DNA from: Sulfolobus acidocaldarius DSM 639
Lineage (GTDB): Archaea > Thermoproteota > Thermoprotei_A > Sulfolobales > Sulfolobaceae
NCBI RefSeq assembly: GCF_000012285.1
Contig: NC_007181.1
Span: 1,560,001 to 1,592,000 of the forward strand
DNA length: 32,000 bases
Direction: 5' to 3'
Both the position numbers and the translations under genes were made by a program. Shown piece after piece: positions 1 through 32,000 of the stretch. Within the stretch, counting starts at the first letter, position 1. Each line of letters begins with the position of its first letter. Under the pieces are notes generated by a model that saw nothing but the letters and a program-made list of their open reading frames with translations, searched no databases and had not been told where the DNA came from.

Positions 1-497
1 TTATAATTGAGGCAAATACTCTACTCTTAAAACTGAAATGAACCTTTTCTCAAGAGGATAAATTCTCTAAATTCATAAATAATTTTTCCCATCTTTCAAT
101 GTCTAATAGGAATTTCTAAATATTTCATCTGAGACTACCTAACATCATAATCTGATTTTATATACCTCTCTGGAATCAGACTCTCTCGTCTTAGTAAGTT
201 AAAATATTGTTATAAAATATGGAGCTAGTCACTCTCATTCCTAAAAATACCTAAAAAGGTTTAGCTTAACAGAGGTTGATTAATCATTTGTACCTAATGT
301 TCACACAGTTACTCTTTCACAACAATACTAAGGGTAATGTCATAATATCTATTATCCTATATATTTCTGCTTGTACAAAGGTATATTTTAGTTTAGATAT
401 AGTAATATATTTAGTATCAGCTAAAAATATATGATATTTCAATTTTTTATCCTTGTCTATTTAAATATGTAAAAAACAATAATAGGTTTGAACACAA

Positions 498-1211
498 ATG
501 AATCTAAACATTAAAACCGTAGCAATGATATCCGTAGCAGCTCTACTATTATCAATGCTAGTATACCAAGCTTTTGTAGCAGGATTCGTAGTGAGCAATT
601 CCGTGACAGGTAGTGTAGTTAGGATAAACTCAGAGAACGCTCTTCTTCAGATAGATCCATTAGAATTTTCCTTAATCTCTAACAATGGTGGATTATCAAT
701 ACAATTACCAGCCATAGGTCCAGGTACAGCTGACTATGCAGCTTTCCTTTATGACTCACATTCCAATGTTGTAGCTAGCTATTCAGCAGCATATCTATTT
801 GCAATAGTTGAGGTAGAGTTTAACTACCCAGGTAATAATAATCAAGTGATCAATGTAGCAGCGTCCTTAGAACATGTGACTAATAACACTCCTATCCAGA
901 TCCTAGTACTAGGAACCCATGGTTCTACAATGGACCCCATAACCTCATTCCCTAACAATTCAATATCTGTTGATCCTACGAACACTCCAGGAACAGTCAT
1001 GATAAATGGTCTTCAATTTACAGTTTTAGGAAGTTATGGTTTACCATCTTCAGTGTCTTCTGCTATAGGTAGTACAACTGCAACAATAGGCTCTGGTAGT
1101 AGTAATGGAGAAGTAGTATACGTGTTAATATTATTACCATCCTACGGAACTGTACCAGCCTCAGGCTCTAGTTTTTCAGCTGCACTAAACTTCTACGGAT
1201 ATCAGAGTTAA
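498..1211 (+). CDS. Secreted beta-rich Ser/Thr/Asn/Gly-rich protein; candidate major subunit of a TasA/thread-like extracellular filament
   Basis: ATG ORF of 237 aa. A TATA-like box (ctatttaaatat, 457-468) lies about 35 nt upstream. N-terminal signal peptide KTVAMISVAALLLSMLVYQA|FVAGF. The mature part is low-complexity and beta-prone with several N-x-S/T sequons. It is the first gene of a same-strand cluster that contains a dedicated signal peptidase. The function is inferred from context and the signal-peptide motif only. Confidence 0.5.
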   Translation: MNLNIKTVAMISVAALLLSMLVYQAFVAGFVVSNSVTGSVVRINSENALLQIDPLEFSLISNNGGLSIQLPAIGPGTADYAAFLYDSHSNVVASYSAAYLFAIVEVEFNYPGNNNQVINVAASLEHVTNNTPIQILVLGTHGSTMDPITSFPNNSISVDPTNTPGTVMINGLQFTVLGSYGLPSSVSSAIGSTTATIGSGSSNGEVVYVLILLPSYGTVPASGSSFSAALNFYGYQS

Positions 1212-1250
1212 ACAGGTGAATAAGAGGGATGTAAATATAAATTAAAGGGG

Positions 1251-1256
1251 TTTTTT
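1251..1256 (+). terminator. Oligo-T run (T6) between the putative subunit gene and the peptidase gene; possible partial terminator
   Basis: The sequence aaaggggTTTTTTaATG sits directly upstream of the 1258 start. Archaeal termination uses oligo-T tracts. The position after a putative major-subunit gene fits an attenuating terminator, but this is untested. Confidence 0.25.
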
Positions 1257-1257
1257 A

Positions 1258-2364
1258 ATGTCTCCAAATATAATTTTTTCGTTTTATTCATTAAAAGTAT
1301 TAAAGATCATAGGAAAGGTATTCGCTTTAATTGTTCTTATCTTCTCGATATTTCTCACCTTTACCAATTTAATGGGTAGACCGACTTTCGTAGCAATTAC
1401 TTACGGTTACAGCATGTTTCCTTACCTAAAACCTGGAGACGTTGCCATAACAATTCCCGAACCAGTAGCAGGAAAAATAACCAATGGCTCAATAGTCGTA
1501 ATAAAAGACCCAGATTACGGTGTACTACCAGGTTATCCACCGTATATAATACACCAGGTAATTAACGTATTACCAAATGGGTCCTTCGTAACTAAGGGAA
1601 TTAATGATAACTTCGTGGATCAGATCTACATGCCTCCTGTAACAGTTTCCAACATATACGCCAAACTCCTAGTCATAAATAATAATCCTGTGGTAATACC
1701 ATACTTAGGGGAAATACTCAACAGCGCTAGGCTCAACTTAATTCCCTCTGTAGGGATGTTGGCGTTATTGGGAATTTCCTTTGCTGTCTTAGACAGGAGG
1801 AACAATAAAAGTAAAAAGAGGAGAAAAATAAACAACAGTGAATATGTTAACCTGAAAATTGTCGTGTTTTTCTTGTCCATCTTTGTGTTTTCCGTCTTCG
1901 TGATCATGGCTAGCGCACAGACCTCTAACACTACAGTAGTTTACTTGGTGTCCAGAACGCCAGGATATTTATACGGGGGAACACTCCAGTCCTCTTCAGT
2001 AAATCTGGGTGTACTATTGTATAATCAAACGAAGTCTTATGTATTTAATATAACAAACAGACTAGAAATCCCTGAAATAGTTACAGTAAACCTGCAGGGA
2101 GATGGAAATGAAAGTTATAATGTTACTCCATCACACTCATTTATCCTATATCCAGGTCAAGAAAAGAGCATCAACTTAACCGTAAAAAGCGTGGGAAACC
2201 AGGGATTGCATGAGTTATTGGTGGAGGCATTTGTGATACCGACGTTATTTCCCTTATCGCTAAACGTGGTTAGCCCAATATTATCTCTTTTTCTATACTC
2301 AATACTTAATACCTTTCTTGTGTTAATTGTAATATCGTTGTTAATTTCTAGGGTGAGAGTGTGA
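1258..2364 (+). CDS. Signal peptidase I, Sec11/SipW (S26B) type, with a long C-terminal membrane/extracellular extension
   Basis: 368 aa. N-terminal TM helix, then the S26 boxes: YGYSMFPYLKPGD (catalytic Ser52), YIIHQV (His99) and TKGINDNFVD (the GDNN..D-like box). Residues about 160-368 add a basic stretch (NNKSKKRRK), TM helices and a sequon-rich beta domain (NTT, NQT, NIT, NES, NVT, NLT). Confidence 0.8.
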   Translation: MSPNIIFSFYSLKVLKIIGKVFALIVLIFSIFLTFTNLMGRPTFVAITYGYSMFPYLKPGDVAITIPEPVAGKITNGSIVVIKDPDYGVLPGYPPYIIHQVINVLPNGSFVTKGINDNFVDQIYMPPVTVSNIYAKLLVINNNPVVIPYLGEILNSARLNLIPSVGMLALLGISFAVLDRRNNKSKKRRKINNSEYVNLKIVVFFLSIFVFSVFVIMASAQTSNTTVVYLVSRTPGYLYGGTLQSSSVNLGVLLYNQTKSYVFNITNRLEIPEIVTVNLQGDGNESYNVTPSHSFILYPGQEKSINLTVKSVGNQGLHELLVEAFVIPTLFPLSLNVVSPILSLFLYSILNTFLVLIVISLLISRVRV

Positions 2365-2771
2365 TAAAAATAGTCCTGGTAACTACTGTAATATTACTCA
2401 TAATCTCATTAACGTATCTGAGCTCCTTTGTCCCAGCCTTTGACATATCAAATTCCGATAACATTAACATTATATCGAATCTGGTCTATACGTCAGTCGT
2501 TAAAGTAAATAATATGAGCTTTGTGGAAGTGATGATCAATACCAGTTATTTGCAGTTAATTAATGAAATTGAAATAATAATACCAGGTAACGTATACCAT
2601 CTATCTACAATTGGTAAATCATTTAGTAATGGGAGTTCGATAAATATCATAATCACTCCTCCCATATATAGTTCGAATTTGGTGGAATTTTACACAAATT
2701 CGAATCGTGTCGTAAATATTCAAGTTATAATATACTACTCACAAGGAGATGTTGGAATATTAAGTTTATAA
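2361..2771 (+). CDS. Small signal-anchored secreted protein (possible minor filament subunit)
   Basis: 136 aa. The GTG start overlaps the upstream stop (GTGA). The N-terminal h-region IVLVTTVILLIISLTYL is followed by VPAFDISNSDN, an A-F-x-D type motif like SipW-cognate signal peptides. The rest is beta-prone. Confidence 0.55.
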   Translation: MIKIVLVTTVILLIISLTYLSSFVPAFDISNSDNINIISNLVYTSVVKVNNMSFVEVMINTSYLQLINEIEIIIPGNVYHLSTIGKSFSNGSSINIIITPPIYSSNLVEFYTNSNRVVNIQVIIYYSQGDVGILSL

Positions 2772-2797
2772 TTCTTTTAAAAATAAGTTTAGTAATA

Positions 2798-3679
2798 GTG
2801 TTACTAGGCTGTGCATCTGCATTAATATACTTGGGAATTCTATCTAACTCGACGGTTTATTTTCCTCAAAGAGTTGGAGTAGGTTCCTATCTAGCTAACA
2901 CTAAATATCAAACAACATTTTATATAAACGATTCTATACTTTTTAACAATAAGACTGAAATTAACACTAATAGTATGTTTAGTTCGTTGACAAAAAGCCT
3001 TGTAGTTAATGGTTATTTTTACACTACAGCAAACTCTTATACAGGGAATTTCACAGTAAATGAGACTATAGTTACCCCGTTATGGTCTAAACCATTAGGG
3101 ACTATATACAGAGGAAATCTCACTTCGCACTTCTTTTCATTTACTCCCAATTTCACTTACGCACAGAGCTTATTCTACCAGATAGATAAACAGTTGAGGA
3201 TTCCTATAAATTACTACTCTATACGTTTAAACATAAGTGTAAATGCTGTAATTATGTACCCATCAGGTAACGTTCCATTAAACTTTAGAGATTCATTGAC
3301 CATACAGAACGGTACGTATAATATCTCCGTTAATTACAATAATGATTCATTTGCATCAGGTAGTTTTTACAAGGAAATTTCAGTTGAGGAAGAAACAGGC
3401 TATAATTACTCGTATTTCTATGGCGCAGCGTTTCTGGTAATAATTGCCCTCTCAATATTATTTATCAGGATGTCGTTAAATATACAGAATGTAATAAATA
3501 AGAACTCAATTAGTGGTTCAAAACCACCTATGAATGCATCAGTGATAGAAATAAGAAAGGCTGAAGATTTCCTGAAACTTATTAAACAGTACAACGAGAA
3601 GGCTGTAAAATGCGATAATGATTACTATATTACTCATGACAACATAGTATATCTTTATCATGGAGAAAATAAAGTATAA
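2798..3679 (+). CDS. Heavily sequon-decorated extracellular protein with a C-terminal TM anchor and a cytoplasmic tail of about 70 aa
   Basis: 293 aa from the first canonical start (GTG 2798). At least 12 N-x-S/T sequons. C-terminal TM helix YGAAFLVIIALSILFI followed by a charged tail. The start is uncertain; see the finding for 2672-2800. Confidence 0.55.
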   Translation: MLLGCASALIYLGILSNSTVYFPQRVGVGSYLANTKYQTTFYINDSILFNNKTEINTNSMFSSLTKSLVVNGYFYTTANSYTGNFTVNETIVTPLWSKPLGTIYRGNLTSHFFSFTPNFTYAQSLFYQIDKQLRIPINYYSIRLNISVNAVIMYPSGNVPLNFRDSLTIQNGTYNISVNYNNDSFASGSFYKEISVEEETGYNYSYFYGAAFLVIIALSILFIRMSLNIQNVINKNSISGSKPPMNASVIEIRKAEDFLKLIKQYNEKAVKCDNDYYITHDNIVYLYHGENKV

Positions 3680-3684
3680 ATCAA

Positions 3685-3700
3685 GAGAAAAATTTTTTCT
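3685..3700 (+). terminator. Palindromic A7/T7 element with a T6 run directly after the cluster's last stop codon
   Basis: The sequence agaaaaattttttct (T-run at 3693-3698) begins 6 nt after the stop at 3679. It is followed by a 185-bp AT-rich gap. Confidence 0.35.
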
Positions 3701-3884
3701 AAATTATTTTATATTCTATTTGTATTTAAATCTTTTTCAATACAACCGTCATGTAGATGAGATAGTATATAAGCTATATAATTAGTCAGTTAATAGATTG
3801 GAAAATCAAGTGCCATTAAATTAAATGTTATACAAAACTTTATTATGTTAGACGACGAGAATATAGGGATAAAGAGATGTCAGT

Positions 3885-4205
3885 ATGCGGAGAAAGAAAA
3901 GGAGTTCAATACAAATAGTTATCAGCATATTAGAAGGGTGTAGATCTGGTGTCAAAAAGACAAAGTTGTTATATGTTACTAATTTGAGTTCTCGCCCATT
4001 TTACAAATATATGAAGGTACTAGAGGAGAGTGGTCTTATCTATTTTGAACCGAGTACCAGAGAATACATCTTAGCTCCGAAGGGGAGAAATGTGTTAGAA
4101 AAATCCAAAAGATACCTAGAGTTGTTGGAACAGTTAGATAAGATTAGACCAGATATTACTGACCTCATAGATAGAGTAAAGGAAGATAAAAGGAAGGGGA
4201 AATAA
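3885..4205 (+). CDS. Small winged-helix DNA-binding protein (archaeal COG3432-like wHTH regulator)
   Basis: 106 aa. Basic N-terminus. The pattern IQIVISILEGCRSGVKKTKLLYVTNLSSRPFYKYMKVLEESGLIYFE is typical of helix-turn-helix plus wing. The C-terminus is a coiled-coil tail. Confidence 0.6.
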   Translation: MRRKKRSSIQIVISILEGCRSGVKKTKLLYVTNLSSRPFYKYMKVLEESGLIYFEPSTREYILAPKGRNVLEKSKRYLELLEQLDKIRPDITDLIDRVKEDKRKGK

Positions 4206-4267
4206 ATAGAGGATGATGGACTTTTCAGCTAGGTGTAGTCCTAATTGTATCGTACATATTAGCGCTA

Positions 4268-4777
4268 TTGGCATATTGCTTCTTTAGGCTATCAATGAAA
4301 AAATATATGGAAGAAATAGAGAAAAGAGAAAGCGAAGCAATGATAAAAAGAACTTTAGATTTTCTTATATCCTTGTCTAAACTAATGAGTAATAGCGAGG
4401 TCAACGACCTATTAGAGGAGATTTTAACTTACATAACTAGTCTAAAGGGAAGGCAGTGGAAAGAGATATACGAGACAACCATAAAAAGGCTGGATCCTAT
4501 AAAAAGGGAATTAGACGACATAAGGCAAAAGGTTAACAATATTAAAGAGGTAGAAAATGCTTCAAGAAGGGCTAAATTATGTTACACAGCTCTTAATTAT
4601 TCTATGATTACTTTGATCTTAACATTCACAATTTCCATTTTATTTTACACAATCTTCATGGATTACATATACTCTTTCTTATTCCTAGAAATTGTTGAAA
4701 CAATTATAATATTCCTAGAGATATTATACCTTTACAAGACGTATAAAAAAATAGATATAAATATGTTTATTGAATAG
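4268..4777 (+). CDS. Coiled-coil protein with two C-terminal TM helices, function unknown
   Basis: The ORF track starts at TTG 4268. ATG 4295 (MKKYMEEIEK) is the more likely start. The N-terminal ~100 aa are helical and charged. The C-terminus has hydrophobic helices ITLILTFTISILFYTIF and FLFLEIVETIIIFLEILYLY. Confidence 0.55.
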   Translation: MAYCFFRLSMKKYMEEIEKRESEAMIKRTLDFLISLSKLMSNSEVNDLLEEILTYITSLKGRQWKEIYETTIKRLDPIKRELDDIRQKVNNIKEVENASRRAKLCYTALNYSMITLILTFTISILFYTIFMDYIYSFLFLEIVETIIIFLEILYLYKTYKKIDINMFIE

Positions 4778-4897
4778 AGAATCTTTCGACAGAGATGCTT
4801 CTAACTCTAATAAATATATTCAAAGGAGTACTAGAACTCAATAGCGTTAACAATAACTTTAAATATTTTTAGGGTATCCCAAATAATAGGAGTAAAA

Positions 4898-5779
4898 ATG
4901 TTTAGCCTAAATACGTTGTTAAACCCACCAGATAATCTTTCCGTCGGAGAAATAATACTCATATCCTTAATACTAGGAATGTTACACGGTGTTACGCCAG
5001 ACGAACATACATGGCCTATAACATTTAGTTACGCTATAGGTAAATACAGCACTAAGGGAGGAATGAAGGCAGGTTTCCTCTTCTCATTAGGCTTTACGAT
5101 TCAGAGGGCATTTCTAACTACTATAGGATTCCTAGGGTTAGCCGCAATATACAATCAGTACAATTTGGACGGTCCAGTATATGCAGTTGTAGGTATTGTA
5201 ATGGCTATTGCCGGTTCGTATATACTGAAGGGAAAATATATACACTTACCCATTGACGCTCTATTCAAGAGTAAGCAACACACAGAAGAAGCAGGTAAGG
5301 TAAAGGATATCCCAATTAAGATGACAATAGTGCACGGTCTGGTTGCAGGCTTCGGGTTCGGTGCATATGCAACTATAATTACCTTCGTATTAGCTCCCCA
5401 GTTACCTTCAGTGGTATATGCACCATTACCTGGACTGTTCTTTGGTTTAGGTACAATGGTGATGCAGATAATATTTGGTATGATATTTGGTAACATATTG
5501 CGACTGAAGAAAATGACTGAAGAACAGTTATCGTTTATTGCTAGAAAGACCGCTGGAAGAGTCCTATATTATGGAGGCTTAGTATTTCTTATAGTCGGTC
5601 TCTTAATAATTGTTTTGCCTGCTATTGATAATTTCGCTATATCTACAGGTAATCCAATACCTAACCTTGATGCAATAAATATAGGATTTTTACTTGTGAT
5701 ATCCGTTGTTGGAGTAATAGGAATTAGTAGCATCCTCTATGGGTTTAGAGAGGCTAAGAGGTTAGCTAAACATATATAA
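4898..5779 (+). CDS. Polytopic membrane protein; possible NicO/RcnA-like metal-ion transporter (weak)
   Basis: 293 aa with about 8 TM helices. The ATG is preceded by an aggag. His-containing TM motifs LHGVTPDEHTWP and IVHGLVAGFGFG resemble NicO-type H..P..H signatures. The family assignment is tentative. Confidence 0.45.
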   Translation: MFSLNTLLNPPDNLSVGEIILISLILGMLHGVTPDEHTWPITFSYAIGKYSTKGGMKAGFLFSLGFTIQRAFLTTIGFLGLAAIYNQYNLDGPVYAVVGIVMAIAGSYILKGKYIHLPIDALFKSKQHTEEAGKVKDIPIKMTIVHGLVAGFGFGAYATIITFVLAPQLPSVVYAPLPGLFFGLGTMVMQIIFGMIFGNILRLKKMTEEQLSFIARKTAGRVLYYGGLVFLIVGLLIIVLPAIDNFAISTGNPIPNLDAINIGFLLVISVVGVIGISSILYGFREAKRLAKHI

Positions 5780-5906
5780 TAAAACGTAAAAAAGTGGACA
5801 ATTTAGTTTTAGAATATAAATTATCTAGCGCCAATTTTATTAGAACCTCATCTTTTTAATCTAGACTAAACCACAAAACAAGTTAATCATTTTTATCGAG
5901 ATGACC

Positions 5907-5987
5907 AAATTTTCATGGAAAAGTTTTCAGTAATTGAAAATATGAAGATCTGACGATATTTTTGCAAAAATTTTCATGGAAAAGTTT
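5907..5987. repeat. Two perfect 20-bp direct repeats (aaattttcatggaaaagttt) at 5907-5926 and 5968-5987, upstream of the ABC-2 operon
   Basis: Read directly from the sequence. Each copy contains the inverted core TTTTC-atg-GAAAA. Copy 2 abuts the TATA-like tgtataaatt (5991-6000) of the gene starting at 6017. The copies are 61 bp apart. Confidence 0.6.
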
Positions 5988-6016
5988 AATTGTATAAATT
6001 GTCCATTCATTAATTA

Positions 6017-6946
6017 ATGATAGAAGTAATGAATATATCGAAATCATTCAAGTTTAAGGGCAGAGTAATTAATGCTTTGGACAACGTGAGTTTTAAAATC
6101 GAAAACAAGAGTATTGGAGCATTGGTAGGACCTAATGGGGCTGGTAAAACTACCCTAATTAAGATACTCTCTACCCTTATAATACCTTCCAGTGGAGATG
6201 CACTGGTAAATGGATATAGTGTAGTAAAGGAGGAGAAAAAAGTTAGAGAATCTATTGGCTTGATGACGGTCAGTGAGAGGCTCTTCTATTATAGGCTGAC
6301 CGCCCTAGAGAACTTGATCTTTTTCGCCAGCCTACAAAACCTATCATTATCAGACGCCAGACGAAGGGCAATGGAAATGTTAGAGTTAGTTGGTCTTTCT
6401 GAGTGGGCTAATTTACCCTATATGAAATTTAGTACAGGGATGCAGAGAAAATTGGCTCTAGCCAGAGCTTTGATAACCGACCCTCCTGTGTTATTACTTG
6501 ACGAGCCAACATTAGGGCTCGACCCGTTATCAGCTAGGATGTTTAGAGACCTAGTGAGAAGGATAGGAAAAGAAAAGACAATCCTGTTAACCTCTCATTA
6601 TATGAAAGATATAGAGGAACTATCTGAGAAGACAATACTCCTAAAGAAGGGTAAAGTGTTAGTAGAGGGAGATAGGGAATCTTTAAAGAGTTATATAGGA
6701 AAGGTGTGTGAGGTTGAGGTAAATGAATATCCCTCCTCTTTAGGGAAATACATTATAGAGACCGGGAGTAATTACTACATTTTAAGGGTACCGGAAAGGG
6801 AATTGGAGGAATTAAGGGACTACAGAGTGATTAAGGAGGAAGAACCTTCATTAGAGGACGTCTATGTTTATTTAATAGGCGATGTGGAGGACTCGGCTAG
6901 ATTTGAGGCTGTCAAGAGAGGGGGGAGGTGGAGAGGATGGGAATAA
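6017..6946 (+). CDS. ABC transporter ATP-binding protein (ABC-2/DrrA-like exporter type)
   Basis: 309 aa. Walker [10 protein letters not shown], signature [15 protein letters not shown], Walker [13 protein letters not shown]-loop TSHYM. Confidence 0.9.
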
Positions 6947-7740
6947 GTGGAAAAATATACTCTTTTCTATATTTGAGGGGTTTCAAGGTTTGGGTATCTT
7001 ATAGGACTCAAACGATTTTGACAGTCCTAGGGTGGGTCTTACCAGTCTTCACATATTACTTCGTTGGTACGTCCTTAGGAAACACGTTAGTCGCTGAGAT
7101 TGGAGTAAAGAATTATGTAGCCTTCTTTACTATAGGATTGGCTTTCCAAGGTTATGTATCCTCCGTTATATCTACCATAAGCCAAAGACTTAGAAATGAA
7201 CAGTTATACGGGACAATTGAGTATTATGTTATATCGAGAACCGGTACCTTAGGATTTTTACTTTACTCTGCGTTATGGGGATTATTATTGAACACTGTGA
7301 ATGCTGTAGTTATCTTAACAATAGGATATGCCTTGGGAGCGAACTACCATATAAACATCATAAGCACAATCACCATACTATTCCTGCTAATAATTTCAAC
7401 ACTTGGGATCGGAATGATTGCAGGAGCAGTGACAATGATAACAAAACAAGGAAATCCAATATCATTATTCTTTAACACATTCACCAACTTGCTAGGTGGG
7501 ACTGTTTTTCCTATAACAGCTCTACCGATCGTGGTCAGGTACATCAGTTACGGTATACCTCTTACATGGGCTCTAGAGGGGTTAAGAGGTAGTATGTTAC
7601 AGAACACACCGATAACTAGCATGTTAAACATCGTGGAGATACTTCTAATATTTGACGTTATCGTTGTTCCATTAGGCGTACTATCCTATAATTATGCTTT
7701 TAGGAAAGCTAGGGAAAAAGGGAGTTTAAGTGAGTATTAA
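6928..7740 (+). CDS. ABC-2 type transporter permease
   Basis: 270 aa with 6 TM helices. It overlaps the ATPase gene. The in-frame ATG at 6937 is preceded by the SD-like gaggtggagagg, so it may be the real start. Confidence 0.8.
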
Positions 7741-7822
7741 AGATACCTATGTAAATTTAGAGGAAGGATGAAGAATAAGATAGAGAAGAAATAAAAATAA
7801 CATTTATGTTTATTCTAAGGGC

Positions 7823-8215
7823 TCAGGACGAATTTACTATATCGTCTAATTTCTTAAGTAATTCATTTTCCACGTGCGAATTCCACAACATTTCAGGAAC
7901 GTCAACTACCAGGAAGAGCTCCGAGAGAAGTAATGTCTCTATCGCAGTGACTGCTAGATTCTGTATCCATTTACCAACTCCAACTGTTACCTTCATACCC
8001 TCTGGTACTTTCTCCATCACAAAAGTTAAAGCACGGTCTGCCGCAACAATGTCCCTGAGTATTCCTCCTTTTTGAGCCTGAATTACAACTTTATTTCCCT
8101 CAACTCTTGATTGGACTTTCCATTTATCAGATGTAAGATAATCTGAAAATTTGGTTGCTACTTTTTGGATATCAATATTTCCTTTATAGATTTTCTCCTT
8201 TTTAAATAATCCCAT
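7823..8215 (-). CDS. Hypothetical protein (130 aa) downstream of the membrane polyferredoxin
   Basis: ATG ORF on the same strand, 69 bp after the 641-aa gene. The N-terminal half looks soluble. There is a hydrophobic or amphipathic segment, WIQNLAVTAIETLLLSELFLVV. I recognise no family. Confidence 0.5.
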   Translation of the reverse strand: MGLFKKEKIYKGNIDIQKVATKFSDYLTSDKWKVQSRVEGNKVVIQAQKGGILRDIVAADRALTFVMEKVPEGMKVTVGVGKWIQNLAVTAIETLLLSELFLVVDVPEMLWNSHVENELLKKLDDIVNSS

Positions 8216-8284
8216 GTTTATCTACTTATATTTGACCGTATATATTAAAAAACTTTTCCAAATAAGAAAAAACATGTGTAAAAT

Positions 8285-10210
8285 CTACATCTTATCTCCT
8301 TTAATCTTCTCTTTAAGCCAACTCCTCACATCATAAAACATTATATTGTCATATGGACATGCCTCAGCACAATCTCCTACCCCGATACAACGTGAGGACT
8401 TGAACTCTCCCTTTTTAATAAAGTTTCCAGGTAAGTCAGTGTTTCCCACAGGACATGCTTTACTGCAAGCTTTTGTCTCACATTTCACACACAATTCTGG
8501 ATCCTTAACCTTAAGCCTAAATAGTCCTAGACCACCAAAGAATTGATTGAAAGTACCCCATGAACACCAACCTTGAGTTACACATGCATAATTACCCGAG
8601 AAGGGAATAGATATAAAGACTACATACCATAAGAAATTAAAGTAGAAGGAATAGAGAAACATAGTTGGATCGTTTCCAAAAATAGTTATGTTGAGTATAC
8701 CTTTTTGATCGAAATAAGAAATTACAGCAAAGGCTAAAAGGGAAGACCAGACTGCTATGGCGATGAGCTTATACCATGGTCTCAATTTGCTTGATAAGGT
8801 TTTCCTTGCAAAGCTTGAAGTCCTATTATAAACCTTAAGAGAATTGTAAAATGTACCTTGATACATTGTAGGGGCAGTACAAGTCACTGAACATATCTGT
8901 CTAGATCCAAAGAGAAATGACAGAACAGCAGAAAGCACATAAGTTCCCACAATTCCCGAGAGCAGATAGTCTGTTGAGACAGGTCCTAAAGTGCCCAATC
9001 CCATACTCCACATATAAGGGATATAAGGGATTTTTGAGGCTAATGGGGAAAATGATGGGATGTATACAGCATAGATAGCAAAGGCTGAAACCATTAGAGC
9101 TAATCTGATTCTATTCTCTCTCAATCTTACCTCTTTAATTCTAAATATAGCTAATGTTCCCATCTCTAAACCCATCATAACAAGAAACCAAACAGAGCCA
9201 GTTACGGAACCAAATATGGAGAGAAAGTCAAATAACGCACCGGCACCAAAGTAAGAAAATGGATTTACAAAACCTAAAGGCAGAGAACTTATAAAGCCCT
9301 CTACTCCAGGAGAGAAGTAACTACTAGCAAAGTCTAATACCGCTCCCATAAACCACTCCATTACGAAAGTCATTAGAACGAATGCGAAAGTCCACCTCGA
9401 ATCTCTCAAATAGTTCCCCTTGATGGAGCTTGGTCCCTGTATAGCCCTGTAAATAAACCAGGTCATTCCAAGGATCATGGATATATCGTAAAGATACCAA
9501 GAGCTTGTTACATAATAGGTAAATATACCAGCCATCATTAAAGTGAATATAAGCATTAACTCAAGTGATGTAAACGTCTCTTGAGTTTTCTTTAATCTGT
9601 CCCGATACAATGTGTCGTATATTATAATGGTGGCAACGATCATAAGTAGTGAACTAAGCCATATGGAGAAGGTCGGTAAGATTACAGGAGAGACCACCAT
9701 GATGGGGAGTGTTACAAGTAAGTAATTTCTTATCTGCCGAGTTAAGCTATTAAAAGAATAGACTAATGTGAAAGTCATTTCTGCTAGCATTACTGCGTAA
9801 AACCAATAGTTCTCTGTCCCTATTAACGGATTACCTATGCTCTTGGTTAAAATTGAGTAAAAGCTCTCTCCCATGACTGCCTCAGATATGGTCATCAAAA
9901 GGGAAAAGAGTAGTACAGTGTACCACTTTCTACTCTCTATTTTGCGTCTACTAGCGCCAAGAAGTAGTATACTCACTAGACCCACAATCATGTAAGCTGT
10001 GTTAACTGTCAAGGCTAAAATTTCCGTAGTTAGAGCGGTGTTAGATAGAGCAATAGACAGAGAAATGAACATTGTGAGCATACTCCCGCTTAGGTAAAGT
10101 ACCAGAAGGAATCCTATTCCGTTTATACCCTTTTTTACGAGATATATAAGGTAGACTGACACTGCAGTCATGACTGATGCGATGATCACAAATATTGGCA
10201 GGAAGTCCAT
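8285..10210 (-). CDS. Fusion membrane protein: N-terminal polytopic domain of unknown function plus a NapH/polyferredoxin-like module with a C-terminal 2x Fe-S ferredoxin domain
   Basis: 641 aa. Residues 1-436 hold at least 12 TM helices. From residue 437: RQICSVTCTAP, two TM helices, then CVTQGWCSWG (NapH-like paired Cys motifs). After that come CVKCETKACSKACP and CIGVGDCAEACP (ferredoxin-type motifs, nt 8288-8491). Confidence 0.7.
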   Translation of the reverse strand: MDFLPIFVIIASVMTAVSVYLIYLVKKGINGIGFLLVLYLSGSMLTMFISLSIALSNTALTTEILALTVNTAYMIVGLVSILLLGASRRKIESRKWYTVLLFSLLMTISEAVMGESFYSILTKSIGNPLIGTENYWFYAVMLAEMTFTLVYSFNSLTRQIRNYLLVTLPIMVVSPVILPTFSIWLSSLLMIVATIIIYDTLYRDRLKKTQETFTSLELMLIFTLMMAGIFTYYVTSSWYLYDISMILGMTWFIYRAIQGPSSIKGNYLRDSRWTFAFVLMTFVMEWFMGAVLDFASSYFSPGVEGFISSLPLGFVNPFSYFGAGALFDFLSIFGSVTGSVWFLVMMGLEMGTLAIFRIKEVRLRENRIRLALMVSAFAIYAVYIPSFSPLASKIPYIPYMWSMGLGTLGPVSTDYLLSGIVGTYVLSAVLSFLFGSRQICSVTCTAPTMYQGTFYNSLKVYNRTSSFARKTLSSKLRPWYKLIAIAVWSSLLAFAVISYFDQKGILNITIFGNDPTMFLYSFYFNFLWYVVFISIPFSGNYACVTQGWCSWGTFNQFFGGLGLFRLKVKDPELCVKCETKACSKACPVGNTDLPGNFIKKGEFKSSRCIGVGDCAEACPYDNIMFYDVRSWLKEKIKGDKM

Positions 10211-10414
10211 AGTTGCCTAATTCACTATTAGTTTGAAAGTTTATAAATTTTAATTCTATCGAGCTAATGAAAAATATAAAATTCTAATCATTTTAAAGTA
10301 ATAATAATACTGTAGTCCGTGTAATTTGAGTTTCATTATATATCGCAGGTTTTATTCATAAGTCGGATAAAAATATAGAAAAGCTTTTTATCTTGAATAG
10401 ATAGATCATTCCCT

Positions 10415-11125
10415 ATGCCACAATATCAAATACTAGGTGACGATCTGCAATATTTAAAAGTTGAACTAGCTCAAGGCGAAGGCTTCTATGCAGATGCTGG
10501 TCATATGGTAATGAAAAGCTCTACGGTCAATTTGCAGACAAAAATGAGAGGGGGTATCCTCAGTGGAATGAAGAGAGCACTGACAGGAGGTACGTTTTTT
10601 GTAACTGAGTTTTATGGACCAGGAGAAGTTATGTTATCTGGAATATTTCCGGGCAAAATAGTTCAGGTTCAGGTTCAAGGTTCAATACTTGCTGAAGCCC
10701 ATACCTTCTTAGGGGCAGAGAATACAGTAGAATATGATGCAACTATGGCTAGGTTAACTACTGGCATATTAGGTGGAGAGGGGTTATTCCTTGCTAGGTT
10801 TAAAGGATATGGTAATCTTTTCCTCCACGCATATGGAGGATTATATGTGAAAGATCTAGCACCAGGGGAGACCATTCAGGTTGAGGCATCTCATCTGATG
10901 GCATTCCAAGAGGGAATGAATTATTCAGTACAACTGGTTGGAGGTCTTAGGTCAATATTCTTTGCTCATGAGGGATTATTCTTCGTCACTATCACAGGAC
11001 CGGGTAGAGTGTGGTTACATACATTAACGGTACAGCAGCTAGCTCATGCCTTAAGACCATATTTACCCTCTGGTCAACAGGGAGGAATCAATATTGGTGG
11101 AGGAGGAATAAACATTAATTTATGA
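10415..11125 (+). CDS. AIM24 / DUF124 (TIGR00266) family protein
   Basis: 236 aa. The characteristic pattern runs through the whole protein: YQILGDDLQYLKVELAQGEGFYADAGHMVMKS ... GPGEVMLS ... GGEGLFLARFKGYGNLFL ... LAPGETIQVEASHLMAF ... EGLFFVTITGPGRVWLHTL. Gly-rich tail. Confidence 0.8.
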   Translation: MPQYQILGDDLQYLKVELAQGEGFYADAGHMVMKSSTVNLQTKMRGGILSGMKRALTGGTFFVTEFYGPGEVMLSGIFPGKIVQVQVQGSILAEAHTFLGAENTVEYDATMARLTTGILGGEGLFLARFKGYGNLFLHAYGGLYVKDLAPGETIQVEASHLMAFQEGMNYSVQLVGGLRSIFFAHEGLFFVTITGPGRVWLHTLTVQQLAHALRPYLPSGQQGGINIGGGGININL

Positions 11126-11432
11126 TAACGCGAGGACTGTGTACCTGTTAAGAAGTCCTAAAGTTAGAAATTTTATGATAAAACTTCTTCTTTCTTTATA
11201 TACCATTTTTAATTTTAGGTCAGATCTGGGCTCCTTAGTGACTATACGTTAAGATAGTGCAAAATATAAAATGTTACATTTGTTTAGAGACATATGTCAT
11301 TTTTCCCTATCCTACACTCATTTATTGTATTAAACCTATCCATTACCATAACTATTGAATATTTTCATAAAATGGGTTAGAATTCAAATAGTCAGCTGTA
11401 AAAAATTTTTATCTTACGGTCAAATGAAATGA

Positions 11433-11771
11433 CTACACACCAGCTACTTCTCTTAGTGTTTTGAATATTTGATTAAAGTCTGCTTCTGCGAGTTTTACAA
11501 ATACTCCATAATTTCCCATTACACATACTGCGTACTCTCCAGCTGCCACAGCCCATCCTAGAAAAGGAGTCCACTTCATTCCAGATATTTTACTGAACGA
11601 CTCAGCCTCTACTGTCCCCATTAACGTATTTGCAGCTACCATTTTAGCCACCATTTCCGCTAGTTCCTTAGGTAATTGTCCCTCATATTCGATTAATTTC
11701 CCATCATTAGCGTAATGACCTGCTACTAATGCACCCCTTAACTGCATTAACTTATTTAACTTCTCATTCAT
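11433..11771 (-). CDS. DUF2173 family protein (roadblock/LC7-like fold)
   Basis: 112 aa. LNKLMQLRGALVAGHYANDGKLIEYEGQLPKELAEMVAKMVAANTLM ... GWAVAAGEYAVCVMGNYGVFV ... ADFNQIFKTL matches my memory of the DUF2173 signature. Confidence 0.65.
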   Translation of the reverse strand: MNEKLNKLMQLRGALVAGHYANDGKLIEYEGQLPKELAEMVAKMVAANTLMGTVEAESFSKISGMKWTPFLGWAVAAGEYAVCVMGNYGVFVKLAEADFNQIFKTLREVAGV

Positions 11772-12052
11772 CTATTTTCCCAATGTAAATTGAACTTTCT
11801 TGCTTATAAATTATGTTAATAAAAAATACAAATATTTGTTTAAATATTATTATGAATTTATTAGTAAATTCCACAATGTTTATAGATCATAAAGTTAATA
11901 TAGTTATTTAATATGTGGAAATTTTTATAAAAAAGCTCCTAGTACTTTCACATGGAATAAGTTTTAGATCAAAGTTCACATGGACAGTGAAAATTAATAC
12001 AATATTTTCTAATGAATAAAAAATAAATCCTTTAAATACAAATGAAGTATCC

Positions 12053-12943
12053 ATGAACCCCGCTAAAACCCTTATAAGAGCCATAATAATATTATTGGTA
12101 GTTGGTTTTGTAGTATATATTCTACATGTAGTAATTTCAGGATTTGTTGCACAAAACCAAACCTTAGCACCCTACGCAAGAGATATTGAACTTGGTGTAG
12201 ATGCAGCCTTAGTTGGAATCGGAGGGTATATTATAATAAGGATAATAAAGTACGTAATTGAGGGCTATATATTATCAAGAACAGATAACACAGGATTGCG
12301 GTCCATATCACTTATTGTGGATTTAATTCTATATACATTACTGATTTTAGCCATACTTTCAGCTTTAGGGGTGAACTTGACCGGCGCAGCAATTGGTGGT
12401 GCGGTTGGCGGTGTGGCGATAGGACTAGCTGCTCAAACTGTTGCATCAAATGTATTATCAGGTATATTAGTTACATCGTCCAGGACAGTTAGACCAGGTG
12501 ATTCAGTGATACTACAATCATGGATATGGTCTCCACCAATCATAGGTGAAGTAGAACGTGTAAGTATACTTTTCACTGAGGTCAGAACTAACACAGGCAA
12601 CCTTGTTAAAGTACCAAACTCAGCTTTTCTAGGGAACACTGTGTTTACTAAACTTGAGGATGGTGGAGTGTTAACTTATCCATACCAATTAACAGTAAAC
12701 GCTGACGTTTCTGCTAATCAGCTGTTAGATAGAGTTAAGGGAATATTAGAGGACGAATTTAAGAAGGAGAACTCATTAGTCCCTGATGTCACATTTTATA
12801 GTAAAAATGGAGCTACTAACATATTCCTTGTGAGGATAAAGGTAACTGAGATAAGTAAATTAAACGGATACATTGACATAGTGAACAAAGCCTTCGATAA
12901 AGCTTATTGGGAGCTTAAAAGTCCACCAACCCAAGCCAAATGA
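12053..12943 (+). CDS. Mechanosensitive ion channel, MscS family
   Basis: 296 aa. Three N-terminal TM helices. Pore-helix and beta-domain signature GAAIGGAVGGVAIGLAAQTVASNVLSGILVTSSRTVRPGDSV ... G.V..V....T.VRT..G.LV.VPNS. Confidence 0.85.
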   Translation: MNPAKTLIRAIIILLVVGFVVYILHVVISGFVAQNQTLAPYARDIELGVDAALVGIGGYIIIRIIKYVIEGYILSRTDNTGLRSISLIVDLILYTLLILAILSALGVNLTGAAIGGAVGGVAIGLAAQTVASNVLSGILVTSSRTVRPGDSVILQSWIWSPPIIGEVERVSILFTEVRTNTGNLVKVPNSAFLGNTVFTKLEDGGVLTYPYQLTVNADVSANQLLDRVKGILEDEFKKENSLVPDVTFYSKNGATNIFLVRIKVTEISKLNGYIDIVNKAFDKAYWELKSPPTQAK

Positions 12944-13303
12944 TGAGCAATAAAAACACTTAAACTTGTGACAAAATTCCTCAGTTTACGAGGGAATGAT
13001 AATAATAAATTGTGAATGTAATCCATTGCAATGATGCCATTTGTTATTAGCTTTTATACCGCTAAATTATCATTAGATATAAGGAAAAGATAGAACCTAC
13101 TATTTAGATATAACACCTCATATATTCTTTTTTCTGGCACGACTAATTAGTTTAAAGGGCAAAGTTACAATTTCTTGTCATAAAAGAGGGCAAATTTTCC
13201 ACTGTAATTTTCCCCGTCCATATTAGTAAAGATTACATAAACTTATATTATAAGAATTCAAAAGTATCATTTAAAATATTACAATCGCAAGTATCTTATA
13301 ACA

Positions 13304-14416
13304 ATGGATGATAAAAAGAATGGGAGGTTCTTAATACTTATAGGGAGTTTACTTTTAACCGTGTCTGAATGGTACACCTTCTTCCTCGTTTCTCAGGTAT
13401 CCTTCTTTGTACTTTCCCTGTATGTGGGAATCCTCATCTATACTCTGGGCTTTATAGGAAGAGTGTCAGGAAGTATATTATTTGGGTATATAGGAGACAA
13501 GATGGGAAGAAGACATTCAATCATTCTATCTGCAGTTATGATTATCTTATCCACTAGTCTAATACTGATTTCACCTTCAAATTTACTGTTCCTGGTCATT
13601 GCTAGAACCTTACAAGGTTTAAGTCTCGGTGGAGAATGGGGAGCTGCAAGTACCATATTAGCGGAGAGTTATCTGAACTCAAATTACAGAGTATTTATAT
13701 TGAGTCTAAATCAGTTATCAGTGCCCTTAGGGATCATATTATCTACGTTCTCCATCTTAGTTCTCTCAATCATAAATAAGGTGGAGGACTGGAATTTATT
13801 CCTCTTACTTCCAATATTACTATCCTCCATATCACTTTTTACCTTCAAAGACCTAGGAGAGACTAAATCGCCGTCTACATCTAAAATTCCGTTATGGGAA
13901 GCGATTAGAGACGACTGGAAGAACATATTATTGGCTATAGGTGTTAAAATCAGTGAAAGCTCTAACTACTATATATTCACGTCTTATGTATTTTCGGAGT
14001 CACTCTCGGTATCAGAAATATCTACAATTGTTTTGATAGCTACCATAACCCAGCTTTTTACAATGCCTCTCTTTGGCTATCTAGCAAACTCATTTGGAGT
14101 GAAGAGGGTCATATTATCTGGAATAGTCATATACGTTATTGGCGCAACACTCTTTCTGTATAACATAACTCTGGCTGAGCTCACACTATCTGTCTCTAAT
14201 TCTGCTCTGTATTCTCCACAATCCTCACTCTTTGTGGACTTGTTCAAGAGCAAGTATAGAGTGTCAGGCACAAACTTTTCCTATCAGCTAGCTAGTATAC
14301 TTGGAGGATCCATGGTTCCTTCCGTATTAGCTTTATATCATCTACCATTGCTTAGCTTAGTGATTCCCATTTCAATAATTTCACTTGTTTCGATAAGTTA
14401 CGTAAAGTTAAAGTAG
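13304..14416 (+). CDS. MFS transporter, metabolite:H+ symporter (MHS)-like
   Basis: 370 aa. I count 12 TM helices. SEWYTFF (an EWYDF-like motif) in TM1 and the MFS loop motif GYIGDKMGRRHS between TM2 and TM3. Confidence 0.8.
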   Translation: MDDKKNGRFLILIGSLLLTVSEWYTFFLVSQVSFFVLSLYVGILIYTLGFIGRVSGSILFGYIGDKMGRRHSIILSAVMIILSTSLILISPSNLLFLVIARTLQGLSLGGEWGAASTILAESYLNSNYRVFILSLNQLSVPLGIILSTFSILVLSIINKVEDWNLFLLLPILLSSISLFTFKDLGETKSPSTSKIPLWEAIRDDWKNILLAIGVKISESSNYYIFTSYVFSESLSVSEISTIVLIATITQLFTMPLFGYLANSFGVKRVILSGIVIYVIGATLFLYNITLAELTLSVSNSALYSPQSSLFVDLFKSKYRVSGTNFSYQLASILGGSMVPSVLALYHLPLLSLVIPISIISLVSISYVKLK

Positions 14417-14482
14417 ATTGCTAAGATATCAATGTTGACCCATATAAAACGTAAAACAACGTTTACAGTTTACACTTTTCAC

Positions 14483-15121
14483 TCACACTAAAAACTCCGA
14501 TGAACTTACACCATGCGATACATAAACCATTTTAGGTTTAAGTTTCTTTATCCTCTCTACACTCCTTTTAAGCTCCTCAAAATCCTCGTATATATTAGGG
14601 TATTTCAGTCCTCTCTTCGTACCTTGTAACATATCACCTACTATCACAGAGCCTATTTCAGGTAAGTAAATCGATATAGAATCACTCGTATGACCCGGTG
14701 TCTTCATTATCTCAACGCCCTCCACAAGTTTTCCATCCTTCAATTCAAGGTCAACTTTTGTGCCCTTAAACCCTCTAACGATAAAAGGTCTTGCCAAGCC
14801 GAAAAGGAACTTCTGAAGGGAGGAGTGTAATACAGGGTTCCTGATTTTACCCTCTTGCAGATAGGAAACTCCACTACTTTCTATACCAAACTTAGCATCA
14901 GGTAGAATGTCTTTAAGCTCGTGGGCACTTCCAATGTGGTCTCCGTGCGAGTGGGTGAAAACCACGTACTTTACGTCATCTAAGCTCTTACCTAGTCTAG
15001 TTATCTCTGTGACTATCTTCTTACCATTTCCAGGAGTACCTGAATCAACTAATATCAATCCTTCTTTAGTCTCAATTAAAAACACTTTCACAAAGGACAG
15101 TGGTATCTCAAACACATTCAT
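14483..15121 (-). CDS. MBL-fold metallo-hydrolase
   Basis: HxHxDH motif THSHGDHIGS, downstream TPGHTSDS and VSHG. The ORF track starts at ATG 15154, but ATG 15121 (MNVFEIPLSF...) fits family N-termini and has tgtatttta about 26 nt upstream. Confidence 0.85.
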   Translation of the reverse strand: MNVFEIPLSFVKVFLIETKEGLILVDSGTPGNGKKIVTEITRLGKSLDDVKYVVFTHSHGDHIGSAHELKDILPDAKFGIESSGVSYLQEGKIRNPVLHSSLQKFLFGLARPFIVRGFKGTKVDLELKDGKLVEGVEIMKTPGHTSDSISIYLPEIGSVIVGDMLQGTKRGLKYPNIYEDFEELKRSVERIKKLKPKMVYVSHGVSSSEFLV

Positions 15122-15278
15122 GACATAAGTGAGGTAAACCACCCTAAAATACATTTGTAATAGACTACTAGTATTATGTGTGCTAAAATTAGATAGTGAA
15201 ATTTAATAAAATCTCTAAGGACTAACGTTAGTGAGTTAGAATTTCCACAAAAATCTCTCCTATTTATGGTATGGATGT

Positions 15279-16562
15279 TTAAGATCTAATTAATTTCTCT
15301 TCAGTCTGTAATAGACTAGCGTAGTTTAGGTCCTCTGAGACCACCTGAACTTCAGTTAATCCCTCATTAAGAACCTTGTTGGCATCTTGTTTCTTTATTT
15401 TCATGGCAAGCTTATCATTTACCTCAATACCAATCTCCTTAATCTCGAAATTATGGTCAACATAAAAGCTTAGACAATGCAGAAATTCACCAATATCTCC
15501 AGATCTAGCTTTCTCCACAGTGTTTAGGTATACAGTTTTAATATTACTGGAGCTTGCTAGTCTGTTAACACCTGAATCTGCTGTTACTAACACCACGCTC
15601 TCAGGTAAATACGACTTCAATGTAGCAGTTTCCTTCACAAGTGGTACATCTCCTGACCCCTGATTACCTACACTTATAGGAGGGGGGTGGAGTTTGTTAA
15701 ATGTTGCCATAGCTAAATTAAACTTGAAAATGTTCCTGTCCTTCTGAGTCGATGTCACCTTATTGTTAAGCTCATTATAGGTAGCTTTTGATGGTAGGAG
15801 TCTCCTTCCATAAGTCTTTGAATAAGTTAAGTATCCGAGCCTGAACCCCAGTCTTATATAAACGTTAGTGTCAGCAACAGTAAAGTATCCCTTCTCGACG
15901 TTGTCCTTTAGATCCTTCTCCTCTTTATAGCGCAAGAATCCAGACCTAAAACCACATATGCTAATTTCCTCGTCATTGGAATCATGTATATATTTTACCA
16001 ATTCTTCTATCGTATATGAGTCCCTATTGAGGGAAATTTTTACCTTACCTAGTAGAGAGTATATATTTATCAGGGCATTAAGGCTGTCGTTCGTTAGATA
16101 CACACTCTTCTCATTACTCCTAGTGACCCTTGGGGGATCCCACTTAATAATATCCCCCGACCTCATGTCAAAGACTTTTATCTCGTTGAATGGCAGATAT
16201 CCAAAGACTTTATATCCGGAACTTTCATTTTTTACATAGACGTATCTGATATGTTTTGCTTTTGAGTAAGCATATACTGACGTGGCCATGTACTTTCTCC
16301 CAGGGGTTACGTCAGCAATATCAACCTCAATTTCTGACACTTTTTGTCTCCACTTTTCAATCCCCTCACCTACAATCTCATTCCTCACGGTTGGTGTGAC
16401 ACCAAAGTATGATACCAATTCTTTAATCCCCTCCACACTCTTGGAGGGCTGATCCTCAGATAGTATTATTATTTCATCGGGTATTACTCCTGTAAATATC
16501 TCTGATAAAACCGCATTAGCTGTTGTCACAAGTTTATCTGAACCAAGGACGGCAAGTTTCAT
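15279..16562 (-). CDS. Csa3-like CARF domain protein fused to a PIN-domain nuclease (CARF / wHTH-like linker / PIN / unknown C-terminal domain)
   Basis: 427 aa. Residues 1-135 (nt 16158-16562) form a Rossmann-like beta/alpha series: MKLAVLGSD, DEIIILSED, VDIADVTPGRKYMATSVYAYS, HIRYVYVKNESSGYKVFGY. These parallel Csa3 CARF segments, including its D-x-T-x-G-x-[RK] strand-helix junction. Residues 224-347 (nt 15522-15893) carry a PIN acidic quartet: FTVADTNVYI (D231), YNELNN (E264), SGDVPLVKETA (D305), VVLVTADSGVNRLA (D329). The domain calls are motif-based, with no HMM search. Confidence 0.6.
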   Translation of the reverse strand: MKLAVLGSDKLVTTANAVLSEIFTGVIPDEIIILSEDQPSKSVEGIKELVSYFGVTPTVRNEIVGEGIEKWRQKVSEIEVDIADVTPGRKYMATSVYAYSKAKHIRYVYVKNESSGYKVFGYLPFNEIKVFDMRSGDIIKWDPPRVTRSNEKSVYLTNDSLNALINIYSLLGKVKISLNRDSYTIEELVKYIHDSNDEEISICGFRSGFLRYKEEKDLKDNVEKGYFTVADTNVYIRLGFRLGYLTYSKTYGRRLLPSKATYNELNNKVTSTQKDRNIFKFNLAMATFNKLHPPPISVGNQGSGDVPLVKETATLKSYLPESVVLVTADSGVNRLASSSNIKTVYLNTVEKARSGDIGEFLHCLSFYVDHNFEIKEIGIEVNDKLAMKIKKQDANKVLNEGLTEVQVVSEDLNYASLLQTEEKLIRS

Positions 16563-16763
16563 GTTTATATATATCTAAATAGATAATTAAAACCTTAATG
16601 TGAGAAAAATTAAGAGGAATTCATCTCTAACTTTACTGGAGCGTCGTAACGCTATTTTGTTAGAGTGTATTACTCAGAGTGATATTTAGGCAAAACTCGT
16701 TAGATAAAACCTGTATAGCAAGAAATGGAAAAAATGGAGAAAAAGAAAATATAATAGTATTAT

Positions 16764-17765
16764 TTAAAATCCGATATATGGTATTCCTCTTCCTAAACCA
16801 ATGATAAGTAGGATAGCAGTAATAATATACAATAATACAGTTAAACCAATTGCTATGTAATCTAGTTGGGTAAAGACAATAGGTTTCATGTAGGTTCTCT
16901 TTGGCATAGCGTTGAACCCTCTAGTATCTGCAGCTATTGCTGTGTATTTAGCTTGCCTCATTAGAAATATGAGTGTGGGCACTATCCCGTAAAGACCACC
17001 CAACAGAAGGTAAAACGGTCTCAATGCCTTAGGCTTACCATAACCCAATCCCCTCATCATTTGTAGCTTAACTATAGTGTCTAATGTATCAAATATCCTC
17101 GGTATGCTTCTCATGGCAACTGTCAATGCGAATATAAATACAAGTGGAAATTTAACCTTTTCAAGATAGCGTAATACGTCAGATGGAGTTGTAGTTATAA
17201 TAAGCAATAGTCCAGATAACATGGGTGCAATGAACCTAAATGCAACCTGAAAACCATAGTACAAAGCCTCTAACGTTAAACCTGGTTGATAACCCATGTA
17301 AACGAAATAAGATGGCCAGTACCAGATGACATGGAGTGTGTCTGTACCTATTGCTTGTGTCAGTATGTAATAGGGAGTGTAAAACGAGAAACTACTTACT
17401 ACGCCTAAAGACGTTGAGAAGGTTAAGAAACCAGCGTATAAAATTTTCTTCCCTGGGTTATTCAGAGTTGAGAACAAAAGTAGGTAAATTAAGGCTAATA
17501 TGGCTCCAAACCACCATATTGTTAGTGAAACAGCTATAGTTGTACTGATGACCAAGATTAGCTTGGTTAATGGACTGATTTTGTAGAGGACACTCTCTCC
17601 CTTTTCAAAACGGGTAATTTCCATGAATCCCCTTATTCCAATTAAGCCTAAAATTATGACTATGGGTCCTATAAGTCCAAAGAAAAAGACGAGCCAGCTT
17701 ATTACCTGATCTGCAACTGACGGCACAGGCGGTGCCCAGTTTACCATACTTAAATAGATCACCAT
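16764..17765 (-). CDS. ecfT: ECF transporter transmembrane (T) component, EcfT/CbiQ/YkoC-like
   Basis: 333 aa, polytopic. C-terminal coupling-helix motif AIAADTRGF. The start lies 4 nt after the stop of the duplicated ATPase gene. Confidence 0.8.
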   Translation of the reverse strand: MVIYLSMVNWAPPVPSVADQVISWLVFFFGLIGPIVIILGLIGIRGFMEITRFEKGESVLYKISPLTKLILVISTTIAVSLTIWWFGAILALIYLLLFSTLNNPGKKILYAGFLTFSTSLGVVSSFSFYTPYYILTQAIGTDTLHVIWYWPSYFVYMGYQPGLTLEALYYGFQVAFRFIAPMLSGLLLIITTTPSDVLRYLEKVKFPLVFIFALTVAMRSIPRIFDTLDTIVKLQMMRGLGYGKPKALRPFYLLLGGLYGIVPTLIFLMRQAKYTAIAADTRGFNAMPKRTYMKPIVFTQLDYIAIGLTVLLYIITAILLIIGLGRGIPYIGF

Positions 17766-17769
17766 CTTC

Positions 17770-19347
17770 CTACCACCTGAGGAGGAAGTCTGATGGTGGG
17801 TTTATTCCATATCTAGAGGAACTTATAAAAACTTCCTCTGGTCTTCCTTCAAGAACTTTCTTCCCATCACTTATTACTATTAACCTGTCAGCGAAATCAT
17901 AGACAAATTTTGAATCATGTGTAACCACCACAACAGTGTAGCCTTTGTCGGTAAGTTGGCGTAACTCTTTACCTAGGCTCATCTTATTTGAGTAGTCCTG
18001 ACCTGAGGTCGGTTCATCCATTAACATAATTTTCACGCCTGAAGCTAAAACTGATGCCATAGCTACCCTCCTCCTCTCACCCATACTTAGTAACGTGGGA
18101 TCCCTATCCCTATACTCGAATAACCCAAACTCCCTCATGTACTTCTCACTTATCTCCCTGTAGTTCTTTACTTTTCTCTTCTTCAAACTATACTCGATTT
18201 CTTTTCTCACTTGGTTTGTGACTAACATAAGGTCAAAGGACTGTGGCATATAAATCATGTATTTACCCCTATACCAGACAGGTTTATTGATTAGTTCCTC
18301 CCCTTGATATTTTATTGACCCCGTTATACTATATTCAGACGTATCTAGAATTCCAGCTAGTGCTTTCAGTGCAGTTGTCTTTCCTGCACCATTTTTCCCC
18401 ATTATGGCAACTAGTTCCCCCTCCCACAAATCCAGAGAGAAATCTACAATCTGTTTTTCCTTAACATTAATCCTCAGATTAGCTGTTAGTATCTTGTTCT
18501 CAGGAGTCCTCCTCTTAGGGTGTTCCAATTTAACATTATTTTGTACTATCAATTTCTTCACTGTATCTAGATCCGGTGACTTGACTCCGAACTTTTTTGC
18601 ATAAATGAAATACTCAGGTACTTCGACTCCTGCTGAATGTAGGGTCTCAGCTCCCTCTAATATTTCGTCCTTTTCAAGGTCAAGTGAAACCTTACCCTTA
18701 TCCACGAGAATAACTCTGTCTACAAATGGTAGTACCCTCTCCACCTTATGTTCCACTATGATGAGTGTCTTTTGCCCCCTGAGGTCTTTCAGTGTAGAGA
18801 AAATTTGATTAGTTCCTTCTGGGTCTATATTTGAAGTTGGCTCATCTAATATTAGCACCTCTGGTCTCATGGTGAGGACAGAGGCTAATACTGTCCTCTG
18901 TAGCTCTCCTCCAGATAGCGTTGTGGTCTCCCTTCCCCATAAATGCGATATCCCAGCTATCTCCATGGACTCCTTTACTCTCTCCACAATCTGTTCTGGA
19001 GGAAAATTCAGGTTCTCCGGTCCAAACGCAACTTCTTCCTCCACAGTGTAATTCACAACTTGGCTTTCAGGGTCTTGTAAGACCGTGCCTACAACTGTGG
19101 ACAGCTTAGACAAAGGCGTATCTTTTATACTCTTCCCTAGTACGTAAACTTCCCCTTTTAGATCTCCACTCGTCATATGGGGAATAATTCCGTTAATGCA
19201 ACTAACTAGTGTGGACTTACCTGATCCTGATCTACCTGTAATGAGTACCGACTCTCCCTTCTCGATAAACAGTTCGTCAACTGTGATAGCTGGTGTCGGA
19301 TATCCCAAGTAAAAAAATTGTAATCCCTTTATCTCTACTGCGTACAT
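17770..19347 (-). CDS. ECF transporter duplicated ATPase (fused EcfA-EcfA', YkoD-like)
   Basis: 525 aa with two complete ABC cassettes. Cassette 1: GRSGSGKST, LSGGELQR, LILDEPTSNID. Cassette 2: [28 protein letters not shown]. Confidence 0.9.
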   Translation of the reverse strand: MYAVEIKGLQFFYLGYPTPAITVDELFIEKGESVLITGRSGSGKSTLVSCINGIIPHMTSGDLKGEVYVLGKSIKDTPLSKLSTVVGTVLQDPESQVVNYTVEEEVAFGPENLNFPPEQIVERVKESMEIAGISHLWGRETTTLSGGELQRTVLASVLTMRPEVLILDEPTSNIDPEGTNQIFSTLKDLRGQKTLIIVEHKVERVLPFVDRVILVDKGKVSLDLEKDEILEGAETLHSAGVEVPEYFIYAKKFGVKSPDLDTVKKLIVQNNVKLEHPKRRTPENKILTANLRINVKEKQIVDFSLDLWEGELVAIMGKNGAGKTTALKALAGILDTSEYSITGSIKYQGEELINKPVWYRGKYMIYMPQSFDLMLVTNQVRKEIEYSLKKRKVKNYREISEKYMREFGLFEYRDRDPTLLSMGERRRVAMASVLASGVKIMLMDEPTSGQDYSNKMSLGKELRQLTDKGYTVVVVTHDSKFVYDFADRLIVISDGKKVLEGRPEEVFISSSRYGINPPSDFLLRW

Positions 19348-19351
19348 TAAC

Positions 19352-20068
19352 TTACACCTGTACAGCCTTGCCTACTCTATTTGCTGATAGTCCAGCCAAT
19401 AATCCAACAACTACATCTCCCGGAATAGAAGTTACTAAGATAAAGAGAATCCTCGACCAGTTCACTATAGCCCCATAAATAAATGGGTCAAAGAAGCCAT
19501 AGAAGAATATCGGGTCAGGTATAGACCATAAAACCCCAAGGATTGCTCCTTCCACTGCTGATATAGCGTATACGTATGTCGGACCTTTGGTTAATCCTAG
19601 TCCAAATATCTTTCCTCCTGTAAAAGCTATCATGAGGTCAATAAATAGACCATATGTTAAAGCTTCATAAATGAAGAACATAGGTTCTCCACTGAATCCG
19701 TAATGGAAGAGGCTAGATAGGAGGTCAAATAAAAATAGGGATATCATTCCTACGCCAACTTTCCTAACTAGTCCTGCAACAATGAATATTATGAATATCC
19801 TTCCCCAAAACGGTATTTGAATGAAATTTGTAAGTCCTGATGGTATTGCTCCTCCTGCAACAGCACCTATAATGAATTGCCAAATGTATGCAGCTGCAGC
19901 CCCTATTCCTATGTATACCCAGTCAATAGTTTTGAACGCCTTCAATCCACCTGTCCTTTTACCAAAAATGAAGACTACAACTAAGGCTATAATAAAGTAA
20001 GCAGCTATAACTTCAACCGGAATTTCTCCTGGTTTATTGGTATAAAATCCTATTCCGTTAAATGACAT
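19352..20068 (-). CDS. ECF-associated membrane component, YkoE-like (putative substrate-capture subunit; HMP/thiamine-type by analogy)
   Basis: 238 aa with about 6 TM helices. It is the first gene of a tightly spaced (4-nt gaps) three-gene unit in the same order as bacterial ykoE-ykoD-ykoC. The substrate is inferred by analogy only. Confidence 0.55.
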   Translation of the reverse strand: MSFNGIGFYTNKPGEIPVEVIAAYFIIALVVVFIFGKRTGGLKAFKTIDWVYIGIGAAAAYIWQFIIGAVAGGAIPSGLTNFIQIPFWGRIFIIFIVAGLVRKVGVGMISLFLFDLLSSLFHYGFSGEPMFFIYEALTYGLFIDLMIAFTGGKIFGLGLTKGPTYVYAISAVEGAILGVLWSIPDPIFFYGFFDPFIYGAIVNWSRILFILVTSIPGDVVVGLLAGLSANRVGKAVQV

Positions 20069-20408
20069 TTTAGTCGATTATATATAAATAGTATTAAAAA
20101 TAAACTTTTCCCATATAGTAAATATAAATTGTCGTAAACTATATAGTAATACGTAGGCTATATTAGGTTGTTAGTTAGAAATTTTTCATTTTCTCATCGG
20201 TCATATTGAAAAATGTTCATTTCTTATGATAATACCATCAAAAAAGTATAATCAATAAAAACACCTTTGAATTATAAAATAAAGTGGAACTAAAATACAA
20301 ATATTAGGAGAAGCGAAAAATGTATTCAAAAATACATCAGAGCATAGACTTCTTCTCCATTAATCTGTTAAAAATAGTTAATATCAAAAATATACAGACC
20401 TTAAACAC

Positions 20409-20436
20409 GTGAGAATTAGATTTCTCACCAATTTTT
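20409..20436 (+). terminator. 7-bp stem hairpin (gtgagaa-ttagat-ttctcac) followed by T5, inside the 620-bp gap
   Basis: Read directly from the sequence. It overlaps the stop codon of a 30-codon mini-ORF (20320-20412). Its function is unknown. Confidence 0.2.
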
Positions 20437-20687
20437 GCTGGAAATAACTAGTTTGCGTTATGGTCTTCTCTACTTCACTAAAAAATTTTTGAAGCTTCAG
20501 AGGGTTATGCTCTACTTTTTTACGACTTCTCTCAAATTTTCATCTTTCTGTAACCTCGTAATAACTTATGAGATTAAAGTAAAACCCTGGGTTCTACTTG
20601 GAGTCATAAAAAACACAACCAACTTTAGTGTAATTAGTCCTTTATATCGGGTAAACCTTATATAAGTCTACCCATATAAATTATTTT

Positions 20688-20921
20688 ATGGATAGCAGTG
20701 GATATGTTACTATATCTGCTAAAGTACCTCGTGAGTTAAAGGAATTGATGGACAAATATGGTATAAAACCTGGTCCGGTAATTAGAAAGGCTTTAGAGGA
20801 GGAAGTGAGAAGGAGAGCGATTCAAGAGTTAGAAAAGGAACTGAAGGACTTGAAAGAAAAATCACAAATATCAGATGAGGATGTTGCAAGACTAATACGT
20901 GAAGATAGGGAAAGTCGTTGA
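20688..20921 (+). CDS. vapB: VapB-type antitoxin (small DNA-binding protein with a charged C-terminal helix)
   Basis: 77 aa. VTISAKVPRELKELMDKYGIKPGPVIRKALEEEV is typical of archaeal VapB-like antitoxins. Its stop overlaps the TTG start of the PIN gene (gTTGA). TATA-like ttatataag at 20658-20666. Confidence 0.7.
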   Translation: MDSSGYVTISAKVPRELKELMDKYGIKPGPVIRKALEEEVRRRAIQELEKELKDLKEKSQISDEDVARLIREDRESR

Positions 20922-21340
20922 CCGAGTACCTCTTTGACGCAAGTTCAATCGTAAACCTTATAAAAAGGGGCATCGTCTCGCCATTAACTAACGGAGAGAC
21001 GTTAAACTTAGCACTATATGAGTGCATAAGTGCCATATGGAAGGAATATCGTAAACTAAAAGTAATTAGTAGGGATTTAGCGGGAAAATACATAAGAGCG
21101 ATAATAAAGGTGATGAGCATAATACCCGTAAATTCCATCAGTGGATCAGAAGAGGAAGTATTTGATTTAGCATTGAAGGAGGATTTGACAATCTATGATG
21201 CCTCTTATTTGCTAGTTGCCATAAATAAGAACCTCATGTTAGTAACGGATGATAAGGTGTTGAGAGATAGGGCATCAAAGTACGTAACTGCTACGAGTAC
21301 AAAGGAACTTCTTACCAGATACGGATTCGTTGACCAATGA
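20918..21340 (+). CDS. vapC: VapC-type PIN-domain toxin
   Basis: 140 aa. PIN acidic residues are in context: YLFDASSIVNL (D), LYECISAIWKE (E), IYDASYLLVA (D), MLVTDDKVL (D). 4-nt overlap with vapB. Confidence 0.8.
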   Translation: MTEYLFDASSIVNLIKRGIVSPLTNGETLNLALYECISAIWKEYRKLKVISRDLAGKYIRAIIKVMSIIPVNSISGSEEEVFDLALKEDLTIYDASYLLVAINKNLMLVTDDKVLRDRASKYVTATSTKELLTRYGFVDQ

Positions 21341-21523
21341 CCGTAGAGACAAGAACAATCACAAAACGAGGAAACCCTTGCCATTGATGTGAGGGAAGTC
21401 AGTTTACGCGTCATTTACAGTTGATCCCCTTTTGTATTTCAGGATAATACTTGATTTAGGACAGCACCTAAAAAGAAATAAAAAATATATAAGACCAATT
21501 TCCCACTTTAAGTACGAGAGGTT

Positions 21524-21916
21524 CTAGTCCCTATTTCCTTTCTCCCACTCTTCTATTACTTCCTCAGCGATCTTAAATGCGTCCACGGCAGCAGGAAAAC
21601 CACAGTACACTGTAGAATGAATTAGCAGTTCCCTGATCTCCTCTTTAGAACATCCATTCCTAAGAGCACCCTTAATATGTATTCTCAGTTCATTTGGTCT
21701 GTTCAGTGCTATCAGCATGGCTACAGTTATTAAACTTCTTGTCTTCCTATCCAGTACGGGTCTAGACCATATATTTCCCCAAACATGCTCAGTAATAAGG
21801 TCTTGCAATGGTTTACTGAAATCGGTTGCGGTTGATAGTGCTCTGTTGACATACTTCTCTCCAACAACCTGTTTCCTTAACTCAAGACCTTTTTGATACT
21901 TGCTTTCAGAGCTCAT
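21524..21916 (-). CDS. Carboxymuconolactone decarboxylase (CMD/AhpD-like) family protein
   Basis: 130 aa. VWGNIWSRPVLDRKTRSLITVAMLIALNRPNELRIHIKGALRNGCSKEEIRELLIHSTVYCGFPAA is the classic PcaC/CMD signature. Confidence 0.85.
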   Translation of the reverse strand: MSSESKYQKGLELRKQVVGEKYVNRALSTATDFSKPLQDLITEHVWGNIWSRPVLDRKTRSLITVAMLIALNRPNELRIHIKGALRNGCSKEEIRELLIHSTVYCGFPAAVDAFKIAEEVIEEWEKGNRD

Positions 21917-22039
21917 ATTAATAGATTAACACGTCTTAACATAAAAATTAAAATGGGTGTCGTTATCTATCTGCACTCTAACGAAAAACACTTAGTGATC
22001 CGAGGAATAAAGTATAGTCATGGCGGTTCAGAACTTGTT

Positions 22040-22375
22040 TCACTCCTCTTCATCTAAGAAGACGTCATCCTCGCTTTCCTGAGGTCTTGAGGGCTTAGTC
22101 TTCTTTCCTTCGTACGTCTTCCTATTCTTCTCCTCCAACTCTATGTACTCCTTTGAGGTCTCGTTCAACACATAGTTTAGTCTATGGTAAAGTAAGGCTG
22201 CTTCTGACTGATTTAACTGAAAAGCAACCCTGTTATTTCCGTCGTCTATTACTATAAGGAACTTAGCCTCTTGAGGAAACCCCTTATCATTAGTCGTAGG
22301 TGAATCGACAAATAATTCCAGAGTTTTCGTCTTCCCTTCTTTCATGAACCTAGGGATTCTCAGAACTCTTTTCAT
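22040..22375 (-). CDS. Hypothetical protein with a basic linker and a strongly acidic C-terminal tail
   Basis: 111-aa ATG ORF. Compact N-terminal domain, then KNRKTYEGKKTKPSRP, then the tail QESEDDVFLDEEE. I recognise no family. Confidence 0.5.
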   Translation of the reverse strand: MKRVLRIPRFMKEGKTKTLELFVDSPTTNDKGFPQEAKFLIVIDDGNNRVAFQLNQSEAALLYHRLNYVLNETSKEYIELEEKNRKTYEGKKTKPSRPQESEDDVFLDEEE

Positions 22376-22630
22376 GAGTTATGTAGGCAAAGCAGAAATT
22401 TATGCTTTTCCAAATAAAAGGGACATGATTTTAAATCTTAAATACTCCGCGTCTTTCTCAAAAGGAAAAAGCACTGATTATTTAACATATGACGGTTCCC
22501 CAGGTTATTCACTCAAATCTCCCTTGAGTGTAGGGAGGTCTTATCTTCTGACTTCCTTCTCGCCACAGATTGTAAGGCTTTCCTCATTTCGTGAACTGGT
22601 ATTTGGTAGGTAATCTTAGGGTCTGTAACA

Positions 22631-24307
22631 TCATGTACTTAGACCTTTTACTTCCTTCAGAGCTAGTAACAACTGAGCATGTACAAAAGCCTGAGGGTAA
22701 TTACCAGTATACTCCATGTTCTCTACATCAATATGTTCACCGATTAGGTACAACGTCCCAGATGGTTTCAATACCTTGTCCAATAACTCCATTGCCCTCT
22801 CTTTCCTTCCTAGTCTTATATACACTCTAGCCAGCCAAATCGTTGCAAGTGCAAATGGGTGCTTAGCTTCCCCCATAAAGTCTTGAGAATACCTCTTTAC
22901 GAAACCGTCCACATACAACTCATCTTCAATTCTCTTCAGCGTTTTAAGAAATATTGGGTCTTTAACATCTATGAAATCGTACAATGGTAGGGTTAACAAG
23001 TTTGCGTCAACGTCATTCGAGTCTGAACTTCTCACAAAGCTTCCGTCCTTAACGCAATTTCTCATGACCCATTCCTTTATCTCATCCTTTTCATGAATCT
23101 TCACATTCATAATCTTCTCTATCCTGTCTAACGCGACCCACATCATGACTTTAGAGTGAGTGTAATGTTTGGGGTCTCCTCTGTCCTCCCACATTCCAGC
23201 ATCTTTTAACATCCAGTTCTTGGAAACCCAGTCTCCGATGTACTTTATTTTATCCCAATTCTCTTCAACGAACACTCTATCACTAGTGTACTTATAGTAT
23301 TTATAGATTGCATCTACCAGGAATCCCTCAATGTCCAGTTGTATTTGTGATGCTGCAGCATTACCTACTCTGACCGGTCTTGAGTTCATGTATCCTGAGA
23401 GCCACGGTATTTCGATTTCTGGGGGAGGATCAGAGCCATCCACTGCATATAATGGGTGTAGTAATGGTTTTGCGGTGAAATTAACTAAAGCAAGCATGAA
23501 GTTCAGTATCCTTCTTGCCTCTACAACATAGCCTGAATATAATAGGGCTTCAGATATCATGGAGGAGTCTCTGACCCATACAAATCTGTAATCCCAATTT
23601 CTACTATCACCGACAGCTTCAGGTAATGATGTTGTAGCAGCAGCTATACTTGAGCCTGAAGGGGAGTAAATTAAGCCTAAGAGAACTCCTACACTTGTTC
23701 TCCATACCTCATCATTTGATCTTATTTTATCTTTCCAGTAATCGATGGTGAGGTTAAAGGAATTCTCCAGATCATTCTCCAGTTGTTTTCCCTTATCTAA
23801 GGGACCATACGCACAGTCAGAACTATAGACTAGGTATAGTGTTGTCCCAGGTGGTTTAATCTCGTCAGTAGGTACATCACTTAACAGTGATAAACACTCT
23901 CTGGAAACGGGATTAAGAAACTGTATACCATCGTCTTTCCGTCTTATGATGGGTCTATACAGCCCGTAATTAAACATGGGGATTATCTTAAAAGATAGAG
24001 GGATTTCGGTCCTTACTTTTCTGATAATAGCCTTTTCCCCTATGGGCATAAGATCTACGATTTCAGCCTTGCCGTTACTGCTCTTGAAAGTAGTCGAAAG
24101 GACATTAGGGACAAGATAACTTTGAGAAACTTTGAATTTATCCTCTACGGGTCTAATAGAGAACTCTCCAGCATTATCGTCTAACAATTTTCCAAATACA
24201 GACGGTGAATCGAATCTAGGGAATGTGAGCCACACAATGGATCCATTGTCAACAAGGGCAGATGTTAATCCATTCCCGATAAATCCTAGAGGTTTCATAC
24301 CTAACAT
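22631..24307 (-). CDS. Glycoside hydrolase family 15 (glucoamylase/trehalase-type)
   Basis: 558 aa. GH15 hallmarks SLPEAVGDSRNWDYRFVWVRDSSM, WEDRGD.KHYTHSKVM.W and the C-terminal GEHID....YTGNYPQAFVHAQL. Confidence 0.9.
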   Translation of the reverse strand: MLGMKPLGFIGNGLTSALVDNGSIVWLTFPRFDSPSVFGKLLDDNAGEFSIRPVEDKFKVSQSYLVPNVLSTTFKSSNGKAEIVDLMPIGEKAIIRKVRTEIPLSFKIIPMFNYGLYRPIIRRKDDGIQFLNPVSRECLSLLSDVPTDEIKPPGTTLYLVYSSDCAYGPLDKGKQLENDLENSFNLTIDYWKDKIRSNDEVWRTSVGVLLGLIYSPSGSSIAAATTSLPEAVGDSRNWDYRFVWVRDSSMISEALLYSGYVVEARRILNFMLALVNFTAKPLLHPLYAVDGSDPPPEIEIPWLSGYMNSRPVRVGNAAASQIQLDIEGFLVDAIYKYYKYTSDRVFVEENWDKIKYIGDWVSKNWMLKDAGMWEDRGDPKHYTHSKVMMWVALDRIEKIMNVKIHEKDEIKEWVMRNCVKDGSFVRSSDSNDVDANLLTLPLYDFIDVKDPIFLKTLKRIEDELYVDGFVKRYSQDFMGEAKHPFALATIWLARVYIRLGRKERAMELLDKVLKPSGTLYLIGEHIDVENMEYTGNYPQAFVHAQLLLALKEVKGLST

Positions 24308-24607
24308 AATTAATTATAATATATTAAAAATTAAGGAGTCGGAAGAGGAGATATTCATCTTGACGACGAGAAAAATCTGACGATAACAAGTTACACACAT
24401 CCTTAACTTTCACCAATCAAGTATACTACTGACTAGGGGACAGCATTATTTTATGCTGGAAATTTTAGACTATGTATTTTTTCTCCTTACAGAAATTTAC
24501 GTTAGTGTTACATGTGAGGAAAGAAACAAAAACCAAACGTTGTATCACTTTCAATTAAATATAAAGTTTCGATAGACTTATTATCAAAGAGCAGTTAAAA
24601 TTTAATC

Positions 24608-25231
24608 ATGGATTTTTCAGTTCTTTTGGCTTCCCTTGGTATAAGCATTTTAGAACTGTCTGAGGCAAGTGCAGTAGCTGTCATATTTCAGGGGATATAC
24701 AAGAACAGTAAGCCATTCCTATACGCCATTGCTGGAATACTTATAGTTCTAGTCCCTGTTTTCACCCTTGGTCAGTACATAGTTCTACTTCCCATAAATT
24801 ACGTGTTACTAGTAGCTGCAGTTATCTTAGCTTACTTCGGTTATAAGTTATTACGTAGTGCAAGAAGGAGTTTTAAGGGCTCTAAGAAGAAACATGAGGA
24901 AAAGGAAGAGGGAATAATGACCGTCTTTGTTGTTTCAGCTACTGAAGCCCTGGAAGCAGGACTTGTAATATTAGCCCTAATCCCTCAAAGCTTTTCCTCA
25001 GCTCTGTTAGGAACTGGGATAGCGGTGATAATTGTAATTGCCCTAACAATTGCACTTAGGTCTCAAATAATGAAGATACGCGTTCCACATTTAAAATTCG
25101 TGTTATCAGCTTTACTCTTTGGGCTTGCTACCCTTTTCGTTGCAGAAGCACTAGTTGATATCGATGAGGTGTTCTTGCCCTTGTTCTTTGTAATATACCT
25201 AGGAGTAAATTACCTAGTTATAAAACTGTAG
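24608..25231 (+). CDS. Membrane protein with an internal two-fold repeat (TMEM165/GDT1-like or COG4280-like), function unknown
   Basis: 207 aa. Two 3-TM halves, each opening with an acidic TM motif ([10 protein letters not shown] and [10 protein letters not shown]), separated by a basic loop ([13 protein letters not shown]). Confidence 0.5.
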
Positions 25232-25514
25232 TTCTTCAACACCTCATGATTAATAAAGGAGATAAAGCGTTTGTATCCCTTTAAAAAATTATTTATAAGA
25301 TTAAGTAATTATATTTTAGTTGAATAGCTGAATTAAATGACCCATTTTAAACAAAGTGTATTTATACCTTTCATATTCAAATAACTTCATATAAAACTTT
25401 TTATATAATTTACGTTTTTAGTAATTTAAAATTATCAATTATAGAGCACTAAAACTTCACTTTTACCACCTATTAAACTTCAGGCTTGTCACATACTCTC
25501 TTTAGTCCTATTGA

Positions 25515-25542
25515 ACACATGGAATGATGCATGTGTGTTTTT
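25515..25542 (+). terminator. Hairpin (acacatg-gaatgatg-catgtgt) followed by g+T5; orphan terminator-like element in a 385-bp convergent gap
   Basis: Read directly from the sequence. It lies about 285 nt after the stop of the 24608-25231 gene. Confidence 0.25.
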
Positions 25543-25616
25543 AAACCCAGTCAGAAGCAATTCGTGGTAGCTTTCAGATAAAGACGATATACATCTGTAC
25601 ATATACTACTCACTCT

Positions 25617-26756
25617 CTACTTCCTTGTGACAACCAATATTATTAGAAATGCTATGAGAGACGTGAAAAAGGCGAACACATACGCATAGCTATAACTAAG
25701 TTGATAAAGAAATCCCATTATTGTATTGCCCAAGAATATTCCTACACTCCTTCCTGCAGACAAATACCCCATAGCTGAACCATAAGCCTGCTCGTTTGTC
25801 AACTTCGATATTACTGTGGGTTCAAAGGTCTCTGCAGAGGCTACAGCTATCCCCATGAGAAATGACAGTGTGTAAAGCGAGGTTATACCATAACCTGAGA
25901 TAAATGCAAAACCCAATGAGACAAAAGCTGAAAGCAGATATCCAAGAAAGGCTAGGGCTCTGAGTTCCCTGAATTTCGATATACCAAACAAGTATCCGAA
26001 CAATGACGAACCTGCCAGAAATATACCGTAAGAGATTATTCCCAAATACTCCTTCCCTGTGATCTCAGTAGTTGTCAGTATAGGGAAACCAAAACTGTAT
26101 TGGCTATACCCAAAGAAGAAAGTGGAAATGATAATGCCCCAAAAGACCCTCTTGTTTGTCACTGTGACCTTGGCTTTACTGGAACCATTATTTTGAAGAT
26201 GACCAGCTTTCACGATAGATACTAATATTGTAGATATTACTAGGGGAAGAGCAGTAAAGGGAAGATATGATAGTAAGGATAAGCGGAAATATAGCACAAG
26301 TGTAAGTATGGTAATCGACAGTAATGCTCCAGCTATGTCTATTGAGTGAAGAATTCCAAAAGCCTCTGCCCGCTCATCAGGACTTGTTACCTCAGCCATC
26401 ATAGCCCTTCTTGGAGGAGACCTGAAATTTCTAAACCACCATCCTAACATGAAAAACAGCAGAGCTTGGATGTAATCCCTTGCGAAACCCATGAGGGAGA
26501 CTAAGATGATAAGGGAATTACCCAGAATTACAATCCTCTTCCTTCCGTACTTATCTCCAGCTATTCCCCCAATGTATGACATTAACGTTCCCAGACCGTA
26601 GTTTAGTGCCTCAGCTATACCGTACATATAAAAGGGGGCTCCAAATATGAGAACAAAGACTATTGGGAAAGACGCTACGGCTGATTGATATCCTAGGTCA
26701 GCAAAGAAGGCTGAAAAAGCTATTTTGAATACCTCAGACCTATTTTTGATTGTCAT
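25617..26756 (-). CDS. MFS transporter
   Basis: 379 aa with about 12 TM helices. MFS loop motif GIAGDKYGRKRIVILG. Confidence 0.8.
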   Translation of the reverse strand: MTIKNRSEVFKIAFSAFFADLGYQSAVASFPIVFVLIFGAPFYMYGIAEALNYGLGTLMSYIGGIAGDKYGRKRIVILGNSLIILVSLMGFARDYIQALLFFMLGWWFRNFRSPPRRAMMAEVTSPDERAEAFGILHSIDIAGALLSITILTLVLYFRLSLLSYLPFTALPLVISTILVSIVKAGHLQNNGSSKAKVTVTNKRVFWGIIISTFFFGYSQYSFGFPILTTTEITGKEYLGIISYGIFLAGSSLFGYLFGISKFRELRALAFLGYLLSAFVSLGFAFISGYGITSLYTLSFLMGIAVASAETFEPTVISKLTNEQAYGSAMGYLSAGRSVGIFLGNTIMGFLYQLSYSYAYVFAFFTSLIAFLIILVVTRK

Positions 26757-26798
26757 AATAAGAATTAAAACTGGAAATGTATAAAACTGTTAGATATG
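26754..26798. promoter_or_regulatory. 39-bp divergent intergenic region holding two crossed TATA-like boxes
   Basis: aattaaaa (26764-26771) lies about 29 nt upstream of ATG 26796 (+). gtataaaa (26779-26786, which is TTTTATAC on the minus strand) lies about 26 nt upstream of ATG 26756 (-). Confidence 0.4.
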
Positions 26799-27611
26799 AG
26801 GGAGAGAGCACTTCTGTTTTTTGGTGGGGTTGCCTTTGGGACAGCGGCGATCTTTGTGAAGTTTTGCAGTATAACTCCACCGTACATTACATTATTTAGA
26901 TTTCTATTTGCAGGATTAGTATTACTACTAATAGGTAGGGCTATCAGAAAGCAGGGGAACAACAAAAATAGTCATAACAACCCAATCAGCCTGAGAAAAC
27001 TTGTCTTACCATCACTATTCCTATCCCTTCATATGGTACTCTTTGTCTTCAGTGTTTTCTTAACTACAATAGCAGCCTCAACTATTCTCGTCTCCACCAG
27101 TCCCATATTCGCTATGATCTTTAAGAGGAGAGTGGATTTGTTTGTGATACTAGCTATCCTGGGCATAGTAATTATGAACCTGAATTCCCCTTTCGGCAGT
27201 ATCGTAGGGAATCTCATGGCGGTTATTTCAGCTCTATCATTTGCCCTATATACCTACTTCCTGTCAAAGATCCAGTACGACTTCTTCACAGTGACCCCAA
27301 GAATCTATATTATCTCATCAGCGTTTATGGTGCCTGTCTTACCGTTTTTCTCGATGGGAAATTTTAACCTTGAAACCCTCATGGCTATTCTGGGACTCGT
27401 ATTTATACCCACTATCATAGGTCATGGATCAGTAATTTACTCCGCGAATAAGGTTCCAATAAGCTTAGTAACGTCGGCAGAACTGATTGAGCCTGTTGTG
27501 GCAACACTGTTAGCCTTCATATTATTTTCCCAAGTACCTAGCCTAGAGGAAATCGTTGGAGGGGTATTAACTTTGATTTCCCTGTTCTTCGCGTTCAGAA
27601 GGAGAGATTAA
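26796..27611 (+). CDS. EamA/DMT-family transporter
   Basis: 271 aa with about 10 TM helices in two similar halves. Small-residue-rich helices are typical of drug/metabolite transporters (GGVAFGTAAIFVKF, GNLMAVISALSFALY). Confidence 0.7.
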   Translation: MRERALLFFGGVAFGTAAIFVKFCSITPPYITLFRFLFAGLVLLLIGRAIRKQGNNKNSHNNPISLRKLVLPSLFLSLHMVLFVFSVFLTTIAASTILVSTSPIFAMIFKRRVDLFVILAILGIVIMNLNSPFGSIVGNLMAVISALSFALYTYFLSKIQYDFFTVTPRIYIISSAFMVPVLPFFSMGNFNLETLMAILGLVFIPTIIGHGSVIYSANKVPISLVTSAELIEPVVATLLAFILFSQVPSLEEIVGGVLTLISLFFAFRRRD

Positions 27612-27617
27612 TTCCTC

Positions 27618-28829
27618 TCAGTGTCCAACCATGCTCAGGACTCCAATGACCCCTCCTATGAATATCAATGATACAGTGAGGAAGTATATAAATACCCTGA
27701 ACTTTGAGTATGCATAGTTACCCATGATTCTTCTGCTAGAAATTATCATCCCTAGGAGAGATGCGGTAAAGGTGAACACAATAGGGGCTAAGGCTAAGAG
27801 TGTGGTGGCAAACTGTAGTATTTCTGCATAATTTTGGCTTGATAGGTAAACAATAAGTAAAGCCGGTAAGGACTCTAATCCGTAAATCGTTAACACGTCT
27901 CTCATGTTATACTTGTTGTCTTTACTGCTACCCCTACCTAAGGCTTCAAGGACACCCCAGGCACTACTTAATGACACAACGACAAGTGCTAAAAAGCCTG
28001 CACTCATGATCAGAACTCCAAACACAAATGGCAAGATGCTCGAGAACGAGCTCAAGACTGAGGAAAGTTGAATTGTATTTGTTGGGTCCACTTTACCCAG
28101 ACCTGTCCCTACAACCTCTGCGAAAACTATTATTAGTTCCGTAGTCAGTGCACCCAGTATTGTCTCTTTAGTGACCCAGGATAGCTTGTCTTTAGTCGAA
28201 ATATCTAGTTTATTGTACTTAACAGAGGTTGCAGAGGCTTGGTAGATTAGCATGCATGGAGGTGTGACAACTGCACCTATATTTATTGCAAGATAGGTAA
28301 GGAAGTCATTTGAGGTGGAAAAGTAGGGTGATAGATCTAAATTAGAAGCTTTAGGTATGGTCACGATAATAGAGGACAGGACTAAGATGAATGAGACTAT
28401 GATTAATGCCCTCTCTGTCTTCTCATATTTTCTTGTTAATATCACCAAGAGGTGAAATAAGAAGAATGATAAGAGACCAAGTGTAGGGGGTATACCGATT
28501 AAGTAGCTACCTATTGCTATTCCAACGTATTCGCTTATATAAGTGAAGACATCAATGGAAAATATGGGAAGGGTTGCGACTATTGCAAGTTTTCTTGAGT
28601 AATAAGTCCTGATTATCTCTCCTAGACCTTTTCCAGTAACTGCAGATATCCTTCCCGCAGTCTCCTGAACAACGAATAGGGGTAGTGCTAACAATAATAC
28701 GAACCATGTGAGCCCTAGACCATATTGTTGACCAGTTATAAACCCCCCTATAATACTGGCTGCGTCAGCATCAGCTAAGAGTGCTATCCATGCTGGTCCG
28801 AATAGTTGCATCATTTCTCTCCTGCTCAT
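27618..28829 (-). CDS. NRAMP-family transporter homologue with a non-canonical metal-binding site
   Basis: 403 aa. The N-terminus GPAWIALLADADAASIIGGFITGQQYGLGLTW aligns without gaps to E. coli MntH [32 protein letters not shown] (recalled from memory). The TM6-equivalent GAVVTPPCMLIYQAS corresponds to GATIMPHVIYLHS. Confidence 0.7.
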   Translation of the reverse strand: MSRREMMQLFGPAWIALLADADAASIIGGFITGQQYGLGLTWFVLLLALPLFVVQETAGRISAVTGKGLGEIIRTYYSRKLAIVATLPIFSIDVFTYISEYVGIAIGSYLIGIPPTLGLLSFFLFHLLVILTRKYEKTERALIIVSFILVLSSIIVTIPKASNLDLSPYFSTSNDFLTYLAINIGAVVTPPCMLIYQASATSVKYNKLDISTKDKLSWVTKETILGALTTELIIVFAEVVGTGLGKVDPTNTIQLSSVLSSFSSILPFVFGVLIMSAGFLALVVVSLSSAWGVLEALGRGSSKDNKYNMRDVLTIYGLESLPALLIVYLSSQNYAEILQFATTLLALAPIVFTFTASLLGMIISSRRIMGNYAYSKFRVFIYFLTVSLIFIGGVIGVLSMVGH

Positions 28830-28922
28830 CAGTTAACCCCTTTCCAATATTTGTAATTATAAAAAATGATAAAAGATATATCTAATTATAAGAGTGAAAA
28901 GAAGTAAAAATACTTTTCTTTT

Positions 28923-29513
28923 TTACTCTATGGACTTCTTAGATAGTGGACCTTCGCCTGGGAAGGATCTCCTGAAGTGACCTGATGGTCTGGCGTACAG
29001 TAGCTCTATGAACCAGGCTTCGTGCTCAATCTCTTCCTGTAGGATCCTCTGTGCTAAGTCATAAGTCCTTGGATCTTTGCCGTATGTTAAATCACACACT
29101 TCTTTCCATGTCCTAATTGCACACTGCTCAGCTTCAAGTAAAACTTTCAATATCTCCTTGGGGTCTTTCCAGTTCTGTGGCAAGTATGCATCTGCACAAG
29201 CAGATATATCAGCAACTTCTCTAATATCTCTAGGCAGTGAACCTCCTAGTTCATATATCCTCTGTGTCATCAACTCAAAGTGTAACCTATCCTCAAGTCT
29301 GGCATCCTCTGCAATTTCCTTTAGTCCCTCTCCATCTAAACCGGTCAAGTGCATCCTAAGTATTGTATAGTAGTAATAAGTGGTGAACTCAGCCGCTGTT
29401 GCCTTTACTAGTTTGTCTATCAGTTTTTTGACGTCTAAACCAGATTTTTCCAATATTTCCACTCCAACAGGTTTAATTTCATTTTGGCTTGGATTGTTTT
29501 TGTTTTGACTCAT
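28923..29513 (-). CDS. dps: Dps-like ferritin-superfamily antioxidant protein (DPSL)
   Basis: 196 aa. Near-identical long blocks to my memory of the Sulfolobus solfataricus DPSL sequence: [107 protein letters not shown]. Confidence 0.9.
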
Positions 29514-29559
29514 CTTTTTTCTCTCCCAATATCATACTAGACTAGTAGTTTAAAAAACT

Positions 29560-29588
29560 TTCTAATTAAGAGTTATTCTTAATTAGAA
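29560..29588. promoter_or_regulatory. Perfect 12-5-12 inverted repeat (ttctaattaaga-gttat-tcttaattagaa) in the dpsl/rieske divergent control region
   Basis: Read directly from the sequence. It abuts the upstream side of the TATA-like tttaaaaaa (29549-29557) that is oriented toward dpsl. Confidence 0.5.
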
Positions 29589-29696
29589 GTGTCATCTCAA
29601 ACATAGTCGGAAATAACTATTGAAGAGGCGTCTCATCACCGTGATACTAAATAGAAATATATTTTAGTTAAGATTAACTCTAAATTACTGAAGAAT

Positions 29697-30029
29697 ATGA
29701 TAAGGTGTACTGGGTTAAATAACGTGAAAGAAGGGGAAACTAAGAAAATAGAAATAGACGGAAAGGATTTACTTATTGTTAACATTAGAGGTGAGCTCAA
29801 GTGTTTTTCTAGGTGGTGTCCTCACAAGGGAGGAGATCTGGCTTATGGAGACTTCATTGGTGGGAACCAAATAAAGTGTCACTTACACGGTTACATATAC
29901 AACTTAGATACCGGTAATGCTGTATACATACCTTATAGGGACGGTTACGGAAAATGGAAGGACACATTAAACTTGGAAGTTTACAGGGTGGTAAATAAAG
30001 ACGGTGAGATTTGCATAGAAATGAAATGA
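29697..30029 (+). CDS. Small Rieske [2Fe-2S] domain protein
   Basis: 110 aa. The C-x-H ... C-x-x-H motif is WCPHKGGDL...(17 aa)...KCHLHGY. The gene is divergent from dpsl. Confidence 0.85.
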   Translation: MIRCTGLNNVKEGETKKIEIDGKDLLIVNIRGELKCFSRWCPHKGGDLAYGDFIGGNQIKCHLHGYIYNLDTGNAVYIPYRDGYGKWKDTLNLEVYRVVNKDGEICIEMK

Positions 30030-30067
30030 GTGAAGTCAAATACGGTAGAATTCATTTAATTATCTCA

Positions 30068-30493
30068 TCAAGTCCCAATAAATTTCCTTAACTTATGCTC
30101 AATGACTTCCCTAGGTACTGCACCAAGTACATAATCCACAGGTTTACCTTCATGAAATAACAATACTGTGGGTAAACTTATTACACCGTAACTAGTTGCT
30201 ATCTCAGGGTATTGGTCAACATTTAATTTACCAAAGCCAACTCCTTTGTAATCCTTAGACAGTTCCTCAATTATTGGCGATAGTAAGTGACAGGGAGGAC
30301 ACCATTCAGCCCAAAAATCCACTACTGAAACCTTGAAGCTACTGAGAAATTCGTTAAAGTTTTTGTCCGTTAAGTGGTGAATTTTACCTCCTGGAAATTT
30401 GGTTATATTCTTCTCCGTGTTAGATCTTAAAACGTTTACTAACTTTCGATTCAATAGCATTTCTAACTCAGTGTCTTCATCAGACCAACTCAT
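30068..30493 (-). CDS. trxA: Thioredoxin (CPPC active site) with an N-terminal extension of about 35 aa
   Basis: Thioredoxin fold signature VVDFWAEWCPPCHLLSPIIEEL ... ISLPTVLLF. The ORF track extends to a TTG at 30568. ATG 30493 (MSWSDED...) has tttttaac about 26 nt upstream and is the more likely start. Confidence 0.85.
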   Translation of the reverse strand: MSWSDEDTELEMLLNRKLVNVLRSNTEKNITKFPGGKIHHLTDKNFNEFLSSFKVSVVDFWAEWCPPCHLLSPIIEELSKDYKGVGFGKLNVDQYPEIATSYGVISLPTVLLFHEGKPVDYVLGAVPREVIEHKLRKFIGT

Positions 30494-30620
30494 AATTTCA
30501 TTTTTACTATATTTAGTTAAAAAGATTTTTGTTGAGTTTTCCCGTGTAATCTGTTTATGGAGGAACAATTTATTGACTCTGATAGATATGATTATAAATG
30601 TCTAGTCAGCTATAACATAT

Positions 30621-31208
30621 ATGGGAATTGGTCTAATACTCTCAATATTTCTCATGATAATAATTGTCCTCATTATAATATCCTACTCAAGGAGAATAAA
30701 TAAAATTCAGGAGGAGTCCAAGAGACAGGCTCAAGAGATGTTCTCTCAATGGACTCAACAACATTCCAATGAGTTAAGAACTCAAATTGAACAGTCAGTA
30801 GAGATGAAATATAAGGCAATGTTGGAGCAGTGGACTATCCAAAAAGAGAGCGAAATACGAAAGGATGCTGTAACAAAATCAATAAACACTTTATTGGGAA
30901 AGATAAGTGAAGAGTTTGCTCCAATCTTTATAGCTCAGAAATACAGCATCAGTCCGAAAGATTTTCGACATTTAGGTTCTCCTGTAGATTTCGTAGCATT
31001 TAAGGGTCTTTCTGATGAATCGGAACCCGAGATAATATTCTTTGAAATTAAGACTGGAAAAAGTTCAGCACTAACCGAAAGAGAAAGGAAAATTAGAGAC
31101 GCAATAGTCGCAAAGAGAGTTAAGTATGAGGTTATCAATCTCAATAGCCTTGTTGAAGACGCTAAGAGAAAAATAAGTGAAGAAATCGATAAAGTAACAA
31201 AGGAGTGA
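30621..31208 (+). CDS. Membrane-tethered endonuclease related to archaeal Holliday junction resolvase (COG4741/PF10107-like, PD-(D/E)xK)
   Basis: 195 aa. N-terminal TM helix (GIGLILSIFLMIIIVLIIISY), then a coiled coil. The C-terminal module GSPVDFVAFKG...EIIFFEIKTGKSSALTERERKIRDAI carries a D...E-x-K nuclease motif. Confidence 0.65.
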   Translation: MGIGLILSIFLMIIIVLIIISYSRRINKIQEESKRQAQEMFSQWTQQHSNELRTQIEQSVEMKYKAMLEQWTIQKESEIRKDAVTKSINTLLGKISEEFAPIFIAQKYSISPKDFRHLGSPVDFVAFKGLSDESEPEIIFFEIKTGKSSALTERERKIRDAIVAKRVKYEVINLNSLVEDAKRKISEEIDKVTKE

Positions 31209-31472
31209 CGTAAATCCACTGCTAATAGTCAGTAGAGATCTAAATTACATTTGAAATTCTCTCCTCTACTAGAGTTTAGATATAAATACGAGTCGTCAAA
31301 ATGACATAGATGATTTTTCAGGATCGTTTATAAACTTTGTTAAATAAACCTCGAATCGAGCCTATACTAGACTATAGGCAGTTAGAACTCAGGATTTCTC
31401 TCATTTCTTGTCTAGTCTTATTTAAATAAAAAGAGTAAGTTTTTTAAAAATGAAATATAAATTGTAGTAGAG

Positions 31473-31985
31473 ATGAATAGGCTGGTATTGCTAGGCATAG
31501 TTTTAGCAGTTATAATCATAGTTGCAGCTGTAGCTTATTATGTTTATAACTACTACACTTCGGGTAATCTAAATATTTACGTACAAGACCCTCCGGTGAC
31601 CTCTACATTGAAAATATACCTTACAATCTCATCCATTATGATCCATAAAGCAAATTCGACTTCTAATAGTACTGCATGGATAACTATTTCCAATAGGACT
31701 ATGACAGTTTTGCTCACTTACAACATGACATTCTTAGCCTCAGCTAAATTACCTCCAGGTGAGTATAACGAGATATTCATCCAGGTCTCGTCTGTAGAGG
31801 CGAGTATAGGGACTGTAAATGTTTCAGTTATATTACCTAGTTCGGTATTCAAGATCCATATTGTTGGTGGTGTATTCTTGAGCGGAGGCTCCTCAGAGTC
31901 CCTATTGATAACTATACCTCATACCATAAGTGCTAATGGAACTATTATGATCAGTCCATCTGTAACAGCGAAAGTTATTACGTGA
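31473..31985 (+). CDS. Signal-anchored extracellular protein, DUF4382-like
   Basis: 170 aa. N-terminal TM helix. The pattern IYVQDPP...LKIYLTISSIMIHK...WITIS...LPPGEYNEIFIQVSSVEA...VILPSSVFKI matches my memory of the DUF4382 signature. Several sequons. Confidence 0.55.
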   Translation: MNRLVLLGIVLAVIIIVAAVAYYVYNYYTSGNLNIYVQDPPVTSTLKIYLTISSIMIHKANSTSNSTAWITISNRTMTVLLTYNMTFLASAKLPPGEYNEIFIQVSSVEASIGTVNVSVILPSSVFKIHIVGGVFLSGGSSESLLITIPHTISANGTIMISPSVTAKVIT

Positions 31986-32000
31986 CCTTTCAATTTTTAG

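What the first reader, a model, noticed from the sequence alone, without database searches (positions are those of the whole stretch)
498..3679. Four-gene secreted-protein cluster with a dedicated Sec11/SipW-type signal peptidase: candidate TasA/thread-type filament locus
Gene order is a 237-aa secreted beta-rich protein, an S26B signal peptidase, a 136-aa signal-anchored protein and a 293-aa sequon-rich protein with a C-terminal anchor.

- The genes are tightly packed on one strand, with a GTGA overlap at 2361.
- Two of the secreted proteins share an A-F motif just after the h-region (LVYQA-F-VAGF and SFVPA-F-DISNSDN). This is reminiscent of SipW-cognate signal peptides (A-x-F-x-D) of the Bacillus TasA/TapA system.
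- Archaeal bundling pili (AbpA) and Sulfolobus acidocaldarius threads were reported to belong to the TasA-like donor-strand class, and I recall signal-peptidase genes in their neighbourhoods.
- Here the peptidase carries an unusual extension of about 200 aa, with extra TM helices and a glycosylated extracellular domain. That extension could act as the assembly platform.

The roles of the 136-aa and 293-aa proteins (cap, anchor or adaptor) are unknown.
Basis: partly seen in the sequence, partly recalled or inferred. Interest (0 to 1): 0.6.

Follow-up and report, generated by a model that had tools for sequence, protein, structure and literature searches.

The report
Silent Tafi-like filament locus in Sulfolobus
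Sulfolobus acidocaldarius carries a conserved but almost silent gene cluster with its own signal peptidase, a helper protein and two matching secreted proteins; it is built like the "Tafi"/TasA-type fibre loci of other archaea, although a 2025 paper reports that this species lacks the Tafi pilin gene.

Summary
The four ORFs exist exactly as described. The window is S. acidocaldarius, genome position 1,560,001-1,592,000.

- **Peptidase.** The 368-aa protein is a second, non-housekeeping S26 signal peptidase. It has four TM helices and a sequon-rich outer domain, the TafD architecture. It scores 63 bits against a Haloferax mediterranei Tafi-locus peptidase but 32 bits against its own genome's canonical SPase I.
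- **293-aa protein.** It is a divergent DUF5305 (TafG-like SPase accessory), not a simple anchored glycoprotein.
- **237- and 136-aa proteins.** They share a post-helix motif, F-x-[AP]-[GA]-F-x-[VI]-S-N, found nowhere else in the genome. Each model shows a conserved, disordered N-terminal stretch followed by a beta-sandwich.
- **Pilin membership.** The 237-aa family shows no detectable sequence homology to thread, TafE-like or TasA families. Foldseek gives only weak hits, though they are enriched for donor-strand pilins (best: thread 7pnb, E 0.016).
- **Conservation and expression.** The locus occurs in 8 of 47 Sulfolobaceae species. It is under strong purifying selection (dN/dS 0.05-0.13) but barely transcribed in chemostat cultures.

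Verdict: a new variant of the dedicated-peptidase/DUF5305 strand-donation fibre locus, with a new candidate subunit family. Filament formation is not shown.

The parts
460..467 (+). TATA-like box TTTAAATA, about 30 nt upstream of the ATG of the 237-aa gene. Probable promoter giving a near-leaderless mRNA.
   Evidence: Read from the sequence. Its role is an inference from known Sulfolobus promoter geometry.
498..1211 (+). 237-aa secreted beta-sandwich protein, the candidate major fibre subunit. Order: N-terminal helix, cognate motif FVAG|FVVSNS, then a conserved disordered stretch of about 20 residues (candidate donor strand). It represents a new family restricted to Sulfolobaceae.
   Evidence: most conserved segment is residues 21-51; AF2 pLDDT 68.5, pTM 0.70, residues 18-44 below 50; Foldseek; dN/dS 0.052.
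1247..1257 (+). GGGG (Shine-Dalgarno-like) followed by a T6 tract directly before the peptidase ATG. GG[GT]G plus T6-8 is conserved in 6 of 6 orthologous loci from 3 genera. Possible leaky terminator or SD spacer.
   Evidence: Function is inferred.
1258..2364 (+). 368-aa TafD-type dedicated signal peptidase I (S26, Ser52/His99) with 4 TM helices and a second, sequon-rich extracellular domain between TM3 and TM4.
   Evidence: hhalign to H. mediterranei Tafi-locus SPase: prob 99.1, E 5.8e-19; 63.2 bits versus 31.6 bits to its own canonical SPase.
2361..2771 (+). 136-aa second cognate substrate, a candidate minor subunit, cap or initiator. Order: N-terminal helix, motif FVPA|FDISNS, disordered linker at 22-38, then a compact beta-sandwich of about 95 aa.
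   Evidence: AF2 pLDDT 77.8; generic beta-sandwich hits only; dN/dS 0.119.
2768..3679 (+). Divergent DUF5305 (TafG-like SPase I accessory). Order: N-terminal hydrophobic segment, extracellular domain of about 190 aa with 12 sequons, TM at 209-227, conserved cytoplasmic tail. The first canonical start is GTG 2798, but the frame is open from 2672. ATA 2768 overlaps the upstream stop as ATAA, at the position where orthologues have ATGA.
   Evidence: orthologue named DUF5305 and carrying PF17231; orthologue scores 36.3 bits against a cut-off of 29; this protein itself only E 1.
3885..4205 (+). 106-aa HTH_45/Sso10a-family winged-helix protein, the candidate regulator of the locus. Homologous regulators sit in the same position in the other Sulfolobaceae locus type. 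A second one lies divergently upstream of the 237-aa gene, just outside the window.
   Evidence: E 3.7e-12 to the type B counterpart; BarR ChIP-seq peak in the spacer at window position 3826.
4268..4777 (+). 169-aa protein with a coiled coil and C-terminal TM helices. It is paired with the wHTH gene in both locus types.
   Evidence: (E 3e-4 to the type B counterpart).

Best explanation
This is a Sec-dependent relative of the Tafi/TasA-superfamily fibre loci, here called type A. The proposed mechanism has five steps.

1. The 237-aa and 136-aa preproteins are exported by Sec and held in the membrane by their N-terminal helix.
2. The dedicated four-TM TafD-type peptidase, working with the DUF5305 accessory protein, recognises the shared motif F-V-[AP]-[GA]|F-x-[VI]-S-N and cuts after the G/A.
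3. Cleavage frees an N-terminal beta-prone segment (FVVSNSVTGSVVRINSE...) that the monomer cannot bury.
4. That segment inserts into the beta-sandwich of the next subunit by donor-strand complementation, building a thin glycosylated fibre from the 237-aa protein. The 136-aa protein acts as a minor terminal subunit.
5. The flanking HTH_45 regulators and the coiled-coil membrane protein keep the locus almost off in laboratory culture.

What is shown: the peptidase type, the DUF5305 identity, the shared motif, synteny, purifying selection and low expression.
What is inferred: the cleavage site, the substrate relationship, polymerisation and the roles of the regulators.
For: Peptidase:
- It is a second copy beside a canonical SPase I.
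- The catalytic Ser and His are invariant.
- Its four-TM plus outer-domain topology equals that of the H. mediterranei Tafi-locus peptidase and the published TafD description.
- It scores 63 bits (E 1.4e-14) and hhalign prob 99.1 to that peptidase, against 32 bits to the housekeeping enzyme.

Accessory and regulators:
- The syntenic Metallosphaera orthologue of the 293-aa protein passes the Pfam DUF5305 threshold and is annotated as DUF5305.
- A second Sulfolobaceae locus type (type B) has the same six-gene set. Its full-length peptidase is homologous (E 8e-16 over 376 columns), as are the wHTH (E 4e-12) and the coiled-coil protein (E 3e-4).
- Type B pilin N-termini (ATRDVNATVVG) resemble those of H. 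mediterranei Tafi pilins (ATREVEVNVVG).

Substrates:
- The motif is shared only by the two adjacent proteins.
- In the 237-aa family the N-terminal block of residues 21-51, which spans the end of the signal helix and the segment after the motif, is the most conserved part of the family, and most of it (residues 18-44) is unstructured in the monomer model.
- About 24 of the top 50 Foldseek hits for the 237-aa model are donor-strand pilins, led by thread 7pnb. The 136-aa model, run as an internal control, gives generic beta-sandwiches.

Co-occurrence and selection:
- The 237-aa, peptidase and 136-aa families co-occur in the same 8 of 47 species.
- dN/dS is 0.05-0.13 for every gene.
Against: - No Foldseek hit is significant (best E 0.016, TM 0.31-0.37), and the model is of moderate confidence (pLDDT 68.5).
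- The 237-aa family shows no sequence or profile similarity to thread, type B/TafE-like, H. mediterranei Tafi pilins, Pfam TasA/DUF1102 or any PDB chain. The same method did recover thread relatives at 57-95% probability.
- The peptidase outer domain shows no detectable similarity to the H. mediterranei TafD outer domain.
- Published EM of S. acidocaldarius strains lacking archaella, Aap and Ups pili shows only threads (PMC12337348).
- Saci_1793-1797 have normalised counts of 3-29, against about 1,000 for the thread gene (PMC11486757 supplement).
- No multimer prediction could be run.
Confidence: 0.55

Rival explanations
1. The locus is a dedicated maturation module for non-filamentous surface proteins. 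The TafD-type peptidase and DUF5305 process two small secreted or wall-associated beta-sandwich proteins, for example adhesins, S-layer-associated or matrix proteins, that do not polymerise.
For: - The fold evidence for a pilin is weak.
- The 136-aa model looks like a generic CBM, cohesin or adhesin-type sandwich.
- No extra filament is seen by EM in published mutants.
- There is no sequence link to any known fibre subunit.
Against: - In the papers read here, characterised DUF5305-plus-dedicated-SPase loci are discussed in connection with strand-donation fibres: Tafi and AbpX.
- A conserved but unstructured N-terminal extension in both substrates is the hallmark of donor strands.
- The top Foldseek hits are enriched for donor-strand pilins.
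Confidence: 0.3
2. The locus is a cryptic or decaying remnant that no longer functions in S. acidocaldarius.
For: - Expression is very low.
- The DUF5305 gene lacks a clean canonical start. In the sister species G035 it has none before codon 67.
- Distribution is patchy, and some related type B peptidase genes carry in-frame stops.
- G045 has a truncated DUF5305.
Against: - All ORFs are intact.
- dN/dS between the two species of the genus is 0.05-0.13 for each gene, including the stretch upstream of the canonical start (0.11).
- The exact proteins recur on 57-84 assembled contigs.
Confidence: 0.08
3. The 368-aa protein is simply the cell's general signal peptidase, and its neighbours are ordinary secreted proteins.
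For: It has the S26 catalytic Ser and His and an archaeal SPase I profile match.
Against: - A canonical 137-aa SPase I above the NCBIfam cut-off is encoded elsewhere. Similar short SPases were found in most Sulfolobaceae searched, and a long (type A or B) form in 19 of 47.
- The long form is closer to Tafi-locus peptidases than to the canonical one.
Confidence: 0.02

Closest known systems
Tafi (Tat-fimbriae) loci of haloarchaea and their Sec-dependent relatives: tafA-G of Haloarcula hispanica and TafE pilus of Natrinema sp. J7-2 (PMC11821415, PMC12337348)
   Same: - A dedicated S26 peptidase with four TM helices and a second extracellular domain (TafD).
- An adjacent DUF5305 protein (TafG).
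- Two or more small beta-rich secreted proteins with a conserved ...[GA]-F... motif just after the signal helix.
- A transcription regulator in the locus.
- The peptidase domain is clearly homologous (hhalign prob 99.1).
   Different: - Export is by Sec, not Tat.
- The candidate subunit (237 aa) has no detectable sequence homology to TafA/TafE.
- The regulator is HTH_45 rather than a membrane-bound Lrp/AsnC (TafB).
- There is no TafC/TafF counterpart in S. acidocaldarius.
- No filament has been observed.
- PMC12337348 states that S. acidocaldarius lacks tafE. That holds for the type B pilin but misses this locus.
Type B Sulfolobaceae loci (G128, G148, G153 and others), most likely the 'Sulfolobales TafE homologues' of PMC12337348
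   Same: Same six-gene set: pilin, long SPase, small secreted protein, DUF5305, HTH_45 and coiled-coil TM protein. The peptidase is homologous over its full length, and the regulators are homologous.
   Different: - The pilin family differs: 173-184 aa with an N-terminus like TafE, and hhalign to the 237-aa family gives prob 3%.
- DUF5305 is larger (435-495 aa).
- Type B lies in other species; only one genome (G137) has both types.
Bacillus subtilis tapA-sipW-tasA operon
   Same: A Sec11/SipW-type dedicated peptidase is encoded between or next to a major and a minor secreted subunit that share a cognate A-F-type signal-peptide motif.
   Different: - SipW is a small protein without the extra TM helices and outer domain.
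- There is no DUF5305 partner.
- No Peptidase_M73/TasA homology was detected in the 237-aa protein. The TasA fibre 8aur ranks only 18th, with E 0.17.
S. acidocaldarius thread (Saci_0406/0405) and AbpX loci
   Same: - Thread is the best, though weak, structural match (7pnb, prob 0.85).
- AbpX loci also combine a dedicated SPase I with DUF5305.
- Thread-like genes sit beside other long SPases in G021, G022, G053 and G076.
   Different: - There is no sequence homology to the thread family (prob 0.5%).
- The S. acidocaldarius thread locus has no peptidase of its own.
- AbpX-type peptidases have about ten TM helices with a C-terminal catalytic domain, as in L047.

Membership tests
Tafi-type (TafD/TafG) strand-donation fibre locus | Dedicated S26 peptidase with four TM helices and two extracellular domains (TafD), homologous to Tafi-locus peptidases | tested here: met
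   - Topology.
- Ser52/His99.
- hhalign prob 99.1, E 5.8e-19.
- 63.2 bits to the H. mediterranei Tafi-locus SPase versus 31.6 bits to its own canonical SPase.
- The outer domains themselves are not alignable.
Tafi-type (TafD/TafG) strand-donation fibre locus | Adjacent DUF5305 (TafG) accessory protein | tested here: met
   The S. acidocaldarius protein alone scores only E 1 (9.2 bits), although it covers model positions 54-217. Its syntenic Metallosphaera orthologue (family profile E 1.9e-133) scores 36.3 bits against a cut-off of 29 and is named DUF5305 by NCBI.
Tafi-type (TafD/TafG) strand-donation fibre locus | Major subunit homologous to TafA/TafE | tested here: not met
   hhalign of the 237-aa family against H. 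mediterranei Tafi pilins gives prob 0.1% (1.8% against the 369-aa TafF-like protein of the same locus), and against the TafE-like type B pilins prob 3%. No type B pilin is found in this genome.
Tafi-type (TafD/TafG) strand-donation fibre locus | Twin-arginine signal on the subunits | tested here: not met
   There is no RR motif and the N-termini are Sec-type. Sec-dependent relatives are already accepted in the literature.
Tafi-type (TafD/TafG) strand-donation fibre locus | Subunits polymerise by donor-strand complementation into a surface filament that depends on the peptidase | not testable with these tools
   No multimer prediction or experiment was possible. The indirect signs are a conserved disordered N-terminal extension and weak, pilin-enriched fold hits.
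TasA/SipW/TapA system | Subunit with the TasA (Peptidase_M73/camelysin) jelly-roll, detectable by profile | tested here: not met
   No Pfam or NCBIfam hit and no PDB sequence hit. The TasA fibre 8aur ranks 18th, with E 0.17 and TM 0.29.
TasA/SipW/TapA system | Dedicated Sec11-type peptidase plus two substrates that share a cognate signal-peptide motif | tested here: met
   Actual cleavage was not tested.
Thread (Saci_0406) family | Sequence homology to Saci_0406, including the A|DVIYYY mature N-terminus | tested here: not met
   hhalign of the 237-aa family against a 13-member thread alignment gives prob 0.5%. Positive controls from other Thermoproteota score 57-95%.
Thread (Saci_0406) family | Same fold as the solved thread subunit | tested here: inconclusive
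   7pnb_A is the top Foldseek hit, but with E 0.016, prob 0.85 and TM 0.31/0.37, from a model with pLDDT 68.5.
Archaeal signal peptidase I (TIGR02228, S26B) | Score above the curated cut-off with the catalytic Ser and His | tested here: inconclusive
   The score is 38.5 bits against a cut-off of 51.85, yet the catalytic residues and boxes are conserved. It is a divergent paralogue rather than the equivalog.

The most novel reading that the evidence does not exclude
S. acidocaldarius, the main genetic model for archaeal surface structures, encodes a fifth, conditionally expressed surface fibre. It would be built from a subunit family with no recognisable sequence relatives and matured by a TafD/DUF5305 peptidase complex. 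This would make the dedicated-SPase/DUF5305 module a general, subunit-agnostic assembly platform for strand-donation fibres across archaea.
Probability: 0.4. Interest if true: 0.7.

Novelty: new variant of a known kind. Interest (0 to 1): 0.55.

Why it matters
Strand-donation fibres (TasA, AbpA/AbpX, threads, Tafi, cannulae) are emerging as the main biofilm matrix fibres of archaea, but how they are assembled is unknown. The recurring pair of a multi-TM dedicated signal peptidase and DUF5305 is the best candidate for assembly machinery.

Finding that pair, with two cognate substrates, in genetically tractable S. acidocaldarius gives a place to test what the pair does. Deletion strains, inducible promoters and filament-free backgrounds already exist for this organism.

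The finding also qualifies a published statement that the species lacks a Tafi-type system. It further adds a subunit family that profile searches from known pilins cannot reach.

Tried and rejected
**Searches that found nothing**
- PDB sequence and profile searches with the 237-aa protein and its family.
- The exhaustive 1.8-billion-protein search returned only 3 cluster representatives, all the same small family.
- Pfam DUF1102 has no match in the genome.
- hhalign of the 237-aa family against type B pilins, Tafi pilins and the thread family was negative.

**Weak or negative comparisons**
- hhalign of the peptidase outer domain gave only a weak hint to type B pilins (prob 18%, E 0.0013). It gave nothing to the 237-aa family or to the H. 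mediterranei outer domain.
- A single H. mediterranei DUF5305 sequence against the 293-aa family gave nothing. The link rests on the Pfam model instead.

**Supplement look-ups**
- Two S. acidocaldarius omics papers had no occurrence of the tags in the files held, and a third had a table cut before the locus.

**Ideas considered and rejected**
- A -1 frameshift fusing the 136-aa and 293-aa ORFs. The fusion would place the sequon-rich DUF5305 domain in the cytoplasm.
- The two 'CanX-like' S. acidocaldarius proteins named in PMC12518558 being this locus. Their accessions are adjacent to each other, whereas the peptidase gene separates these two genes. This was not verified by sequence.


Full report
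**Where the window lies and what is in it.** The window is positions 1,560,001-1,592,000 of a one-contig, 2,225,959-bp genome. Its proteins are 95-97% identical to those of Sulfolobus acidocaldarius SUSAZ. Coordinates in a BarR ChIP-seq paper place Saci_1796 on the 293-aa ORF (PMC4977709). The cluster is therefore roughly Saci_1794-1798; the assignment of individual tags is inferred.

**The peptidase.**
- The 368-aa protein matches the archaeal SPase I model below its cut-off: TIGR02228, 38.5 bits against 51.85.
- It keeps the catalytic Ser52 (GYSMFP) and His99 (IIHQV) and the TKG box in all relatives.
- The genome encodes a separate 137-aa canonical SPase I that scores 92 bits. Similar short enzymes were found in most Sulfolobaceae searched.
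- Hydropathy gives four TM helices (17-35, 159-177, 201-219, 341-359) and a basic cytoplasmic loop. An extracellular domain of about 115 aa with six sequons lies between TM3 and TM4.
- This is the architecture published for TafD, the peptidase required for Tat-fimbriae in Haloarcula hispanica: four TM helices and two outside domains, the second Ig-like (PMC11821415).
- A tblastn search of plasmid records found such a peptidase on H. mediterranei pHM500. It sits in a locus with a DUF5305 protein, a LamG protein and Tat-signal proteins carrying a GAF motif.
- Against that 383-aa enzyme, which has the same four-TM layout, the S. acidocaldarius protein scores 63.2 bits (E 1.4e-14). Its family scores hhalign probability 99.1. 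It scores only 31.6 bits against its own housekeeping SPase.
- The outer domains are too diverged to align.

**The 293-aa protein.**
- A profile of four syntenic orthologues retrieved Metallosphaera proteins that NCBI names 'DUF5305 family protein' and that carry PF17231.
- The Metallosphaera orthologue scores 36.3 bits against a cut-off of 29. The S. acidocaldarius protein itself reaches only E 1, although it spans model positions 54-217.
- Its layout is an N-terminal hydrophobic segment, a sequon-rich outer domain, one TM helix and a conserved cytoplasmic tail ending ...YYITHDNIVYLY.
- That layout fits the published description of DUF5305 as an SPase I accessory subunit in Tafi and AbpX loci (bioRxiv 10.64898/2026.01.04.697558).

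**The two substrates.**
- The 237- and 136-aa proteins each begin with a hydrophobic helix followed by F-V-[AP]-[GA]-F-x-[VI]-S-N-S.
- The N-termini align at E 1.6e-4.
- A profile of the 136-aa family picks up the 237-aa N-terminus as its only other match, in both species of the genus.
- A motif scan finds no other such protein in the genome, with the caveat that the pattern was derived from these two proteins.
- With V at -3 and G/A at -1, the likely cut is before the second F, not after YQA. This is an inference from the -3/-1 rule.
- AlphaFold2 models both as a helix, then a disordered stretch, then a beta-sandwich. The 237-aa model has pLDDT 68.5 and pTM 0.70, with residues 18-44 below 50. 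The 136-aa model has pLDDT 77.8, with residues 22-38 below 50.
- In the 237-aa family much of that unstructured stretch lies in the most conserved block of the protein, residues 21-51. This is what a donor strand would look like.
- Foldseek against the PDB gives no significant hit for the 237-aa model. The best is the S. acidocaldarius thread subunit 7pnb (E 0.016, prob 0.85, TM 0.31/0.37). About half of the top 50 are donor-strand pilins: CfaB, FimG/FimA, PapA/PapE, Csu, CupE and the TasA fibre.
- The 136-aa model gives only generic sandwiches such as CBMs, cohesin and collagen-binding domains. The pilin enrichment is therefore not automatic for any sandwich fold.

**What the 237-aa protein is not.**
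- It has no Pfam, NCBIfam or PDB sequence relative.
- An exhaustive search of 1.8 billion representatives returned only its own small family.
- Profile-profile comparison is negative against a 13-member thread family (prob 0.5%). With the same method, thread-like proteins from other Thermoproteota score 57-95%.
- It is also negative against the pilins of the second Sulfolobaceae locus type (prob 3%) and against the H. mediterranei Tafi pilins.
- Membership in TasA, thread or TafE families is therefore not established.

**Comparative context.**
- Type A, the locus type found here, occurs in 8 of 47 Sulfolobaceae species genomes. These are both species of the S. acidocaldarius genus, 4 of 6 in the genus that appears to be Metallosphaera and 2 of 8 in the one that appears to be Saccharolobus (genus names inferred from matching NCBI records).
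- The 237-aa, peptidase and 136-aa families co-occur in the same genomes. The 237-aa gene is sometimes a few kb away.
- Twelve other species carry a type B locus with the same six-gene set: pilin of 173-184 aa, long peptidase, small secreted protein, DUF5305 of 435-495 aa, HTH_45 regulator and coiled-coil membrane protein.
- Between the two types the peptidase aligns over its full length with the one here (E 8e-16 over 376 columns). The regulator pair is also homologous.
- Type B pilin N-termini (ATRDVNATVVG) resemble H. mediterranei Tafi pilins (ATREVEVNVVG). Type B is therefore very probably the 'Sulfolobales TafE homologues' of PMC12337348.
- That paper says S. acidocaldarius lacks tafE. 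This is true of type B, but it means the type A locus was missed.
- The searchable literature mentions these genes only in the BarR study.

**Is it alive?**
- dN/dS between the two species of the genus is 0.052 (237 aa), 0.072 (peptidase), 0.119 (136 aa) and 0.065 (DUF5305). The genes are therefore maintained by selection.
- In chemostat RNA-seq, Saci_1793-1797 have normalised counts of 3-29. The thread subunit Saci_0406 has about 1,000 and its neighbour Saci_0405 about 37 (PMC11486757 supplement 2).
- This agrees with the published observation that only threads remain on strains lacking the three type IV filaments.
- The locus is thus conserved but nearly silent under laboratory conditions. 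My own read-mapping check could not be run.

**Regulatory and translational details.**
- A TATA-like box lies about 30 nt upstream of the first ATG.
- GG[GT]G followed by T6-8 directly precedes the peptidase ATG in six orthologous loci from three genera. This is compatible with a Shine-Dalgarno spacer or a leaky terminator that would keep the subunit in excess.
- The DUF5305 frame is open 42 codons upstream of GTG 2798.
- In the sister species that GTG is GCG, and the first canonical start lies 67 codons further on. Those codons nevertheless evolve with dN/dS 0.11.
- Both species have ATAA at the upstream stop, in the position where several orthologues have the coupling overlap ATGA.
- A non-canonical AUA start is therefore likely in at least the sister species.

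**Verdict.** The closest known system is Tafi/TafD-TafG, not threads or AbpA. The machinery half of the claim is well supported. The claim that the 237-aa protein forms a filament is plausible but unproven; I put it at about 0.45.

Noticed in passing
window 2672-2800; L036 5558-5776: The DUF5305 gene appears to start upstream of any canonical start codon. In the sister species G035 the GTG is GCG, and the 66 codons before its first ATG still show dN/dS 0.11. ATAA overlaps the upstream stop at the position where several orthologues have ATGA, which suggests an AUA start by translational coupling.
   Followed up: partly
window 1247-1257: GG[GT]G plus a T6-8 tract immediately before the peptidase ATG is conserved in 6 of 6 type A loci across three genera, although the rest of the spacer differs. 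It could be a leaky terminator or an SD spacer.
   Followed up: partly
window 3444 and 3826 (genome 1563444, 1563826): Published ChIP-seq places two binding regions of BarR, an Lrp-type regulator, inside the 3' part of the DUF5305 gene and in the spacer before the wHTH gene. One was validated by EMSA. barR deletion did not change Saci_1797 expression (PMC4977709).
   Followed up: no
L044 6061-10330; L045 5468-9223; L046 5728-8093; L048 5392-8954: Other Thermoproteota (G021, G022, G053, G076) have thread-like secreted proteins with FVYYP-type N-termini; those of G021, G022 and G053 were compared with the Saci_0406 family (hhalign 57-95%). They sit next to a different long signal peptidase (about 375-400 aa, three TM helices) and a multi-TM protein of about 200 aa. 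Thread-type fibres may therefore also have dedicated peptidases outside Sulfolobus.
   Followed up: partly
L047 3792-8056: G096 carries what looks like an AbpX-type locus: a wHTH gene, two TasA-like secreted proteins (AMW..TGE motif), a multi-TM peptidase with a C-terminal catalytic domain and a DUF5305 protein (25.5 bits). Its tail, YYLIVGDTAYVY, resembles that of the S. acidocaldarius protein.
   Followed up: partly
L040 3557-4672; L077 9167-10270: The Saccharolobus islandicus type A locus has an extra 371-aa LamG-like protein with a KRRDFIG (twin-arginine-like) N-terminus just upstream of the pilin gene. The H. mediterranei Tafi locus also encodes a LamG protein. It may be a tip adhesin that S. 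acidocaldarius lacks.
   Followed up: no
L034 5681-6430; L074 11235-11789; L076 9918-10490: Poly-proline inserts of 9-17 consecutive prolines (up to about 22 Pro-rich residues in all) occur in single members of both the 237-aa family (Sulfolobus sp. A20-like G045) and the type B pilin family. They look like recurrent loop expansions in these candidate fibre subunits.
   Followed up: no
window 4898-5779: The 293-aa polytopic membrane protein just downstream, probably Saci_1798, is very highly expressed in the same RNA-seq table (normalised counts 3,000-7,600). This contrasts sharply with the silent cluster beside it.
   Followed up: no
G118, G083, G143 (one search places): Three type B long peptidase genes contain one or two in-frame TGA codons. 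G045 has a frameshifted DUF5305. These loci seem to be lost or inactivated often, which fits their patchy distribution.
   Followed up: no

Follow-up and report, generated by a model that had tools for sequence, protein, structure and literature searches.

A CARF-PIN gene of an already known family, situated away from cas loci in Sulfolobus acidocaldarius

Results

Identity of the gene and its upstream region

The window analysed here, the whole stretch of 32,000 nucleotides from Sulfolobus acidocaldarius DSM 639, contains a real and intact gene of an already known family in which a CARF domain is fused to a PIN nuclease domain. The domain reading proposed by a first-pass annotation of the same DNA was both confirmed and corrected, the family being already catalogued and an orthologue already solved with cA4. 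The 427-aa ORF which had been pointed out is present in the ORF list at positions 15279–16562 on the minus strand with ATG as start codon, and an exact-sequence look-up revealed that its product has 100% the same sequence as AAY81114.1 / Q4J7W6 of S. acidocaldarius DSM 639. All peptides quoted earlier were found in the translation and the numbering given for D231 (in ADTNV), E264, D305 (in GDVPLV) and D329 (in LVTADSG) is right. The gene, the parts of its product and its upstream region are as follows, with the basis for each in brackets:

15279–16562, minus strand: complete CARF-PIN gene, 427 codons and stop (ORF list, exact-sequence look-up, PADLOC, PDB match)
16158–16562, minus strand: CARF domain, residues 1–135, a six-stranded beta/alpha series (AF2 model, Foldseek, invariant columns)
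15885–16157, minus strand: middle linker domain, residues 136–226 (alignment gaps, PDB profile search, hhalign against the Csa3 wHTH)
15522–15884, minus strand: PIN nuclease domain, residues 227–347 (profile match to 1o4w, Pfam PIN_4, BFVD)
15282–15521, minus strand: C-terminal domain, residues 348–427, alpha-beta-beta-alpha-beta-alpha (AF2 secondary structure, alignment)
16563–16763, minus strand: upstream intergenic region of 201 bp (sequence read by eye)

When reading the upstream region, by eye only, an A/T-rich sequence, TTTTAATTAT, was found ~21–30 nt upstream of the ATG, and this sequence and its spacing to the start codon are compatible with a putative promoter of its own and a leaderless mRNA. 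An Rfam scan of the window gave no match.

Family membership and the orthologue SiRe_0806

The protein matches the PADLOC model CARF_m3--CARF_PIN (PDLC01982) end to end (E=1.4e-165), residues 1–426 falling on model positions 1–391 of 392, whereas the sister groups CARF_m1--CARF_PIN and generic CARF_PIN, with proteins of 430–485 aa, gave only weaker matches (E=1e-15 to 1e-33). In Pfam no family threshold was reached by the window protein alone. The family is small, numbering 56 representatives in a set of 1.84 billion proteins, and is found only in Sulfolobales and neighbouring lineages.

A sequence search of the PDB revealed a match to 9jxw, the protein SiRe_0806 of S. islandicus (E=6.6e-100, 42–43% identity), and when the AlphaFold (AF2) model of the window protein (mean pLDDT 90.8) was compared with the SiRe_0806 structures 9jxw and 9jxx using Foldseek, the TM values were 0.85–0.95. 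The two deposits were released on 2025-07-23, 9jxw as the apo form and 9jxx, according to the deposit title, "in complex with cA4"; the literature search found no paper accompanying them, and the name CARF_m3 was without matches too. SiRe_0806 is built of the same four parts from end to end and keeps all CARF and PIN signature residues, but belongs to another species and has a middle insert of another length. Conservation was studied in an alignment of 31 orthologues, only 34–50% identical, where the CARF motif residues and D231, E264, D305 and D329 of the PIN domain are invariant; the same residues are present in the 9jxw sequence.

The first-pass annotation had regarded the combination as a distinct ligand-gated nuclease for which no biochemical work was known, a novelty that could not be upheld: CARF-PIN fusions were catalogued already in 2014 (PMC4012209), Shah et al. 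2018 included the Msed_1167 cluster (104), which is the CARF_m3--CARF_PIN family, among the accessory families of type III systems, where it carries the annotation CARF+PIN and a positive association score (PMC6546367), the CARF-PIN protein ST0035, assayed in 2018, cross-linked weakly to cA4 without any RNase activity being induced (PMC6546367), and a crystal structure of an orthologue with cA4 has been deposited (9jxx). ST0035 was considered as an orthologue of the window protein and rejected, as the S. tokodaii member of the family is BAB65936.1 and the accession order does not match gene 35, and it is thus, judging from the accession order, probably a paralogue or a member of a sister group. 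The ST0035 assay was the only one located, and no publication describing the output activity or ligand gating of CARF-PIN proteins was found.

The CARF domain

In the AF2 model strands and helices alternate over residues 2–132 of the CARF domain (pLDDT ~90). Motif I, L6-G7-S8-x-K10, is situated in the loop after strand 1, and its G7-S8 and K10 are invariant in the orthologue alignments, while motif II, D84-x-T86-P87-G88-R89-K90, fits the pattern [DN]x[ST]xxx[RK] after strand 4 and is invariant across the 31 orthologues, which bears out the D-x-T-x-G junction proposed before. Foldseek gave a probability of 1.00 to the CARF domains of Can2, Card1, Sso2081 and Sis0455, with ~136 columns in the matches to Crn1/Sis0455. 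The sequence-profile search with the CARF domain gave weak matches to Crn1, and motif II aligns with the Crn1 sequence DFTGGRKAMS. Crn1 (Sso2081, Sis0455) is accordingly similar in CARF fold and motif II but is a CARF-only protein of ~180 aa without PIN, compared to the 427 aa with PIN of the window protein. In ring-nuclease CARF domains the catalytic Ser/Lys residues sit around the ligand.

The best non-orthologous fold matches are Can2 and Card1 (Foldseek E ~1e-5), cA4-activated proteins in which a cA4-binding CARF domain stands upstream of a metal-dependent nuclease, an arrangement that is predicted for the window protein as well. They differ in having PD-(D/E)xK instead of PIN, the overall superposition is poor (TM ~0.28), and the CARF_m3--CARF_PIN family has extra middle and C-terminal domains. 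Binding of cA4 by the S. acidocaldarius protein is predicted from its orthologue SiRe_0806 and the title of deposit 9jxx.

The PIN domain

Among the 31 orthologues D231, N233, E264, D305, E311 and D329 of the PIN domain are invariant, and the full PIN acidic set read from the sequence earlier (D231, E264, D305 and D329) is therefore retained. When the family profile of the PIN segment was run against the PDB, the archaeal PIN domain AF0591 (1o4w) was found at E=2.1e-4 with the DTNV, E (ELE), GD and TxD (TND) positions aligned. Compared to VapC-type and archaeal PIN domains, the four acidic positions align and the segment is of ~120 residues, but the sequence similarity is marginal (E=2e-4 by family profile) and the PIN of the window protein lies below the Pfam PIN thresholds; furthermore, VapC-type PIN domains are paired with an antitoxin while this one is fused to a sensor. 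Pfam PIN_4 is touched by 14 of the 31 orthologues, with a best E of 1.5e-4 and the window protein itself without a Pfam match, and the PIN_4 bit scores of sister-group proteins are 18.6–20.7 against a cut-off of 21.9. A search of viral folds (BFVD) gave a PIN-domain protein as top match with a probability of 1.00. The invariance of the four acidic residues together with N233 and E311, at only 34–50% identity, argues that the PIN domain is under selection for catalysis. The original reading of a CARF sensor fused to a PIN nuclease is supported by the PADLOC match, by the Foldseek matches to SiRe_0806 as well as the CARF domains of Can2, Card1 and Crn1, by the 1o4w profile match and by the viral fold match.

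CRISPR context in the window, the host and the orthologue loci

No cas genes were found within the window, ~15 kb on each side of the gene, either by Pfam on all ORFs of at least 100 aa, by PADLOC on the Pfam-negative ORFs or by tblastn with a query set of 20 cas and cas-linked proteins, and the scan for CRISPR arrays in the window was negative, all in line with what had been read from the sequence. Pfam on the window ORFs identified the neighbours as an MFS transporter, an MBL hydrolase and an ECF-type transporter, in agreement with the earlier description of housekeeping transporters. The gene had also been called an orphan, a term that fits the window, free of cas genes and arrays, but not the host or the family, as other parts of the S. 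acidocaldarius DSM 639 genome carry type I-D, type III-D and a variant type III locus (PMC10577407; PMC7694759) and orthologues in other Sulfolobales abut cas loci. CRISPR systems are present in all Sulfolobales (PMC7694759).

When analysing the orthologue loci it was found that 7 of 25 genomes have cas cassettes, CRISPR arrays, Csx1 or a Crn1 ring nuclease at a distance of no more than 10 kb from the gene, and that the remaining 18 loci have no cas or cOA-linked gene within that distance. The M. sedula orthologue adjoins a type III cassette, cas6 and arrays, that of M. tengchongensis is beside or <3 kb from a type I-A cassette accompanied by an adaptation gene and an array of 108 repeats, and in M. 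cuprina and S. caldivivus type I-A cassettes are adjacent or within 3 kb. In Acd1 the orthologue is located near a CRISPR array, in A. brierleyi near Csx1 and in S. ohwakuensis ~1.5 kb from a Crn1 ring nuclease gene. The neighbourhoods are poorly conserved; the ECF transporter is common to M. cuprina only, and in Ca. Aramenus the MBL hydrolase is found ~6 kb off. In M. cuprina the same ECF transporter is followed by the orthologue, HerA-NurA and the type I-A cassette, an order which tentatively suggests that the S. acidocaldarius gene could be a remnant left after the loss of a neighbouring cas locus.

The middle and C-terminal domains and the comparison with Csa3

The middle domain has a conserved core consisting of N166, C203, R206, G208 and E215 in the alignment and a variable insert at residues ~180–200, and the profile of this segment found only 9jxw in the PDB. 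The C-terminal domain contains the conserved motifs G-E-x-L-x-C and N-Y-A. The ~80 aa of this domain, which could not be placed in the first-pass annotation, stay without placement, the profile search of the PDB giving no sequence relative except 9jxw.

It had been proposed that the N-terminal segments line up one-for-one with the CARF domain of Csa3 and that residues ~150–200 resemble the Csa3 wHTH, but neither likeness was reproduced. With hhalign, the family profile reached a probability of 0.2% when compared to three genuine Csa3 proteins, and the middle segment one of 0.5% against the Csa3 wHTH; Csa3 was absent from the best 50 Foldseek matches and from the CARF profile matches, and none of the CARF_m3--CARF_PIN members scanned matched a Pfam HTH family. 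The helix YTIEELVKYI, proposed as part of the wHTH, belongs to a gap-rich, unconserved stretch of the alignment which is absent from many orthologues. What the protein has in common with Csa3, a transcription factor with CARF and wHTH, is limited to a generic CARF fold and the pattern of motif II (DVTPGRK here, NLSSGMR in Csa3), while the wHTH was not found in the window protein, profile similarity was not detectable, and the length and output domain are unlike. These findings, set against the helices of the middle segment and the shared motif II pattern, make it very improbable that the protein is a Csa3-type CARF and wHTH regulator which acquired a PIN output and whose mechanism includes DNA binding by the wHTH.

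Discussion

The protein is probably a cA4-sensing PIN nuclease which, encoded far from cas loci, serves type III CRISPR as an ancillary effector. Cas10 of the host type III system would make cA4 on detecting invader RNA, and the cA4 would bind the N-terminal CARF domain, presumably in a dimer, and may thereby switch on the metal-dependent PIN nuclease. Once activated the PIN would most likely cut RNA and slow either the cell or the virus, and a diffusible signal could reach the product of a CARF-PIN gene located away from the cas loci.

The resemblance to Crn1 raises the alternative that the CARF domain ends type III signalling, as a ring nuclease or a cA4 sponge, with the PIN auxiliary or kept for some other purpose, and this would agree with the Crn1 proteins Sso2081 and Sis0455 being among the closest CARF structures beyond SiRe_0806, Can2 and Card1, with the weak profile matches also to Crn1, with motif II being best aligned with a Crn1 orthologue, with the invariance of S8 and K10 in the loop that follows strand 1 and with the observation that cA4 induced no RNase activity in one CARF-PIN protein. 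We nevertheless regard it as rather unlikely, as the PIN acidic residues, N233 and E311 are all invariant despite the low identity, Sulfolobales already encode dedicated Crn1 enzymes and the 9jxx title states a complex with cA4 and not with cleavage products, which a mutant or slow turnover could also explain. Less probable still is a PIN RNase of housekeeping or toxin-like type whose CARF fold senses another ligand and which has no CRISPR link in S. acidocaldarius: the transporters and hydrolases of the window, the majority of orthologue loci (18/25) without a cas gene within 10 kb and the poor conservation of neighbourhoods would be expected for such a gene, but SiRe_0806 was crystallised with cA4, the ligand-pocket motifs are invariant, a CRISPR or cOA link at 7 of 25 loci is far above the expectation for a housekeeping gene, and the family is tiny (56 in 1.84 billion) and confined to Sulfolobales and neighbouring lineages, where all Sulfolobales have CRISPR.

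For the preferred role as a type III effector it can be tentatively suggested that the PIN, middle and C-terminal domains together form a cA4-gated, substrate-specific RNase, cutting at a particular tRNA or rRNA site in the manner of VapC toxins rather than shredding indiscriminately, and acting at a distance for the III-D or the variant type III system.

Among the architectures of cyclic-oligoadenylate effectors, CARF-PIN belongs to the few whose output activity was not found described in the literature. With its working type III-D system and its amenability to genetics, S. acidocaldarius, which holds an intact copy away from the cas loci, would offer a convenient handle on what a cA4-gated PIN cuts, and also on whether effectors encoded remote from cas loci join in immunity.

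The CARF-PIN gene and its protein family

The ORF at window positions 15279-16562 on the minus strand starts with ATG and encodes 427 aa, and an exact-sequence look-up identified the product (100% identical) as AAY81114.1/Q4J7W6 of Sulfolobus acidocaldarius DSM 639, annotated as "PIN domain-containing protein". The gene is real and intact, and all peptides quoted in the first-pass annotation are present in its translation. Searches of the protein against Pfam and NCBIfam gave no match; in PADLOC the model PDLC01982, "CARF_m3--CARF_PIN", matches it end to end (E = 1.4e-165), followed by weaker matches to "CARF_PIN" (1.9e-53) and "CARF_m1--CARF_PIN" (1.1e-18). A sequence search of the PDB revealed a single relative, 9jxw/9jxx, covering residues 3-422 (E = 6.6e-100).

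An AlphaFold2 model, built on an alignment of 31 orthologous sequences (34-92% identity), reached a mean pLDDT of 90.8 and a pTM of 0.89. Its top Foldseek matches in the PDB (TM 0.85-0.95, 42-43% identity) were the entries "Crystal structure of SiRe_0806 from Sulfolobus islandicus" and "SiRe_0806 in complex with cA4" (cyclic tetra-adenylate), both released on 2025-07-23. The matches that follow are CARF proteins throughout and confined to the N-terminal part: Can2 with cA4 (7bdv), Card1 (6xl1, 6wxw), VC1899, Cdn1 and the ring nucleases Sis0455 (7z55) and Sso2081 (7ygh, 7ygl), the latter two aligned over ~136 columns. Because of these matches the assignment of residues 1-135 of the model as a CARF domain is well supported, and together with the PADLOC family they bear out the CARF reading first made for the N-terminus. 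Invariant columns among the 31 orthologues include L6, G7, S8 and K10 in motif I of the CARF domain, D84, T86, P87, G88, R89 and K90 in its motif II, and D231, N233, E264, D305, E311 and D329 on the PIN side; the acidic and motif positions originally chosen fall on such columns, so that both their choice and their numbering were right.

A profile of the PIN segment (residues 205-350, 21 orthologues) matches the solved PIN domain 1o4w (E = 2.1e-4), and since DTNV, ELE, GD and vTaD of the family pair with VVDTNV, ELE, GD and ITND of 1o4w in the printed alignment, all four acidic signature positions correspond. The Pfam family PIN_4 was touched by 14 of the 31 orthologues (best E 1.5e-4); the PIN_4 bit scores obtained, all for proteins of the sister groups, lie below the gathering score. 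In a fold search of the model against a viral structure library the top match was a PIN-domain protein (probability 1.00, 152 columns), which with the 1o4w alignment supports the PIN domain proposed earlier. In the model the last 80 residues fold into an alpha-beta-beta-alpha-beta-alpha unit, in which the alignment shows conserved G-E-x-L-x-C and N-Y-A motifs; for this part, which could not be placed at first reading, a profile matched only 9jxw in the PDB.

The family has few members: when 1.84 billion representatives were scanned exhaustively with HMMER, 56 proteins matched at E <=1e-3. Of these, ~18 are close full-length members, and a looser tier of 430-485-aa proteins falls to the sister models CARF_m1 and CARF_PIN. 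Nearly all named members are from Sulfolobales.

Neighbourhood in the window

The following genes lie around the CARF-PIN gene.

13304-14416, plus strand, MFS transporter
14483-15154, minus strand, MBL-fold hydrolase
16764-17765, minus strand, CbiQ of an ECF-type transporter
17770-19347, minus strand, duplicated ABC ATPase of the ECF-type transporter
19352-20068, minus strand, 238-aa protein of the ECF-type transporter

No cas gene was found in the window with Pfam on all ORFs >=100 aa, with PADLOC on the ten Pfam-negative ORFs or when 20 cas and cas-linked proteins from related loci served as tblastn queries, and a search for CRISPR arrays was likewise negative, as first noted from the sequence. 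An Rfam scan of the window gave no family.

Elsewhere in the window, two perfect copies of the 20-nt sequence AAATTTTCATGGAAAAGTTT, with the internal palindrome TTTTC-ATG-GAAAA, are situated 61 bp apart (5907-5926 and 5968-5987) immediately before the plus-strand ABC-2 transporter operon at 6017-7740 and look like a candidate paired operator site. A series of six plus-strand ORFs at 498-5779 (237, 368, 136, 293, 169 and 293 aa) is without a Pfam or PADLOC match and encloses a small HTH_45 winged-helix protein (3885-4205), and in this stretch the G+C content of the window has its minimum (0.315 at 2001-4000). The 641-aa protein at 8285-10210, minus strand, carries a 4Fe-4S dicluster annotation on its last ~50 residues only, and its first ~560 residues have no match in Pfam.

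Orthologue loci and host CRISPR systems

S. acidocaldarius DSM 639 carries type I-D and III-D systems (PMC10577407; PMC7694759). A variant type III locus specific to Sulfolobales is found predominantly in strains of S. acidocaldarius and S. islandicus, and a native type III system has served as a gene-silencing tool in S. acidocaldarius (PMC7694759). When examining the orthologue loci of 24 other genomes together with the window, CRISPR- or cyclic oligoadenylate-linked features were found within 10 kb in at least seven of the 25. The remaining 18 showed none by a limited screen, and as several of these are short contigs the count is a lower bound.

Linked features within 10 kb of CARF-PIN orthologues
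M. sedula: type III cassette (five RAMP genes, 886-aa large subunit); cas6, cas1 fragment, two arrays
M. tengchongensis: csa3, cas6, type I-A cassette, 108-repeat array, csa1, cas1
M. cuprina: HerA-NurA and type I-A cassette
Stygiolobus caldivivus: type I-A cassette at 2.6 kb
Sulfolobales Acd1: 14-repeat array at 1.3 kb
A. brierleyi: Csx1-CARF protein and HerA-NurA
S. ohwakuensis: 184-aa Crn1 ring-nuclease orthologue

The description of the gene as an orphan thus holds within the window, but not for the host, which has III-D, nor for the linked orthologue loci.

In M. cuprina (L024 5972-21006; compare window 15279-20068) the orthologue lies between an ECF transporter, whose proteins are 46-57% identical to those of the window, and a cas block, in which HerA-NurA is followed by a full type I-A cassette including csa3 and cas6. 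Since the same transporter is found on one side and cas genes on the other, the layout in S. acidocaldarius may be what was left when an adjacent cas locus was lost or moved.

The S. ohwakuensis 184-aa protein (L019 7893-8447, ~1.5 kb from the CARF-PIN gene) matches Sis0455 at E = 5e-36 and Sso2081 at 2e-33 and is clearly an orthologue of Crn1; in the precomputed Pfam annotation it had only a faint Cas_NE0113 match. A HerA-NurA pair is located within 10 kb of the orthologue in four genomes.

HerA-NurA pairs
L020 1-1906, M. tengchongensis: type I-A cas cassette also at the locus
L021 3500-6532, S. shibatae: no cas gene seen at the locus
L024 11261-13877, M. cuprina: type I-A cas cassette also at the locus
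L026 14243-16884, A. brierleyi: Csx1-CARF gene (475 aa, 16974-18401) adjoins the pair

In A. brierleyi a SIR2-family gene (L026 11217-11954) follows the orthologue by 38 bp on the same strand, a spacing and orientation for which the two may form one operon. A protein of a Methanomethylovorans MAG (L014 1177-6946 and 8423-8830), matching the CARF part only (25% identity, residues 16-134), is a remote CARF relative outside Sulfolobales and adjoins a type III cassette with a Cas10-like gene and RAMP genes.

Relationship to Csa3 and alternative functions

The first-pass annotation had proposed a Csa3-type CARF with a wHTH joined to the PIN domain. With Csa3 the family shares the motif II pattern generic to CARF domains (DVTPGRK, against NLSSGMR in Csa3), and motif II of the family aligns better with a Crn1 orthologue (DFTGGRKAMS). 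Using hhalign, the family profile gave a probability of 0.2% against an alignment of three genuine Csa3 proteins (Pfam Csa3_N) from type I-A orthologue loci, the sole short local match leaving the two motif II regions unpaired, and the CARF-segment profile gave only weak matches to Crn1, Sis0455 and Can2 in the PDB, with Csa3 absent. The middle segment (residues 136-226) gave 0.5% against Csa3, and its profile had 9jxw as sole match in the PDB. No family member matched an HTH family in Pfam, and YTIEELVKYI (H185-194 in the model), the helix supposed to serve in recognition, falls where the alignment has the most gaps and is wholly absent from many orthologues. Judged by these comparisons the Csa3/wHTH hybrid appears to be a wrong reading and is highly improbable.

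The likeness to Crn1 in motif II and the ring nucleases among the structural matches speak for a ring nuclease or cA4 sponge that removes the signal, the invariant PIN acidic set speaks against it, and it is considered unlikely. A CRISPR-independent PIN RNase sensing another ligand, favoured by the 18 genomes negative in the screen and disfavoured by the seven linked ones, seems quite unlikely.

Prior knowledge and proposed mechanism

The CARF-PIN combination is not new. The family is already catalogued: Makarova et al. 2014 recorded PIN fusions in two families of CARF proteins (PMC4012209), and Shah et al. 2018 counted cluster 104 (representative Msed_1167, with the annotation "Csx1, CARF+PIN") among the accessory families of type III, with subtypes A, B and D (PMC6546367). 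The orthologue SiRe_0806 is structurally characterised with and without cA4, and no paper accompanying these structures (9jxw/9jxx) was found in a literature search. From position and accession order we infer that the M. sedula orthologue is Msed_1167; it sits exactly at the expected place. ST0035, "a CARF-PIN toxin", showed weak cA4 cross-linking and no induced RNase activity (Shah et al. 2018, PMC6546367). ST0035 is probably a different protein from BAB65936.1, the S. tokodaii member of the CARF_m3--CARF_PIN family, and the negative RNase assay may therefore concern a sister group.

The present analysis shows to which family the protein belongs, its folds and motifs, and the genomic linkage of its orthologues; cA4 binding by the S. 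acidocaldarius protein is suggested by the deposit title of its orthologue SiRe_0806. On balance we favour a cA4-sensing CARF domain that switches on a PIN nuclease. The host type III Cas10 would make cA4, the CARF domains of a putative dimer, by analogy with other CARF effectors, would bind it, and binding would activate the metal-dependent PIN nuclease, whose substrate is most likely RNA. Being diffusible, the signal would reach the effector despite its gene lying far from the cas loci.
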